Positions 1 to 64,000 of a DNA stretch of 64,000 nt are shown piece by piece. The position numbers and the translations under genes were made by a program. The stretch covers positions 69,590 to 133,589 of the forward strand of contig CAYQTT010000002.1 in NCBI GenBank assembly GCA_964420555.1, in the 5' to 3' direction. This DNA comes from an uncultured Lentimicrobiaceae bacterium (GTDB lineage: Bacteria > Bacteroidota > Bacteroidia > Bacteroidales > UBA4417). How positions within the stretch are numbered: position 1 is the first letter of the stretch; every line of letters begins with the position of its first letter. Under the pieces are notes generated by a model, which did no database searches, was not told the origin of the DNA, and saw only the letters and a program-made list of their open reading frames with translations.

Positions 1-3000
1 CTTCTCGAAATTTATAATGAGAAAATTGAGTTTCCTGATGGGTATCATGGTATAAGTTTTAAAAAGTTCTGGATGGGAACCCGTACCCGGAAGATTATTC
101 TCGACAGCTGTTATATTTATGGTAATTCGAAAGATTCGGCTTCTGCGCAGTTTAGTGTTTTTGTTGATTCGTTGCACATTAAAAACCTCGATTTCAATGC
201 ACTGGCGAATGATAACATTATCAAATTCGATTCGGCATTATGCATTAATCCGGATATAAAACTCAACCTGAAACTTAAAAATAAAAGTAAAAAATCGTTT
301 CTTAAGTCAAATGAAGTTATTGATAAGGACTCAATTGATCAGAAACTTAACAAAATGCTTGGTAATCTGAACATTGGCTACCTTGTGGTTAAAAATGCTT
401 CGGTTGATATTGTGAGCGAAAAAAATAATAAGAAAAATGTTTATAAAGCCGGTAACAGTAATTTCAGTATCAGCCGGCTGCTTGTAAACAATACCAGTCC
501 GGAGCCTTTCAGTGTTGAGGAAATTAAATTTGATCTGCACGATTATACAGGGTTTTCGCCCGATAGCCTGTTTATGATCCAATTCGATGATGTTATAATT
601 CAGCAACAAAAAATATTGCTCAACAATTTCAGGGTGTTACCTACCAGGGGGAACCACGACCCGGCCAGGAAACAAGTTAAAATGGATGTTTTCGAACTGG
701 ATGAAATTGACTGGATGGCTCTGCTTTACGAGCACCGGATTATAGCTGGTCATGCATCGCTGATCAGGCCTGATGTGAATATCGTTTCGCAAAAAGCCGG
801 CACTAAAACAACTGGAAAAGAAAAACTTAATCCTTTTGCCATTCTTGATAAAATTAAAGATAAAATACTGATTGACAATCTGTTTATCGAAGATGGAAAT
901 GTGCAAATTAAGGTGCTTCAGGGGCCTGTTATTACGATGAACAACTCCTATATCGGTATCAATGTTAATCAGTTATTTGCTTCCGAAAATGAATTCCGGC
1001 TAATTGATGCATTAGAATCAATGTCATTCTCCAAAGGCCAATACCAGTTAGGGGATACCAGGTATTCACTTTTCGACGGAAGGTATTCAGGGATACAAAA
1101 AGAACTATTTTTCAGGCAGATCACCGAGCTCAAAGGCAAAAACAGCAAGCCTGTTAGTATTGTTAATGCCAGGCTTGCGGGAATACGTATAAATTCTTTT
1201 GAAGATATTTCGATTGATGAACTTTCGTGGGAAAAGGCCTCGTTAGCAATACTTACTGATGCCGACCGGCAGCAAAATCAAGTCAAAGCAGAACCCGAAA
1301 CCGGGTATAGATTTGTTGTTAGCAAAATTACAGGCGGACCAACTCAGCTGAGCATTAAAACCGGAGCTATTGAAGCATCAACTATGCTTAACCGTATTTC
1401 GACAGGCGAAGTTGTAATAGAAAGCGGAAAGAAACCAGTGATCAAAGATTTATTTATCGACGGTGAATTCATTAACCTTAATCAGAAGGATAATTTACAT
1501 GGCAGTTTCGATCGGTTTCAGGTATTGGACAATAAGCCTTCCAACCTTACGAATGTATCAGTTAAGTTGCCTGCAAATGGCGGAATGGTAAATGTGTTTA
1601 TACCAAAACTTGCCTTTTCAGTTGATATACACAGCAGCCTGAACGGGAATATAAAAGCAGATTTTATTGAACTGAGCAAGCCAGTTATCTCTTTCTCAAA
1701 AATGGAGAATGCATTGCCCGGCCCGGATCAAAAAACCGCAAATTCTAAAGAATTGCCCGTTTTGCACATTAATCGTATTACAATTGAAAATCCTCAAATT
1801 GACAGTTTGCCTGCCTCGCTGCAGTCGACCATGCAGTTTAATCCGGGTCAGTCGAGGATTGATTTGTTGGGTATCCGCTCCGGCAAAGAAAAACTAACTG
1901 TGGATACCATTCTTTTTTCGTCATTGGAACCTGCCTTTAAAAGAGGCGATATGCAACTTACCCCAACAGGAAAATCGAAAATCGAATTTATGGCATCGGC
2001 TCTGGCTTTTCAGCCGGCAACACAGGCCCGTAAAAGTAAATGGTCAGTGAACATCAACAGTTTGAAGCTTTCGGATTTGAATATGCGAATTATTCAAAAC
2101 AATATTGTAAAACAGAACATTGCAATTAATTCGTTAAGGCTCGAAAACCTGCATGCAAACGATTCGTTGCGTGGTAATATGGATGCTTTTTTGATGGCAA
2201 ATTCACATTTTCGGATTGCCGATGGCAATATCAGTCTTGAAAATGAAAAAGTCAGGCTCAATTTATATAATCTGGCAGTAAATAAAGCTGCAAACAGCCT
2301 GTCATTCGATAGTATTGCATTTCGGCCATTGCTCGACAGAGTTTCGTTTATGATGTCGAAGGAATATCAGACCACTTACAATAAAGTTTCAACAGGAAGA
2401 ATTATTGTTAAGGATATTGATTTCGACCGCTTACTTACTGATACAGTTATATATACTAAAAAAGTAGTAGTTAACGATCTGCGTTTCAGTTCGTTCAAAG
2501 ATAAGAGGCTCCCGTTTAGGCATGGAGTTGAAAAACCGATGCTCACAGACCTTCTTCTAAACATTAACCCTAAAATTCAAGTCGATTCGCTGTTGATCAA
2601 AAATGGATTAATTGATTACGAGGAATTTAATGACAAAACAGAGCAGTATGCCAAAATCAGGTTAAGTAAATTGCGGGGAGCTATAGCAGGTATAAAAACA
2701 TTTGATCCCTTACCCGACGACAGTTTAAAGTTTAATGTGTATGCACGACTGATTGACACAGCCGATTTAAGGGTGAAATACAAGCAATCATACACTGATA
2801 GCCTTTCGGGATTTAACCTGAAACTTATCGTTAATTCGTTTAACCTCACCGCCCTTAACCCGATTCTTATCCCGTTTGCGTCGGCAGAGCTAACAAGCGG
2901 CAACCTCGATACCATTCGTATGAGTGTGATTGGAAGGAAGTATGTTGCCTTTGGCGAAATGAATATGTATTATTCCGACCTCAATGCGCAGTACCTCATT

Positions 3001-3273
3001 AAAGGCGATAGTACCAAAGGTAATGTTGTTACTAAATCGGTTAGTTTTTTTGCCAACCGTATTGTGCATACAAAAAACCAACGTGGTATGGGTAAAGTTT
3101 ATGCGGAGCGCGATCCCGAAAAAGGCTTTGTAAATTACTGGGTAAAAATTGTTATTGGCGGCGTTTTTACCAATACCGGAGTGCGCTCGAATAAAAAGCA
3201 GGAACGGAAGTATGAAAAAGGTTTAGCCAGGTTTGAAGTGCCTCCGGTGCCTGATATTCCTGTTGATTTCTAG
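1..3273 (+). CDS. Very large envelope protein with AsmA/TamB-like character, 5'-truncated by the window edge
   Basis: The frame of ORF 73..3273 stays open back to nt 1 with no stop, so the N-terminus lies outside the window. It is >1060 aa with no catalytic motifs and consists of long runs of short amphipathic beta-like segments. The family assignment is by resemblance only. Confidence 0.35.
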   Translation, partial: LLEIYNEKIEFPDGYHGISFKKFWMGTRTRKIILDSCYIYGNSKDSASAQFSVFVDSLHIKNLDFNALANDNIIKFDSALCINPDIKLNLKLKNKSKKSFLKSNEVIDKDSIDQKLNKMLGNLNIGYLVVKNASVDIVSEKNNKKNVYKAGNSNFSISRLLVNNTSPEPFSVEEIKFDLHDYTGFSPDSLFMIQFDDVIIQQQKILLNNFRVLPTRGNHDPARKQVKMDVFELDEIDWMALLYEHRIIAGHASLIRPDVNIVSQKAGTKTTGKEKLNPFAILDKIKDKILIDNLFIEDGNVQIKVLQGPVITMNNSYIGINVNQLFASENEFRLIDALESMSFSKGQYQLGDTRYSLFDGRYSGIQKELFFRQITELKGKNSKPVSIVNARLAGIRINSFEDISIDELSWEKASLAILTDADRQQNQVKAEPETGYRFVVSKITGGPTQLSIKTGAIEASTMLNRISTGEVVIESGKKPVIKDLFIDGEFINLNQKDNLHGSFDRFQVLDNKPSNLTNVSVKLPANGGMVNVFIPKLAFSVDIHSSLNGNIKADFIELSKPVISFSKMENALPGPDQKTANSKELPVLHINRITIENPQIDSLPASLQSTMQFNPGQSRIDLLGIRSGKEKLTVDTILFSSLEPAFKRGDMQLTPTGKSKIEFMASALAFQPATQARKSKWSVNINSLKLSDLNMRIIQNNIVKQNIAINSLRLENLHANDSLRGNMDAFLMANSHFRIADGNISLENEKVRLNLYNLAVNKAANSLSFDSIAFRPLLDRVSFMMSKEYQTTYNKVSTGRIIVKDIDFDRLLTDTVIYTKKVVVNDLRFSSFKDKRLPFRHGVEKPMLTDLLLNINPKIQVDSLLIKNGLIDYEEFNDKTEQYAKIRLSKLRGAIAGIKTFDPLPDDSLKFNVYARLIDTADLRVKYKQSYTDSLSGFNLKLIVNSFNLTALNPILIPFASAELTSGNLDTIRMSVIGRKYVAFGEMNMYYSDLNAQYLIKGDSTKGNVVTKSVSFFANRIVHTKNQRGMGKVYAERDPEKGFVNYWVKIVIGGVFTNTGVRSNKKQERKYEKGLARFEVPPVPDIPVDF

Positions 3274-3281
3274 GCTATTAC

Positions 3282-4181
3282 CTATATGGCTTTAATCAGT
3301 TCCTTGTCGGAAATGTTTGGGCCAAGTTTCCATCTGTTATGGCTCCATAGCCACATTTCGGGGTAACAAGTGATAGCTTCTTCCAACAGTTGAGCGTATT
3401 TATTTATAATCTCCTCACTGTTAGTCAGCTTTGGCTCTTCTTCTATAACTTTAAATTCCAATACATACCGGCCTCTTTTTGTTTTACTGAAAAAAGGAAA
3501 AATAACAACCTGATTCCTTTTTTTTGCAATCCTGTCAGCTCCGATTAAAAAAGCAGTATCCTGGTTCAGAAACCGGGTCCAATGTTTGGTGCTGTTATTT
3601 GTCGGACTCTGATCGCCAATTATATAGTTCATTGTCAGGATGTTTCTTTGCGAAAAATCTGAAATTGCTTTATACCCTTTACTGGATTCAACACAAATAA
3701 CACCAAATCGTTCCCTGATTTTTTTCATCAGCATATCGAAATACTTACTTGATTGAGGATGGTATAAAGCTATGGCCTGATAAGGCATAAACAAAGGTAA
3801 AAATGCAAGCAATTCCCAGTTTCCCTGGTGGGCAGTATAAAGAGTAATGCTTCTTTGTTCATCGTAATATTTCTGAATTAACCCGGGATTCTTAACCTGA
3901 AATCTCAATCGGATTTCTTTCCTGCTAATGGTTAGTATTTTAACTGATTCAATCATCAGATCACAAAAGTGCCTGTAGAACTTCTTTTCGATAGCTTTTA
4001 ACTCGCTTTCATTTTTTTGAGGAAATGAATTTCTGAGGTTTTTATGAACAACATTGCGTCTGTATCTGACAAAATAATACAAAACAACAAAAATGATGTC
4101 CGACAGGAAGTAAAGTACAAACATAGGCAGTATTGAAACTGTATAAAACGGGAAAAACCTGATTTGCTTAAAGTTGAACAT
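3282..4181 (-). CDS. Lipid A (Kdo2-lipid IVA) late acyltransferase, LpxL/HtrB family
   Basis: 299 aa with an ATG start. An N-terminal membrane anchor is followed by 'VVHKNLRNSFPQK' and the acyltransferase H(x4)E/D box 'HQGNWE', the typical LpxL-family layout. Confidence 0.7.
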   Translation of the reverse strand: MFNFKQIRFFPFYTVSILPMFVLYFLSDIIFVVLYYFVRYRRNVVHKNLRNSFPQKNESELKAIEKKFYRHFCDLMIESVKILTISRKEIRLRFQVKNPGLIQKYYDEQRSITLYTAHQGNWELLAFLPLFMPYQAIALYHPQSSKYFDMLMKKIRERFGVICVESSKGYKAISDFSQRNILTMNYIIGDQSPTNNSTKHWTRFLNQDTAFLIGADRIAKKRNQVVIFPFFSKTKRGRYVLEFKVIEEEPKLTNSEEIINKYAQLLEEAITCYPEMWLWSHNRWKLGPNISDKELIKAI

Positions 4182-4534
4182 ATATTACGTCAGAATTATT
4201 TTGTTTACAGCTGTTTCACAGGCATTATCCGGTTGGGAGTTTCGTACTACCTTAATTATGTATGAAATTATAGCTGCTAAGATATGATCAACACCCGGTA
4301 TTTCAAATATTTACTTTTTGAATATTGTTATTTCTTTTTTTTATAACAGGTGACGCCTGGAAATGGCTTATTAAGTTTACTGTTTTTATCCGGTTTTAAA
4401 TTATTCCTAATTATAAGCCCGAAGACCAGTTGCATACGTGGCAATAAACATTGCCAGGCCAGTGAATAACAAAAACGGTTAAATTCCAGCTAATGAAGTT
4501 CTGATTTTAATGTGTTGATTGTACTTTTCATAGT

Positions 4535-4587
4535 ATAAATATAAATGTCTAAAGACTAATCCCGGTGATTTGGGAGTAGTCTTTAGA
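4535..4587 (-). terminator. Candidate intrinsic terminator of the FGE-OmpA gene
   Basis: A 16-bp stem with 1 mismatch (TCTAAAGACTAATCCC / GGGAGTAGTCTTTAGA, 4548-4587) and an 8-nt loop lies 34 nt past the stop. On the minus strand it is followed by a U-rich stretch. Confidence 0.45.
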
Positions 4588-4620
4588 ATTATATGGTTAC
4601 GATGACTTTCTATTACAGGA

Positions 4621-5859
4621 TTATAACTTGGTTATAGTAACCCTGCGGTTCTGCGTTCTGCCTGCTTTGGTTTTGTTGTCGCCAATGGGTTTTGATGATC
4701 CATATCCTTTGGTTTCGAGGCGTGTTTCGTCAATACCACGTTTTACCAGCTCAGCTTTTATACTTTTAGCCCTGTTTTCGGAAAGTAACTGGTTTTTTTC
4801 GGCACTCCCGGTAATATCTGTATGGCCTTCGACAACAATCCTGGTTTTTGGGTTTTCATTCAGGTATTGTGCAATCTGATCAACAACTGGGAAACCTTCA
4901 GGTTTAACTATCCATTTGCCTATGTCGAAATAAATACCGTAAATATCGACAAAGCCCTTGGTGTCAAGGTCATTGAGAAGGCCTGGGGACGCTACTACTG
5001 CCTGAGCAGTAACAGGTTTTACTTTAGGTTTAGCTTCGCCTGAAAGTACAAGCCTGAAACCGTAATCATTATGGCTATTGAAAGGGAAATCGTAATTACG
5101 GAAAGTAAGCCGCATACGGTTATATTCACTTACCCATGAGCCGCCCCTTAAAACGCGCTGTCTTCCGAGTTCTGGTCCCTTAGGGTTGAACTCAATACTT
5201 TCTTTGTAATAATACTCTCCATACCAGTCGGAGCACCATTCGCGCACATTACCGGCCATATCGTAAATGCCAAGTTCATTTCCCATTTTTCCCCCTACTG
5301 TATGGCTGCGGTTTTCGGCATTGCTGAAATAATATGCAACGTCTTCCAGTTTATCGCCTCCAACATAAAAATATCCTTTGCTCTTGTTACCACCCCTGGC
5401 AGCAAATTCCCACTCGGCTTCGGTAGGGAGTCTGTAATTTTTACCGGTCATGTCATTAAGCCATTTTATATAAGCCTGTGCATCGAACCAGTTAATATTT
5501 CCAACCGGTCGCGCGGAATCCGAGGCTTTTACATCCATAAAAGGTTCAATGTAATTTCTTTTCTCATAGCCTTTTTTTATTCTTACTTCATCGGATAGCT
5601 GAGCTTCAGTAATATACTCGGTGGCATTAACAAACCTAAGAAATTCGGCATATGTAACTTCGTATTTCCCGATGGAGAAATCGTCAACACTAACTTTGTG
5701 CGCTGGTTTTTCATCATTATCAATCGTATTACTGCCCATCATAAATGTGCCGCCTTCAACAGGAATCATTATAGGTTCCTTGAATCTGCCTGTTTGCGCA
5801 TAACCTGAAGCGAATGCCATAATTATGACAAAGAATAAAAAGTAAAATTTTGTTTTCAT
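4621..5859 (-). CDS. Secreted fusion protein: formylglycine-generating-enzyme (SUMF1/FGE-sulfatase) fold domain plus OmpA C-terminal peptidoglycan-binding domain
   Basis: There is a signal peptide (MKTKFYFLFFVIIMAFASGYAQ). FGE-fold motifs are 'RLPTEAEWEFAARGG', 'MAGNVREW' and 'RVLRGGSW'. The C-terminal OmpA-like block is 'IVVEGHTD..G....N..LSENRA..I...L...G' ending 'NRRVTITKL'. Confidence 0.75.
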   Translation of the reverse strand: MKTKFYFLFFVIIMAFASGYAQTGRFKEPIMIPVEGGTFMMGSNTIDNDEKPAHKVSVDDFSIGKYEVTYAEFLRFVNATEYITEAQLSDEVRIKKGYEKRNYIEPFMDVKASDSARPVGNINWFDAQAYIKWLNDMTGKNYRLPTEAEWEFAARGGNKSKGYFYVGGDKLEDVAYYFSNAENRSHTVGGKMGNELGIYDMAGNVREWCSDWYGEYYYKESIEFNPKGPELGRQRVLRGGSWVSEYNRMRLTFRNYDFPFNSHNDYGFRLVLSGEAKPKVKPVTAQAVVASPGLLNDLDTKGFVDIYGIYFDIGKWIVKPEGFPVVDQIAQYLNENPKTRIVVEGHTDITGSAEKNQLLSENRAKSIKAELVKRGIDETRLETKGYGSSKPIGDNKTKAGRTQNRRVTITKL

Positions 5860-6223
5860 TTGTTTCGGTTTAATTGTTATGTGATCGTGGGATTATAATA
5901 GTTTAATGTTTAGCTAAAAATAATGATTTTCTGGTTAGTCGCTTTCGAAGGGATTATGCTTTCGTTAACATCATTAATGTAATTTATTACATTGACCTTG
6001 AGTTACATACTAGTTTTGGTGTGCTTTTATTGATTATGATTCAGTGTTTAAGTATTAAGGTTTTTTGAGTACACAGAATAATTAACCATTTAAAACATTT
6101 ATTGTTCTGTTTTTTAAAGTTTTTATTTTTATAACAATCTGTTTAAGTAGTGATTAAAGGTTTTTTCGGTTTATGAGACTACTTATGATTAGTTTTATTT
6201 TTTAATTCTAAGTAGGGAAATTA

Positions 6224-8524
6224 TCAGAACGGGTAACCAAAAGCAATATTCAGGATTACATTTTCTTTTCGCCATTGCTTGCTACCCATATTAATGTTGT
6301 CAGTTACCCATCGCTGGTCAGAGGGCAACGAAGGTATCCGCAACGGGATTGCAACATCAAGTCTGAAAACCATAATATTTGCATCAATCCTCAAGCCGAT
6401 TCCTGCATCAACAGCAAGGTCCTTGTACCAGTTCTTTGTAAAAGCACTTCCTGGTGCCCCTGCCTGTTCTTTTCGGTACCATATGTTACCAACATCAGTG
6501 AATATTGCGGTATTTATATACTTTGTCAGTTTTAACCTTAACTCGGAATTGTACTCAAATTTAATTTCTCCTCCCTGCACAGCTTGTGATTGTATGATAG
6601 TATCGGTATAGCTTCCCGGACCCAGAGTGCCATTACGGAAAGCACGCAAACTGTTACTTCCGCCAATAAAAAATTGTTTAATAAAAGGCATTATCTCGCT
6701 GTTGGCATACGAATAACCATAACCGAAAAAAAGGCGGTTTACCCAGGTAGTGCGTTGCATTAATTTTGTATAAACTCTGAAATCGTTGCTGGCAAGCAGG
6801 AACTGGGCATAGGGTATTCCTAAGAAATCCTCCTGATCGCCGGAAACATTTGCAGGACGCACAAAAAGGCTCAACAGGTTTCCTGAAAGACCCATGGAAG
6901 TGCTGTTATAAAACTGTAAATTCGATAACCTGGGATTTGGATTGTTATAATCAAGGGTATATTCGCCACCCACAATAAATTGCTTCTCGAATGATTTTGC
7001 CAGGTTCGGGTCCGCAGCAAGTGTACTATCGTATTCAGGGGTAATATTGGTAGGGTTTACTACATTAAATACGATCGGGTCAAAGGAGTGTTCCCAGTGT
7101 TCGCCGCTCTTCCAGATGTAGCCAAACGAAAAGCGCACTGAACGCATTGTATATAACTTGGGCTTACGCAGGTATTCGGCACCTGCTGATATTTTATTCC
7201 TGGGAATATAATCTGAATTTGTCCGGTTGACCCTGAAAGGCAGGTAAAAAACCGGACGGTAAAAGTTCAATGAACCCGCATAGTTTTGGTTTGAATAGTA
7301 CTGGTTATCCTTGCTTTTTACTAGTTTTTCGATTCCTCCTGATACATCAAGATCCAGATGATCTCCTTTGTGAAATAAATTCCGGTTTGTAAGTTTCAGC
7401 TTTAGCTCGGTACCGGCAAAATTATTCGATTTTGAATAAGCACCTATCTCAGCCTGCATCGACCTTCGGGTATAAGGTGTTAAAAACAATTCAGCATCAA
7501 GCGAAGGTGTTTCAGCGTTTTCGACCGGTGTGAATGTAGTATTGATAAATTTAAAATTATTCAGGTTCACCATGCGTTGCACTGTTGTACGATGGCTGCT
7601 GTAGTTATATAATTCGCCTTCTTTCATTGCAATGTTTTGCTCAAAGAGCACCGGCTTAAACCGTGGCAATGTGTCAATATGCTTAAAGCCTGATGCCTGC
7701 CAAAACGGAATAAAATGCAGAACGGAATCGCGGTCGGAACTGTAGTTCGAATATATTTTAAATTGGTTAATCGTATAGACGTTTCTTGCTTCAACAGGAA
7801 TTTCGGGTTTCACAACCATGCGCGCATAAACCCGGTTCAGATGGTTTGTATCAGCAACCAGCAACAGGTAATCAGGGATGAAAAAGAAATATCCTTTGTT
7901 GCGCAAATCAAGATCAATGCGCTCCCGTTCGGCATTAACGAGATCAAGTGTAAAAGGTGCGCCTTTTTTAAGCATTGTGCCTGACGAAGAAGCAGCAATA
8001 GCTTGCGATAACCTGCTGCTATCAGTCGGAAATATTACAGAGTCAAACTTATATCGCACTCCGGGTGTAATCCGGAAATTTATTGTGCTTTTTCTCTTGT
8101 TTATGACTACACTGTCGGAAACTATGGCATTCAGAAACCCAAGGTCATGCATTTGGGCTACCATCCGCCTTCGCATATCTGCCGGGTTAGCCTGGCTGAG
8201 AAGGACTGGTGGCTCACCGAACTTTTCGTGGAGGTAATAGTTGATCCTTTTCTTTTCCGAGGGTTTACTTATGCTGTAACTTATTAATGGCAGCCGCATG
8301 AATGCAATCTTTTGATTTTCAACCGGCCAGGTTTTTGAAAGCAATTGAGATTTGATTTCACTCTCATATTCGTTTTTTTTATCGAAAGTGATTTTTGAAC
8401 CTGTAAAAAGATAATCTTTCTCAGGCACATACCTGTATATATCACACGACGAAACCAACAACAAAAGTGTTGATATTACAAAAAACCAGAAGCCCGAAGT
8501 CCTTTTTTGCATCGTTTGCGTCAT
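6224..8524 (-). CDS. Omp85/BamA-family outer-membrane protein, lipoprotein type (TamL-like partner of TamB)
   Basis: 766 aa. A lipobox-like signal 'LLLLVSSC' is followed by a POTRA-like region and a C-terminal 16-strand-barrel-like region ending 'NIAFGYPF' (terminal aromatic). The start overlaps the tamB stop by 4 nt (ATGA at 8521-8524). Confidence 0.7.
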   Translation of the reverse strand: MTQTMQKRTSGFWFFVISTLLLLVSSCDIYRYVPEKDYLFTGSKITFDKKNEYESEIKSQLLSKTWPVENQKIAFMRLPLISYSISKPSEKKRINYYLHEKFGEPPVLLSQANPADMRRRMVAQMHDLGFLNAIVSDSVVINKRKSTINFRITPGVRYKFDSVIFPTDSSRLSQAIAASSSGTMLKKGAPFTLDLVNAERERIDLDLRNKGYFFFIPDYLLLVADTNHLNRVYARMVVKPEIPVEARNVYTINQFKIYSNYSSDRDSVLHFIPFWQASGFKHIDTLPRFKPVLFEQNIAMKEGELYNYSSHRTTVQRMVNLNNFKFINTTFTPVENAETPSLDAELFLTPYTRRSMQAEIGAYSKSNNFAGTELKLKLTNRNLFHKGDHLDLDVSGGIEKLVKSKDNQYYSNQNYAGSLNFYRPVFYLPFRVNRTNSDYIPRNKISAGAEYLRKPKLYTMRSVRFSFGYIWKSGEHWEHSFDPIVFNVVNPTNITPEYDSTLAADPNLAKSFEKQFIVGGEYTLDYNNPNPRLSNLQFYNSTSMGLSGNLLSLFVRPANVSGDQEDFLGIPYAQFLLASNDFRVYTKLMQRTTWVNRLFFGYGYSYANSEIMPFIKQFFIGGSNSLRAFRNGTLGPGSYTDTIIQSQAVQGGEIKFEYNSELRLKLTKYINTAIFTDVGNIWYRKEQAGAPGSAFTKNWYKDLAVDAGIGLRIDANIMVFRLDVAIPLRIPSLPSDQRWVTDNINMGSKQWRKENVILNIAFGYPF

Positions 8525-11500
8525 TTGTTTTGGGTATCTTTTTTCTTTTTCAGTATTTCGCGGTACTTGTTAAAGTCGAGATATACACCAAGGTTGATAC
8601 CGGTTTGGATCACCTGCCCCGAAGTCCCCACTTCGTATTGATCTTTTCTATAAGCTTTCAGCCTGTAGCGCCCATCCCTGGTAAGTTTATACTCAGCTGA
8701 ATAGTTACCGGCCAGTCCCGAAGTATTTCGTTTATGTTGTTCAGAACCTTCGATTGCAAAAGTGCTTCCGACAGATATAGTATACCGGTCGTTAAACATG
8801 GTTCGGCTCACATTTACTTTCAGGTCGGTGGTATTGGATTTATCTCCTGATGAATAGTCGGCCCTCGAATCAACTTCGAAGTTTACATCTATTTTCTTAA
8901 ATCTGGATGCTATTAATGAGTTTAGCTGCTGCGATACAAGGCTTCCGGCCGTGCTACGAGCTGCTGATTCATAATCAAAAAGAGTACCTGAACCTGACCC
9001 TGATGACAGAGGATCCTGTGGAACAAACTGGCTGAGAAACAGCAAACCCATAACCTGTTTGTTGAGTTCCGATTCGTTAAGGTTTATCTGTTTTATCCTG
9101 GCATAAACAACGCCCGAAAAAACGTTCTGCTCTTTAGCAGGCATGTCGAGTTTAAAACTTATGGCAGGCTGGAGCAATTTTTTCTTTAAAATCAGGTAAA
9201 CTTCGAAAGGTAGTTTTTGTTTGTAAGCCCCTTTATTCGAAGTTTGTGAACCCGCCAGGATAGCTTCGGCTGTTGTTTCAACCTTATACAAAGCAGTTAA
9301 ATCAATATTGGCATCGGTTGGCGATCCGTTCCATTGTATTGAACTTCCTTGCTGAACGGCGAATTTTCGTTTGATTACCCGACTTATTGTCAACTGGTAT
9401 TCGCCATTATCAATAGTGAATTTACCCTGCATATTCATCTGGCCTCCAGGTTGCTGATTTATTGTCAGTTCGGCATCACCCGCTACTTTCATATAATCAC
9501 CTCCAGTTTTATCAAGATAAATGTTGAGTTTCGAAGTCTTCGTCATTTCGATATTCAGTGCCAGTCCCAATTTAGTTGAAGCTGTGTTTTTCGAAAGTTT
9601 GGTTTTAATAATATTTTTTAAGGCGGAGTCGCTGGCTTGTAACGAATCCACATAAATTATTATACCGTTGTTGACCGAAACAGCTGTATCCACACTGCCC
9701 ATCTCTATATTTAAAACTGATTTTTCATCAACTTTTATATTCCCTTTTACCATTAAAACATCACCTGTACTTGTAATCCGCATATCGGAAGTAAAATATG
9801 CCGGACCATAATATTCCTGTTCAGGCGTGAGTTTCTTATTCAATGCCATGAAATGGTCCGTTTTTACGGCAAGGTCGTAATTGTAGGTGCGGTAGTCTGG
9901 TGTAAGTATCTGTCCGTTAACCTTTGCTGTATTGCCGGTGCTATCGTAAATTACAAAGTCATTAAGAATTATTCCGTTTCTGTTTAATTTAATCTGCTCA
10001 TCAGGAATTTTGAAAAAAGTATTGTATTCGCGATAGCTTCCCTGCAATTCGGAAATGTTTATTTCACCGTTCAAAACGGGTTTATCAATGGTTCCTTCAA
10101 AATTAACCTGACCATTAATATTTCCTTTCAGGTTGCTTATGATTGAATTAAGAAAAGGGTCCAGTGTTTCAATTTTGAATTTTCGGATGCCAATATTTCC
10201 TTTCAATTCGCCTTTGTCCGAATAGCTTGCACTAAGATCCAGATCATTTTCTTTACCCGAAAGATTAATCTGTGCTGTATAGCCAATGCCTGGTTCGTTG
10301 TTTGCTTTAGCAATCATGTTACCTGCATCTACATTATAAGCTTTTAAACTATCGATAGTCAGGTCGGCCGAAAACAGCAGCGGCTCAAAACTACTCAAAC
10401 GGGTAGTCCCGTTTATAATTCCACTTGCTAAAGTTGTATCAGTTGAAATAATTTTTGTGAGTGTGGAAATTGGAAAATCAACCAGTTTTAAATCAAGTGG
10501 TAAGCCGTTTTCAGCGTCTGACGATTGCAATGATAATTGTCTTTTTCCTGAACTCAGGCTCAGGTTGGTATGAATCTGCTTTGCAAGGTTGTATATAGTG
10601 CTGTTATCTGCATTGGCAATCCAGTTATCTCCATTAATAATTTGATCTTCATTAAGATGCAACACAAATTTGCTGGTGTCGTTAATAATATTACCTGCAA
10701 GGTCATATTTCAAGGAATCATACTTATTGAATAGTTTAATGTCCCAGTTTATAATTCCGTCTTTCGCATTTCCTTCAATAAGTGATCGGCTTAGCTTAAT
10801 GGATGAATTTCTGATACCTTCTGAATACAGAGCATATTGCAGTGTATCATTAGTTGTATGAAGGCCGAACAGTGTACTATCGATAACAATATCCCCGTAA
10901 ACCGCTGCTGGGACTGCTAACGCAAACATCAGATCTTTTTCCGCTGTATTTACTACACTTCCGAATTTGATATTTTTCGTAAAAGTTAATCCTGGCACAA
11001 ACGCCGGAATAACCGGATGGTACTTGAACTCTCCTTTCAGTTTGGCATAGGCAGGCTTGAAAATGGTGCCGGTAGGAGGATAGACAGTTACAAAATCAAT
11101 CAGCAGGTTTTGGGCTACAGCCGGAAGAACATCAATTTCATAATTTCCTTCCAGATTCATATCAAGGAAAGGCGAACGTACAACAATAGATTGAGTTGTT
11201 TCTATATTAACAGCTACCATGCTTATTGAATCGAGTTTATACTGATGCTGCCCTTTCGTTATTTCAATATGCGGAATATGAATAGTGCCGTTGATGTGTT
11301 TCGCATTTACAGTGGTTAAATCTGCAATTATGTCACCCCTGAATTTCAAAGTATCTGTCATTATACCAATACGTTGCAGATCGATATTGCTGATATGCGC
11401 ATTGGCTTCCAATAAAGGATTTAAACTGTCGAGCGAGTAGTTTGCATAAATTTCGGTATTTACGGCGCTGTCCAGTATCTGAAATCGGGCGTCAATAATG

Positions 11501-13485
11501 GAAGCCGAAATTGCAGCATCCAAATCTATGTTCCGGTAATTATACCCCTTCAAATAAACAGCCGGAATTTTAGCTTTTATTTGTGCTTCAGCAGTTTCGG
11601 CACTAATTCCTTTACCATTAATTTTGATATCGAAAGCTGTATTTCCATATATTGTATCCATCAGGATTTTTTCCAATTGCAATCCATCCGACTGTGTATG
11701 AATGTTATACGATAACTTATCGGCTCCCGGGAGCTGATTTACGTTTCCTTGCAGCGCCAGATCGCCGGCACTGCTTTTCAATGCCAGATCGAAAGTGTAG
11801 GCTCCTTTTTTATCGCCAAGTTTTCCTTTAAGTTTGAAACTTTCATTGGTAGCAATGTTTGGAGGAATGCTTCCTTCGGGCAGAAGATTTGCAAGTCTTC
11901 TGGTCGTTCCACTGAATTCCTTGAGGTTTATTGACGCCAGAATCTGATCAGGATCAGGCAATCCTTTGATGCTACCTGATGCTGATAAGTTGATTTTGTT
12001 GATTTTAAGTTTCAGGTTTTCAACCATCATGTCCGAAACTTTTCCTGCAAGCTTACCTTCGATCGAAATATTGTTTGAGAGTAGTTTTGTGATTTCAGGG
12101 TCGTTGCCGGCCATTGTGCGGAAATGCTTCATGTCACTGGCTGCAAGAAGTATCTTTTTAATGTTGATATCAAATCCTAATAGCCCCGGATTATCGCTTA
12201 TAGCTTCAAGTGATTCGTAATTTATTCGGAAATTCCCTTCCATTTCCGAAGCCGGGGTTTTCAGCAGAAACTGATCCAGAATTACACCTGTATCGGAATA
12301 GTGAAAACCTGTACTTAGCTGCTGAATAGCAAATCCGCATTGCTCTTCGGCTTGAAACTGCCTGATAGTTCCCTGAAAAGCAGCTCCCTCAAATGCAAAA
12401 TCCTTGAGCATGACCTGAAGATTTCGCAGATGAATATGTTCCTGGTTAAAATCAGTACCTGCTTTCTCAGTTTCTTTTTCCTGATCGTATTTAAGATCGT
12501 TGTCCTGCAGATTAATAGTTGCAATACTTACAGAAAATGGTTCACTTTCGGTAGCGGATGATTCCTCCTTTTTTGCTTTATTCTCTGGTTCCGTTCTTGT
12601 AATCAGTACTTTACTCTGATGTTGTGCAAGCAACACTTGTTGAAGTGTAAGCAGGTTTGTATTCAGGTTCAGGTTTAAGTTTTCAGCATGAAAATTCAGG
12701 ATATTGGTTTCGGATTGGTACCCTGCTCCTGGCATCTGAACCGAAAAGTCATTGTTGAGAAGCGAAACCTGATCAATAATAACCTGTGGAAGCAGCCCCG
12801 AGGTTTCGTTTTGTGTTATGTCTGATTCCGAAGAACCTAAATCTAATTTTGCAGTTAAACCATCTGTTTCAAAGCTTTTGATTTTATAAAGTTGGTTCAC
12901 AAGGTCCAGCTTATCGACATATAGTGCTATCCTATCCGATTTTACATCATAAAACTGCTTGCCTTTTTTGTCATCCATGATATAGTGTAACTGATTGATA
13001 TCCAGTTTTTCTATATTTATCGCCATCGAATTTCCTGTACTCTCCTTTTCCGCTTCATGTGATGGTGACGAGGAAAAAGACTGAATAATAAAATCAAAAT
13101 TGAATGCAGAGTCGAATTCGGCCCGTGCCATTCTGAAATACAGAGTATCAACTTCTATATGTTGAACCGAAACAGTATTAGTCAGCAAGGCAAACAGGTT
13201 GTAATTAGTTTTCAAACTACCGATATGCAAAAGTTCAACATCTGAAAGATCGTTGATTGAAAAAGTTGTAATTTCAATATGCGAAAACAGGTTTGTACGG
13301 AACCCGCCGATTAACACATTGGTTCCTGTTTTTTCCGAAAGGTACGAAGATGCTTTTTTACGAATGATATTCTGCGCGTAATCCGTTTGTAAAAGAACCA
13401 AAACTATAATAATCGAAATAAGGAAAAAACCAAGTGTGTATGTAATCCACCTTGCAATAGTTTTAACGATTTTCCCTTTATCCAT
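8521..13485 (-). CDS. tamB: Translocation and assembly module protein TamB (DUF490 C-terminus)
   Basis: 1654 aa with a single N-terminal TM anchor (WITYTLGFFLISIIIVLVLL) and a very long beta-rich repetitive body. The conserved TamB-type C-terminal region ends '...RLKAYRKDQYE...GINLGVYLDF'. It is translationally coupled to the downstream Omp85 gene. Confidence 0.75.
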   Translation of the reverse strand: MDKGKIVKTIARWITYTLGFFLISIIIVLVLLQTDYAQNIIRKKASSYLSEKTGTNVLIGGFRTNLFSHIEITTFSINDLSDVELLHIGSLKTNYNLFALLTNTVSVQHIEVDTLYFRMARAEFDSAFNFDFIIQSFSSSPSHEAEKESTGNSMAINIEKLDINQLHYIMDDKKGKQFYDVKSDRIALYVDKLDLVNQLYKIKSFETDGLTAKLDLGSSESDITQNETSGLLPQVIIDQVSLLNNDFSVQMPGAGYQSETNILNFHAENLNLNLNTNLLTLQQVLLAQHQSKVLITRTEPENKAKKEESSATESEPFSVSIATINLQDNDLKYDQEKETEKAGTDFNQEHIHLRNLQVMLKDFAFEGAAFQGTIRQFQAEEQCGFAIQQLSTGFHYSDTGVILDQFLLKTPASEMEGNFRINYESLEAISDNPGLLGFDINIKKILLAASDMKHFRTMAGNDPEITKLLSNNISIEGKLAGKVSDMMVENLKLKINKINLSASGSIKGLPDPDQILASINLKEFSGTTRRLANLLPEGSIPPNIATNESFKLKGKLGDKKGAYTFDLALKSSAGDLALQGNVNQLPGADKLSYNIHTQSDGLQLEKILMDTIYGNTAFDIKINGKGISAETAEAQIKAKIPAVYLKGYNYRNIDLDAAISASIIDARFQILDSAVNTEIYANYSLDSLNPLLEANAHISNIDLQRIGIMTDTLKFRGDIIADLTTVNAKHINGTIHIPHIEITKGQHQYKLDSISMVAVNIETTQSIVVRSPFLDMNLEGNYEIDVLPAVAQNLLIDFVTVYPPTGTIFKPAYAKLKGEFKYHPVIPAFVPGLTFTKNIKFGSVVNTAEKDLMFALAVPAAVYGDIVIDSTLFGLHTTNDTLQYALYSEGIRNSSIKLSRSLIEGNAKDGIINWDIKLFNKYDSLKYDLAGNIINDTSKFVLHLNEDQIINGDNWIANADNSTIYNLAKQIHTNLSLSSGKRQLSLQSSDAENGLPLDLKLVDFPISTLTKIISTDTTLASGIINGTTRLSSFEPLLFSADLTIDSLKAYNVDAGNMIAKANNEPGIGYTAQINLSGKENDLDLSASYSDKGELKGNIGIRKFKIETLDPFLNSIISNLKGNINGQVNFEGTIDKPVLNGEINISELQGSYREYNTFFKIPDEQIKLNRNGIILNDFVIYDSTGNTAKVNGQILTPDYRTYNYDLAVKTDHFMALNKKLTPEQEYYGPAYFTSDMRITSTGDVLMVKGNIKVDEKSVLNIEMGSVDTAVSVNNGIIIYVDSLQASDSALKNIIKTKLSKNTASTKLGLALNIEMTKTSKLNIYLDKTGGDYMKVAGDAELTINQQPGGQMNMQGKFTIDNGEYQLTISRVIKRKFAVQQGSSIQWNGSPTDANIDLTALYKVETTAEAILAGSQTSNKGAYKQKLPFEVYLILKKKLLQPAISFKLDMPAKEQNVFSGVVYARIKQINLNESELNKQVMGLLFLSQFVPQDPLSSGSGSGTLFDYESAARSTAGSLVSQQLNSLIASRFKKIDVNFEVDSRADYSSGDKSNTTDLKVNVSRTMFNDRYTISVGSTFAIEGSEQHKRNTSGLAGNYSAEYKLTRDGRYRLKAYRKDQYEVGTSGQVIQTGINLGVYLDFNKYREILKKKKDTQNK

Positions 13486-13680
13486 ATGTGGCCAAATGAT
13501 GATATTGAATTTTATTAAATCATAAGTCTGTGCATTAGTTAAGACATGTTTTTAGCGAGTGTTAGTTTAGATTTATTAGGTTAGGAATGTAGCAAACAGT
13601 TTTCTCTTACTTTCATGTTATTCACCTGTAAGCAGTTGTATCGCAAGGTGTTGTTGAAATTAAAATATATTTTTTTTTGT

Positions 13681-13735
13681 AAAAAAGAATAAAACAGCCA
13701 GAAAAAGTGCAGTGAAACTGAACTTGATTTCTGGC
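13681..13735 (-). terminator. Possible terminator of the small OMP gene
   Basis: The inverted repeat GCCAGAAA (13697-13704) / TTTCTGGC (13728-13735) is followed on the minus strand by a U-rich tract. The loop is long (23 nt), so support is weak. Confidence 0.3.
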
Positions 13736-13787
13736 GGTTAATCCCTTTCAAAAGTCACAAACTATTCTGAATTTATGACAATGAACT

Positions 13788-14354
13788 TTAAAAATGAAGT
13801 GTTGCCCCAAACTGCCAGTAAGCATTTCGAGCGCCATGGTTAGTTTCAACCAGACTGTAGTGATACCTGGTTTCAATGGAAACAATCAGTATGTTAATTC
13901 CAAGTCCTCCAAAAGCAGGCAAGTCAAAAGATTTGGATTTCTGCTCGTCAGTCGGGGTTGTTAATTCGTCGTCAATTATTATTTTTTCTCCAATTTTTAC
14001 TTTTGGTTGCACACCTGCTAGTACATAAACAGGACCAACTTTAGCCTTCAGATAGGCTGGGATTCCAATGTAGTTTATAACTTGCCTGTTGTCGTCAGCC
14101 AATTCAGCTCCGTTTTTACAAAACTCGAGACCTGCACCCCAATGGAGAAAAGGGATTATTTTATTCTCTTTGAAAGCGCCAGCATAGAACCCACCGTAAT
14201 TTGATGTACCGGCAACCCTGTCACCGCCTTCGAAGAGTCCGGAAATTTGATAACCGGCACGAACCCCAATGCTATGTTTCCCCTGTGCCTGAACTGACTG
14301 GATAGAAACAGCTATAATTGCGATTAAAATGATGAAAGTGTAAATTCGTTTCAT
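13788..14354 (-). CDS. Small outer-membrane beta-barrel protein (OmpW/porin-family-like)
   Basis: 188 aa with a signal peptide ending 'VQAQ', alternating aromatic/Gly beta-strand pattern, and a C-terminal 'WQFGATLHF'. Confidence 0.6.
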   Translation of the reverse strand: MKRIYTFIILIAIIAVSIQSVQAQGKHSIGVRAGYQISGLFEGGDRVAGTSNYGGFYAGAFKENKIIPFLHWGAGLEFCKNGAELADDNRQVINYIGIPAYLKAKVGPVYVLAGVQPKVKIGEKIIIDDELTTPTDEQKSKSFDLPAFGGLGINILIVSIETRYHYSLVETNHGARNAYWQFGATLHF

Positions 14355-14591
14355 GTTTATGGTTTTTGGTTAAAAAATAGTTAGCTGATAAACTGAAATA
14401 TTTAAATTTTGTTCAATTACATAAGCTGATTTTTAAACAAATATAGTGGTTTTCCCATGGCTAAACGAATTAGTTGTTCCCAGGCCTGCATGCAGCAAAA
14501 TCTTTGTAATGCTTCAGTATTTTAATGCAGCGGCAGTAAACTGAATTTAGCCAATTCATGCAAATTAAGTATCAGATGTCCACACTTTCTT

Positions 14592-14599
14592 TACTTTTG
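14592..14599 (+). promoter_or_regulatory. Bacteroidota-type -7 box (TAnnTTTG) upstream of the djlA-like gene
   Basis: TACTTTTG lies 20 nt upstream of the ATG at 14620. No clear -33 TTTG was found. Confidence 0.35.
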
Positions 14600-14619
14600 C
14601 ACCTCAATTTATAAATACA

Positions 14620-15366
14620 ATGGCGAAATTTTTAAAATGGCTTGGCGGAGGTATCGGCTGGGCTGCAGGCGGGCCAATTGGTGCAATACTCGGCTTCGCG
14701 CTTGGTTCCATGGTCGATGGCATGCAAAGCGGAGCGTATGCCTATGAACCACACAAACAACCGAATTTCAATAAGCCGCAGACAACTCCTAACGATTTTG
14801 TAATTAGTCTGTTAGTACTTTCGGCAGCAGTTATGCGCTCCGACGACAGGGTTATGCGTTCGGAACTTGACTTTGTGAAAAGGTTTTTAGTACAACAATT
14901 TGGTGTTAATGAAGCTGAACGTCAGTTACTTATTTTACGCGAACTGTTAAATAAAAGTTATGATCTTCAGCAGGTTGGAACCCAGATCAAGCAGTATATG
15001 GAATACCCGTCGAGGCTGCAATTGATGCATTTCCTGTTCGGGTTGGCTGGCGCCGATAATCAGGTTCATGCCGGCGAATTAAGAACTATCACACAAATTT
15101 CTATCATTCTTGGTATCCGCACCACTGATTTTGAGAGCATCAAAGCTATGTTTGTAAAGGATACGACCAGTGCATACCGTATTTTAGAAGTAACTCCTGA
15201 AGCTTCCGAAGAAGAATTGAAAAAGGCCTACCGCCGCATGGCCTTAAAATACCATCCCGACCGCTTGGCGCATCTTGGTGATGATATGCAAAAAGCTGCC
15301 AATTCCAAATTTCAGGAACTGAACGCAGCTTATGAGCAGATTAAGAAGGAAAGGAATATTGTTTAG
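14620..15366 (+). CDS. DjlA-like co-chaperone: N-terminal Gly-rich membrane segment, TerB-like domain, C-terminal J domain
   Basis: The J-domain signature '[30 protein letters not shown]' sits at the C-terminus. The central region is TerB-like and the N-terminus '[21 protein letters not shown]' is membrane-like. Confidence 0.7.
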
Positions 15367-15387
15367 ACGATATATTGGGATTATGGA

Positions 15388-15465
15388 GGGGGACAAGGAG
15401 AGGGGGGACAAGGAGAGTGGCGACAAGGCGAACTTGAAACCAGAAACTTGAAACAAGAAACTTTT
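15388..15465. repeat. Two adjacent tandem repeats (3 x 15 bp, then 2.3 x 14 bp) filling a convergent intergenic spacer
   Basis: The first array is GGGGGACAAGGAGAG x2 plus TGGCGACAAGGCGAA (15388-15432). The second is CTTGAAACCAGAAA / CTTGAAACAAGAAA / CTTTT (15433-15465). Confidence 0.9.
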
Positions 15466-16268
15466 CAATCCTTCCCAAAATCCAGCAAATCAATTTTCAA
15501 TATCCTTGCCAGCAACTGATATAACGTTTGGTTATACTCCCTGAAATCAAGCGGTTGTTCAAAAAAACATTCAACCGCAACCGAAAAAAACTCTTCCAGG
15601 TTGGCAGCACTATATGATCTGAAAAAAGTGTTTTCACCGTTCTCAGTTTTCTGCATTTCGAGCATCGCCTCTTTTTCAAATAGTAGCATAGTTTTACGAT
15701 CGATAAAATCATATTCCTCATTATCAACAATATTTGTAAGCCGCAGTGCATGAGCCATTTCGTGCATGGCAAGGTTTCGGCCATCCGTAGGATTGCTGTA
15801 GCCCGACATAAAATTTTTCCACGACAACACAATAGCACCGCCTGCGTTCACCTCACCTTCGTGATAATAACCTGTATGCGCTGAGTAATATTCCTCTGCA
15901 AAAAGGATAATGGTTTTAAAGTGATTAAAATACACGTCGGGATAGCCATAAGTAAGCTGAACAGCAGAAGCGGCTATCATAATCCGCATCTCATCGGTTA
16001 CCATCTGAAGGCTCTTGCCTGCCCTGAAATCTTTCATCTCGATAAATTTGCAGACGCGTTTTTCGAAAAGTTCCCTACCGCTTGCGCTAAGTAACTTATA
16101 CACAACAAAATTGCTCAGAAGCAGCTTTCTGAAACTTCTTGTATCATCAATATCAAAGTATTTTAAGCATTTAGGTTTTGAAAAAAAATGATAATCTTCG
16201 GGTTTTAACAAAATCCAAAAAATATAAACTAGTCCTGCCGTAATTAAAAAGTAGTAAAAGTATTCCAT
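15465..16268 (-). CDS. MtfA-like zinc metallopeptidase (peptidase M90 family)
   Basis: There is an N-terminal TM segment, an HExxH motif 'HEMAHAL', and the M90-typical C-terminal 'EEFFSVAVECFFEQP'. Confidence 0.65.
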   Translation of the reverse strand: MEYFYYFLITAGLVYIFWILLKPEDYHFFSKPKCLKYFDIDDTRSFRKLLLSNFVVYKLLSASGRELFEKRVCKFIEMKDFRAGKSLQMVTDEMRIMIAASAVQLTYGYPDVYFNHFKTIILFAEEYYSAHTGYYHEGEVNAGGAIVLSWKNFMSGYSNPTDGRNLAMHEMAHALRLTNIVDNEEYDFIDRKTMLLFEKEAMLEMQKTENGENTFFRSYSAANLEEFFSVAVECFFEQPLDFREYNQTLYQLLARILKIDLLDFGKD

Positions 16269-16486
16269 GAGCTCAATAATAATAAGGCACGCAAGATACT
16301 ATAATTACTGATTCGGGAATATGGGTAAAGGTTTCGGGTTAGATCCGGTTGGCGCAAAAATACATAGATCAACTCCACTGAATATTTATCTTTGCAAGCA
16401 TCTGCACTACAGGTCAGCTGTTTCACGGAAAGTGATGTCAACCGGTAGGATTTATAGCCTTTTACCTGATTAAAACATAGACTTTT

Positions 16487-19159
16487 ATGAAAAAAACAGC
16501 ACTTTTTCTTGCAATTTTTATTCTTACAGGTGTTAACGCCATTTCGCAGGTGTTGCCGTATAAAAATCCGAAATTAACTGTAGATGAGCGCGTTGAAGAT
16601 CTTTTGCAACGTATGACACTAAAGGAAAAATTCTGGCAGGTTTTTATGATTCCCGGCGACCTCGACGAAGGAAAAGAAAAATACATGGATGGGATTTTCG
16701 GTTTTCAAACCTTTGCCAAAGGCCAGACCACCGATGCTGTTGGCCAGATGTTAACATATGGCTCATCAGGAACTCCGAAGCAGACTGCCGAAAAGATCAA
16801 TGCCATGCAAAAGTTTTTCCTCGAAGAAACCCGCCTCGGCATTCCGATTATCCCTTTCGACGAAGCTCTTCACGGACTTGTACGCGATGGCGCAATTGCA
16901 TATCCGCAATCTATCGCCTTAGCTTCCACCTGGAATCCCGAGCTGATGTTTAAAGTTTCCTCAGCCATTGCAACTGAAAGTAAAACTCGCGGTATCAGGC
17001 AGATACTTTCGCCGGTGGTTAACCTTGCCAGCGATGTTCGCTGGGGCCGGACTGAAGAAACATATGGGGAAGATCCTTTCCTCTCTTCAAAAATGGGCAT
17101 TGCTTTTGTTTCCGCTTTCGAAAAACAGGGTGTTATAGCAACACCTAAACATTTTGTGGCTAATGTGGGAGCCGGTGGCCGCGACAGCTATCCGATCGAT
17201 TTCAGCGAACGTTATCTGAATGAACTTGATTTTCAACCTTTCATGGCTTGCTTTTCGACCGGAGGTGCTCGCTCCGTCATGACTTCGTACAATACACTCG
17301 ATGGTTCGCCATGTACAGCCAACGATCGCTTACTGAACCAGATACTGAAACGCGACTGGGATTTTAATGGATTTGTGATTTCGGATGCAAGCGCAGTAGG
17401 TGGTGCCAATGTGCTGCATTTTACAGCTGCAGATTATGCCGATGCAACCGCGCAGGCCATCAATAACGGATTGGATGTTATTTTTCAGACGTCCTACGAT
17501 CATTATCCTTTATTCTGGGAAGCATTCGAAAAAGGAATGGTTAAACCTGAAGCACTTAACGAAGCCGTACGCAGGGTTTTACGTGCTAAATTTGAACTGG
17601 GACTTTTCGAAAATCCATACGTTGATGCCACCGAAGCCGAAAAATGGAACGGACATGCATCTTTCCGCGAACTGGCCAGGCAATCAGCCCGCGAATCAAT
17701 AGTGCTTTTTAAAAATGACAAGCAGGTGCTTCCGCTTAAAAACAATATAAAATCTATAGCAGTTATTGGTCCCGATGCTGTCGAAAGCAGGCTCGGTGGA
17801 TATGCCGGTCCCGGAATTAAAAAAACTTCCATCCTCGACGGACTAAAAGCACAGCTTCCTGCCGGTTGCAAGGTGAGTTATTCACATGGTGTTGACAGGG
17901 AATATAAACCGTTCGTAACAGTTCCGTCGCGATACTTATCCTGCACTTTTGAGGGAAAAGATAAAAGCGGGCTTTACGGCGAATATTACAATAACATCAA
18001 TCTATCGGGTGAGGCTGTTGTAAAAAGGGTTGACGAAAATATGCAGTTTGGCTGGACATTATATTCGCCGGATCCCAAACTGGCTTTCGATTGCTACTCC
18101 ATCCGATGGAAAGGTAAAATCACCGCACCTGCAACCGGTAATTATAAAATCGGCATCGAAGGAAATGACGGTTACCGTATGTATATCAATGATAAACTTA
18201 TGATTGATAACTGGAAGAAAGTTTCTTTCGGAATTCAAACTATTGATTATAATTTTGAAAAGGGCAAATCCTATGATATCCGTATTGAGTATTTCGAAAG
18301 CTCAGGTACTGCCAGGTTCAGGCTGATATGGAATTATGGTGTTGATGATCTGTGGCAGAAACAGATTAATGAAGCAGTAGAAATTGCTAAAAACGCAGAA
18401 GTTGTAATACTTACTGTCGGAATCGAAGAAGGCGAATTCCGCGATCGTGCTTTGCTTAGTTTACCTGGCAAACAGGAGCAGTTGATCGATGCTGTTGCAG
18501 CCACTGGGAAACCGGTTATTGTTCTACTATCGGGTGGAAGCGCTATTACAATGAATAACTGGATTGATAAAGTGGATGCTATTGCTGATATCTGGTATCC
18601 TGGTGAAGAAGGCGGAAATGCTGTTGCTGATGTTTTATTGGGGAAATACAATCCTTCCGGGAAATTAACCATAACTTTCCCGATGCACGAAGCGCAACTT
18701 CCATTGGTTTACAATCACAAACCAACAGGTAGGGGAGATGATTATAATAATTTAACCGGTCAGCCGCTTTTCCCGTTTGGATATGGCCTCAGCTACACAA
18801 CATTTGAATATTCGGATTTAAAATTTTCGGGAAAGGAAATTACTGCTGATGGCAAAACAAGTGTTAGCTTTAAAATTAAAAATACAGGGAAATTTGCCGG
18901 TGAAGAAGTCGTGCAACTCTACATCCGCGATTTGCTTTCATCCGTTTCGCAGCCCATTATTGCGTTAAAGGGATTTCAGAAAATAAGTCTTGCTCCGGGC
19001 GAAACAAAAGAAGTGTCGTTCGACATAACGCCCGAACTACTTCTTATGCTTGATAAAAACATGAAATGGATTGTCGAACCTGGCGATTTCCGTATTATGA
19101 TAGGCGCTTCCAGCAAAGATATCAGGCTGATGGAAAATTTAACAGTTGTCGCGAAATAA
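16487..19159 (+). CDS. bglX: Glycoside hydrolase family 3 beta-glucosidase with inserted PA14 domain
   Basis: 890 aa with a signal peptide. The GH3 N-domain ('GIPIIPFDEALHG', 'GFVISDA') and C-domain are interrupted by a PA14-like segment ('GLYGEYYNN...YRMYINDKLMIDNW'). A fibronectin-like C-terminus follows. Confidence 0.85.
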   Translation: MKKTALFLAIFILTGVNAISQVLPYKNPKLTVDERVEDLLQRMTLKEKFWQVFMIPGDLDEGKEKYMDGIFGFQTFAKGQTTDAVGQMLTYGSSGTPKQTAEKINAMQKFFLEETRLGIPIIPFDEALHGLVRDGAIAYPQSIALASTWNPELMFKVSSAIATESKTRGIRQILSPVVNLASDVRWGRTEETYGEDPFLSSKMGIAFVSAFEKQGVIATPKHFVANVGAGGRDSYPIDFSERYLNELDFQPFMACFSTGGARSVMTSYNTLDGSPCTANDRLLNQILKRDWDFNGFVISDASAVGGANVLHFTAADYADATAQAINNGLDVIFQTSYDHYPLFWEAFEKGMVKPEALNEAVRRVLRAKFELGLFENPYVDATEAEKWNGHASFRELARQSARESIVLFKNDKQVLPLKNNIKSIAVIGPDAVESRLGGYAGPGIKKTSILDGLKAQLPAGCKVSYSHGVDREYKPFVTVPSRYLSCTFEGKDKSGLYGEYYNNINLSGEAVVKRVDENMQFGWTLYSPDPKLAFDCYSIRWKGKITAPATGNYKIGIEGNDGYRMYINDKLMIDNWKKVSFGIQTIDYNFEKGKSYDIRIEYFESSGTARFRLIWNYGVDDLWQKQINEAVEIAKNAEVVILTVGIEEGEFRDRALLSLPGKQEQLIDAVAATGKPVIVLLSGGSAITMNNWIDKVDAIADIWYPGEEGGNAVADVLLGKYNPSGKLTITFPMHEAQLPLVYNHKPTGRGDDYNNLTGQPLFPFGYGLSYTTFEYSDLKFSGKEITADGKTSVSFKIKNTGKFAGEEVVQLYIRDLLSSVSQPIIALKGFQKISLAPGETKEVSFDITPELLLMLDKNMKWIVEPGDFRIMIGASSKDIRLMENLTVVAK

Positions 19160-19162
19160 CCT

Positions 19163-19663
19163 ATGAATATAACTCCTGAATCACTAAAAGAACTTTTTCA
19201 GCAGGCAAAAAAGAAGCAGAAGGAAAATGTTGTATTCTTCCGGCAGCTTGCTACAAAACCGCCGGGTAAAGTGGATGAAGCTTTTCAAAATCTTCATGAA
19301 CAGGTATTCGATGAAGTGAATTGCCTCGATTGCGGGAATTGCTGTAAATCGCTTGGTCCAAGAATTACAGATGCTGATACTCGACGGATTGCTGCCGCTA
19401 TGAAGATAAAAGTTTCGGAACTCACTACGAAATACCTTCGTATGGACGAGGACAACGACTACATTTTCCGTACAATGCCTTGCCCTTTCCTGGACACAGA
19501 TAATTATTGCCGCATTTACGAAAACCGTCCGCGCGCCTGCCGCGATTACCCGCATACCGACAGGCGCCGTATGCATCAGATATTTGATATTACCATAAAA
19601 AACGTATCAACCTGCCCGGCTGTGTTCGAAATAGTGGAACGATTAAAAACCATTAAGATTTGA
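19163..19663 (+). CDS. YkgJ-family (UPF0153) cysteine-cluster protein
   Basis: It carries 'CLDCGNCC' plus a downstream 'CPFL....CRIYENRPRACRDYP', the YkgJ Zn/Fe-chelating motif. It starts 4 nt after the GH3 stop. Confidence 0.7.
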   Translation: MNITPESLKELFQQAKKKQKENVVFFRQLATKPPGKVDEAFQNLHEQVFDEVNCLDCGNCCKSLGPRITDADTRRIAAAMKIKVSELTTKYLRMDEDNDYIFRTMPCPFLDTDNYCRIYENRPRACRDYPHTDRRRMHQIFDITIKNVSTCPAVFEIVERLKTIKI

Positions 19664-19691
19664 TTTAAAATCAGGTGTTTTGTTTATTCAA

Positions 19692-20153
19692 CTACCTGAT
19701 AAACAATCTTTCATCAAAATTAAACGGCTCTGTTTTCTTGATTGTGATAGAGTGGGAGTCGGAATGAGCCGGGTTAATCAGGTAATTAAATTCATCCTGA
19801 ACCACGGCAGATGGAACTTTTAGAACAGGGTAAATTCCATCAGCAACAAACCTGTCGCCTATAGCCTGCGTTGAATGAATATTGGGAAACGATTTCCAGT
19901 TTGCCGGCAGACCTTTTATGCTTAATTCATGAATATGAACGTTATCCGGAATTTCGATTGAAATGAGCATATAATCAAGAGGAAGGTTTCCTAAAGGAGT
20001 ATGAACTGCAATTTCAGTTGTGCACAAAGCCCTCGACTCGCTGCTATAAATCAAGGCTGTGCCTTTGCTGTTCCAACGTCCGCCGCTTTTTTCGGCACCT
20101 TTACCCGAAAGGTCACTGGCAAATTTCGATTTGCTTAAACGGAAAACTATCAT
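19692..20153 (-). CDS. RES-domain toxin (NAD+-targeting MbcT/ParT-type family)
   Basis: 153 aa with R..E..S signature context: 'GGRWNSKGTALIYSSESRALCTTEI'. The ATG overlaps the upstream antitoxin stop (ATGA, 20150-20153). Confidence 0.75.
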   Translation of the reverse strand: MIVFRLSKSKFASDLSGKGAEKSGGRWNSKGTALIYSSESRALCTTEIAVHTPLGNLPLDYMLISIEIPDNVHIHELSIKGLPANWKSFPNIHSTQAIGDRFVADGIYPVLKVPSAVVQDEFNYLINPAHSDSHSITIKKTEPFNFDERLFIR

Positions 20154-20578
20154 GCTAAAACACCGTACTCGATGCGGGTAAGTTCGTCTCTCAGCATGTT
20201 TATACCAAAGGTATTATCCAGAAGCATTTTAGGTTTTGTGTTCCCTAAAGCAAGGTTATCAGTATCGAGCCACGAGTTAAATTTTTCGGCCGAACCAAAC
20301 ACTTCAACACCTTTATTATAAAAAAGAGCTATTTCGATAATTTTTTCCGATTGAAGGGGATCGAATGTTTTCTGCTCACTGCGGTACCTTTGCATAGTAC
20401 GCTCAGAGAGATGAAGGTATGTTGACCACTCATTTGAACTAAACGGACTTTTATTGGCAAACGTATCGAAAGCTGCAAAACCAATGCCCCGCCTCACCAT
20501 TTTTATTAATGATATTGCATTAATATCATCAATGGAACCATAAGTAACGGTAGGATCGAAAATTTCCATTGTTTCCAT
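20150..20578 (-). CDS. Xre-like/DUF2384 antitoxin partner of the RES toxin
   Basis: The C-terminal 'FNSWLDTDNLALGNTKPKMLLDNTFGINMLRDELTRIEYG' matches the antitoxin toxin-binding domain pattern. I prefer the ATG at 20578 (METMEIF...) over the upstream TTG at 20608 used by the ORF track. Confidence 0.7.
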   Translation of the reverse strand: METMEIFDPTVTYGSIDDINAISLIKMVRRGIGFAAFDTFANKSPFSSNEWSTYLHLSERTMQRYRSEQKTFDPLQSEKIIEIALFYNKGVEVFGSAEKFNSWLDTDNLALGNTKPKMLLDNTFGINMLRDELTRIEYGVLA

Positions 20579-20595
20579 ATCTTTGTTTCTTTCCA

Positions 20596-20631
20596 CAAAG
20601 ATACGCAATTTGTCGCAAGAATAGCGACAAA
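20596..20631 (-). promoter_or_regulatory. Candidate TA-operon promoter (-7 box TATCTTTG) overlapped by a perfect palindromic operator
   Basis: The palindrome TTTGTCGC-aagaata-GCGACAAA occupies 20609-20631. On the minus strand it is followed by TATCTTTG (complement of 20596-20603), 17 nt before the ATG at 20578. Confidence 0.45.
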
Positions 20632-20697
20632 TGTCAGAATATTTTACACTTAGTTATAAAGCATTAAAATACTGATCGTTAGAATAAATTTTCTCAT

Positions 20698-20730
20698 TCT
20701 TTATCCTTATCCCTTACCCCTAAATCTCAA
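20698..20730. repeat. Short degenerate tandem repeat directly 3' of the FtsX-permease stop
   Basis: The sequence is CTTATC CTTATCC CTTACCCC TAAATC. On the gene's sense (minus) strand it reads GAUUUAGGGGUAAGGGAUAAGGAUAAG. Confidence 0.6.
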
Positions 20731-20734
20731 CTAA

Positions 20735-21988
20735 TTATTCATACCTAAGAGCATCAATAGGATCGAGTTTGGCAGCTTTCACTGCCGGAATAATCCCTGA
20801 AACCAATGCCACGAAAAAGCATAAACCAACACCCCAGATAATCCAGTTCCATGGGATAATAAAACTGGTTCCGATTGAAAGTGCCAGTGCATTGCCAATA
20901 GCAATTCCTAAAATAATTCCTAAAATTCCGCCAAGTTGAGCAATAACTATCGCTTCGGCTAAAAACTGATTCCGGATCGTATTTTTAGTTGCACCAATAG
21001 CTTTCCGTATTCCAATTTCACGCGTTCGTTCAGTAACTGATACCAGCATGATATTCATCAATCCGATGGCAGCCCCCAACAATGTAATAATACCAATTAC
21101 GATTGCAGCCATGCGCAAATAGCTCAAACTGTCGAACAGCATATTAGCCAGGTTATCACTTTTCGAAATATCAAAACTATCTTCTTCGGCAACAGAAACC
21201 TTTCTTACAATGCGGAACACACCTGTCGCTTCGCCTATGGCTGCTTCGAGTTTTTCGCCATCAGTTACATGAACATTAATGCTGTATGATGCATTTGGGC
21301 GGGCGAACCTTTGCCGTGCATTATTGATAGGAATAATACAAATATTATCGGGGTTAAATCCCATACTCGAACCTTTCTCTTTCATAACACCTACCACCAG
21401 GTATCGACCTGGGCCTATGGTAACAAATTTCCCGACAGGTTCTTCTTTATTCTTAAAAACTTTCTTTATTACATCACTCCCGAGTATAACTACTGAAGCA
21501 CCATAATAAACTTCGGTAGGAGAAATATTGCGTCCCGAAGCTATTTCGTTACCGGAAGTAGTGATGTAATTTTCATCACATCCAATCACCGGTACATTTG
21601 GATTGGTTTTGTTATTCGCAAATTTTACTGTTGCCAGGTTAGTAGCATAAATATAAACCGAAGCCGTGGCCGGAAAAGTAAACGATTCCTTAAAACGGAT
21701 TGCTTCCTCATAAGTTATTTCCCTGAAATTTTTAGGTTTGCTTCTGTTGTTCCCAACATGCACCTGCATGGTACGGTTTCGGATAGTAAAAGTATTGGCA
21801 CCCATCATCTGAAAATTGTCGTTCAGATAATATTTTATAGCATCAATAGATGTAAGTATGCCTACAAGAGCCATAATACCAAATGCAATAATCAGCACTG
21901 TCAGTGTAGTACGCATCATATGACTTCGTACCGATTGCATCGAAATACGCAGGTTTTCCAATACAAGACTGCTGGATAAAAATTTCAT
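20735..21988 (-). CDS. ABC transporter permease, FtsX/MacB type
   Basis: 417 aa. An N-terminal TM helix is followed by a large periplasmic MacB-like domain and three C-terminal TM helices with the FtsX motif region 'ERTREIGIRKAIGA'. No adjacent ATPase gene is present. Confidence 0.8.
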   Translation of the reverse strand: MKFLSSSLVLENLRISMQSVRSHMMRTTLTVLIIAFGIMALVGILTSIDAIKYYLNDNFQMMGANTFTIRNRTMQVHVGNNRSKPKNFREITYEEAIRFKESFTFPATASVYIYATNLATVKFANNKTNPNVPVIGCDENYITTSGNEIASGRNISPTEVYYGASVVILGSDVIKKVFKNKEEPVGKFVTIGPGRYLVVGVMKEKGSSMGFNPDNICIIPINNARQRFARPNASYSINVHVTDGEKLEAAIGEATGVFRIVRKVSVAEEDSFDISKSDNLANMLFDSLSYLRMAAIVIGIITLLGAAIGLMNIMLVSVTERTREIGIRKAIGATKNTIRNQFLAEAIVIAQLGGILGIILGIAIGNALALSIGTSFIIPWNWIIWGVGLCFFVALVSGIIPAVKAAKLDPIDALRYE

Positions 21989-22130
21989 GTTCAGTATATT
22001 ATGATTAATGTTTAAGGTAAAATCGTACTGTTCACAATTAAAGAAACTATGAATTTAACGGTAAAGGCAATATCGGGTAAAATTAATGAATAAATTTACA
22101 TCAGGATTACAAATAGAGCAGGTAAAAATA

Positions 22131-22616
22131 TTAAAAAAGAGAAATTGCCGATGACATAATCAACGACCAGAATAATACTGAACTAATCAGATAAACTAAA
22201 AGATAACGGTTTGATGCATAGAATCTTGTTGCAAGAAATGTCCCGATAGGAATTGAAAGAATCACAGGTGTTAAAACTACTATTCCAGCTAATCCGTATT
22301 TTCGTACAATCTTTATTATAAACCTGTTGCGACGTGTAAATTTTCGTGCAGGAATTTCAACAGGTACTTCGAGCTTAAGAAAACCATAGAAGTTTTTTTT
22401 GATCTTGCGTGTGTAAAAAACGAAATACCTTGCATATAAAAGCAGGAGCCAACGACTTAGGAAAAAGAAGATAACAACACCAGTAATTCCGCCTGAAGTA
22501 GTAGAAAGAAAAGTTTGCAGAAAGTTGAGTCCCATGCTGAATGAGAGGGCAGGAGCAATAAGAAATTTGATACTGCTGACTGCAAATACAATTAGTATTT
22601 TGAGAAATCCGGACAC
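22131..22616 (-). CDS. Small polytopic membrane protein of unknown function
   Basis: 161 aa with four hydrophobic segments. It has a GTG start and no recognisable motif. Confidence 0.4.
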   Translation of the reverse strand: MSGFLKILIVFAVSSIKFLIAPALSFSMGLNFLQTFLSTTSGGITGVVIFFFLSRWLLLLYARYFVFYTRKIKKNFYGFLKLEVPVEIPARKFTRRNRFIIKIVRKYGLAGIVVLTPVILSIPIGTFLATRFYASNRYLLVYLISSVLFWSLIMSSAISLF

Positions 22617-22699
22617 CGTAAATAATGGTTATGGAGTTCTAACGCTAAACTATCCGGTTTGTTGTAAAATTGAACGAAAATATAGTGTTAAATTAATTG

Positions 22700-23350
22700 T
22701 TACATCTTTAATCCGAAAGCGAGATCTCCTGCATCGCCTAACCCCGGCACAATATATCCCTGAGCTGTTAGTTCATCGTCAATAGCTGCAACCCAAATTG
22801 TAGTTCCGGTTTTGGGAAGCATCCGTTTCAGGTATTCTACTCCCTGAACACTGGCAACAACCGAAACAAAGTGAGTATGAGTCGGTTTACCGTGGCTCAG
22901 CAAGGCTTTGTACGACGAAACCATCGAATGGCCGGTTGCAAGCATAGGATCGGAAACAATAAGTACCCTTTTCTCAATGTCAGGACAGGAAACATATTCA
23001 ATCTGAATGGAAAATTCATCATCCTTGCGGTGTTCGCGGTAAGCCGAAACAAAAGCATTATCAGCCTGATCGAAATAGTTGAGCAATCCCTGGTGGAGTG
23101 GCAGGCCGGCTCGTAAAATAGTAGAAATAACAGGTGTTATTTGAATTGTCTGAATTTCAGCTGTTCCAAGCGAAGTAATCACTTCTTTGGGTTCATATGC
23201 CATTGTTTTGCTGATCTCATAAGCAAATATTTCGCCAATCCGCTCCATGTTACGCCTGAAACGCATACGGTCCTGCTGTATGTTAATATCGCGCAGTTCG
23301 CGCATAAAATGATTGACGATTGAATTCTTACTTCCAATGTTAATTACCAT
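22700..23350 (-). CDS. upp: Uracil phosphoribosyltransferase
   Basis: 216 aa with the PRPP-binding loop 'VLIVSDPMLATGHS' and a C-terminal 'YIVPGLGDAGDLAFG'. Confidence 0.9.
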   Translation of the reverse strand: MVINIGSKNSIVNHFMRELRDINIQQDRMRFRRNMERIGEIFAYEISKTMAYEPKEVITSLGTAEIQTIQITPVISTILRAGLPLHQGLLNYFDQADNAFVSAYREHRKDDEFSIQIEYVSCPDIEKRVLIVSDPMLATGHSMVSSYKALLSHGKPTHTHFVSVVASVQGVEYLKRMLPKTGTTIWVAAIDDELTAQGYIVPGLGDAGDLAFGLKM

Positions 23351-23427
23351 GCTCCTGATTTTTAGCCGCTTTTGTTAATTATACTGATTTACAGATTTGA
23401 CAAAAATAAGTACTTTGTCCTATTGGT

Positions 23428-24384
23428 TTACATAGGAACACATTTTTTTAATTCCGACCGGCTAATTCGCCATATTTTCAGTGCAAAACGCAATGGTGCC
23501 GGAAGCGAATTTCGCGTAAACTGCTGATAAACTACTTTTTTAGCCCCAAAACTGCTGTAGAACCGCGCCAGTCCGGGATTATTAGATCCTTCGAAATCCA
23601 GAGTAACAGGTTTGCCTGCATTTTCTTTAATAAATGCGTCAATCAGCCACGGCATAGCATTAAGCTTTTTCCCTTCGGAAGATACAGCCGAAAATAAAAA
23701 GATTGCTTTAGCATGACTTCTTACCCACAATATTCCTGCAGTCAACTGATTGTATTCATCGTAAGCACCCCAAATTTCGCCTGTTCCACCGTGGATGCTT
23801 TCGTAAGCAATCCGTTGAATTAATGTGTATTGTTTGTCGTTTAGATGTTTTAATTCCTGCCCTTTGTTTAATCTGAAAAGATCAATAACCTCTTCAGGCC
23901 TTAAGTTTTGCGACACAGTAAGCTTGTTTCCGCTGGCTTTCTTGAGGTTTCGCTGTAGGTTGTTCTGATAGGATGACGCAATTTTTCCGTAGTCGCTTAT
24001 AAGATCAAGTTCTAGATTGATCATTTCTTTAACAGCATGGCCTGATTTTATTCTGTTTGAAGTATTCAGACATATATCGATGTATCTGAATTCAGCGGGG
24101 ATTTGATCGAGAAAATTCTGCAAATCCTGTCCGGAGGATAACGACCTGTAAAAAAGCCCGAGCTGCTGTGTAAAATAGGGTTGCATACTATATTTGATAC
24201 CAGCCCTTGAGAAAACCGATAACGGGAATACTTTTTCATAATCATTCTCAACCAAAGCACACCATCCGGGACAAACAATATCGAGGTACCAAGAGCGGGC
24301 ATTCAGATTTCCGTTCACAGCATTATCGATGCAATCGTCCCATCGCGATTTATCAATCATATCATGCCGGAGGAATCTGATCAT
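23428..24384 (-). CDS. Hypothetical protein, possibly a FemAB/GNAT-fold acyltransferase-like protein
   Basis: 318 aa. The weak resemblance rests on C-terminal 'LFSAVS.EG...NAMPWLIDAFIKENAG...LDFEGSN..GLARFYSSFGA'. No firm motif was found. Confidence 0.35.
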   Translation of the reverse strand: MIRFLRHDMIDKSRWDDCIDNAVNGNLNARSWYLDIVCPGWCALVENDYEKVFPLSVFSRAGIKYSMQPYFTQQLGLFYRSLSSGQDLQNFLDQIPAEFRYIDICLNTSNRIKSGHAVKEMINLELDLISDYGKIASSYQNNLQRNLKKASGNKLTVSQNLRPEEVIDLFRLNKGQELKHLNDKQYTLIQRIAYESIHGGTGEIWGAYDEYNQLTAGILWVRSHAKAIFLFSAVSSEGKKLNAMPWLIDAFIKENAGKPVTLDFEGSNNPGLARFYSSFGAKKVVYQQFTRNSLPAPLRFALKIWRISRSELKKCVPM

Positions 24385-24415
24385 TTGTGAGGAATAGAAG
24401 AGTTGTTAATTATTT

Positions 24416-24558
24416 GTTCAAAGTTCAAAGGTTTAAAAGTTTAAAGTTCAAATATTCAAGGGTTCAAAGTTCAATCTCATTATCAGCAACAATTTCACAT
24501 TTTCAAATCTCCACATTCTCAAATCCCCAAATCCCCAAATCCCCACATTCTCAAATCC
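24416..24558. repeat. Composite microsatellite-like block: (GTTCAAA/GTTTAAA)n then (CAAATCC[C])n / CCACATTCTCAAATCC x2
   Basis: Block 1 spans 24416-24474 and block 2 spans 24496-24558. The last unit overlaps the stop codon (24551-24553) of the upstream minus-strand gene. Confidence 0.9.
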
Positions 24559-25864
24559 TTACCCCTTCTTCCACCATTTTTACATACACATCGAGCCAAC
24601 CTTTCCATTCGCCTTCGTTATTTAATGTTGAGTTGTGCCAAAGCGGAATAAACGTTCCGCCTACTTTTTTAACTTCATCAATCAGTTCAAAAATTGTCTT
24701 TATCGCCTGTTCAGGTGTGAGTTTCATGTAATCGCAAAGGGTGCCGTCCATAACTGCGAACGGATGGACCATCAGGTTTGTTGCAAGGTCCTGGTCGAGG
24801 TCGAAAAATGGAAATGGCGTACATATCGAAGCCCTGAAACCTGCAACTTCGGCATAGCCCATGGTGTAATCGTGTGCTATATCATTGTTAATCAGGTTGC
24901 GGTATGTCAGAGGTAAAGTCAGTTTCAGGAAATGCTGCCTGCTGCGGTCTATTTCCAGTTTTAAAATTTTCGAGAGCCGTGCTGTTTCCATTACCATCAG
25001 CGATGGTTGTGACGAAGAAGCGTAGGAGGGATGTATTCCAATATCGGCATAGTCGGCCAGGTAACGGATCAGGTTTTGAAAATACCTGTTGTTGTGCGGA
25101 ATGTTTTTATCATTCGGGGCATAATCGGCAAGCAGAATAAAATAAATTGGCCGGTAATTGTATTTTTTCTGCAATTGCATCTGGAGTTCAAAAGTATCAA
25201 ACGGATCATGCTCAAGCCTTGCGAATACTCGTATTCTTCGCCTGACTTCATCATAGTTTTTATTCTGTAACGCTCTCAGGATACCTCCAAAAGCTCTTGT
25301 CAGCCCTTTGTTTTTGTATGCATAAGCGGCATCAACATCAATGGTCGGAATAAATTTATACACTGGTGTGGATATCTTTAACCCAGGAAACCATTTTAAT
25401 AAAATATCTTTCAATCTAAACGACCAGATATTCACCAGCGGTTTATGAAGATATCCCTGCTGGTATGCATCGCTTCCAGCTGCCAGGAATCGCTGATGGT
25501 TGTCGCGCTTATGCGGAAGGTACTCCTCGAACCGGCTCACCATGTAAAAAACAGCTGCAAAAAGATCAAAGGGCAGTGCAGAGTTTTGACTTAATGTTGG
25601 AAAAAAAACCAATCCGCCTTCGTAATTAAAATGCCTGAGTTCACGTGCTTTTATAACACTTTCGAAAAGCAATCCGTTTGAAGCAAAAAAGAGGAATTTA
25701 TCGTCAACCTGAACACCATATGAAAATTTCGGTCCATCGTAGTCTTCAAATTCAGCTACGCTGGTGGTGAAATTTATATCCAGACCCAGCAGGTTGCTGA
25801 ACAAAAGTTGCATGGTATAACGCAAACGGTTTGTTATTTTTGGAACCAGGATCAATAGCATCAT
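24551..25864 (-). CDS. Polysaccharide-deacetylase-like protein (NodB-fold/DUF7033-type)
   Basis: About 438 aa counted from the ATG at 25864 (the ORF track begins at a TTG at 25882). The N-terminal 'KITNRLRYTMQLLF' and the central 'TIDVDAAYAY...' / 'GIHPSY' pattern are deacetylase-like. This is a moderate-confidence family call. Confidence 0.5.
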   Translation of the reverse strand: MMLLILVPKITNRLRYTMQLLFSNLLGLDINFTTSVAEFEDYDGPKFSYGVQVDDKFLFFASNGLLFESVIKARELRHFNYEGGLVFFPTLSQNSALPFDLFAAVFYMVSRFEEYLPHKRDNHQRFLAAGSDAYQQGYLHKPLVNIWSFRLKDILLKWFPGLKISTPVYKFIPTIDVDAAYAYKNKGLTRAFGGILRALQNKNYDEVRRRIRVFARLEHDPFDTFELQMQLQKKYNYRPIYFILLADYAPNDKNIPHNNRYFQNLIRYLADYADIGIHPSYASSSQPSLMVMETARLSKILKLEIDRSRQHFLKLTLPLTYRNLINNDIAHDYTMGYAEVAGFRASICTPFPFFDLDQDLATNLMVHPFAVMDGTLCDYMKLTPEQAIKTIFELIDEVKKVGGTFIPLWHNSTLNNEGEWKGWLDVYVKMVEEGVRI

Positions 25865-26132
25865 TCGGAAGTTAAAAAGCAAAAATACGGTTTTTATTTT
25901 ACGACTGTTTGTTTGAAGGCTATTTGTCCTTGGGTAAACTGGTGAAACAGATAAAATATGTAAAGGGCAGAACCTACCATGACTTTCTTTCCTGGCGCTG
26001 CTTCTTGCTTTTTATTAACAACACCATTCCCTTTAATTGAATTGTTTTACCTTTGAATTTGTATATTTTACCTTCCCTTGTTCAGCTCAAAACGACGAGT
26101 ATCAGGGGTAACAAGCTAACATACTGATCAAT

Positions 26133-28028
26133 ATGGATAATTTTATAGTATCGGCCCGTAAATATCGTCCTATAACTTTTAACACGGTTGTAGGTCAGAT
26201 TTCGATAACCGGAACCCTGAAAAATGCTATACGCAACAATCAGCTGGCGCAGGCTTTTCTTTTCTGCGGTCCCAGGGGCGTAGGTAAAACTACTTGTGCG
26301 CGTATTCTGGCGAAAACAATAAACTGTCTCCAGCCAACATCCGAAACCGAGCCTTGTAACGAGTGTTCGTCGTGCAAGGCATTTAACGATTCGGCTTCGT
26401 TTAATATTCATGAACTTGATGCAGCTTCCAATAATAGTGTCGATGATATCCGCAACCTGGTTGAGCAAGTGCGCATTCCGCCGCAGATGGGTAAGTATAA
26501 GGTGTATATTATCGATGAGGTTCACATGCTCTCGTCACAGGCTTTCAATGCTTTTTTAAAAACACTGGAAGAACCTCCCGCTTACGCAAAATTTATCCTG
26601 GCTACGACCGAAAAGCATAAGATCATTCCTACTATTCTTTCGCGTTGCCAGATTTTTGATTTTAAGCGGATTACAGTTGATGATATTGCCAAACATCTTG
26701 CTTTTGTTGCCGAAAGCGAAGGCGTAACTGCCGATGCTGAAGCGCTGCATATTATTGCCCATAAAGCTGACGGTGCTTTGCGCGATGCCTTATCAGTATT
26801 CGACCAGATGGTAAACCTTGGTGGCCGGACTATCAGCCGCGAACTGGTACTCGAAAACCTGAACGTTCTCGATTACGAATATTATTTTCGCATTGTCGAT
26901 TTCATGAATGCAGGAAATTATAGAGATACATTACTGATTATTAATGATGTAATCGAAAAAGGCTTCGACGGACAGCATTTTATTACCGGTATCGGAGAGC
27001 ATTTTCGTAACCTGCTCATGAGCACTGATATTGCTACTGTAAAACTGATTGAAACCAGTGATGTGATCCGTGCAAAGTATGCGGCACAGGCCCGTTCGGT
27101 TTCGCTGCAACTATTAATAAATGCCCTTGATATCATCAATAAATGTGATGTAACATACCGGACTTCGAATAACAAACGTCTTTCGCTCGAAGTTCCTCTG
27201 ATTCAGATTTGCAGGCTCAGTGGCCAGATGCAGATGCCAGAGGTTATTCAGTCGAAGGAAAGCCAGCCGGCTACAGTTCCAAATCCGGCTCAAACTCAAC
27301 CACCACCACCACAATCTCAGGTTGTTTCGGAACCGCCTGTTCAGGTGGCAGTTCCTCCTTCAATCCCGGTTGCTCCTGCAACAACACCTTCGCCAGAACC
27401 AATTCCGGTAGTTAATACCCAACAAGCGGCACCTCAGGAACCTGAAAAATTACCTCAGGCTGAGCCACAGCCAGCAGCGCAACTAATACCTGATTCACCT
27501 GCTGTAAATACTGTTAACGAGGATACTGCAGCAGCTCCGGAGCATGATGTACCTGTTCAGTCGCATCATGTTTCGAGTTTCTCTATTAAATCGGTGATGA
27601 AAGCCGATCAGCTTGCCAAGTCAGTGGATTCGGCGCCTGTATTCGACCGGAAGGAGATTTTTGAATTCGGGCAACTCGATGAAGCTGTGCTGCGTTTTGC
27701 CGAATTGAAAAAAGAAGATTCGGCCTTGTTTTATTCGGCCTTGACAAGTTTTCCGCGCGAATTGAAGCAGCCTGAGAATATTCTCATTTTTACAGTTGGA
27801 AACACGGTTTTAGAAAAGGAACTCTACGAACGGAGAAATTTGCTTCTCGAATTCCTTCGCAACGAGATGAAAAACGATTTTATCACGATGCAAGTAGTTG
27901 TTACTGAGCAGCAATCGGAAACAAAAAAATATATGAACGACCGTGATAAACTTGATGCCATGGCAGCCCAAAATCCAAATGTGAATAAACTCCGCGATCA
28001 GCTTAACCTGGAACTTGACCTTCAATAA
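26133..28028 (+). CDS. dnaX: DNA polymerase III subunits gamma/tau
   Basis: It has 'ARKYRPITFNTVVGQ', Walker A 'GPRGVGKTT', the Zn module 'C..C..C..C' and 'IIDEVHMLS'. A long P/Q-rich linker is followed by a tau C-terminal region. Confidence 0.92.
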   Translation: MDNFIVSARKYRPITFNTVVGQISITGTLKNAIRNNQLAQAFLFCGPRGVGKTTCARILAKTINCLQPTSETEPCNECSSCKAFNDSASFNIHELDAASNNSVDDIRNLVEQVRIPPQMGKYKVYIIDEVHMLSSQAFNAFLKTLEEPPAYAKFILATTEKHKIIPTILSRCQIFDFKRITVDDIAKHLAFVAESEGVTADAEALHIIAHKADGALRDALSVFDQMVNLGGRTISRELVLENLNVLDYEYYFRIVDFMNAGNYRDTLLIINDVIEKGFDGQHFITGIGEHFRNLLMSTDIATVKLIETSDVIRAKYAAQARSVSLQLLINALDIINKCDVTYRTSNNKRLSLEVPLIQICRLSGQMQMPEVIQSKESQPATVPNPAQTQPPPPQSQVVSEPPVQVAVPPSIPVAPATTPSPEPIPVVNTQQAAPQEPEKLPQAEPQPAAQLIPDSPAVNTVNEDTAAAPEHDVPVQSHHVSSFSIKSVMKADQLAKSVDSAPVFDRKEIFEFGQLDEAVLRFAELKKEDSALFYSALTSFPRELKQPENILIFTVGNTVLEKELYERRNLLLEFLRNEMKNDFITMQVVVTEQQSETKKYMNDRDKLDAMAAQNPNVNKLRDQLNLELDLQ

Positions 28029-28035
28029 TAGTTAA

Positions 28036-29010
28036 ATGTCTGAAATATCAAGTTGTAGGTCAGTATTTGCTTTGGGCGAGACTTTGTTGGATTTGGTTTC
28101 GCAGCAGCCAAAAAACAGTCAGGTTGGTAACGAAGCTCATATGTTTCAGGCCGTTCCCGGAGGTTCGGTGCTTAATGCATCGGTTTCGCTTGGGCGTATG
28201 GGTGTTGATATTCAGTTGATAAGCGAATTCGGTAACGATAAAGCCGGTGACCTGATTGATAGTTTTCTGAAAAAGAATTCAGTTAAATCTACTTTCTGCA
28301 CAAGGCATACTGATTACAAAACTTCGCTGGCTCTCGCTTTCCTGGATCGGTCAAAAAATGCATCTTACACTTTTTATCTCGACTCGCCCGATTCGCTGCC
28401 GGAAACTAATATCCCTGCTTTTAAGCAAGATGATATACTTCTGTTCGGGTCTTTTTACTCGGTGAAACCTGATCGCAGAAGTTTCATTCTCAGTGTTCTG
28501 AAAAATGCCGTTGAAGCAAAGTCTGCAATTTATTACGACCTCAATATCAGGAAGAATCATGCGCCTACCATGGTGGATTTGATGTCATCGTACCTTAATA
28601 ATATTTCAGTTGCAACTATTGTAAAAGGCTCTGACGAAGATTTCAGGAATTTATTTGGAACTGACGACTCTTTGGCTGTTTACGGAAAAATCAGTCAGTA
28701 TTGCAAAATTCTGATAATGACTAATGGCGATAGACCATTGCATGTTTTTATGCCTGGTTTTCATAAAACATATTCCATTCCTGGTATTACTCCGGTTTCT
28801 ACAATCGGGGCCGGTGATAATTTTAATGCAGGATTTATTTACGGGCTTTCCACAGCGGGTTTCAGCGCCGGGCAACTGGCTGACATTCCTGAAAAGGAAA
28901 TTGACAGAATGGTAGGTTGTGGGATTGCTTTTTCAACCGAAACCTGTTTGTCGCCGGAGAATTATATAAGCGGTAATTTCGCGCCTGAATTCTGGACGAA
29001 ATACATTTAA
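28036..29010 (+). CDS. PfkB-family carbohydrate kinase (fructokinase-like)
   Basis: 324 aa with an N-terminal 'GGS.LN.....R.G' and the C-terminal PfkB signature 'TIGAGDNFNAGFIYGL'. Confidence 0.75.
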   Translation: MSEISSCRSVFALGETLLDLVSQQPKNSQVGNEAHMFQAVPGGSVLNASVSLGRMGVDIQLISEFGNDKAGDLIDSFLKKNSVKSTFCTRHTDYKTSLALAFLDRSKNASYTFYLDSPDSLPETNIPAFKQDDILLFGSFYSVKPDRRSFILSVLKNAVEAKSAIYYDLNIRKNHAPTMVDLMSSYLNNISVATIVKGSDEDFRNLFGTDDSLAVYGKISQYCKILIMTNGDRPLHVFMPGFHKTYSIPGITPVSTIGAGDNFNAGFIYGLSTAGFSAGQLADIPEKEIDRMVGCGIAFSTETCLSPENYISGNFAPEFWTKYI

Positions 29011-29049
29011 TGTTACTTTGCATTTAATTTTTATCACAACTGTACCAAA

Positions 29050-29613
29050 ATGAAGAAAACTATTGCCAGATTTATAATGAAACTTATTGGATGGAAAGTG
29101 GTTAATAACCTTCCGCCCGATGTAAAAAAATGCGTGGTTATGATGGCGCCACATACAAGTAACTGGGATTTTCTGTTGGGATTTCTGGGGTATATGACAA
29201 TAGGCATCGATTCGAAATACCTAATAAAAAAGGAAGCCTTCGTTTTTCCACTCGGCAATTTTCTCAGAGCGGTTGGGGCTATCCCTGTCGATCGCAAAGC
29301 AAGCACTAATATTGTGATTCAGGTTGGCGAAATGTTCAAAAAAGCTGATAGTCTTTATATTACCATTACTCCCGAAGGTACCCGAAGCCTGAACAGGAAC
29401 TGGAAACGCGGCTTTTATCACATAGCCGAAAATGCGGGGGTTCCGGTAGCTTTTGGTTTTCTTGATTATAAAACGAAAATTGGAGGCATTGGCCGTATGC
29501 TCATTCCAAGTGGGGATTATGATGCCGATCTTAAACAAATTGAAGATTTCTATAAAGATATAAATCCACGGTTTCCTGAAAAATTCAGCCTTAGCGCTCA
29601 AAACCGGGAATAA
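29050..29613 (+). CDS. PlsC-family lysophospholipid/1-acylglycerol-3-phosphate acyltransferase
   Basis: 187 aa with the H(x4)D box 'HTSNWD' and a 'ITPEGTR' block. Confidence 0.7.
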   Translation: MKKTIARFIMKLIGWKVVNNLPPDVKKCVVMMAPHTSNWDFLLGFLGYMTIGIDSKYLIKKEAFVFPLGNFLRAVGAIPVDRKASTNIVIQVGEMFKKADSLYITITPEGTRSLNRNWKRGFYHIAENAGVPVAFGFLDYKTKIGGIGRMLIPSGDYDADLKQIEDFYKDINPRFPEKFSLSAQNRE

Positions 29614-29707
29614 ACAGATTCTTTGATTTTTGTCACGTAAGCGGCAAAATCCAATTGAAAATTAATTCATCCTGAAATAGTCAGTTAATAAATCCCCGAC
29701 TTCCACA

Positions 29708-30586
29708 ATGCAACTTCTCACTCCAACGCATTTTGCCGATTATGAACTTATCGATTCCGGCGGTTTCGAAAAGCTCGAACGTTTCGGTTCGTATGCAATT
29801 ATACGCCCTGAACCGCAAGCTATTTGGAACAGATCGATGACAGAAGCAGAATGGGATAAAATGTCGCTGGCTGCCTTTAAACTTGAGAAAAACGATACCG
29901 AAAAAGGCCGTTGGATATTAAAAACAGGGATGCCTGAGCAATGGCGGATTAATTATTCCTACAGGCAGATGAATTTCAACGTCAGGCTTGGACTTACTTC
30001 ATTCCGTCATATCGGTGTTTTTCCCGAGCAGGCTCCAAACTGGGATTTTATCTATGATAATGTGATTTCGTCGAAATCCCCTAATCCTAAAGTACTTAAC
30101 CTGTTTGCATACACAGGTGCAGCTTCGCTGGCTGCGCGCGCGGCCGGAGCCGAAGTGGTGCATGTCGATTCCGTAAAACCCGTTATCACCTGGGCACGCG
30201 AAAATATGGAAAACAGCGGGCTGACGGATATCCGCTGGGTGGTGGAAGATGCACTCAAATTTGTGCAGCGCGAAGTCCGTCGGGGCAATACTTACTCGGG
30301 CATTATTCTCGATCCGCCTGCCTATGGTCGTGGCGCTGATGGCGAAAAATGGATTCTCGATGATAACCTCAACGAAATGATACAACTTTGCAGTAAATTA
30401 CTGCTGCCTGAAAAGAGTTTCCTGATATTAAATATGTATTCAATTGGTTTTTCGGCTCTGGTCGCAAATAATCTGATTAACAGCTATTTCAATCGTGGCG
30501 ATAACAACGAAGCCGGAGAATTGTACCTGCCCGATCGCTTTGGTAAAAAACTTCCGCTGGGAACATTTCTCAGGTTCAGCAGATAA
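29708..30586 (+). CDS. Class I SAM-dependent methyltransferase (RlmI-like catalytic domain, no PUA)
   Basis: It carries 'VLNLFAYTGAASLAAARAGA' (SAM motif I) and 'IILDPPAYGRG' (motif IV). Confidence 0.7.
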   Translation: MQLLTPTHFADYELIDSGGFEKLERFGSYAIIRPEPQAIWNRSMTEAEWDKMSLAAFKLEKNDTEKGRWILKTGMPEQWRINYSYRQMNFNVRLGLTSFRHIGVFPEQAPNWDFIYDNVISSKSPNPKVLNLFAYTGAASLAARAAGAEVVHVDSVKPVITWARENMENSGLTDIRWVVEDALKFVQREVRRGNTYSGIILDPPAYGRGADGEKWILDDNLNEMIQLCSKLLLPEKSFLILNMYSIGFSALVANNLINSYFNRGDNNEAGELYLPDRFGKKLPLGTFLRFSR

Positions 30587-30750
30587 AGATTCTGCATTTG
30601 AGTAAACGCATGAAACCGGTTTTTTAAAATCCGTCTGTTGATTGTTTGCCATTTTTTGATTTTTCGCAATTTTCAGTTTATATCGCCTCGCTACTTCTAC
30701 CCAAACAAAAGTAAATTTCTGTTGTTGAATGGAAATAAACTTTCAGAAGA

Positions 30751-31668
30751 ATGAAATTCAGCTTACTGACCATCTTGCTTTTGGTATCAATAACCAACGG
30801 ATTTACACAGAAAATTAAAATTCAGGATCCGGTACGTTTCCTCGCTCTTGGCGATTCATATACGATTGGTCAAAGTGTTGGTGTTTCTGAACGTTGGCCG
30901 AATCAGTTTGCAGCCGGGTTAACCAACCAGGGTTACAGCATTGAGGAAGTAAATATTATTGCTCAAACAGGTTGGACAACAGCAAACCTTAAAAATGCAA
31001 TCAGTCAGCAACAGCCTTCCGGATATAACCTGGTATCGCTGCTTATCGGTGTAAACAACCAGTTTTCGGGAGGTGATCTGCAAAATTATGCCACTCAGTT
31101 TGAGGAATTGCTGCAACAGGCAATTTACCTTGCAGGTAATAACCCGCATCATGTTTTTGTGCTGTCAATTCCTGATTATGCATACACGCCTTACGGAAAC
31201 GGGAATTCTACTATCAGCACTCAAATTGATCAGTTTAATGCTGTAAATCGGCAAATTACTGAAAGCTATAAAGTTAAGTATGTTAACATAACCCCGATTT
31301 CGAGAAACGGATTAATTCAGCCCGAACTGGTTGCTTCCGACGGACTTCACCCGAGTGGTATTATGTATGGTTATTGGGTGTTGGAAATTATGAAAAGCGT
31401 TGAAAAGGAATTGGATATAAACTATGCTCCAGCTGATGATAACGAGATTTCCTGTATTCTTTCACAACGGAATCTGACAGTTTTTTCTGCGAAAGAAGAA
31501 GGCGAAATTTCTATCTATGATACCAACGGGAAAATGATTCTCACTGAATTTCTTCCAAAAGGCTCAGCAACAGCGCTTAATCTGAATGGTTTAGCTGATG
31601 GAATTTACCTATTAATGATTCGAGATAAGCGTAAAGTCCTTTATAAATCAAAAATTACCTTGCTCTGA
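30751..31668 (+). CDS. SGNH/GDSL hydrolase with T9SS C-terminal sorting domain
   Basis: It has a signal peptide, the GDSL block 'FLALGDSYTIG', 'LIGVNN' and 'DGLHPS'. The last ~75 aa ('ISIYDTNGKMIL...GIYLLMIRDKRKVLYKSKITLL') form a T9SS CTD pattern. Confidence 0.75.
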   Translation: MKFSLLTILLLVSITNGFTQKIKIQDPVRFLALGDSYTIGQSVGVSERWPNQFAAGLTNQGYSIEEVNIIAQTGWTTANLKNAISQQQPSGYNLVSLLIGVNNQFSGGDLQNYATQFEELLQQAIYLAGNNPHHVFVLSIPDYAYTPYGNGNSTISTQIDQFNAVNRQITESYKVKYVNITPISRNGLIQPELVASDGLHPSGIMYGYWVLEIMKSVEKELDINYAPADDNEISCILSQRNLTVFSAKEEGEISIYDTNGKMILTEFLPKGSATALNLNGLADGIYLLMIRDKRKVLYKSKITLL

Positions 31669-31691
31669 GAATGTTTTTTCTTAATGAATGG

Positions 31692-33023
31692 TTACAGCTG
31701 ACTATCAAAACTTCCTGAACCAATCAGTTCGTCATATATTTCGCCCCTCGACCGGTGGTATACCAAAATTGTATATGTATTTCGCGTTACCGAATGGTTT
31801 CCTTCAACCCACGATGCATCGCCTGTTTTTGTTTGATTAGGCAGCAATACATATAAATAATTGTAATAACCTTGTTTGAAAAGGATGCTGGCTTCGTATC
31901 CTTTGCGGCGATAGTTGTACTGCATTTTATTATCTGGAGTATATTGCCAGCAGTTAAATCCACCGGCTACATACAAATTCCCTTCCACAATCGGCGCTTC
32001 ATACGGCAGGAAAAAATTCACAACAACATATTCGCCGTAATTCGAAACCGAAGGTTCGTCATTCGTTTTCAGCAGGAAGCGGCCGTTAATGTCGTCATCT
32101 ATTATATATTCTTTAAAAGTCCTTTTTTCGCTGTCCCAGAGTTTTGCAAAAAACATTGTATCGTTATACGTAATATCACGCACCTTCTCCGAAAGGAATT
32201 TCGTACTCGTAATGTCAAACCGTCTGAATTCGTTCAACCCATCAAACAGATTTGTCCCATTATCGAAATTGTAATCAAGCAAATCGTTGCGGACCATATA
32301 AGGTTTTAAATTATCGAGAGCATTATCCCAACGCCAGTTCTGCAATATCACAACTTTTATATCCTGGTAGGGAGCCTCAATCCGGAATCCAGTTGTGCTT
32401 ATCGCAAAATCAACTTCCTGTTTGGTTTCATAGTCTTCTGAAGTTCCTGCTCGACTGATTTTAGCCGAAAGCGTTACTTTGGGATCAACAATCATAAACC
32501 GGCGTGTAAAAGCATTTATTTCATTTCCATTAGTATCGCGCCAGAAAACCCGTAAAATATAATTGCCTGATTTCTTAAGTATGAACCTGTCATTCGGAAA
32601 TACAAACTTATAATGAGTATATATGGTTCGGGTGTTGAACGACGATTCAAATTCCTCAACCTGACCTTCCTCCAGCCCTTCGAGGTACTCATTCTGCCAT
32701 ATATCGGATTTCTCCCAATTTGCCGAAAAATGCTGTACCTGGTAATAATACTGCTTATAACTGCCCTCCAGATCATCGAAACTGGTGAAAAACTTTTCAT
32801 CCGTGTTTAATGCGATTAGTGGATCGGAAAGCTCAAACCCTACCCGCAAAAACTCAACGGCTTGAATGTAATTCTGATACACATAATTATCGTTTCGAAG
32901 GTAGTTGTCCGAATAAAAATCAGAAGTGTCGGGCTGCGAAATGTATGTTGCACTGAATGATTTTTGCGCTACAAAAAGCATCAGTCCGAGTGTAAGTGCT
33001 TTAATGAAATTTCCGTGATTCAT
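31692..33023 (-). CDS. Secreted DUF5103-like protein (family linked to the T9SS SprA 'plug')
   Basis: 443 aa with a signal peptide and Y/W/N/F-rich beta-sandwich-like sequence. Size and N-terminal 'YSDNYLRNDNYVY...' resemble my memory of DUF5103. This was not verified by search. Confidence 0.4.
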   Translation of the reverse strand: MNHGNFIKALTLGLMLFVAQKSFSATYISQPDTSDFYSDNYLRNDNYVYQNYIQAVEFLRVGFELSDPLIALNTDEKFFTSFDDLEGSYKQYYYQVQHFSANWEKSDIWQNEYLEGLEEGQVEEFESSFNTRTIYTHYKFVFPNDRFILKKSGNYILRVFWRDTNGNEINAFTRRFMIVDPKVTLSAKISRAGTSEDYETKQEVDFAISTTGFRIEAPYQDIKVVILQNWRWDNALDNLKPYMVRNDLLDYNFDNGTNLFDGLNEFRRFDITSTKFLSEKVRDITYNDTMFFAKLWDSEKRTFKEYIIDDDINGRFLLKTNDEPSVSNYGEYVVVNFFLPYEAPIVEGNLYVAGGFNCWQYTPDNKMQYNYRRKGYEASILFKQGYYNYLYVLLPNQTKTGDASWVEGNHSVTRNTYTILVYHRSRGEIYDELIGSGSFDSQL

Positions 33024-33184
33024 TATTCAGTTATAAGTTATGTGTTGTGCAAATGTAAATGATATAACAGAAATTATGCCGGAAAATTATATCTTGGTTC
33101 CGGAAGAAAATGTACTTTTAACATTATATAAATGAAGTGTTGAAAAAAAAAGATATATGAGAATAAAATACATCTAAATTTATC

Positions 33185-33192
33185 TATATTTG
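33185..33192 (+). promoter_or_regulatory. Candidate -7 box (TATATTTG) for the nqr operon
   Basis: It matches TAnnTTTG and lies 42 nt upstream of the nqrA ATG. No good -33 element was found. Confidence 0.35.
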
Positions 33193-33234
33193 CCGTTTTG
33201 TTACTCTACCTAAAATAAGTTTATACTTTACATT

Positions 33235-34575
33235 ATGGCCAACACCATAAGAATTAAAAAGGGCCTCAATATCAATTTGATAGGTGCGGCAAAGAAAGAA
33301 ATTTCCGCTCTCGAAGCCGGATATTATGCGATAAAACCAACTGATTTTTTAGGTGTTTTTCCTCGTTTATCTGTCAAAGAAGGTGATTCTGTTAAAGCAG
33401 GAACGCCGCTTTTTATCGATAAATACCGCGAAAACATCATCTTTACCTCACCGGTAAGCGGTGTAATTGAAGAAATCAGTCGCGGCGATAAGCGTGTTCT
33501 GGAAGAAATCAGGATTAAAGCTGATACAACACCTCAATACGAAGATTTCGGGAAAGCCGATCCATCGAAAACAGATCGCGAAGCTATTATCGAAAAATTA
33601 TTGAAAAGTGGTGTGTGGCCTGTTATAAGGCAACGCCCGTTCAGCATAATCGCTAATCCGGCTGATGCTCCCAAAGGTATTTACGTTTCAGGTTTTGATT
33701 CGGCACCACTGGCTCCCGATAATTCAATGATAGTAACCGAAAGCATTGCTGATTTTCAGGTTGGTATAGATGTTTTATCGAAACTTGCAGGTAGTCCGGT
33801 TAAACTTGGATTGCCTGGTGGCAAAAGTCAATTCCCGAAAGTTAGCAATGCCGAAATAACTTATTTCGAAGGTCCGCACCCCGCAGGAAATGTTGGAATT
33901 CAAATTCATAACACAAAGCCAATAAATAAAGGCGATATCGTTTGGGTGGTAAATGCTCAGGACGTTATCATTATTGGCCGACTATTTTCCAAAGGTATTT
34001 ACGATACAACAATTCTGGTGCCTTTAACAGGTTCGGAAGTTAAAAATCCTAAATATTTCAGGCTTCGTAAAGGTGCTTCGGTACGATCACTTATAAAGGA
34101 CAACCTCAACGAAGGTTCAGTTCGCATCATCAGTGGCAATGTTCTTACCGGAACACGCATAAAACCTGATGGTTACCTTGGATTTTATCAAAACCAGTTT
34201 ACTGTTATCCCTGAAGGAAATTACCACGAGTTCTTCGGTTGGGCACTTCCGGGTTTTGGTAAGTTCAGTTTTTCAAAATCATTTTTCAGCTGGCTGACAC
34301 CAAATCGCGAATACCGCCTGGATACCAATTTTCACGGTGGCGAACGAGCATATGTTATGACAGGAAAATACGAACAGGTTCTGCCAATGGATATTTACCC
34401 GATGCAGCTCATTAAGGCCTGCCTGACTGAGAATATCGAAATGATGGAAAACCTTGGAATATATGAAGTGGACGAAGAAGACTTTGCTCTGGTAGAGTTC
34501 ATTGATACTTCAAAATCCGAAATCCAGCACATTATCCGCAAAGGACTCGATTTAATCCGCAAGGAAATGAGCTGA
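33235..34575 (+). CDS. nqrA: Na+-translocating NADH:quinone oxidoreductase subunit A
   Basis: 446 aa with the N-terminal 'IRIKKGLNINLIGAA' typical of NqrA. It is the first gene of a six-gene nqr cluster. Confidence 0.9.
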   Translation: MANTIRIKKGLNINLIGAAKKEISALEAGYYAIKPTDFLGVFPRLSVKEGDSVKAGTPLFIDKYRENIIFTSPVSGVIEEISRGDKRVLEEIRIKADTTPQYEDFGKADPSKTDREAIIEKLLKSGVWPVIRQRPFSIIANPADAPKGIYVSGFDSAPLAPDNSMIVTESIADFQVGIDVLSKLAGSPVKLGLPGGKSQFPKVSNAEITYFEGPHPAGNVGIQIHNTKPINKGDIVWVVNAQDVIIIGRLFSKGIYDTTILVPLTGSEVKNPKYFRLRKGASVRSLIKDNLNEGSVRIISGNVLTGTRIKPDGYLGFYQNQFTVIPEGNYHEFFGWALPGFGKFSFSKSFFSWLTPNREYRLDTNFHGGERAYVMTGKYEQVLPMDIYPMQLIKACLTENIEMMENLGIYEVDEEDFALVEFIDTSKSEIQHIIRKGLDLIRKEMS

Positions 34576-34636
34576 TAATTTGACAATTTGACAATGAAAT
34601 CTTGAACTTTGAACAAGAAACAAGACACCTGATAAT
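34572..34636. repeat. Short tandem-repeat element in the nqrA-nqrB spacer, flanked by an 8-bp direct repeat
   Basis: The layout is CTGATAAT [TTGACAATTTGACAATGAAATCTTGAACTTTGAACAAGAAACAAGACAC] CTGATAAT. Inside are AATTTGAC x2, TTGAAC x2 and AAGAAAC/AAGACAC. Confidence 0.85.
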
Positions 34637-34673
34637 ATCATCACCACTGAATTAGAAACTACAATATTTATAA

Positions 34674-35840
34674 ATGAAAGCACTACGCAATTATCTTGAC
34701 AAGATAAAGCCGCAATTTAAGGAAGGCGGGAAGTTTGAGAAACTTCACTCAACTTTCGATGCCATTGAGACTTTCCTTTTTGTGCCCGACAAAACTACCT
34801 TCAGGGGAAGCCACATCCGCGATTCCATTGATATGAAACGTACCATGACGGTTGTAATTATCGCTATGTTACCGGCATTGTTATTCGGAATCTGGAACAC
34901 CGGTTACCAGCATTTTCTTTCACTGGGCCAGCAAGCTGATCTAGGGCAAATTATCCTCTATGGTTTTATAAAAGTAATTCCAATAGTCGCTGTATCATAT
35001 ATTGCCGGACTGGGAGTTGAATTTATTTTTGCACAATACCGTGGTCACGAAGTTAACGAAGGCTTTCTGGTTTCAGGTATGCTGATTCCACTGGTAATGC
35101 CGGTTGATGTGCCTCTTTGGATGGTAGCCATTGCAACCATTTTTTCTGTCATAATTGGAAAGGAAGCATTTGGTGGTACAGGAATGAATATTTTTAATCC
35201 TGCATTATTAGCCAGGTCTTTTATATTTTTTGCTTACCCTGCGCAAATTACGGGCGATACCATCTGGACAGGTGGACTTACAAAAGGCGAAGGTGTAATT
35301 GATGGATTTTCGGGTGCAACCCCTTTGTCGAAAGCAGCTTCTGGAGCAATTGATCAGATTCCTTCACTTCACGATCTTTTCTTTGGTTTCATTCCGGGAT
35401 CAATCGGTGAAACATCAAAACTTGCAATCCTTATAGGAGCAGTAATTCTTATTATTACAGGTATCGGAAGCTGGCGAATTATGCTTTCCGGATTGCTGGG
35501 AGGTGTTACAATGACCTTAATTTTCAATGCATTTGCTGCAAATGCTTATATGACGCTTAATCCGCTTACTCAAATAATGATGGGTAGTTTCATGTTTGGT
35601 ATGGTGTTTATGGCAACTGATCCGGTTACTGCTTCACAAACCAACCGTGGTAAATGGATTTATGGTTTCCTGGCAGGTTTCTTTGCCATTATGATCCGTG
35701 TATTTAATCCGGCTTACCCCGAAGGAGTTATGCTCTCCATCCTGCTTATGAATGCTTTTGCACCACTAATCGACTATTACGTGGTTGAAGCCAACATTAA
35801 GAAACGATTGAAGAGAGCAGCAAAACTTGTAAAATCTTAA
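34674..35840 (+). CDS. nqrB: Na+-NQR subunit B
   Basis: It is polytopic, carries the FMN-attachment motif 'DGFSGATPLS', and has 'GTGMNIFNPALLARSFIFFAYPA'. Confidence 0.92.
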   Translation: MKALRNYLDKIKPQFKEGGKFEKLHSTFDAIETFLFVPDKTTFRGSHIRDSIDMKRTMTVVIIAMLPALLFGIWNTGYQHFLSLGQQADLGQIILYGFIKVIPIVAVSYIAGLGVEFIFAQYRGHEVNEGFLVSGMLIPLVMPVDVPLWMVAIATIFSVIIGKEAFGGTGMNIFNPALLARSFIFFAYPAQITGDTIWTGGLTKGEGVIDGFSGATPLSKAASGAIDQIPSLHDLFFGFIPGSIGETSKLAILIGAVILIITGIGSWRIMLSGLLGGVTMTLIFNAFAANAYMTLNPLTQIMMGSFMFGMVFMATDPVTASQTNRGKWIYGFLAGFFAIMIRVFNPAYPEGVMLSILLMNAFAPLIDYYVVEANIKKRLKRAAKLVKS

Positions 35841-35854
35841 TACCGTCGTCCGAT

Positions 35855-36574
35855 ATGCAACATAGCAATAAATATATTTTTATCTATTCCATCATCATGG
35901 TGGTGGTGATAGCGGTCTCACTCACTATCGTGGCCGTTAAGTTGAAACCTGCACAGGAAGATAATATCCGTATCGAAAAAATGCAGAATATACTTTCATC
36001 AGTAAACATTTCTACAGCAGAAATTCCAAAGAAACAGGTAATTGATGTATATCATAAATTCATCAAGATTGCTCTTGGCGTTAACAATAAAGGCGATGTA
36101 GTCGAAAATGATGCTGCTAAGGTTTTTATTATTGAACTGGCTAATGAGCTGAAAAAGCCTATTGAACAGCAAATTCTTCCGGTTTATATTGCAGTACTTG
36201 AAGGTGGTGATTCTGCCTACATTGTTCCATTACGTGGCAAAGGTCTATGGGGCCCGGTTTGGGGTTATATGTCCTTTAAATCAGACTTTAATACCGTTTT
36301 CGGGACCACATTCGACCATAAAGGCGAAACTCCGGGATTGGGTGCTGAAATTAACCAGGATTGGTTCGAGCAACCTTTTATCGGTAAACAGATATTTAAC
36401 GAGGATGGAAAACTGGTTTCAATTTCAATCGTAAAAGGAGGTGCCAAACCGGAAGATATTCATGGTGTTGATGCAATCTCCGGTGGAACAATTACCAGTA
36501 AGGGCGTTGAAAAAATGATGCTCGACAACCTTACTAATTATGAAGCGTACTTTAAAAAACACATGACAAAATGA
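35855..36574 (+). CDS. nqrC: Na+-NQR subunit C
   Basis: It has a single N-terminal TM helix and an FMN-binding domain with 'DAISGGTITSKG'. Confidence 0.9.
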   Translation: MQHSNKYIFIYSIIMVVVIAVSLTIVAVKLKPAQEDNIRIEKMQNILSSVNISTAEIPKKQVIDVYHKFIKIALGVNNKGDVVENDAAKVFIIELANELKKPIEQQILPVYIAVLEGGDSAYIVPLRGKGLWGPVWGYMSFKSDFNTVFGTTFDHKGETPGLGAEINQDWFEQPFIGKQIFNEDGKLVSISIVKGGAKPEDIHGVDAISGGTITSKGVEKMMLDNLTNYEAYFKKHMTK

Positions 36575-37230
36575 GCGAACAGAAGATAGCACAAGAAAAA
36601 GAACCCATGTTCTCGGCTAAAGTTCTTAAGTTGCTTAAGAATCCTTTAAACCTTGAAAACCCTGTTACCGTTCAGGTTTTGGGTATATGCTCAGCACTGG
36701 CTGTTACCGTACAGATGAAACCGGCTATTGTTATGGCTCTTTCAGTTACAGTTGTTACAGCCTTCTCTAACTTGATCATTTCAGCATTGCGCAACACAAT
36801 TCCATCGCGTATTCGCATCATTGTTCAACTTGTAGTTGTAGCAGCACTGGTTATTATTGTTGATCAGTTGCTTAAGGCTTATGTATATGATGTGAGTAAA
36901 AAACTATCCGTTTTTGTTGGTCTCATCATTACCAACTGTATATTAATGGGACGCCTCGAAGCATATGCCATGGCTAATAAACCATGGCCTTCGTTTGTTG
37001 ACGGTATTGGAAATGGTCTGGGTTATGGCTTGATTCTAGTATTGGTTGCATTTTTCCGCGAATTATTCGGCTCCGGTAAATTCATTGGAATACCCGTTAT
37101 TCCCAAGGCCTTTTATGAATTTGGTTATGTGGATAACGGCCTGATGATCCTGCCTCCAATGGCACTTATTACAATTGGAATTATTATTTGGGTTCAACGT
37201 AGTAAAACGAAGGAATTACAGGAAAAGTAA
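36571..37230 (+). CDS. nqrD: Na+-NQR subunit D
   Basis: A 219-aa polytopic RnfE/NqrD-like protein. It overlaps the nqrC stop (ATGA). Confidence 0.9.
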   Translation: MSEQKIAQEKEPMFSAKVLKLLKNPLNLENPVTVQVLGICSALAVTVQMKPAIVMALSVTVVTAFSNLIISALRNTIPSRIRIIVQLVVVAALVIIVDQLLKAYVYDVSKKLSVFVGLIITNCILMGRLEAYAMANKPWPSFVDGIGNGLGYGLILVLVAFFRELFGSGKFIGIPVIPKAFYEFGYVDNGLMILPPMALITIGIIIWVQRSKTKELQEK

Positions 37231-37267
37231 TTAGATGGACTCCTGATTTAGTGATGCGTATTGTCAC

Positions 37268-37294
37268 AAACCAGAAACCGAAACCAGAAAAAAA
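37268..37294. repeat. A/C-rich tandem repeat (AAACCAG AAACCG AAACCAG AAAAAAA) in the nqrD-nqrE spacer
   Basis: Read directly from the sequence. It lies inside a 97-bp gap within an otherwise tightly packed operon. Confidence 0.8.
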
Positions 37295-37327
37295 TAAATT
37301 TAGCAACTCTGTTTACAGAAAAATAAT

Positions 37328-37945
37328 ATGGACAATTTATTCAACCTGTTTGTACGCAGCATCTTCATCGACAATATGATTTTTGCATATTTCCTAGGGA
37401 TGTGTTCGTACCTGGCAGTCTCCAAAACCGTTAAAACATCTGTTGGTTTGGGTATTGCAGTAACCTTTGTTTTATTAGTAACAGCTCCTGTTAACTGGCT
37501 TGTAGATTATTACCTGCTGAAACCAGGTGCTCTTGCATGGCTTAGCGCCGAACTTGCTGATCTTGATCTTAGCTACCTGAGTTTCATGATCTTTATTGCA
37601 GTTATTGCTGCAATAGTGCAGCTTGTCGAGATGATTGTTGAGAAATTCTCACCTTCTCTATACAATGCATTGGGAATATTTCTTCCACTCATAGCTGTAA
37701 ACTGTGCAATCCTTGGTGTAGCGCTTTTCGTTCAGGAGCGTGAGTATACTTCTATCAGCGAAGTTACAGTTTATGCAGTTGGATCAGGGATAGGTTGGTT
37801 TCTTGCAATTGCTACTTTAGCAGCTATCCGTGAGAAAATTACCTATTCAAATATTCCAAAACCTTTACGTGGATTAGGCATCTCATTTATACTAACCGGA
37901 CTCATGGCTATTGCATTCATGAGTTTTATGGGAATAAAAATTTAA
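37328..37945 (+). CDS. nqrE: Na+-NQR subunit E
   Basis: A 205-aa polytopic RnfA/NqrE-like protein ('NCAILGVALF'). Confidence 0.9.
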   Translation: MDNLFNLFVRSIFIDNMIFAYFLGMCSYLAVSKTVKTSVGLGIAVTFVLLVTAPVNWLVDYYLLKPGALAWLSAELADLDLSYLSFMIFIAVIAAIVQLVEMIVEKFSPSLYNALGIFLPLIAVNCAILGVALFVQEREYTSISEVTVYAVGSGIGWFLAIATLAAIREKITYSNIPKPLRGLGISFILTGLMAIAFMSFMGIKI

Positions 37946-37960
37946 AGAATTGTATTCGTT

Positions 37961-39232
37961 ATGATAGCACTTACCATACTGTTTCTAGGCGCTTTATCAG
38001 GCCCTTTAATTGTCGGAACTTTCATATTTCTGATGGTTACAATCATTCTAGTTGTGATGTTGCTGGTTGCAAAAGCAAAACTTGCTCCATCAGGACCGGT
38101 TACAATAATTATAAATGGAGATAAAGAGTTAAATGTCAATGGCGGCTCAACCTTGCTCTCGACTTTATCTGATGCAAAACTATTCCTGCCTTCAGCATGC
38201 GGTGGCGGAGGTACATGCGGAATGTGTAAATGCCAGGTTCACGAAGGTGGTGGGTCGATACTTCCAACGGAGGTTGGCTTTTTTACCCGCAAGCAGATAA
38301 ATGACGACTGGCGCCTTGGATGCCAGGTGAAAGTACGCGAAAGCATGAATATCGAAATTCCCAAAGAAGTTTTCGGTATCAAAAAATGGGAATGTGAAGT
38401 TGTATCGAACGATAACGTTGCAACATTTATTAAAGAATTTGTTGTTAAACTTCCCGAAGGTGAAGTTCTCGATTTCACGAGCGGAGGTTATATCCAGATT
38501 GATGTTCCTAAAATTGATGTTGACTTCCGCACTATGGAAGTTCAGACTGAGTATCGCGAAGATTGGGACAAACTGAAGATGTGGGATCTAAAAATGAAGA
38601 ATCCGGAACCTCTTTACCGTGCTTATTCCATGGCCAACCATCCTGCAGAAGGTAATATCGTTAAATTGAATATCCGTATTGCAACTCCACCTTGGGATCG
38701 TGCAAAAGGACAATTCATGAATGTGAATCCGGGTATTTGTTCCTCATACATTTTCTCGCGCAAACCTGGTGATAAAGTTATGGTAAGCGGTCCTTACGGC
38801 GAATTCCATATTAAGAATACCAAACGCGAAATGATGTTTATCGGTGGTGGTGCCGGAATGGCTCCCTTACGTTCGATGATTTTCGATCAGTTCCTTACCC
38901 AACATACCGATCGTAAAGCCAGTTACTGGTATGGAGCCCGTTCGCTGCGTGAAGTTTTTTATGAGGACGAATTGAGGGATATAGAAAAGAAAAACCCTAA
39001 TTTCAAATTCAACCTCGCCCTCAGTGAACCGATGCCCGAAGATAACTGGTCAGGCTACACCGGTTTTATACACCAGGTGGCACTCGATAACTACCTGAGC
39101 AAACATCCTGAACCGGAAGATATTGAGTATTACCTGTGCGGACCGCCTATGATGAACACGGCTGTTCTTAAAATGCTCGATCAGCTTGGTGTTCCACCCG
39201 AAAATATAGCCCTCGACGATTTTGGAGGTTAA
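37961..39232 (+). CDS. nqrF: Na+-NQR subunit F
   Basis: It has an N-terminal TM helix, the 2Fe-2S motif 'CGGGGTCGMCKC', the FAD motif 'RAYSMAN' and the NAD motif 'GGGAGMAP'. Confidence 0.93.
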   Translation: MIALTILFLGALSGPLIVGTFIFLMVTIILVVMLLVAKAKLAPSGPVTIIINGDKELNVNGGSTLLSTLSDAKLFLPSACGGGGTCGMCKCQVHEGGGSILPTEVGFFTRKQINDDWRLGCQVKVRESMNIEIPKEVFGIKKWECEVVSNDNVATFIKEFVVKLPEGEVLDFTSGGYIQIDVPKIDVDFRTMEVQTEYREDWDKLKMWDLKMKNPEPLYRAYSMANHPAEGNIVKLNIRIATPPWDRAKGQFMNVNPGICSSYIFSRKPGDKVMVSGPYGEFHIKNTKREMMFIGGGAGMAPLRSMIFDQFLTQHTDRKASYWYGARSLREVFYEDELRDIEKKNPNFKFNLALSEPMPEDNWSGYTGFIHQVALDNYLSKHPEPEDIEYYLCGPPMMNTAVLKMLDQLGVPPENIALDDFGG

Positions 39233-39240
39233 TTAAACTA

Positions 39241-39268
39241 AGCCGGCTTTATAGCCGGTTTTTTTTAT
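39241..39268 (+). terminator. Rho-independent terminator after nqrF
   Basis: The hairpin AGCCGGCT-ttat-AGCCGGTT is followed by an 8-T run, 9 nt after the stop. Confidence 0.6.
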
Positions 39269-39336
39269 TATTTTCGCCCTTTAGATGCGGTTTTGCCATC
39301 TTGAATTCTTCTTTCCACAATTTTATAAAAGTGTAT

Positions 39337-40344
39337 ATGTATCGGTTTGCTTTCTGGTCTGCAATCATCTGTATGATTTTGCTTGCTTCCTGCAAAGAGC
39401 AGGAACAATCTGTACTCCTTAAATTTGGAGGTGAAACACAAGGAACCTATTACGCCATAACTTATTATGCTGCTGACAGTGTCAACCTTCAATCTTCTGT
39501 TGATTCGCTGCTTCACCGTTTCGACTCAACGGCTTCGACATACAAACCAAATTCCATAATTTCTCGCTTTAATGAAAATGATACTTCAGTAGTGGCTGAT
39601 GAAATGTTTTCTATCATCTTCCGAAAAGCTATGGAAATTTCCGAAAAAACCAACGGCGCTTTTGATATAACTGTTGGTCCGCTTGTAAAAGCCTGGGGAT
39701 TTGGTCTGTCAAATCGAATGAAAATGGATCAACATATAGTCGATAGTCTTTTGCCTTTTGTCGGCTATAAAAAAGTCAGGCTCGAAAATGGAAAAATATT
39801 TAAAGAGGATTCCCGCATGCGTATCGATTATAATGCTATTGCGCAGGGATATGCGGTGGATGTGGTTGCTGCTTTCTTCGAATCGAAAGGGATTAAATCG
39901 TATCTGATCGATATTGGAGGCGAAGTACTTGGACGCGGCACAAAACCTGGTGGAGAGAAATGGAACGTTGCAATCGAAATGCCAACGCAGAATGCTGATG
40001 ATGATCGTACCATTCAGGCAGTGGTATCGCTTAAGGATATGGCTATTTCCACATCAGGAAACTATCGGAAATTCTATGAAGAGGATGGAATCCGTTATTC
40101 TCACACCATTGATCCTTCAAATGGTTATCCGGTAAAGCATTCGTTGCTAAGTGTTTCCGTCTTGTCCGTTGATTGCATGACTTCCGATGCTTATGCAACA
40201 GCTCTGATGGTTATGGGCCTGGATAAAGGGAAGCAGTTTCTTGCTCAACACTCCGGGATTGATGCCTATTTTATTTATTCCGCTCCGGATGGAAGTATGA
40301 AAACATACTTTACAAAAGGATTTGAGACACTTTTACAAAAATAA
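39337..40344 (+). CDS. apbE: FAD:protein FMN transferase (flavin-trafficking lipoprotein ApbE)
   Basis: It has 'GAFDITVGPLVKAWGFG' and 'AISTSGNYRKF' and a lipoprotein signal 'ILLASC'. I prefer the ATG at 39337 over the TTG at 39301, which would overlap the terminator. Confidence 0.85.
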   Translation: MYRFAFWSAIICMILLASCKEQEQSVLLKFGGETQGTYYAITYYAADSVNLQSSVDSLLHRFDSTASTYKPNSIISRFNENDTSVVADEMFSIIFRKAMEISEKTNGAFDITVGPLVKAWGFGLSNRMKMDQHIVDSLLPFVGYKKVRLENGKIFKEDSRMRIDYNAIAQGYAVDVVAAFFESKGIKSYLIDIGGEVLGRGTKPGGEKWNVAIEMPTQNADDDRTIQAVVSLKDMAISTSGNYRKFYEEDGIRYSHTIDPSNGYPVKHSLLSVSVLSVDCMTSDAYATALMVMGLDKGKQFLAQHSGIDAYFIYSAPDGSMKTYFTKGFETLLQK

Positions 40345-40397
40345 TTCTTTAATAGAACAACAAAGATTTTAAACCAATAATCAAGACATTTTTAATC

Positions 40398-42284
40398 ATG
40401 AAGAACCTTCTTTTCTTTATTCTGGTAGTGTTCATTGCCAATGTCCAGGCTCAGAACAACGTACTGAACCTGATTCCTCAACCTGTTGAACTTAAATTGG
40501 AAAAAGGTTCCTATACCCTTACCAAATCAACATCTTTAGGGTATAATAAGCCGGAAAGCCGCGAAATTGCTGAAATGCTGGTTGAAAAAATAAACCTGGC
40601 AACCGGCTTTAAGTTAAAAGCAGCAGTAGGTAATAAAAGTGCCATTCAGCTAAACCTGAACTCAACCCCCGATCCGCAATTGGGTAACGAAGGATATTTG
40701 CTTGTTTCTACGTCAAAAGGAATCCTTATCAGCGCAAATCAGCCGGCAGGCTTATTTTATGGTGTGCAGACTTTGCTACAGCTTCTGCCTGTAGAAATTG
40801 AAAGCAAAGATGCAGTAAGTCAGAAATGGACAGTTCCTGCCGTTACTATTAAAGATTATCCCCGGTTTGCATGGCGTGGATTGATGCTTGATGTTAGTCG
40901 TAATTTCTTCACCAAAGAGGAGGTGAAGCAGTATATTGATGAAATGGTACGATTCAAATTCAATACTTTTCACTGGCATCTTACTGATGATGAAGGCTGG
41001 AGGATCGAAATAAAATCGTTGCCAAAACTTACTGAAGTTGGCGCATGGAGGGTTCCGCGGGCAGGGCATTTCGGGGATCGAGATTTCCCCAAGCCTGGTG
41101 AAGCAGCTACTGTTGGTGGTTTTTATACGCAGGATGATATCAGGGAAATTGTTCAATATGCCAAAGCAAGAAATGTAACCATTGTGCCCGAAATTGATGT
41201 ACCTGGTCACAGCATGGCTGCTATTGCATCGTATCCTGAACTAAGTTGTAAAAAAGACACCAGCACCAGTGTTAGCCCGGGAAGTAAATTCTCGGAATGG
41301 TATGGAAACGGGACTTTTAAGATGAATGTCGAAAATGCGCTTAATCCTTCTGATGAAAATGTATATGTGTTTCTGGATAAAGTATTTACAGAAGTAGCGG
41401 CACTTTTTCCCGGGCAATATATTCACGTAGGTGGCGATGAGTGTTACAAAGGCTACTGGAAAGAGGATGAAGGTTGCCAGAAACTAATGAAAGAACTGGG
41501 GATCAGGCATGTGGAAGATCTTCAGGGATATTTCATGCACAGGGTGGAAGCGATTCTGAAAAAAAATGGTAAAAAACTGATAGGGTGGGACGAAATCCTG
41601 GAAGGTGGCATTGCTCCGGAAGCTACGGTGATGAGCTGGCGCGGTATAAAAGGTGGAATTGAAGCCGCTCAAATGGGGCATGATGTGGTAATTTCACCTA
41701 CCACTTTTGCTTACCTCGATTATACCCAGGGCGAACGCACAGTGGACCCGCCGATATATGCCAGCCTTCGTTTAAAAAAGTGCTATAGTTTTGAGCCGGT
41801 TCCTGATGGTGTTGATGCAAAATATATTTTGGGTGGACAAGGTAATTTGTGGACTGAACAGGTTCCAACGCTTCGTTATGCCTATTATATGACCTATCCA
41901 CGCGCATGGGCTTTATCTGAAGTGTATTGGTCGCCAAAGGAAAGTAAAAACTGGGACAGCTTTATTCAGCGAGTTGAAAAACAGTTCGATCGTTCGGATG
42001 TTGCTGAAACAAATTATTCAAAAGCCATCTACGACCCGATAATTACTATGTCGCGGCGCGACGGTAAACTTTTATTGACCATGGAGTCTGAGGCACCAAA
42101 TATCGATATTTACTATACCATTAATGATGTAATGCCCGACAAGTTTACCAGCCTTTACACTCAACCAGCCGAACTTCCTGAAGGCCCCATAACGCTCCGT
42201 GTTGTATCATACCGCGATGGAAAACCCATCGGACATCTTATCACATTAAAAAGGGATGAACTGGAGAGACGAGCAGGGAAGTAG
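40398..42284 (+). CDS. Beta-N-acetylhexosaminidase, glycoside hydrolase family 20
   Basis: It has a signal peptide, 'RGLMLDVSRNF', 'FHWHLTDDEGWR' and the catalytic 'HVGGDEC'. Confidence 0.88.
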   Translation: MKNLLFFILVVFIANVQAQNNVLNLIPQPVELKLEKGSYTLTKSTSLGYNKPESREIAEMLVEKINLATGFKLKAAVGNKSAIQLNLNSTPDPQLGNEGYLLVSTSKGILISANQPAGLFYGVQTLLQLLPVEIESKDAVSQKWTVPAVTIKDYPRFAWRGLMLDVSRNFFTKEEVKQYIDEMVRFKFNTFHWHLTDDEGWRIEIKSLPKLTEVGAWRVPRAGHFGDRDFPKPGEAATVGGFYTQDDIREIVQYAKARNVTIVPEIDVPGHSMAAIASYPELSCKKDTSTSVSPGSKFSEWYGNGTFKMNVENALNPSDENVYVFLDKVFTEVAALFPGQYIHVGGDECYKGYWKEDEGCQKLMKELGIRHVEDLQGYFMHRVEAILKKNGKKLIGWDEILEGGIAPEATVMSWRGIKGGIEAAQMGHDVVISPTTFAYLDYTQGERTVDPPIYASLRLKKCYSFEPVPDGVDAKYILGGQGNLWTEQVPTLRYAYYMTYPRAWALSEVYWSPKESKNWDSFIQRVEKQFDRSDVAETNYSKAIYDPIITMSRRDGKLLLTMESEAPNIDIYYTINDVMPDKFTSLYTQPAELPEGPITLRVVSYRDGKPIGHLITLKRDELERRAGK

Positions 42285-42558
42285 TTTCTTATTACGCCCT
42301 TGCAGGGCTTGAAGAACTGACTGATTAGCTCTTATTAACGAAGGCCTTCACCCTTCGTTCTGGTATGACGCCCTTTCAGGGCTTGAAGGATTGACTGAAT
42401 AGCTTTATTAACGAAGGGCTTCACTCTTCGTTCTGAGATAGCACCCTTTCAGAGCTTGAAGGACTGACTGACTAGCTTTATTAACGAAGGGCTTCACCCT
42501 TCGTTCTGAGATAGCGCCTTTTCAGGGCTTACCTCTCATAGCCCTTAAAGGGCGTAAT
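42285..42558. repeat. Tandem array (~3.2 x 73-74 bp) of a two-hairpin unit, bracketed by inverted copies of the small hairpin
   Basis: Units start at about 42294, 42368, 42441 and 42514 (partial). The hairpins are GCCCTttcAGGGC and AACGAAGGGcttcaCCCTTCGTT. ATTACGCCCTTgcaGGGC (42291-42308) is mirrored by GCCCttaAAGGGCGTAAT (42541-42558). Confidence 0.9.
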
Positions 42559-42560
42559 AC

Positions 42561-42680
42561 ATCAACGATGGACGCAGTCCATCGAATCACATCAACGATG
42601 GACGCAGTCCATCGAATCACATGAACGATGGATGCAGTCCATCGTATAACACCAGCGACGGACACAGTCCATCCTATAAA
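42561..42680. repeat. Tandem array (4 x 30 bp) of a REP-like stem-loop unit
   Basis: The unit is ATCAACGATGGACGCAGTCCATCGAATCAC. Copies 1 and 2 are identical, copy 3 has 5 substitutions and copy 4 is more diverged. Each has the 8-bp stem CGATGGAC/GTCCATCG with loop GCA. Confidence 0.9.
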
Positions 42681-42708
42681 GTTAACCTTAATACTAGAGA
42701 TATAGCAT

Positions 42709-43161
42709 ATGGGACAGTCCTTAGTAAAGAATTACATACATATCGTCTTCAGCACCAAATACCGCGCACCAATCATTCATCCGCCTTATGAACTTGAACT
42801 TCATGCCTACCTTGGTGGTATATGTAACAATCTCGAATGCCATACACTAAAAGTTGGTGGCTATACTGACCATGTGCATTTACTGTGCATGCTCTCAAAA
42901 AAGATCGCCTTAATGAAGCTTTTAGAGGAAGTCAAATCTCATTCTTCGAAATGGATGAAAACTAAAGATTATTCTCTTAATAACTTTTACTGGCAGGATG
43001 GATATGGCGCATTCTCTGTTAATCCGGCACAAGTCGATAGGGTAGTAGCCTATATCGGGAATCAGCATGTACACCACATGAAAAAAGATTTTCAGAATGA
43101 GTTCAGGTCCTACCTGAAAAAATACAATGTTGAATACGACGAACGCTATGTCTGGGATTAG
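42709..43161 (+). CDS. IS200-like Y1 (HUH) tyrosine transposase homolog, REP-associated (RAYT)-like
   Basis: 150 aa with 'NYIHIVFSTKYR', the HUH motif in 'GYTDHVHLLC' and the C-terminal helix Tyr 'VVAYIGNQ'. No tnpB is adjacent. The hairpin arrays lie immediately 5'. Confidence 0.75.
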   Translation: MGQSLVKNYIHIVFSTKYRAPIIHPPYELELHAYLGGICNNLECHTLKVGGYTDHVHLLCMLSKKIALMKLLEEVKSHSSKWMKTKDYSLNNFYWQDGYGAFSVNPAQVDRVVAYIGNQHVHHMKKDFQNEFRSYLKKYNVEYDERYVWD

Positions 43162-43200
43162 TCATTACGCAACCTTTAAATAAAAACAAAAACCATACTC

Positions 43201-44367
43201 ATGATATTACTCGATAAACCATACATTTCCGAATTTTTACTCGAAACGCTCGAAAGAAACAGAATACTGGTAATCAATACGAAAATTGTCGCTGAATTAG
43301 CATCCGACCGCAACCTGCAATTAGTTTCGGAAGCAGAAGCAGTTGCCAGTTATAATGGAAGTGATGCCTCAATGCTTTATACCAATTCCGAAAATTCAAT
43401 TTCATGGATTGAGAACAACCTTCAGCATAGCAGTCTTCCTGCAACAATAAAGTTATTTAAAAATAAAATACTTTTTCGTGACCTCATAAAGGATATGTAT
43501 CCGGGTTATTTTTACAAAGGCGTAACTATTCATCTGATTGATAAACTTGATGTATCAGGATATACTTTCCCTTTTATCATCAAGCCTGCCGTCGGGTTCT
43601 TCAGCCTTGGGGTGTATAAAGTAGAGCACCTTGAGGAATGGCCGGAAACAGTCAATACTATTAAAAAAGAAATTGAGCTCATCAGCGATCTTTATCCGCC
43701 TGAAGTTTTACACACCGGTGAATTTATAATTGAAGAATGTATTTACGGTGATGAATTTGCTATCGATTGTTACTTTAATAAAGATGGAAAGCCGTTGGTG
43801 TTAAATATAATGAAACATATATTTTCGTCGGGTAAAGATGTGAATGACAGGGTTTATATCACTTCGAAAGATATTATTGAGAGCAATTTGCATTCCATTA
43901 CTGAGTTCCTGCATGAAATTGGCAAACGAGCCAGCTTGCGCAATTTTCCGGCTCATGTTGAAGTTCGTATAAATGATGAGGGTGTTGTCGCTCCAATTGA
44001 AGTGAATCCTTTGCGTTTTGGAGGATGGTGTTCTACTCCCGACCTGGCCTGGTATGCTTTCGGGATAAATCTATATGAATACTTGTTTCAGCAGAAAACC
44101 CCTGACTGGAATACCATTTTAACGGGTAAAGAGAACCTGGTTTTCAGTAATATTGTTTTAAATAACAGCACAGGTACCGAAGGGAAAAACATACGTTCAT
44201 TCGACTATGATAAACTTCTTTCTGATTTCGAAAAGCCGCTCGAACTGCGTAAGGCTGACTTTAAAAAATTCCCGATTTTTGGTTTCCTTTTTTGTGAAAC
44301 AAGGCAGGAAAATATGGATGAACTGTATCGAATTCTGATGTCGGATTTAAAGGAATATTTGGAATAG
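43201..44367 (+). CDS. ATP-grasp domain protein of unknown substrate
   Basis: 388 aa. The central 'FPFIIKPAVGFFSLGVYKV' (ATP-grasp Lys loop), 'FIIEECIYGDEFAIDCYF' and 'PIEVNPLRFGG' fit an ATP-grasp fold. Confidence 0.65.
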   Translation: MILLDKPYISEFLLETLERNRILVINTKIVAELASDRNLQLVSEAEAVASYNGSDASMLYTNSENSISWIENNLQHSSLPATIKLFKNKILFRDLIKDMYPGYFYKGVTIHLIDKLDVSGYTFPFIIKPAVGFFSLGVYKVEHLEEWPETVNTIKKEIELISDLYPPEVLHTGEFIIEECIYGDEFAIDCYFNKDGKPLVLNIMKHIFSSGKDVNDRVYITSKDIIESNLHSITEFLHEIGKRASLRNFPAHVEVRINDEGVVAPIEVNPLRFGGWCSTPDLAWYAFGINLYEYLFQQKTPDWNTILTGKENLVFSNIVLNNSTGTEGKNIRSFDYDKLLSDFEKPLELRKADFKKFPIFGFLFCETRQENMDELYRILMSDLKEYLE

Positions 44368-44394
44368 CAGTTTCAGACAACCATTGATTAATTT

Positions 44395-45702
44395 TTATTC
44401 GCATTCTTCAATAACTGTCTTCTTATTCTTGATCTTCTCATCGCGTATAAGCCTGAGTAACTCCCGTATTTTGGTTCGTTTTACAGCCACATACGAAAAG
44501 AAGTCTTTCACTTCAATCAGCCCGATCTCTTCCTTTTTTAGGTTCCCTTTTTGAATTAAAAATCCGACAATATCTATTTTGTTGAGCTTATCTTTTTTGC
44601 CTTTGCCGATATACAACGTTCCCCACACAGGCTTTGGAGGCAGAACTCTTTCATCAGTTAACGTAATCGTATTTAGTTCATCTTTTATGTAGGAAGGGAC
44701 GGATTCGTCCTCACTCAGTATCAGGTACGAATCGCCTTCTGCATGCATCCGCGCCGTGCGCCCGTTACGGTGGATATAGCCTTCTTCGTTGGGTGGCAGA
44801 TGGTAATGAATAACGTGTTTTACATCCGGGATATCAAGTCCCCGCGAAGCCAGATCAGTACAAACCAGTATATTGCAACTGCCATTTCTGAATTTGCCCA
44901 ATACACGTTCCCTGATATGTTGTTCCAGTCCGCCATGGAAATACTCGTTAACAACTGAACTGTCGGTAAGTGAATCGCTTACCCGCTTGGCTGCATCGCG
45001 GTGATTGCAGAACACCAGGGTCGATTCACCGCCAAGGTGACATAAAAGTTGGAATAACGACGATAGTTTGTCTTTATGTTCCGATTTGACAATATTACAG
45101 CGAAGCCCTTCCGGTGCTGCTTTTTCACTCAGGTAATCAATTACGTAAGGTTTTGTAATGCCTGTAAATTCAGGAATTTCGATAGCCCTGGTAGCCGAAG
45201 TCAGGATTCGTTTATTTATTGTTGGCAAGGTTTGGATTATTGCCGACATTTCCTGCTGAAAACCCAGTTCCAATGATTTGTCAAACTCATCGAGCACAAG
45301 AGTATGAATGCTCTCAGTGCTGAAATTACCACGGGTTATATGGTCAAGTATCCTTCCTGGTGTGCCAATAAGCAAAGCCGGTGGTTCGATAAGGTTATTC
45401 AGCTCAATGCTCATTTTATGGCCGCCGTAGCAACAACTAACTTTTAATCCGGTATTCATCGATTTAAAGACCTGTTCAATTTGTATAGCCAGTTCGCGTG
45501 AGGGAGTTAGCACCAGCACCTGTACCCTGCTGTTGCCTTTTTCGAGGCTCTTCAGAACTGGTAAAAGAAAAGCAAGCGTTTTCCCTGAACCTGTCGGTGA
45601 AAGAAGTATAACGTCTCTGTGTTTGTTTATAGCTTCAACCGCTTCCACCTGCATGGAGTTAAGAGCTTCAATATTTAGAGCCTTAAGGATTTTATTTACC
45701 AA
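44395..45702 (-). CDS. DEAD-box ATP-dependent RNA helicase with DbpA-type C-terminal RNA-binding domain
   Basis: It has 'SPTGSGKT', 'TPGR', 'VLDEFD' (a DEAD variant), 'SAT' and 'HRNGRTAR'. The C-terminal 'IDIVGFL....L...EIGLIEV.D.FSYVAV' is DbpA-like. It has a TTG start at 45702, and the alternative ATG at 'MQVEAV' is unlikely because it would remove the N-terminal region. Confidence 0.85.
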   Translation of the reverse strand: MVNKILKALNIEALNSMQVEAVEAINKHRDVILLSPTGSGKTLAFLLPVLKSLEKGNSRVQVLVLTPSRELAIQIEQVFKSMNTGLKVSCCYGGHKMSIELNNLIEPPALLIGTPGRILDHITRGNFSTESIHTLVLDEFDKSLELGFQQEMSAIIQTLPTINKRILTSATRAIEIPEFTGITKPYVIDYLSEKAAPEGLRCNIVKSEHKDKLSSLFQLLCHLGGESTLVFCNHRDAAKRVSDSLTDSSVVNEYFHGGLEQHIRERVLGKFRNGSCNILVCTDLASRGLDIPDVKHVIHYHLPPNEEGYIHRNGRTARMHAEGDSYLILSEDESVPSYIKDELNTITLTDERVLPPKPVWGTLYIGKGKKDKLNKIDIVGFLIQKGNLKKEEIGLIEVKDFFSYVAVKRTKIRELLRLIRDEKIKNKKTVIEECE

Positions 45703-45883
45703 TTTTTAGTTTTTAAGGGAACATCGCGAAGGTACGACAAAACCAACTGTGAATGCCGAAGTGCAACAGATAGTGCTATACAAAGTTCTGTAAGGTAGAA
45801 TACAGGAATTCATTATCCAAATCGCTTTTGCGAAACTCCCCGGTTTGTAGATTTTCATTTTCAGAAAGTACTTTTTACTTCAT

Positions 45884-45912
45884 AAAAAAAGCCGTCAATA
45901 ACGACAGCTTCT
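45884..45912 (-). terminator. Rho-independent terminator after the 61-aa gene
   Basis: On the minus strand the hairpin AAGCTGTCG-ttat-TGACGGCTT is followed by TTTTTTT, about 35 nt after the stop. Confidence 0.55.
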
Positions 45913-45944
45913 TTTTAAGTGTAAAATCTGTTAACAACTAATCA

Positions 45945-46130
45945 TCATCCATTTTCGCATGAAGTGCTTTCATCGCCGCCGCAACTACACCCAAGCTGCT
46001 GCCCGGTTTGAGAGTCGATACTGCTACACGATTTCTTAAATTGAGCATCTTTGAGGAAGAACATCTTGATAGCAATTCCTGCAAAAGCAATTCCTAATAA
46101 AACAATGGCAACTAAAATTAATTTCAACAT
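45945..46130 (-). CDS. Small single-TM Cys-motif protein, NqrM-like (putative Na+-NQR maturation factor)
   Basis: 61 aa. A TM helix (LKLILVAIVLLGIAFAGIAI) is followed by 'KKSC-x13-C-S-CGG-x6-C-E'. It has its own terminator. The layout matches what I recall of DUF539/NqrM (TM + SCGG ... CxC...C), but this was not verified. Confidence 0.4.
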   Translation of the reverse strand: MLKLILVAIVLLGIAFAGIAIKMFFLKDAQFKKSCSSIDSQTGQQLGCSCGGDESTSCENG

Positions 46131-46213
46131 TTATTTAAGTTATTTTTAAATTTTTGTATTCGAGTCGAAACCTGAGAAGACCAGAATTCGTTATTCCCCT
46201 AATGAATCAGTAA

Positions 46214-47731
46214 TTAAATAAGATTCAGCTGGTTGTCGTCATTGGTTGTTTTAGGTTTACGGCCTCTTGTTTTTTTATCGCTCTGTATCTGAATGTTCTT
46301 GTATTGCTTGTATCTTAACCCAATATATCCGAGTTTGAAAAATACGTAAGTATTCGTTTTGTCGAGTTTCAGATTCGAGAGGATGTTTTTATCAGTAGTT
46401 TTTCTGAACTTACTAACATAAACAGCAATTTCAGAAATATGTTTCGGATCAGGCGACGAATCGAGAAATTCTTTGACCAGTTCCTTTATAGTTCCTGTTT
46501 TAACAGTATTCCATTCCTTTAGTGCATATGTACTTGTTTTGCCGATAGCTGCAACTTCCTCAATGCTCAATATCGACGAACGCAATGACTCAATATTGGG
46601 TGGAATCCGTTTTGATCTGACCTTTAGTTCTTTACATATTTCAGTAAGTTTCATTGGCCTTCCAACTGCTGACAGAATGCTGATAATATGTTCCGAAAGT
46701 TTAACCAAGGAGTTGCGCCTGAATATCAGGAAAGTTTTATCGTATCCGAGATCAAATTCTTCGGTGGCAATTCGTTTGCAGATTTGTTTGAGCCTGTCAT
46801 TCACAATTTGTCCCGGCAGCACAAACTGGTTAACATATTGCATAATATCAACCGGCTGGTCATTGGTCATACGTATCGAACTTCGCTCTTCAATATCTGT
46901 AATAAAAGCATCGAAATTGAAGACTTCTTTATATTTGCGGCTAACCAGGTAATAATGATGATATGTATTATCGAGGCTTTGAGTGGAAATAAAATACCTC
47001 TGAAATACCCCTGAAAAAACCAGCGATAATAGTTTTCCGGTGTAGGTAAGGTTTTCCTTTTTGTTAATTTGATCTACCAGTTCCTGGTTGATAACAATAA
47101 TTTCTTTCTTAAGATCCAAACCATAATCAAAGTGTTTGTCGATATTAACAAACCGCTGCGAAATTTTGCTTATTGCCATATATACCTTATCCGGAACCTT
47201 TTGCGATATCTGCCTTACCCGCTCGCGTGTAATGCTGTAATGGTCGCCGATAGCCTGCAGGGTACGTTTCTGCGATTGTTCGAGAAACCCGTAATTATTA
47301 TTGAAGATGTATTGCTCGCGTTCGTTCAATATGTATTTAATCATAGTTTGAACATAAGCGAACAGTGGAAAATCCTTCGAAATGAAAGCATCTTTAAAGA
47401 CTTCGGTTACTTCTGAAGGTACTTTGAAATTCACATAGCAGAAAAGTTTGAAATCTTCAAACCCAAGCAAAGGCTCATTCATCCTCAGGTTTTCGAGTGT
47501 GAGACCGGATATGCTCAGGTACTTTTTCGACAGGTTAATAAGCTCCATGTCGGTTTTAAGGCCGCAATTCCTGATTTCCCTGAACGTATTACGTTCGAGA
47601 AAATAATAGAGGATTTTGAACAGGGTATCCAGCGAACCTTCAATACAAACATTTTTGGTTCTCTCTGAAAGGTTTTCCATCCTTTTCAATTCCTCTATAT
47701 GATAATTGATAAGTTTTGATAAAGGGGCCAC
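46214..47731 (-). CDS. Multi-HTH DNA-binding protein (sigma-70 region-4-like HTH plus alpha-CTD-like and HARE-HTH-like modules)
   Basis: 505 aa. 'RTLQAIGDHYSITRERVRQISQKV' matches the sigma region 4.2 pattern. The N-terminal 'LSERTKNVCIEGSLDTLFKIL...IRNCGLKTDMELINL' resembles the RpoA alpha-CTD HhH. Two C-terminal segments end '...GKTSTYALKEW' and '...YVFFKLGYIGL' (HARE-HTH-like). A basic tail is present. It has a GTG start, with an ATG alternative at 'MENLS'. Confidence 0.5.
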   Translation of the reverse strand: MAPLSKLINYHIEELKRMENLSERTKNVCIEGSLDTLFKILYYFLERNTFREIRNCGLKTDMELINLSKKYLSISGLTLENLRMNEPLLGFEDFKLFCYVNFKVPSEVTEVFKDAFISKDFPLFAYVQTMIKYILNEREQYIFNNNYGFLEQSQKRTLQAIGDHYSITRERVRQISQKVPDKVYMAISKISQRFVNIDKHFDYGLDLKKEIIVINQELVDQINKKENLTYTGKLLSLVFSGVFQRYFISTQSLDNTYHHYYLVSRKYKEVFNFDAFITDIEERSSIRMTNDQPVDIMQYVNQFVLPGQIVNDRLKQICKRIATEEFDLGYDKTFLIFRRNSLVKLSEHIISILSAVGRPMKLTEICKELKVRSKRIPPNIESLRSSILSIEEVAAIGKTSTYALKEWNTVKTGTIKELVKEFLDSSPDPKHISEIAVYVSKFRKTTDKNILSNLKLDKTNTYVFFKLGYIGLRYKQYKNIQIQSDKKTRGRKPKTTNDDNQLNLI

Positions 47732-47812
47732 GGGATTTATTTTTATATGATTAACATTAACCTACAAATTTAATCAAAAAATTATTGAATTTTACATATA
47801 AGTCTTAAAGAA

Positions 47813-48598
47813 TCAAAAATTATTTTTATAAAGCTGTTTGCAAATTTCGTAACATATAATTCCATTGGCAATTGATGCATTCAGAGATTCGGCTTTGTTT
47901 TCGCTACCCGGAAACGAAATCCGGGGTATATGAAGCGGCTCGTTTACATAAGGAATAAGTTGCTTTGAGATGCCATGCGACTCACTTCCGATAAGAATTA
48001 TGCCAGCGCGGGTAAATGTTTTTTGAGTAATATCCGGCCCTTCAAGCAAGGCACCGAAAACGGGTATATCTTTAGCTATATTTTTAAAATAGTCATTGAG
48101 ATCGGTATAAAAAATACTTACCCGGGCAAATGAACCCATCGTAGATTGAACAACTTTCGGGTTGAATGCATCTACCGAATCGTTCGAACAGATTATTGTC
48201 CGTATCCCGAACCAGTCGGCCGTGCGGATCATCGTTCCCATATTCCCTGGATCGCGGATACCATCCAGCACCAGCGTCATTCCTGCGAATTCATTTGCTT
48301 TAGGAATGTCCGTTTCCGGCATTTCAGCAATTGCAAGCACCTGGTTTGGCGTAACCAGATCGCTGACTTTTTTCAGTTCGCCTTCCGTAATTTCCTGCCA
48401 TTCAATATTTTGTTCAGTGAGAGCTATACTGTTTTTGTGAAGCCAATCGCTTAATGCAAATAGTTTTACCGGTTTCAGCGAACTTTTCAGTAACTCGCTC
48501 ACTCCTTTTTCTCCTTCAACAATAAAAACATGGTGAAGCTGACGATATTTCTTGATCTTCAGCGAGTTGATGTATTTAACCTGGTTGTGTGAAAGCAT
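47813..48598 (-). CDS. TrmH/SpoU-family RNA 2'-O-methyltransferase
   Basis: 261 aa with SpoU motifs 'LDGIRDPGNMGTMIRTA', 'IILIGSESHGIS' and 'ESLNASIANGIICYE'. Confidence 0.8.
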   Translation of the reverse strand: MLSHNQVKYINSLKIKKYRQLHHVFIVEGEKGVSELLKSSLKPVKLFALSDWLHKNSIALTEQNIEWQEITEGELKKVSDLVTPNQVLAIAEMPETDIPKANEFAGMTLVLDGIRDPGNMGTMIRTADWFGIRTIICSNDSVDAFNPKVVQSTMGSFARVSIFYTDLNDYFKNIAKDIPVFGALLEGPDITQKTFTRAGIILIGSESHGISKQLIPYVNEPLHIPRISFPGSENKAESLNASIANGIICYEICKQLYKNNF

Positions 48599-48619
48599 AT
48601 ATTTCGTCTTTTGACCGGC

Positions 48620-48648
48620 AAAAAAAAATCCCGGGTTTAACCGGGATT
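48620..48648 (-). terminator. Rho-independent terminator of the rpsF-rpsR-rplI operon
   Basis: The perfect 8-bp stem AATCCCGG/CCGGGATT with a 6-nt loop is followed on the minus strand by a 9-T run, 34 nt after the rplI stop. Confidence 0.7.
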
Positions 48649-48681
48649 AAATTAGCAAAAATAGTATTGCTGCAAGTCGTA

Positions 48682-49131
48682 TTATTCAGCTATTACTTCG
48701 AAATTGATGGCAACCACCAATTCTTTGTGTAAACGGATGCTTGCAGTGTAGCTACCTGTTTCTTTGATCGATTCACCATCAACATGAATCTTCTTACGAT
48801 CGATGTCAATTTTGAACTGATCGCGAAGTGCATCAGCAATTTGAATAGCATTAACTGATCCGTAAATTTTTCCGGTTTCAGCAGCTTTAGCACCGATTTT
48901 AACAGTGATGTTTTCGAGCGATTTAGCTACTAATTCAGCTTCTTTACGGGTTTTCTGTGCTTTGAATGATTTCTGACGGAGGTCCTCGGCATTAATCTTC
49001 TTGTTTGATTCGGTTGCCATTACAGCATGACCCTGTGGGATAAGAAAGTTACGGGCGAAGCCGTTTTTAACAGTTACCACATCGTGTGCGTAACCTAAAT
49101 CGGTTACATCTTTTTTAAGAATAATTTCCAT
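48682..49131 (-). CDS. rplI: 50S ribosomal protein L9
   Basis: It has 'MEIILKKDV..LG......V.V.NGFARNFLIP.G.A' at the N-terminus, and its position after rpsR fits. Confidence 0.92.
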   Translation of the reverse strand: MEIILKKDVTDLGYAHDVVTVKNGFARNFLIPQGHAVMATESNKKINAEDLRQKSFKAQKTRKEAELVAKSLENITVKIGAKAAETGKIYGSVNAIQIADALRDQFKIDIDRKKIHVDGESIKETGSYTASIRLHKELVVAINFEVIAE

Positions 49132-49143
49132 TTCAGCCTCCTG

Positions 49144-49416
49144 TTATTTTAATAAGTCTGCAACATAGGGTAATAACGACAAATGACGTGCGCGTTTAAC
49201 CGCCTGGGCTACTTTGCGCTGATATTTGGTACTGGTACCAGTTAACCGGCGTGGTAAAATTTTACCCTGCTCATTGATAAATTTGAGCAAAAAGTCTGCA
49301 TCCTTATAATCAATGTATTTTATACCGCTTTTTTTGAACCGGCAGTATTTTTTCTTTTTGACATCAACCGTTATGGGAGTCAAATATTTAATATCCGAAT
49401 TTCCTTGTGTGGCCAT
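49144..49416 (-). CDS. rpsR: 30S ribosomal protein S18
   Basis: It has 'KYIDYKD...L..F....GKILPRR.TG......R....A.KRAR.L.LLPY'. Confidence 0.93.
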
Positions 49417-49440
49417 TTTTTAATTTTTTTAGGGTTACAA

Positions 49441-49800
49441 TTAAGCCTGTACTTTTTCTTCAGCCTTAGCTGCACGTTTGGCACGGCGTTTTTCGCTGTA
49501 TGCAACAGCGTGTTTGTCGAGAACAACGGTGAGGAAGCGAAGAATGCGCTCATCACGTTTCAGGGCGATTTCGAAATCGTTAATCAGCGTGCCTTCAGCA
49601 TGGAATTCAACCAGGTGATAAAAACCTGTCGATTTCTTCTGAATAGGATATGCCAATTTGCGAAGACCCCAATTGTCCTCGTTAATAATTGTAGCCCCTT
49701 TGTCAACAAGGAACTTCTGGAACTTGCTTACCGTTTCCTTCATCTGTTCATCAGATAAAACGGGAGTCATAATGAAAACGGCTTCGTACTGTCTAATCAT
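49441..49800 (-). CDS. rpsF: 30S ribosomal protein S6
   Basis: Starts with '[13 protein letters not shown]', the canonical S6 start at the ATG at 49800. The ORF-track extension to 49854 would overlap the promoter. Confidence 0.9.
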
Positions 49801-49851
49801 TTGTTTTACTTTAATTTGTGAATGTATTGTATGATTTTTACAAATGGAGTG

Positions 49852-49881
49852 CAAAGGTACAAATTCTTTTTAAGTTACAAA
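49852..49881 (-). promoter_or_regulatory. Bacteroidota-type promoter of rpsF operon (-33 TTTG, -7 TACCTTTG)
   Basis: On the minus strand the sequence reads TTTG(49881-49878)-18 nt-TACCTTTG(49859-49852), about 50 nt upstream of the rpsF ATG. Confidence 0.5.
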
Positions 49882-49957
49882 CAGATCAATTGATTTATCT
49901 TCATGAAAATCCGTCAATCTTAACAGAATGTTTGATTGAACTGGATTTTAGCCTGAT

Positions 49958-51151
49958 TTACCATATTTTAAAACCGACAATGACCGATAAATTGCTGTAT
50001 TTCGAATTCCAATAGAAATTGTTCAACATATCGCGTTGTGTATAGTACCTTATTTCGGCAATCAGTTTCTTAAAACCAATTCCACATCCAAAAGCTAAAG
50101 CGTATTTTGTTTCTATATCCAAAGGGGATGCAAAAGGATAATCGTATGTAATTGTGGAATTAAAATCCAGACTGAATCCTGGTGTATAAAAAGCGTTTGC
50201 GAATAATTTTAATTCATTGTTAAGGAAGAAATAGTAACGGAGCCCTAACGGAAATTCAATGGAATTATAATTTATTGTTGCTGTTGCCGTGCCTGCTTGT
50301 TGTTTGGAGGATATATGCTCATAAGTTGGTTCGAAAATAATTCCCCACTTGTTTTTGTTAAAAGGTAGTATGTATTCGGTTTCCACACCGATCCTGAAGT
50401 TTAATTTATTTTTAAACTCTGTGTTATAGATTTCGTAAAAATTGTCTGATACTGAAACCGAGAAAATACTCAATCCTGGTGTAAGCTTGAGATGAAAGGA
50501 ATTCTTTTTGTCTTTCTTTTCATAAACAATAGAAGAGCTGTTGTTACACTCGTTATATTTTTTGAAATATTTTTCAAGTGCGGCTTTTTTGAAATCTAAA
50601 TTTTCAACAGAACTCATTTTGGCGTTTTCACACCTCATATCTATCCATAATTGCTCTCGAAACTTGCGGTTAGTTGCAATACGAGAATCGTCGACACTGT
50701 ATTCTTTGTATATCAATTGCTTGATTGCAGTGTCATTAACGGAATAGAAAAAACGGAACAATTCTTCGCCATTATAAAAATATAAAGTTGCTTTACCTTC
50801 AACCAGCACTTTTAAAAATAAGCGTTGCTCCGACCATTCAGGATTACGGACTTTCGAAAGCTTATCCATTTCCCATGGCGAAACATCAATTTTTACATCT
50901 GCCCTTACAAATCTTGATGACCCGATAATTCCAAACTCCTTTATGTTTATGAGGTTGCCTTGTTGAGGCATATCATTTTCATCAAGTTTATACTCAATTT
51001 CTTTTGGATTTAGTATCAAATCGTAATTTTTAATCAGGCATTCAATCCTCTGATTTTCGTTGTTGATAAAATAGCCTTTTTCAAAATTGACTTGTCCGAA
51101 TGAGCTAAATGTTAGTAATGCCAGAAATAGGAAAAGGAGTTGTGATTTCAT
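49958..51151 (-). CDS. Hypothetical outer-membrane protein (N-terminal soluble domain plus C-terminal beta-barrel-like half)
   Basis: 397 aa with a signal peptide 'LLTFSSFGQ'. The C-terminal half has an alternating aromatic pattern ending 'SVIVGFKIW'. The gene looks AT-rich. Confidence 0.45.
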   Translation of the reverse strand: MKSQLLFLFLALLTFSSFGQVNFEKGYFINNENQRIECLIKNYDLILNPKEIEYKLDENDMPQQGNLINIKEFGIIGSSRFVRADVKIDVSPWEMDKLSKVRNPEWSEQRLFLKVLVEGKATLYFYNGEELFRFFYSVNDTAIKQLIYKEYSVDDSRIATNRKFREQLWIDMRCENAKMSSVENLDFKKAALEKYFKKYNECNNSSSIVYEKKDKKNSFHLKLTPGLSIFSVSVSDNFYEIYNTEFKNKLNFRIGVETEYILPFNKNKWGIIFEPTYEHISSKQQAGTATATINYNSIEFPLGLRYYFFLNNELKLFANAFYTPGFSLDFNSTITYDYPFASPLDIETKYALAFGCGIGFKKLIAEIRYYTQRDMLNNFYWNSKYSNLSVIVGFKIW

Positions 51152-51253
51152 TTGTAAACGTTAGATGTTGAGTAAATTGAGAGTTGACTATAAATTGAGA
51201 TATGTGTGTCAAACAGGTATTCAGAATCTATATTCATGACAAATTTTGAAAGT

Positions 51254-53473
51254 TTAAACTGCTAATTCTTTAATTAATACCATGATACGCTTTTCATTTC
51301 CTACCAGCCATACTTTATCATTTTCTTCAAATGAAAGGTCCGATTCGGGATTAATAATACGTTGTCCGTTCCGTTCAACGCCTACCACAAGTCCTTTGGA
51401 TCGTTCGCGGATGCGCGATTCGCGAATTGTCTTTCCTACAATATCCGAATCGGGACTAATCGTAAAGTGATGAAGTGAAACTTTTCGTTTAGTGTCCGGA
51501 ACAGGAGATTCTGCTGGTACTGTTTCGAGGTGTAATTCAAATTTTTTCAGTTGCTCATCGGTCCCGATTACATAAAGTGTATCATAAGGATAAAGATGCT
51601 CATGCCGGTTCGGGACATTAATAACAAAATCGCCACGCTCAATCACTGCAATATTAACACCAAATTCTTCTCTTATCTGCGATTCGAAAAGTGTTTTGCC
51701 AATATATGGCGATTGGGCGTTTAGCTCAATCGTGGTAATGTGTGTATCCCAAGGCGTTAAAATGTCAGTATTATTCTCAGCCAGTGTTTCGCGTTCATTA
51801 AAATTTGCTAAGAAGCGCAATTCAATCTTTCCATAAAATGTCTTGATCTTTTTAGAGAATATGGCTAAAATGATAATGGAGATCACAACGCCTAAAAATG
51901 CTATGAACGGCGAAAAAAGCCTGTCGAATAAAAAGCCTATATAAAAAACGGCCAGCAAAATTCGCGATAGCAGAAGTATAATGAGTGGTCCGCGCTGTGC
52001 GGTTTTGATCCAAACATTGGCATAAGCCTGTCGTTGGGTCCGGCTGAATGCCAGTGCCCATAAAAATGGCGACAAGAGTATGAGTGTAAAAAATGCTAAA
52101 AGTATCCGGTTCCACTCATATTCAGCAAAAAGCGGAGACAGGAACTGTGTGCTGAATAAAATTATGGTAATTATTATCACTGAAAACACCACGACATTTA
52201 ACATGTAAAAACGCAGTAATTTATTCCAGTCGCTTATTTCGCTTATATTCTGAGCTCCGACGCTATATGAATCCAACGTTTTTTTCCATTTGACCGGCAA
52301 AACACGCTCTATCCATTTGTGAACGGGTTCCGAAAGCCTGATCATGTATGGTGTTGTAAATGCTGTGATTACCGAAACAGCAACAGCAATGGGATAAAGA
52401 AAATCGCTGGTTACTTTTAATGTGAGACCTAAAGTTGCGATAATAAATGAAAACTCTCCGATTTGCGAAAGGCTCATCCCCGATTGAACGGCTATTTTAA
52501 GTGGCTGACCTGCAGCCAATGCGCCTAAAATGACAAATACAGGTTTCCCGAAAAGCAAAACCAGGGTTGCAATTAGTATCGGGACGATATGTTGCACCAA
52601 CAAATCGAGATCAATCAACATCCCGACAGAAACAAAGAAAATGGCTCCGAAAAGGTTTTTTACCGATTTTGTGAGGTGTTCAATTTTTTCGGCTTTGGTT
52701 GTTTCGGCAAGGATTGAACCCATTATAAATGCCCCGAGAGCAGGCGAAAATCCTGCGTATGCGGCAAGTACAACCATTAAAAAACATAATGCCAGCGATA
52801 AAATGAGCAGGGTTTCTTCATTCATCAATGAACGCACTTTCTTGAGCAAAGTTGGCAGGAAAAATATACCCGATACGAACCAGAGTACTAAAAAGAAAGC
52901 CAGTTTTAAAACTGACATTATCATCTCTCCTCCCGAAAAAGTTTGGCTTACAGCCACTGTCGAAAGCAAAACCATCAACAAAACGGCGGCAAGGTCTTCA
53001 ATAATCAATACCCCGAACACAATACCGGTAAATTTCTGATTCTTTACGCCCAACTCTTCAAATGCGCGGAAAATAATTGTGGTGGAAGCTATGGCAAGGA
53101 TACCACCCAGGAACAAACTGTTAATGGTATTCCATCCTAACATCTGGCCAACACCATAACCTAAAAACATGGTCAGGCTGATTTCGGTGAGCGCGGTAAT
53201 TAAAGCTACTCCACCAACCTTTATCAGTTTCTTAAAACTGAATTCAAGACCCAGACCAAATAAAAGAAAAATAACACCTATTTCGGCCCATATCTTTATA
53301 CTTTCGCTATCGCCGATGGTAGGGAATAGCATGGTATTGGGCCCGATAATAAAACCGGCAATGATATATCCTAGAACAACCGGCTGTTTTAATTTTTTAA
53401 ACAGAAGGGTAACAACCGCGGCAGTGCCCAATATAAGGGCCAGGTCAATTATAAGTGCCGGCAGATGTATCAT
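51254..53473 (-). CDS. CPA2-family cation:proton antiporter with two C-terminal TrkA-C (RCK_C) domains
   Basis: 739 aa. It has a Na+/H+-exchanger-type membrane domain of ~12 or more TM helices, additional TM helices, then two 'G.TL.ES.IRE..G..I..I.R....I..P' RCK_C-like repeats. Confidence 0.8.
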   Translation of the reverse strand: MIHLPALIIDLALILGTAAVVTLLFKKLKQPVVLGYIIAGFIIGPNTMLFPTIGDSESIKIWAEIGVIFLLFGLGLEFSFKKLIKVGGVALITALTEISLTMFLGYGVGQMLGWNTINSLFLGGILAIASTTIIFRAFEELGVKNQKFTGIVFGVLIIEDLAAVLLMVLLSTVAVSQTFSGGEMIMSVLKLAFFLVLWFVSGIFFLPTLLKKVRSLMNEETLLILSLALCFLMVVLAAYAGFSPALGAFIMGSILAETTKAEKIEHLTKSVKNLFGAIFFVSVGMLIDLDLLVQHIVPILIATLVLLFGKPVFVILGALAAGQPLKIAVQSGMSLSQIGEFSFIIATLGLTLKVTSDFLYPIAVAVSVITAFTTPYMIRLSEPVHKWIERVLPVKWKKTLDSYSVGAQNISEISDWNKLLRFYMLNVVVFSVIIITIILFSTQFLSPLFAEYEWNRILLAFFTLILLSPFLWALAFSRTQRQAYANVWIKTAQRGPLIILLLSRILLAVFYIGFLFDRLFSPFIAFLGVVISIIILAIFSKKIKTFYGKIELRFLANFNERETLAENNTDILTPWDTHITTIELNAQSPYIGKTLFESQIREEFGVNIAVIERGDFVINVPNRHEHLYPYDTLYVIGTDEQLKKFELHLETVPAESPVPDTKRKVSLHHFTISPDSDIVGKTIRESRIRERSKGLVVGVERNGQRIINPESDLSFEENDKVWLVGNEKRIMVLIKELAV

Positions 53474-53856
53474 GGGTTTCCTTCAGGTTTTAGGCATTCG
53501 AAACCTACTAGATTAACAGGTTTCCCAAAGTTATAATAAAAACATCATTAAGCAAATTTTGATAAAAATAATATGTTATCGCAGATAGATATATCGGCAT
53601 TTCAAGTTTTAAAGTTCAATGACAGAAGTTATGTTATACTTAATTTGGAGAAAACTAGCAGCTTTCTCATCTGCTTGTCAGACGAAAATATTCGAATAGT
53701 AGAAATTTTGCGAAATTTTATCCTAGATAGGTAAATTAGTTCTTGTAATTCTCACTTACAAAAATTTTATATAGACATATGTTTAGAGGGTAAGGATTTA
53801 AAAAAATAAGATGCTGTTAGATAGTTGATTAGGGTTGAAATTTATGTAAATAAAAC

Positions 53857-53991
53857 TTAGTTATTAGAAAATAGATTGATAATATTTTTGTAATATTACG
53901 CTGCTTTTCTTCATGGTATATTTGGGGGCTAATTTTTTGCCTGAATAATGTCTAATAAATGATTTGTTTGAACCAATCTTCTAATAACTAA
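53857..53991. repeat. Perfect 13-bp inverted repeat pair bracketing 109 bp that contain a -7 promoter box
   Basis: TTAGTTATTAGAA (53857-53869) is the exact reverse complement of TTCTAATAACTAA (53979-53991). The last base of the right arm is the A of the ATG at 53991. Confidence 0.85.
53917..53924 (+). promoter_or_regulatory. Candidate -7 box (TATATTTG) facing the T9SS repeat-protein gene
   Basis: It matches TAnnTTTG, lies 66 nt upstream of the ATG, and sits inside the IR-bracketed segment. Confidence 0.4.
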
Positions 53992-55328
53992 TGAAAAAAA
54001 TAAAATTTTATATTGGAGCAATTTTAGTTCTGCTTACGAATTTTGCCTTTTGTCAATGGGGAGAATTAGGTGGAAGCAATGCCCTTTCTGCGAATAGTAT
54101 AATTGAATGTCTTTGTTATGATAATTTCGGCAATATTTATGCAGCAGGAGATTTTACAAACTCAAATGGAAATAGATATGTAGCCAAGTGGGACGGTACT
54201 TCCTGGAGTGAGCTGGGCGGCTTAGATGCATTGGCTGCAAATGAGCATATTTTGTCAATTTGTACCGATGCTCTTGGAAATATTTATGCAGCAGGATATT
54301 TTACAAATGCCAATGGTAAGAAATATGTTGCAAAATGGGATGGAATCATCTGGAGTGAATTGGAAGGAACGAATTCCTTAAATGCTAATTCTGCTATTAC
54401 ATCCATCGTTTGTGATACATTAGGTAATATTTATACAGCAGGAAATTTTACTAATGCAAATGGGGAATATTATGTAGCCAAATGGAACGGTATAACATGG
54501 AGTGAGTTAGACGAATCATATACCTTTACTGGCCCTATATATTGCCTGTTTAGCGAAGCATCTGGCAATATTTATGCCGGAGGCCCCTTTTTTAATGCAA
54601 GCTATAACAGCTATGTAGCGTTCTGGAATGGAGCCAGTTGGAACGAACTGGGTGGTGTGAATAGCTTGCCTGATTGTTTTGTTATTCAGGATATTAAGCT
54701 TGCTAGTGATGGTAATATTTATACATCTGGAGCTTTTTTTAATGGAAGCATATTATCTCACATAATGAAGTGGGATGGGTCTTCTTGGAGTGAGTTAAAT
54801 GGAACAAATAGTCTGGCGGCAAATGACGGCATTGGTCCTATTTGGAGCGATGCTATGGGAAATGTTTATGCATCAGGAAACTTTACGAATGCAAGTGGCA
54901 AAAGATATGTAGCCATTTGGGACGGAATTTCTTGGAATGAGTTGGGCGAAACCAATGCATTGGCAGCAAATGAGGAGATTTTGGCTATTTGTGGCGATGT
55001 TACAGGCACAATATATGCTGCAGGAAGATTTACAAATGCTAGCAATAAATATTACGTTGCCACATACATTAATACAGTCGGCTTTGATAAAAAAGATTTT
55101 GAAAAATTAATATATAGCCCCAATCCTGTGACCAACATTCTTGCAATAAGTAATAGCACAAAAATCGCAAAAATTACAATTCTCAATATTTTGGGGCAGC
55201 CTGTTTTAGAAAAAACAATAAATGACTTTAGGACTCAAGTCGATATGTCGGGCTTAGTTAAAGGAACATACATACTAACGGTTAGCACCAAAAAAGATAT
55301 AACGCAAGTCAAAGTGATGAAACAGTAA
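53991..55328 (+). CDS. Secreted seven-repeat (beta-propeller-like) protein with T9SS C-terminal sorting domain
   Basis: After a signal peptide there are seven ~48-aa repeats 'W(S/N)ELGG.N.L.AN..I..I..D..GNIYAAG.FTNA.G..YVAKWDG..'. The C-terminal ~80 aa ('SPNPVTNILAI...GTYILTVSTKKDITQVKVMKQ') is a T9SS CTD pattern. Confidence 0.7.
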   Translation: MKKIKFYIGAILVLLTNFAFCQWGELGGSNALSANSIIECLCYDNFGNIYAAGDFTNSNGNRYVAKWDGTSWSELGGLDALAANEHILSICTDALGNIYAAGYFTNANGKKYVAKWDGIIWSELEGTNSLNANSAITSIVCDTLGNIYTAGNFTNANGEYYVAKWNGITWSELDESYTFTGPIYCLFSEASGNIYAGGPFFNASYNSYVAFWNGASWNELGGVNSLPDCFVIQDIKLASDGNIYTSGAFFNGSILSHIMKWDGSSWSELNGTNSLAANDGIGPIWSDAMGNVYASGNFTNASGKRYVAIWDGISWNELGETNALAANEEILAICGDVTGTIYAAGRFTNASNKYYVATYINTVGFDKKDFEKLIYSPNPVTNILAISNSTKIAKITILNILGQPVLEKTINDFRTQVDMSGLVKGTYILTVSTKKDITQVKVMKQ

Positions 55329-55415
55329 CTTATTTTTACGAAATATGATGAAGATCGAAGAAATCTGTTTTTGTTCTGATAAACAGACTGAGACCCTTTC
55401 AAAAATAATTATAAT

Positions 55416-56561
55416 TTAACTATTCATCAACAGTGTTCTGCATATAAACTCAGCTGCATGTCCATCTCCAAACACGTTCGGAAAATCTATCGTTTCCAGA
55501 TTCAGGAAATGTTTTACTGAGTCTATTATTTTTGATTTGTCAGCATCAGCAATAATGCCTGCGCCGTTTTCAATAATCTCAACCCATTCCGTTTCCGGAC
55601 GGGCAACTACCAGTGGTTTTTTAAAGAAATATGCTTCTTTCTGCACTCCGCCCGAATCGGTGAGGATGAGCCTTGCATTTTTCTCAAGTACGATCATTTC
55701 AAGGTATGAAACCGGTGGTATCAGGTGAATGTTTTTATTGTTGATAAGCTTTTTGTGCAAATCTGCGGGTAATTTGTGTTCGATAATTTTTGAAGTACGC
55801 GGGTGAAGCGGCAGCACAACGCTCAGGTTCATGTTCTCAGCAATGGTGCACATAGCACCGATAATCTCCTGCAGGCGTTCAGGTGAATCTGTATTGTTGT
55901 CGCGGTGAATAGTACAAAGAACAAACTCATTTTCCTTCAGCTTCAGGGTTTCCATGATATTTGTCCTTTGTCCGGCGATTTTTGCAAAATAAACCAGGTT
56001 GTCAAACATAATGTCTCCGCAATGAAAAACACCAGGTTTGTCTGACGAATAAGGCGCTTTATTCCCGGTTGTAAAACCTTCGCGTTCCAGGTTTTTTATC
56101 CCCGTGGCTGTGGGCACAAATAATAGGGTAGAGGCATGATCGCACATAATCCGGTTGATTTCCTCAGGCATGCTTTTATTGAACGAACGCAAACCGGCTT
56201 CGATATGAACCACCGGAATATGAATTTTGCTTGCTGCTACTGTACCGGCAAGAGTTGAATTCGTGTCGCCGTAAAGGACAATATAATCAGGCTTTTCGGC
56301 CAGCAGAATTTCTTCAATTCCTTGAATCATCAGAGCCGTTTGTTTGCCATGAGAGGCTGAGCCGATATTCAGATTAATGTGCGGGCTCGGAATGCCTAAT
56401 TCTTCGAAAAACACCTGCGACATATTGGTGTCGTAATGCTGACCGGTATGAATAATGATCTCTTGTATGGTATCGGAAAAAGAATTGCGGATTGCACGGC
56501 TCAAAGCTGCCGCTTTTATTATTTGTGGCCTTGCGCCAACTACAGTTACAATTTTAATCAT
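55416..56561 (-). CDS. wecB: UDP-N-acetylglucosamine 2-epimerase (non-hydrolysing)
   Basis: It has 'KIVTVVGARPQIIKAA', 'HTGQHYD' and 'DSGGVQKEA'. Confidence 0.88.
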   Translation of the reverse strand: MIKIVTVVGARPQIIKAAALSRAIRNSFSDTIQEIIIHTGQHYDTNMSQVFFEELGIPSPHINLNIGSASHGKQTALMIQGIEEILLAEKPDYIVLYGDTNSTLAGTVAASKIHIPVVHIEAGLRSFNKSMPEEINRIMCDHASTLLFVPTATGIKNLEREGFTTGNKAPYSSDKPGVFHCGDIMFDNLVYFAKIAGQRTNIMETLKLKENEFVLCTIHRDNNTDSPERLQEIIGAMCTIAENMNLSVVLPLHPRTSKIIEHKLPADLHKKLINNKNIHLIPPVSYLEMIVLEKNARLILTDSGGVQKEAYFFKKPLVVARPETEWVEIIENGAGIIADADKSKIIDSVKHFLNLETIDFPNVFGDGHAAEFICRTLLMNS

Positions 56562-56639
56562 TTAACTTTATGCTAATTAGTTTTAAATCTTTATGAAATA
56601 ACACAAACGCTGAAACCTTTCTTACAGCTCTTAACCCTC

Positions 56640-56684
56640 CAATCCCATCAATCTCATCAATCCCGTCAATCCCATCAATCCTCC
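56640..56684. repeat. 5 x 9-bp tandem repeat (CAATCCCAT consensus) between radC stop and wecB start
   Basis: The units are CAATCCCAT CAATCTCAT CAATCCCGT CAATCCCAT CAATCCTCC. The array ends 8 nt from the radC stop codon. Confidence 0.9.
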
Positions 56685-56691
56685 TGCAAAT

Positions 56692-57387
56692 TTACATTAT
56701 TCCCTCGTCGGCGAAACTATAATAATTTCCATCCCCGATTATAAGGTGGTCGAGTACCGGCAGATCGAGCATATCTCCGGCTTCCTTCAGTTTCCGGGTA
56801 AGTTTGATATCCGCGTCGCTTGGTGCGAGCTGCCCCGAAGGGTGGTTATGCCCTAAAATAATAGATGTGGCGTTATTATCGAGCGCAATTTTAAATACTT
56901 TACGCGGGTCAACTACTGTGCCGGTAATTCCGCCATCACTTATTTTTACTGCCCTAAGTACTTTGTTGGCCCTGTTGAGAAGTAAAATGCAGAAATTTTC
57001 GTAATTCAGATCACCAAGTTCTTTTTGAAGCAGAATGAAGGCTGTTTTACTGTCTTTTAGCTGAGGCTTTTCATTCAGTATCGAAGTGCTTCTCCTGCGC
57101 CCGAGTTCAAGTGCTGCGGCTATAGTTATTGCTTTTGCCTCACCAATACCTTTATATCGCTGAAGATCCGAAATAGTTAAACGCGACAATTCGGCCAGGT
57201 TGTCATTTACTTCATTCATAATTCTTTTCGAGAGTGCAACTGCTGATTCTTCGTTGTTTCCTGATCCTATGAGAATTGCTATCAATTCGGCATTACTGAG
57301 TGCTGCCGGCCCTTTATAAAGAAGTTTTTCGCGTGGCTGATCGTCTTCGGCCCAATCTTTAATTGATATCTTCTGATTTTTGATCAT
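56692..57387 (-). CDS. radC: RadC-family JAB-domain protein (UPF0758)
   Basis: It has 'DQPREKL...G...LS.AELIAILIGSG', an HhH 'L.RYKGIGEAKA', and the JAMM motif 'ILGHNHPSG...PS..D'. I prefer the ATG at 57387 over the TTG at 57432. Confidence 0.85.
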   Translation of the reverse strand: MIKNQKISIKDWAEDDQPREKLLYKGPAALSNAELIAILIGSGNNEESAVALSKRIMNEVNDNLAELSRLTISDLQRYKGIGEAKAITIAAALELGRRRSTSILNEKPQLKDSKTAFILLQKELGDLNYENFCILLLNRANKVLRAVKISDGGITGTVVDPRKVFKIALDNNATSIILGHNHPSGQLAPSDADIKLTRKLKEAGDMLDLPVLDHLIIGDGNYYSFADEGIM

Positions 57388-57492
57388 ATTTATAAGTTTG
57401 CTAATAAAATATATCAGGAGGCTAAAATACAAAAGTATATGAAACGAAAAAGCCCCTGCATGCAGAGGCTTTTACAAACGATAAGTTTTTAC

Positions 57493-57744
57493 TTAGAGTG
57501 CGTTAACTTTTTTTGTAAGCTTCGATTTCAGGTTCGATGCTTTGTTTTTGTGGATAACACTCTTCTTTGCCAGTTTATCAATTAGTGAAACAAGTGAAGG
57601 GAGCTTCTCAGCAGCAACGGCCTTATCTTCTAATTCGCGAAAACCTTTAATTGCGTTACGCATGGTTTTTGCATAATAACGGTTACGAAGCCTTTTCTTT
57701 TCGTTTGCTCTGATCCTTTTTAGGGATGACTTGTGATTTGCCAT
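57493..57744 (-). CDS. rpsT: 30S ribosomal protein S20
   Basis: It has '[18 protein letters not shown]' and is 83 aa. Confidence 0.92.
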
Positions 57745-57766
57745 TGTTAAACTTTAAAATTGTTAG

Positions 57767-57838
57767 TAGTCCGTAGGGGAATCGAACCCCTGTTACCAGG
57801 ATGAAAACCTGACGTCCTAACCCCTAGACGAACGGACC
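57767..57838 (-). tRNA. tRNA-Glu (anticodon UUC)
   Basis: The minus-strand sequence is GGTCCGTTCGTCTAGGGGTTAGGACGTCAGGTTTTCATCCTGGTAACAGGGGTTCGATTCCCCTACGGACTA. A full cloverleaf folds by hand: 7-bp acceptor, GTCT/GGAC D stem, anticodon loop TTTTCAT, AGGGG/CCCCT T stem and a TTCGATT loop. CCA is not encoded. Confidence 0.9.
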
Positions 57839-57857
57839 ATCTCTTTTTTTGAGGCTG

Positions 57858-57865
57858 CAAAGGTA
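57858..57865 (-). promoter_or_regulatory. Candidate -7 box (TACCTTTG) upstream of tRNA-Glu/rpsT
   Basis: It is the complement of CAAAGGTA and lies 19 nt upstream of the mature tRNA 5' end. Confidence 0.45.
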
Positions 57866-58434
57866 ATCCTTTTTTTTATTCGGACAATAGGAGCATTAAA
57901 AAAAATGTAATTTTTTGCAAAATATTCATGTTGCTTTCTCAATGCATTGATTTATAATATACAGGGATACCTAACCTTGTTTCTTGCATTGAACAGTAAG
58001 TATAAATCAATTCAATTCGGTAGCTATTTAGGTGTAAAAGTAAGCTTTTGAACGAAATTTGGAGTCTTGTTTCTCGAATAAATGTTCTAATCAAGTAAAA
58101 TTGCTTTTCTGTTGACTAATAATTTTGGGATCATCCTGCTAAAAGCACTTTTGATCGGGATGATTTCTGGACAATAAACTAACTTCAGCTTTAATTTTTT
58201 CAGAATTAAATTATTCGCTATAAAACCATGTTTTGTCAGTTTATTACCGTTTATTTAACCAATTGTTAACAAATTTATTTTAATTATTTTTATATTTAAA
58301 TACTTGAATGCGTAAGTGTTCAATAAATCTGTAATGTGCTGGCATTCAAATTTATTTGGAATAATTGAAAAATGTATATATTTTGGCTGCTTCAAACCAT
58401 TAATTGACTTTAACTGTTAACCAAAATCGGAAAA

Positions 58435-60072
58435 ATGAAAAAAACATTACTCTTCACGCTTGCAACAGTATTTCTTAGTACCGGCCTTATGGCAGGAGGT
58501 ATTATGACTAACTCTAATCAGAGTGCAGCTTATGCACGTATGCTTGCCCGAAATGCTTCTTTGGGGATTGATGCTGTGTATTACAATCCTGCCGGACTTA
58601 CTAAGTTAGGTAACGGTTTCCACCTATCGTTGAACAACCAATCTATTTTCCAAACCAAGGATGTGGTTAACAACTATCCTTATCTGCATGGTTCGCCCGA
58701 AGCAAAGTTCACAGGTGTTGTGGAAGCACCTGTATTTCCTGGAGTGTATGCCGTTTATAAAATTGACAAACTTGCTTTTTCATTTGGATTTAATCCTGTC
58801 GGTGGCGGCGGTGGCGCTAAATACGACAAAGGACTTCCATCGTTCGAAATGCCAATTTCGGACCTTGTTCCAAGTCTCGCTGCCAGCGCAGGTGTTACTG
58901 ATTATATGGCCGACATCTATTTTGAAGGCACTTCGGTATATTTCGGTTATCAATTCGGCCTTTCCTATGAAGTAAATCCTTCGCTTTCGCTTTTCGCAGG
59001 TGTACGTACTGTATCTGCCAAAAACACCTACAACGGATCGATCCGGAATATTATGATTAACCCTACAATTGCCAATACTCCATATGCAGGTGCGTTTATG
59101 CGGGCTGATGTTTTCGGAACACAACAAGCCGCTTATTATACAGGCGTATCATCACAATACAATACAGCCGCAGCTGGTGCAGGAGGTCTTGCCGATGCTG
59201 GGTTGGGTTCATATACTTTTGCCCAGGCACAGGCAGCCGGATATATTTCAGCCGCTCAGCAGGCCGCTTTCGAAGGCGCTTTGCTGGCAGCCGGACAGCC
59301 AAAGGAAACTCCTATAGCATCAGCTGAAGTTGTGTATTCAACGGTTTCGGCTCAGGCTGCAGGAGGTGCTGCCCAAATGACAGGATTAGCCGCAAAAACC
59401 GGTGATGCCGAAGTTGATGTAACTCAAACAGGTACAGGTTATACCCCAATGTTTGGCGCTAACCTTACTATAGCTGAAAAACTGACATTAGCTATCAAAT
59501 ATGAAATGATCACCAAAATTGAGCTGACTAACGAAACCACAGTTGACGGTACAGGTTCTTTCCCCAATGGAGGTAAATCGAGGGCTGATATGCCAGCAAT
59601 GTTATCGATAGGCGCATCCTACCCTGTGACTAAAAAATTAAATGCCGCGCTCGGATTCAATTATTACTGGGATAAAACTGCTGATTACGGTAAGAAAGAC
59701 GAACTTGGTATGCCAGTAGCTAATGATGTTCTTATTGATAATAACTTCTATGAGGCATCTGTCGGGCTTGAGTATAACTTCACCGAAAAATTCCTGTTAA
59801 GTGCTGGTTTCAACTATGCTAAGACCGGCGTTTCTGAAGCTTATCAAAGCGATCTGAGTTATAGTAACAGTTCAAATACTGTTGGCTTTGGCGGACAGTA
59901 CAAAATATCTCCGGCAATAGGTCTAAACCTTGGAGCCCTGCTTACTATGTACGAAGGAAACAGCAAAACTTTCAACCATAAACTAGGAACTAACCTCATT
60001 CCGGTAATGGAAGATTACACAAAATCAACCTGGCTTCTCGCTATTGGTTTAGATATTAAAATTGGGAAATAG
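58435..60072 (+). CDS. FadL/OmpP1/TodX-family outer-membrane hydrophobic-compound channel
   Basis: It has a signal peptide, and N-terminal 'NQSAAYARMLARNASLGIDAVYYNPAGL' is typical of the family. The beta-barrel pattern ends 'LAIGLDIKIGK'. It contains an unusually long Ala/Gln-rich insert. Confidence 0.65.
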   Translation: MKKTLLFTLATVFLSTGLMAGGIMTNSNQSAAYARMLARNASLGIDAVYYNPAGLTKLGNGFHLSLNNQSIFQTKDVVNNYPYLHGSPEAKFTGVVEAPVFPGVYAVYKIDKLAFSFGFNPVGGGGGAKYDKGLPSFEMPISDLVPSLAASAGVTDYMADIYFEGTSVYFGYQFGLSYEVNPSLSLFAGVRTVSAKNTYNGSIRNIMINPTIANTPYAGAFMRADVFGTQQAAYYTGVSSQYNTAAAGAGGLADAGLGSYTFAQAQAAGYISAAQQAAFEGALLAAGQPKETPIASAEVVYSTVSAQAAGGAAQMTGLAAKTGDAEVDVTQTGTGYTPMFGANLTIAEKLTLAIKYEMITKIELTNETTVDGTGSFPNGGKSRADMPAMLSIGASYPVTKKLNAALGFNYYWDKTADYGKKDELGMPVANDVLIDNNFYEASVGLEYNFTEKFLLSAGFNYAKTGVSEAYQSDLSYSNSSNTVGFGGQYKISPAIGLNLGALLTMYEGNSKTFNHKLGTNLIPVMEDYTKSTWLLAIGLDIKIGK

Positions 60073-60094
60073 GAATTAATTTCCCCGTTAAAAT

Positions 60095-60132
60095 GCAAAA
60101 AGCCTTCAGTAATGAGGGCTTTTTGCATTTTT
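60095..60132. terminator. Bidirectional intrinsic terminator between convergent genes
   Basis: The perfect 10-bp stem GCAAAAAGCC/GGCTTTTTGC with a 12-nt loop is flanked by U-rich tails on both strands. Confidence 0.6.
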
Positions 60133-60222
60133 GAGGTTTGAGTTTGTAAAATGTAAAGATTACGTCTTTTCGCTTTTTGCAAAATTGGGATTTAATTGCA
60201 TTGAGGAAAAAATTTTGAACGT

Positions 60223-63200
60223 TTACCGGGTAATCACAATTCTTTGATTTGCCCTTTCCGCTTCATTTTCAAGTGTAAGAGAATAAACTCCGGGTACCAA
60301 TCGGCTAATGTCCAAAGTTTCATTTCTTATAAAATCATTATTTTCTGTTTCTAAAACTACTTTTCCCTGCGAATTATATATTACAAGCCTGCATGCACCG
60401 CGAAGAGATGATTTAAAATTGATCATGTTTTTAGCCGGATTAGGCCACACTATTAGTTTTTCGCCCAATGGCTGATCGGGTATGCCAATCAATGGTGAAG
60501 CTTGAATAGAAAGTGCCTGGGAGAAATCACCTGTACCACAACTGTTTATGCCAGCTACGGAAAGTGAAGCAGTACCGTTAAACTGTGGATTCCAGCTTAC
60601 CTGGCAATTGTTAAATGTTTGTTGGAGAGTGCCCGCTTCAGCAGGAATTATTTTCCAGAAATACTCAACTGCATTGGGTGATTCGTTTGTGGTATAATTG
60701 CTTACAGGTGTAAGAAATACGTTAACAGATTCAGGTCCGGCCGGTTGTGACGGAGGTTCCGCTGCTAAATCAACAATTACTGTTATTGTAGCAGGAACTG
60801 TATTATTTCCATCGCTGACCTCTACATTATATTGGGTCGAAACCAATGGCGTTACCACAGGATTGGAGATACCGGAGGTAAATCCGGGAGGAACCGATGT
60901 CCATATATAAGTATAAGTTCCTGTGCCTCCGCCTGCAATTGCATTGAGTTGTGAATTACTTCCCAGGCAGATCCGTGGAGGGATGGCAGTTGCATTTACA
61001 CTTAAAGGGCTTCCGGCAACATTTACAAACACAATATCAGTTGAACTGCATTGAGTAAGCGGATCGCTAATCTGTAAGGTAAACTCAACAGAACTTGTTA
61101 AATTTAGTGTAAATGGATTGAGTATTCCTCCGTACACAAGCTGATTTTCCGGTTGCCAGTTAATTACAAGTGAGGTTGTTCCTCCGCTTGCCTGTCCATT
61201 CAACTGGGTTGATGTTCCGTAAGGGATTGTCTGATCTGTTCCGGCATCGGAAAATACAGCCGGATGGATTGTGAGCTTTAACGAATCGCTTGAGCTGCCA
61301 CATTGAACAGACCCATAGGCTGTTAGTATTAGGAACACTTCTCCATTGCTGATATCAGCCGGTCCCGGTGAATAAACCGGAGAAAGTATAAAATTACTGC
61401 TAAAAGTTCCATCGCCCGAGCTTGTCCATTGCAAAGGCTGAACTGTAACTGCTGTAGCTCCAACAATTGCGAATTCCTGTCCTGAGCATATTGCATCATC
61501 TTCTCCTGCAGAAGCTATCGGGTTTTGAAGTACACTTAGTAAAAGAGTGTCGGAAACTGTTTGGGTAGTTGAATTGCTGGCTTCAATAGCAAGGTTAACG
61601 GTTCCCATGACTAAATCGCTGTTCCCCGGATAATAAACAGGCGCTGGAATGCTGCTATTGCTGAAATATCCGTCGCCTGAAGTCGTCCACAAAATAGCAT
61701 CAGCATTTAATACTACAGGTTGAAGTGCATACCCTGATGGGTGACAGATAAAATCATCATTACCTGCATTGGCAATTAGTAAAATATCATCGTAAGGCGG
61801 CCAGATGATAAAATCGACCCAGGCTTTATCACTCCCGGCAACTGTGTTTACATCTTTATTGTATTTCCATGCAAATGTATGAGTCCCGGCTGACACGGCA
61901 TAGGTCATTTTACCCCATTGCACTTCACCTGACCATTTCCCCTGTTCGATGCCATCGATATAAAAAGTGAGAAAATCATAATTTGGTTCAGAAGAAATTT
62001 TCCGGTAGAAACTGATCTCGGATGCACACAATACATTCATAGTAATATACATTGAGCTGTATTGGTTATCGCCTACAGCAGGCGAAGTGGCGCAGTATGT
62101 CCCTTCATAGGGTAAATTGCCGGCAACGACCCAGGATGCATTTCCTCCCGATTGCCAGGGGTAACGGGTGAAATTTCCGGTTTCAAAATCTTCGGCAATA
62201 ATTCCCACATTGAAAAATACGCTGTCCATTGCCGAATAATTTTTATCAGCAGCAAAATGAAGTGATGCGAAAGCTATATGCCCGACCGGACATGCGGCTG
62301 ATACTGATACCTGGAAGGTTATATTGTGGGTGATTTGTTTTCCGATGGTGTCAATGGATGCATTTCCCTGCAAAATACTGATCATAGGATCTATCGCTGT
62401 CAGGAGTGCACTTACGTTTACGCAGGCTGATCCGCCTGTATTGCTAATACTTATATTCAGGGTTCCGGTTTCGCCTGGCATAAGGATATTGTTATTTCCA
62501 TCCGTTATGTTGAGGGCTGTAATTTTAAGGTTTGCTGAATAAGCAGTGATCGGAATCGTTCGTATAAAAACATCCTCAGTTGCAATTGCCTGGCTGATGG
62601 TGCTTATTTCGTAACCGTCCGGAATTGCTTCAGATACCAGAAAAGCCATTGCATCAGGTATTATAACGGTTTGACCCGGATTTAATAGTCCAATAGTCTG
62701 TGTGCTGTCAATCAGAGTGATGTAAAGATCGGAAATCAGTAATTTTAAATTCACATTATGAAGTGCTGAGTTGCCGATATTGGTGAGTTTTGCTGTAAGT
62801 AAAGCTGTTTCACCATATTCAACAATACTGTCACCTCCTGAATTAATAATATACTCTATATTAATGCCTTTGGTCGAAAATGTCAGCGTTTTGGTATTAA
62901 ACATGTTATTATTGTCTTCAGCATAAAACCGGATTGGAACAGCGTTGTATGAGTCGGAGGGTGTTCCTGAAAAAACACCTTCGTCGCTTAGGGTCATTTC
63001 AGCCGGAGATGGTGAGGGCAAAAAACTAAACTTGCTGTTTGCAACAGGCTGAGTGAGCGAATCGGTGATAGCAGCAAAATGATAATTAACCCCATCGCCA
63101 TTCGAAAAACCCGCATTCCATTTAATCCAGTCGAACGATAGGATGGTTCCGTAATAGAATTCAATTTTCCCGTCAGGAAAAATTTTAACGGCAAAATTCA

Positions 63201-64000
63201 GATCTGTCGTAGGTCCGTAGTTGTACATACCTGATTTCCATCGGAATATTACAGCATCCTGGTTTCCTTCGTACCATATTCCATCTCCTTCAGCCGGGTA
63301 AAGTGTAAGTGGTTTCGACATATAGGGGGAAATGTTGGCTGTATTTTTAAAAAAAGTCTTCTCGTAAATAATAAACGTCCATGGCATCAGGTCAGGCTGA
63401 AACATGAGGTAGCCATCCACATGAGCATAAACTTTTGAATATTTTTTACCGTAAAACGGAAACTCGAAAGGCAGATTCACTTCAGTAAAACCACTTGTAT
63501 TACCTGAAACTGTAAGCTGCTGTGTATTTACTGTCGGGAATGAAGTATTTATGGGCGTTTCGGTATAATCGGTAAGCAATTTCCAGCGGTATGCAGGAGT
63601 TCCTCCCGCAGCATTCATTTGTTGGCTGTAAGGTTCATAAATCTTTGCTTCAGGAAGAACAGTATTAGTTATGTCAGGTTTGCTATGATTTGGTGCGTGC
63701 GTTATGGTCATCACTGTCATTCCGTTATTAACCAGAGGTAGATTACTGACAGTACAAGGTATTGTAGAGGTGGCGCCATTATAATCGACAAGTGCAAATG
63801 AAATTATTTCACCTGATGCAAGTGACGAAGGATCATTTTCGCTCAGCATCAGGAAAAATTTAGCTGTCTGACCCGGAGCAATCTCGCTGAGCAGGGGAGT
63901 GGCATCAATTCCGAATTCAATGGTTTTATCTGCTTCAGTAGTACCGCCAAGCATATATTTATCACCGCCCTGCAAGTCGAAAACGGGTAAGTTAAGTAAA
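60223..64000 (-). CDS. Giant T9SS-secreted surface protein (Ig/PKD-like repeats plus jelly-roll-like domain), N-terminus outside the window
   Basis: The reading frame continues upstream past the first in-window Met at 63975 to the window edge (the 25 nt from 63976 to 64000 contain no in-frame stop). More than 1250 aa are visible. The T9SS CTD is at the C-terminus ('LIVWPNPAKNMINF...GVYSLTLENEAERANQRIVITR'). There are repeated ~90-aa Ig-like modules with 'C......SG.......W.T.G.G.F'. Confidence 0.7.
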   Translation of the reverse strand, partial: LLNLPVFDLQGGDKYMLGGTTEADKTIEFGIDATPLLSEIAPGQTAKFFLMLSENDPSSLASGEIISFALVDYNGATSTIPCTVSNLPLVNNGMTVMTITHAPNHSKPDITNTVLPEAKIYEPYSQQMNAAGGTPAYRWKLLTDYTETPINTSFPTVNTQQLTVSGNTSGFTEVNLPFEFPFYGKKYSKVYAHVDGYLMFQPDLMPWTFIIYEKTFFKNTANISPYMSKPLTLYPAEGDGIWYEGNQDAVIFRWKSGMYNYGPTTDLNFAVKIFPDGKIEFYYGTILSFDWIKWNAGFSNGDGVNYHFAAITDSLTQPVANSKFSFLPSPSPAEMTLSDEGVFSGTPSDSYNAVPIRFYAEDNNNMFNTKTLTFSTKGINIEYIINSGGDSIVEYGETALLTAKLTNIGNSALHNVNLKLLISDLYITLIDSTQTIGLLNPGQTVIIPDAMAFLVSEAIPDGYEISTISQAIATEDVFIRTIPITAYSANLKITALNITDGNNNILMPGETGTLNISISNTGGSACVNVSALLTAIDPMISILQGNASIDTIGKQITHNITFQVSVSAACPVGHIAFASLHFAADKNYSAMDSVFFNVGIIAEDFETGNFTRYPWQSGGNASWVVAGNLPYEGTYCATSPAVGDNQYSSMYITMNVLCASEISFYRKISSEPNYDFLTFYIDGIEQGKWSGEVQWGKMTYAVSAGTHTFAWKYNKDVNTVAGSDKAWVDFIIWPPYDDILLIANAGNDDFICHPSGYALQPVVLNADAILWTTSGDGYFSNSSIPAPVYYPGNSDLVMGTVNLAIEASNSTTQTVSDTLLLSVLQNPIASAGEDDAICSGQEFAIVGATAVTVQPLQWTSSGDGTFSSNFILSPVYSPGPADISNGEVFLILTAYGSVQCGSSSDSLKLTIHPAVFSDAGTDQTIPYGTSTQLNGQASGGTTSLVINWQPENQLVYGGILNPFTLNLTSSVEFTLQISDPLTQCSSTDIVFVNVAGSPLSVNATAIPPRICLGSNSQLNAIAGGGTGTYTYIWTSVPPGFTSGISNPVVTPLVSTQYNVEVSDGNNTVPATITVIVDLAAEPPSQPAGPESVNVFLTPVSNYTTNESPNAVEYFWKIIPAEAGTLQQTFNNCQVSWNPQFNGTASLSVAGINSCGTGDFSQALSIQASPLIGIPDQPLGEKLIVWPNPAKNMINFKSSLRGACRLVIYNSQGKVVLETENNDFIRNETLDISRLVPGVYSLTLENEAERANQRIVITR

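Follow-up and report, generated by a model that had tools for sequence, protein, structure and literature searches.

What ties a solitary transposase-like gene to the two hairpin-rich repeat arrays that lie against its 5′ side, and do these hairpins belong to the gene, to the transcripts around it or to an insertion long since decayed? The question is raised by the window, that is, the whole 64-kb stretch of DNA analysed here from an uncultured Lentimicrobiaceae bacterium, where the stop codon of a GH20 gene is followed by a 73-nt array (3.2 copies), a 30-nt array (3.8 copies) and the gene, present once in the window, of a 150-aa HUH/Y1 endonuclease. An earlier note on this DNA had already recognised both arrays beside the Y1 gene, which Tandem Repeats Finder, Pfam and a comparison with shuffled sequences confirm, and had rightly remarked that tnpB is absent; the downstream gene is an ATP-grasp gene. 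The features of the locus are as follows.

42282..42310, plus strand: core-only module, left arm of the inverted bracket, directly 3′ of the GH20 stop codon
42295..42530, plus strand: 73-nt tandem array, 3.2 copies, 88% matches, score 365 (Tandem Repeats Finder)
42337..42384, plus strand: module X1, full bipartite (AACGAAGGCCTTCACCCTTCGTT, linker, GCCCTTTCAGGGC), 58.9 bits with model R1
42410..42457, plus strand: module X2, core degraded to CACCCTTTCAGAGC, 31.4 bits with model R1
42483..42530, plus strand: module X3, 48.3 bits with model R1
42539..42586, minus strand: module Y, the canonical upstream module, pointing away from the gene, 62 bits with model R1
42559..42673, no strand assigned: 30-nt tandem array, 3.8 copies, 88% matches, score 174 (Tandem Repeats Finder)
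42566-42584, 42596-42614, 42626-42644 and 42656-42674: hairpins of the 30-nt array, pattern matches with partial covariance-model matches
42709..43161, plus strand: gene of the 150-aa HUH/Y1 endonuclease, Pfam PF01797 (Y1_Tnp) E = 7.5e-25
43162..43181, plus strand: probable downstream core relic TCATTACGCAACCTTTAAAT, hairpin formation lost

The module is a 48-nt bipartite unit, in which a variable hairpin of 8-9 bp is joined by a 12-nt linker (TATnnC) to a near-invariant 5-bp hairpin, GCCCTTTCAGGGC (GCCCT-TTC-AGGGC). The 73-nt unit takes in a core hairpin, a 27-nt spacer, hairpin X and a linker, after which the next core follows; the 30-nt unit corresponds to module Y's large hairpin with the core missing, and its copies degenerate progressively in the direction of the gene. 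These had been taken for two unrelated hairpin families, a view that we abandon: X (42339-42383) and Y (42540-42584), 45 nt each, are 76% reverse-complementary (inverted pair I1) and a single covariance model (R1) matches both, and judged from their sequences they are homologous, inverted copies of one module. Module Y is composed of CGATGGACTGCGTCCATCG, TTGATGTATTAC and GCCCTTTAAGGGC, and X3 converges with it, their core starts being 25 nt apart. The reported bracketing of the array by inverted copies of the small hairpin holds, since the core of the core-only module (TATTACGCCCTTGCAGGGCT at 42290-42309, a partial covariance-model match of 19 bits) is 90% complementary over 20 nt to 42540-42559 (inverted pair I2). 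Across the 64-kb window, matches to the three hairpin motifs are confined to the GH20-Y1 interval, where shuffles would lead us to expect 0-0.2, and the 424-nt spacer folds much more stably than shuffled sequences do, both as DNA (z = -8.7) and as RNA (z = -7.6). A CRISPR-like array was considered and rejected, as the units directly abut without unique spacers, and weak Rfam matches in the spacer (mir-284, Plastid-psbJ-2, SCARNA7) are put down to chance.

To which class does the protein belong? Its HVH motif and Tyr align with the catalytic residues of IS608 TnpA, and IS608-type TnpA (PDB 2a6m, 2vhg), with which it shares the HUH and YIxNQ motifs, is the only kind of solved structure matched (E = 1e-6 for the closest). 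The sequence contains DHVH, WQ (in YWQDGYG), YIGNQHVHH and a C-terminal YDERYVWD. In the published classification, subclass 1.2 of the TnpA-Y1 proteins is defined by HuH (DH[IV]H), W (WQ) and Y (Y---Q--HH) motifs, a length of about 148 aa and a conserved C-terminal tail of its own, and it was described as non-IS-like and without REPs, from Cyanobacteria and Bacteroidetes (Quentin, Siguier, Chandler, Fichant 2018, PMC6006769). The window protein has the first two motifs and 150 aa; the Y---Q--HH signature is present in it and in 20 of the 21 distinct flanked homologues listed, and DH[VI]H with Y...Q..HH is found in every homologue adjoining a core. The C-terminal tail (...FQ.E....L.KY.V.YDERYVWD), judged apart from the published profile, is kept down to 46% overall identity. 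By its sequence the protein carries the signature of subclass 1.2, within class 1, which it also resembles in occurring in Bacteroidetes and may resemble in low copy number and non-IS behaviour. Class 3 of the same survey, from Planctomycetes and Acidobacteria with CnGA-footed structures, is comparable in being intermediate between IS-type and RAYT-type, in its atypical flanking secondary structures and in its overlapping phyla, but its proteins have about 178 aa, NHVH and Y----Q, against the 150 aa, DH[VI]H and Y...Q..HH found here.

An ordinary, currently mobile IS200/IS605 insertion with the hairpins as its ends is another account of such a gene, and the protein does score 66.4 bits with the NCBIfam IS200/IS605 transposase model, above the cut-off of 55; databases name its relatives IS200/IS605 family transposase. 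However, the order GH20-Y1-ATP-grasp is kept in relatives with 89-97% identical proteins, array copy number varying among them, and the Y1 gene shows a dN/dS of 0.02-0.08, indicative of purifying selection, and a dS similar to that of the neighbouring genes, in step with which it has diverged. A phage search for the family returned no matches, and a plasmid search gave full-length matches only on two replicons of more than 600 kb. Elements of the IS200/IS605 type are mobile, are present in several near-identical copies and have their two end hairpins on the same strand, and IS608 in particular is multicopy, mobile and often accompanied by tnpB, whereas here the flanking hairpins are inverted, the gene is fixed, tnpB is missing and the 3′ end has decayed; the published class, moreover, is described as lacking IS properties (PMC6006769). 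We therefore consider a mobile insertion highly improbable, and the evidence supports the earlier opinion that this is not a normal IS200/IS605 copy. That the Y1 gene behaves like a domesticated, RAYT-like, vertically inherited gene is likewise supported by its synteny, its purifying selection and the lack of phage or small-plasmid copies; the RAYT label proposed in the earlier note stands for this behaviour and not for the protein, which bears the signature of class 1, subclass 1.2, and does not belong to the RAYT class 2. We also considered, and rejected, that the gene works together with its ATP-grasp or GH20 neighbour, since other lineages have different genes beside it.

The hairpins accompany the gene well beyond the window's clade. 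Flanking cores were found in nine of the nine lineages sampled by protein alone, and in these, as at over 10 loci of other phyla, inverted cores bracket the gene at about 6-18 nt from its start and stop codons. In a genome scan sampled by DNA pattern, whose counts are lower bounds, 18 of the 120 stretches listed carry the gene. Upstream of these genes the first core comes 9-18 nt before the ATG and is on the opposite strand; downstream, the first core follows some 6-12 nt past the stop and is on the same strand. Beyond the bracketing cores there are often outward head-to-tail arrays with a period of 65-74 nt, a family-wide spacing peak into which the 73-nt period of the window falls, so that the stacked arrays, at first thought unusual, are the family norm. 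Because every orthologue examined has hairpins adjoining the gene, the sequence comparison supports the hairpins as conserved partners of the Y1 gene. In the window, module Y follows the rule of its relatives, with the upstream core on the opposite strand, and the upstream side has, besides this one minus-strand module with its amplified large hairpin, three plus-strand modules in a convergent doublet with it. On the 3′ side, where no hairpin had been recognised, 43162-43181 resembles a core in sequence and position and is probably a decayed copy of the one that follows the stop codon elsewhere, intact cores lying 6 nt past the stop codon in other lineages; in the clade of the window the downstream core has decayed, and in the window itself only the upstream module is intact.

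How far do the modules change in number, and how far do they travel? Between contigs with identical proteins there is a difference of a single repeat unit (L002 versus L003, L005 versus L006), the 30-nt array has from 1 to 4 copies in relatives, and the 73-nt unit is single-copy in all the relatives examined. A covariance-model search of the remaining 63.5 kb of the window gave no further copy, the 10-kb flanks of three protein-sampled loci contained no module, and of the 98 stretches that a pattern for the two hairpins of the window retrieved in a metagenome scan, those with the window X hairpin and the window linker were all at orthologous loci, and none had the exact window Y hairpin. In other genomes there is dispersal, counted as lower bounds: at least 215 cores have no Y1 gene within 600 nt, and only 23% of these coincide with ORF-like stretches, a figure that is 85% for random positions. 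Several genomes were matched on multiple contigs among the matches listed. Persicobacter, a cultured relative, has gene-less core doublets with a relic of the gene's 3′ end, clustered within 13 kb of a 632-kb replicon, with no module in the other 619 kb.

These features recall the REP/RAYT systems of Proteobacteria (REPtrons, REPINs, BIMEs), which share a single-copy, vertically inherited Y1 gene, inverted flanking hairpin repeats, intergenic repeats in arrays and inverted doublets, and co-variation of repeat and protein (PMC2817692, PMC3116915, PMC5581495, PMC8266576). The inverted bracket of partner palindromes that goes with a RAYT occurs family-wide, with only the upstream module intact in the window. 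In contrast to RAYTs, which are class 2 proteins with YIxxNP, the protein here belongs to the IS200 clade and has YIGNQ. The repeats differ too: a REP begins with a 5′ GT[AG]G, the foot demanded by the automatic REP search of PMC6006769, and is species-specific, whereas the present module has no GTAG foot, is flanked by a conserved TATnnC and is bipartite, with a small hairpin that is near-invariant across phyla. Since REPs exceed 100 per genome and no copy was found in the 63.5 kb of the window, in the three flanks or in the 619 kb of Persicobacter, copy number is far below that of classical REPs.

Could the arrays be neutral VNTRs, produced by slippage at the hairpin-rich remnant of an old insertion, while the Y1 protein serves the cell in some unrelated way? 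Such an origin would account for the single-unit differences between contigs with identical proteins, for array copies in the window that are only 88% alike and decay near the gene, for the loss of the 3′ core and for the lack of dispersal in the window's lineage, as seen in the window and the metagenome scan. Other features of the module speak against this. Among the matches listed, the 13-nt core and the linker TAT..C are almost unchanged across at least eight phyla (core-bearing groups include Bacteroidota, Ignavibacteria, Chlorobiaceae, Acidobacteriota, Planctomycetota, Verrucomicrobiota, Victivallales and Chlamydiae), while the synonymous sites of the gene are saturated. The large helix shows compensatory changes at 6 of its 8 pairs, which indicates a structure under selection, and the core variant tracks the divergence of the protein, reading ACCCTTTCAGGGT where identity has fallen to 52% and AGCTnnnnAGCT where it is 35%, in the same geometry. 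Neither these properties nor the tightly fixed array period would be expected of neutral relics, and we judge this explanation unlikely.

The module also has a counterpart among RNAs. The Acido-Lenti-1 RNA motif (Rfam RF01687; Weinberg et al. 2010, PMC2864571), curated as a small RNA, agrees with it in its architecture of two hairpins, in the length of the linker and in the linker bases UAU..CG. Above-threshold matches to it (37.7-50.6 bits) flank Y1 genes at related loci, in inverted orientation in Blastocatellia, Desulfobacterales and Ignavibacteria, and Acidobacteriota and Victivallales are among the core-bearing genomes in the matches listed. Victivallales are an order of Lentisphaerota in the NCBI taxonomy. 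The window copies differ in falling below the gathering threshold of 37, module Y with 30.5 bits (E = 4.8e-5) and X1 with 23.9 bits. A literature search on Acido-Lenti-1 returned publications that name the family without linking it to a transposase-like gene, and one for the core sequence returned nothing relevant.

From this curated architecture, which scores above 37 bits in relatives, it could be argued that the modules act mainly as RNA, either as an Acido-Lenti-1 small RNA or as 3′/5′ UTR structures through which the GH20 and Y1 transcripts are stabilised, terminated or regulated, the Y1 gene being a frequent neighbour and nothing else. The X modules do lie on the sense strand just past the GH20 stop codon, the Y hairpins in what is likely to be the Y1 gene's 5′ leader, the spacer fold is also significant as RNA, and classical REPs double as mRNA stabilisers (cited in PMC6006769). 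But modules occur in both orientations and the inverted bracket is kept at fixed distances from start and stop across phyla, so that one of its two modules is always antisense to the gene, and the core co-varies with the protein. A scan of the spacer predicted no T-run terminator-like site and no sigma-70-type promoter, the tool omitting Bacteroidota promoters, which leaves the terminator reading without direct support. Helix mismatches on the Rfam strand, in related sequences and with many of the C.A cells at the loop-closing pair, amount to 73 A.C against 19 G.T, an excess suggesting that folding takes place in the strand complementary to that of Rfam; for the X modules this would be antisense to all three flanking genes. 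When single modules were folded as DNA, the two strands came out with the same energy, stability being silent on which one is functional. An RNA role and a DNA role of the modules are mutually compatible, orientation and mismatch evidence leans towards the DNA level, and we think it improbable that the modules act mainly as RNA.

The reading that we prefer, with a probability of roughly 65%, is that the locus is the home of a domesticated HUH/Y1 ssDNA endonuclease of the IS200 clade (subclass 1.2) and of its partner REP-like DNA modules. By likeness to IS608 TnpA, for which recognition of small ssDNA hairpins suggests the mode to be expected here, and to the E. coli RAYT, the Y1 enzyme would recognise the small hairpin on single-stranded DNA, with the conserved linker bases as a cleavage or guide context where it would cut and rejoin. 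Such activity, together with replication slippage between directly repeated cores, may give rise to the arrays, change their length and now and then place gene-less doublets at other sites. Slippage alone can explain changes in copy number once two copies exist, and that the enzyme makes the arrays, as the earlier note proposed, is something that we infer. In this clade the gene has stayed conserved although its downstream core is dead, so the selected role of the enzyme may not need the complete bracket. A wider proposal, to which we give even odds, is that subclass 1.2 Y1 endonucleases have Acido-Lenti-1 as their DNA substrate, in an ancient partnership of the REP/RAYT type with a separate origin within the IS200 clade; on this view the near-unchanged hairpin and linker across so many groups would imply a host-level function and not selfish spread.

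For the subclass 1.2 Y1 proteins, published in 2018 without repeats, the locus would provide a concrete candidate DNA substrate. In contrast to their published description, every member examined here is flanked by the conserved bipartite hairpin module, and flanked members extend to Acidobacteriota, Desulfobacterales, Verrucomicrobiales, Ignavibacteria and Chlorobiaceae. The locus also offers a possible identity for an Rfam family that genome annotations in Bacteroidales, for example in Tannerella, now list as a non-coding RNA. A short, near-invariant module and a protein of 150 residues make binding and cleavage assays straightforward, and the copy-number polymorphism beside the gene is a natural strain-typing marker in uncultured Bacteroidales. 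More generally, these observations suggest that a hairpin-recognising transposase and its hairpins were perhaps domesticated separately inside the IS200 clade.

The interval 42285-43161 carries the arrays, hairpins and Y1 open reading frame as the earlier note had described them. The features recovered there are the following:

42295-42530: tandem array, period 73 nt, 3.2 copies, 88% matches (Tandem Repeats Finder)
42559-42673: tandem array, period 30 nt, 3.8 copies (Tandem Repeats Finder)
42540-42584, minus strand: Acido-Lenti-1 match, 30.5 bits (threshold 37)
42339-42383, plus strand: Acido-Lenti-1 match, 23.9 bits (threshold 37)
Within 42282-42676, plus strand: three modules, constituting the 73-nt array (covariance model)
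Within 42282-42676, minus strand: one module (covariance model)
Within 42282-42676, minus strand: three hairpin-only partial matches, from the 30-nt array (covariance model)
Within 42282-42676, directly 3′ of the GH20 stop codon: one core-only copy (covariance model)

Three motifs are confined to this interval within the 64-kb window, and shuffles yield 0-0.2 matches to them: the long hairpin AACGAAGGGCTTCACCCTTCGTT, a second hairpin CGATGGACGCAGTCCATCG, and the small hairpin together with its flank. A repeat search also recovered the bracketing inverted copies (42290-42309 and 42540-42559, 90% complementary), and the 424-nt spacer forms a far more stable fold than its shuffles (z = -8.7 for DNA, -7.6 for RNA). 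Tandem Repeats Finder reported other arrays in the window: a GTTCAAA-type short-period array (24416-24474, period 7/23) and its neighbour CACATTCTCAAATCCC (24496-24558, period 16/8), both unrelated to the modules, a 15-nt unit repeated 2.7 times followed by a 14-nt unit repeated 2.4 times (15388-15463), and the 9-nt unit CAATCCCAT repeated 4.7 times (56640-56681).

Run in E-value mode, Rfam yielded two matches to Acido-Lenti-1 (RF01687), both under the threshold of 37 bits, which share an 8-9 bp hairpin, a 12-nt linker with TAT..CG, a 5-bp hairpin GCCCT-TTN-AGGGC (the core) and a final T. The 45-nt stretches under them are 76% reverse-complementary in an independent repeat search, so the hairpin families that had been taken as unrelated are one module, varied in sequence and placed in two orientations. 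A covariance model built from 32 modules of many genomes, and run on the whole window with filters off, found matches only within 42282-42676. Compensatory changes occur at 6 of the 8 pairs of the large helix, in sequences selected for folding, which favours such an outcome. Helix mismatches on the strand curated by Rfam are mainly A.C and not G.T (73 against 19 in 150 model matches, related to each other and with many C.A cells at the loop-closing pair), which suggests that the folding strand is the complement, reading AGCCCTGAAAGGGCG with a GAA loop. Rfam curates the motif as an RNA, and the spacer also folds as RNA; with the modules placed so regularly around a Y1 gene, as described below, we regard action at the RNA level as rather unlikely.

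The 150-aa protein encoded at 42709-43161 belongs to Y1_Tnp by Pfam (E = 7.5e-25) and scores 66 bits with the NCBIfam IS200 model; its HVH and Tyr line up with the catalytic residues of IS608 TnpA. The family comprises 7427 database clusters at E <= 1e-10, and homologues of 150 aa and 77-84% identity occur in Bacteroidales, Chitinophagaceae, Cytophagales, Sphingobacteriales and Ignavibacteria. By tblastn, no phage copies were found, and the only full-length plasmid matches were on two Bacteroidota replicons, each >600 kb. The motifs DHVH, WQ and YIGNQHVHH and the conserved C-terminal tail agree with TnpA-Y1 subclass 1.2 (Quentin et al. 2018, PMC6006769), a group near IS200 transposases, without IS properties and of low copy number, reported from Cyanobacteria and Bacteroidetes as “REP: no”. 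The automatic REP search of that study demanded a GT[AG]G foot, so modules like those at the Y1 gene would escape it. The IS200 “Group 3” of Bertels et al. 2017, which lacks duplicates and whose flanking 16-mers are moderately abundant, may be the same protein set.

There is no tnpB at the locus, where the neighbours are GH20 upstream and an ATP-grasp gene downstream. This gene order is kept on contigs encoding 89-97% identical proteins, and so is the spacer architecture, although unit copy numbers differ. The 73-nt unit is single-copy in five of these loci (L002, L003, L009, L210 and L232), and the 30-nt unit occurs once in L009, twice in L002 and three times in L003. Identical proteins accompany a one-unit difference in L002 and L003, and likewise in L005 and L006. 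Stem differences between lineages are compensatory (CGATGGAC, CGGTGGGC, GATGGGC). A purely neutral slippage origin of the arrays appears improbable to us. The dN/dS of the Y1 gene is 0.02-0.08, on a par with or below that of its neighbours (GH20 0.05-0.07; ATP-grasp 0.06-0.14), and the three genes have comparable dS; it has therefore co-diverged with them under strong constraint, and an ordinary IS is very improbable. In the gene calls of L005, L007 and L008 the ATP-grasp product is 408 aa long and the start of its gene overlaps the Y1 3′ end, which suggests co-transcription or an alternative start.

Scanning GTDB species representatives with TATNNCGCCCTTTNAGGGCT gave at least 120 stretches, none longer than 8 kb. 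The matches listed come from Bacteroidota, Ignavibacteria, Chlorobiaceae, Acidobacteriota, Planctomycetota, Verrucomicrobiota, Victivallales, Chlamydiae, Omnitrophota, Hydrogenedentota and a few Proteobacteria; several genomes matched on several contigs, including one Blastocatellia MAG with four stretches on three contigs. A Y1 homologue lies in 18 of the 120 stretches listed, and among these matches the subclass 1.2 signature is found in all full-length homologues but one, down to 46% identity. Among them too, the upstream core closest to the gene is found 9-18 nt from the ATG and on the opposite strand, the closest downstream core is on the strand of the gene, ~6-12 nt beyond the stop codon, and additional modules follow outward in steps of ~67-70 nt. 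Rfam matches above threshold occur in inverted arrangement around a Y1 gene in Desulfobacterales, Blastocatellia and Ignavibacteria. Sampling by protein agreed with sampling by DNA pattern, with flanking cores at the orthologous genes of 9 of the 9 lineages examined, and the last four lineages to be added each have an intact or near-intact core that begins exactly 6 nt beyond the stop codon. Only the window's clade departs from this: the earlier note saw no matching hairpin on the 3′ side, and what is left there, at 43162-43181, is a probable decayed relic of the core.

Some loci depart in scale or setting. Metagenome contigs L149 (11812-13294) and L176 (24-1414) carry 8-12 modules in arrays that flank a single Y1 gene on either side, far more than the window, and L217 and L202 hold 4-6 modules of 68-nt period with no Y1 gene within the stretch. 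L229 (179-2020) has two tandem Y1 genes ~1.35 kb apart, each 72% identical to the query and with its own upstream core and module. The Acidobacteria MAG contig L023 repeats the last ~15 nt of the Y1 gene, ~25 nt and a core three times within 8 kb (212, 5405, 7561), and its single full gene match is cut off by the locus end. In L239 and L240 (~7400-17600) the Y1 gene lies amid Fic, SLFN/AlbA_2-HATPase_c_4, EcoEI_R_C and SbcCD genes, a context resembling a defence island, and in L240 a pair of genes (products of 42 and 548 aa) is duplicated in tandem. A ~45-G run breaks a module downstream of the Y1 gene in the Chitinophagaceae MAG locus L011 (6505-6550); it is probably an assembly artefact, because the related contigs L012 and L013 carry two clean modules at the same place.

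Among the matches listed, 215 cores lie >600 nt from any Y1 match, and 23% of such cores fall inside stop-free stretches of >=120 codons, against 85% of random positions. Neighbouring cores on the same strand are spaced mainly 65-74 nt apart, so a 73-nt array such as the window's is what the family typically shows; pairs on opposite strands with 20-50 nt between them are frequent, in both arrangements. The metagenome scan found no dispersed copies of the window's own units, and module density is very low beyond the gene neighbourhood in the 64-kb window, the flanks of protein-sampled loci and the Persicobacter replicon.

The Persicobacter homologue (52% identity) retains the bracket, with a small hairpin ACCC-TTTCA-GGGT in which the pair at the stem base has changed from G-C to A-T, a compensatory difference. 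Its entire 632-kb replicon holds 14 cores (0-4 in shuffles), all <=13 kb from the Y1 gene. Several are gene-less doublets, with ~45 nt in place of the 450-nt gene, including a stretch resembling the gene's 3′ end; compared with the REPIN/MITE idea, they look like internal-deletion derivatives. They lie within larger segmental repeats, however, and so need not have arisen by transposition. In this genome (Persicobacter sp. JZB09, CP012861.1; L243 11500-26000, ~278-293 kb) a 13-kb segmental-repeat block surrounds the Y1 gene; in it, repeat families of 267-300 nt (3-7 copies, 60-99% identity) alternate with three ORFs that are paralogues of each other (535-558 aa), and the doublets recur 4-5 times. 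The Bernardetia homologue (35% identity) retains the TATTnCGC linker and the inverted bracket, with a hairpin AGCT-nnnn-AGCT. In this record (Bernardetia sp., NZ_CP147018.1; L244 19800-20640) the product has 155 aa and reads YILNQPEHH, the bracketing hairpin is of the AGCTGCGTAGCT type, and a second homologue is present.

With the anatomy, gene-module association, conservation and copy-number polymorphism observed, the locus is most likely where a domesticated HUH/Y1 endonuclease of the IS200 clade and its partner hairpin modules have their home. By analogy with IS608 TnpA and the E. coli RAYT (PMC6006769, PMC8266576), the enzyme would bind the small hairpin as single-stranded DNA and cut and rejoin beside it; the arrays may be created and resized by such cutting and rejoining, combined with slippage between cores in direct repeat. 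Gene and modules work like a REP/RAYT pair, but class 2 motifs, a GTAG foot and high copy number are missing, which sets the system apart from RAYTs; it shows no mobility and its hairpins are not on one strand, which sets it apart from an IS. The gene fits TnpA-Y1 subclass 1.2. Within the literature that could be searched, no paper naming Acido-Lenti-1 connects it with a transposase-like gene, and the core sequence appears in no relevant paper. The apparent novelty is the pairing of subclass 1.2 with a specific, near-invariant bipartite module, curated by Rfam as Acido-Lenti-1 RNA, and the window is an ordinary, slightly degenerate member of this Y1/module system.
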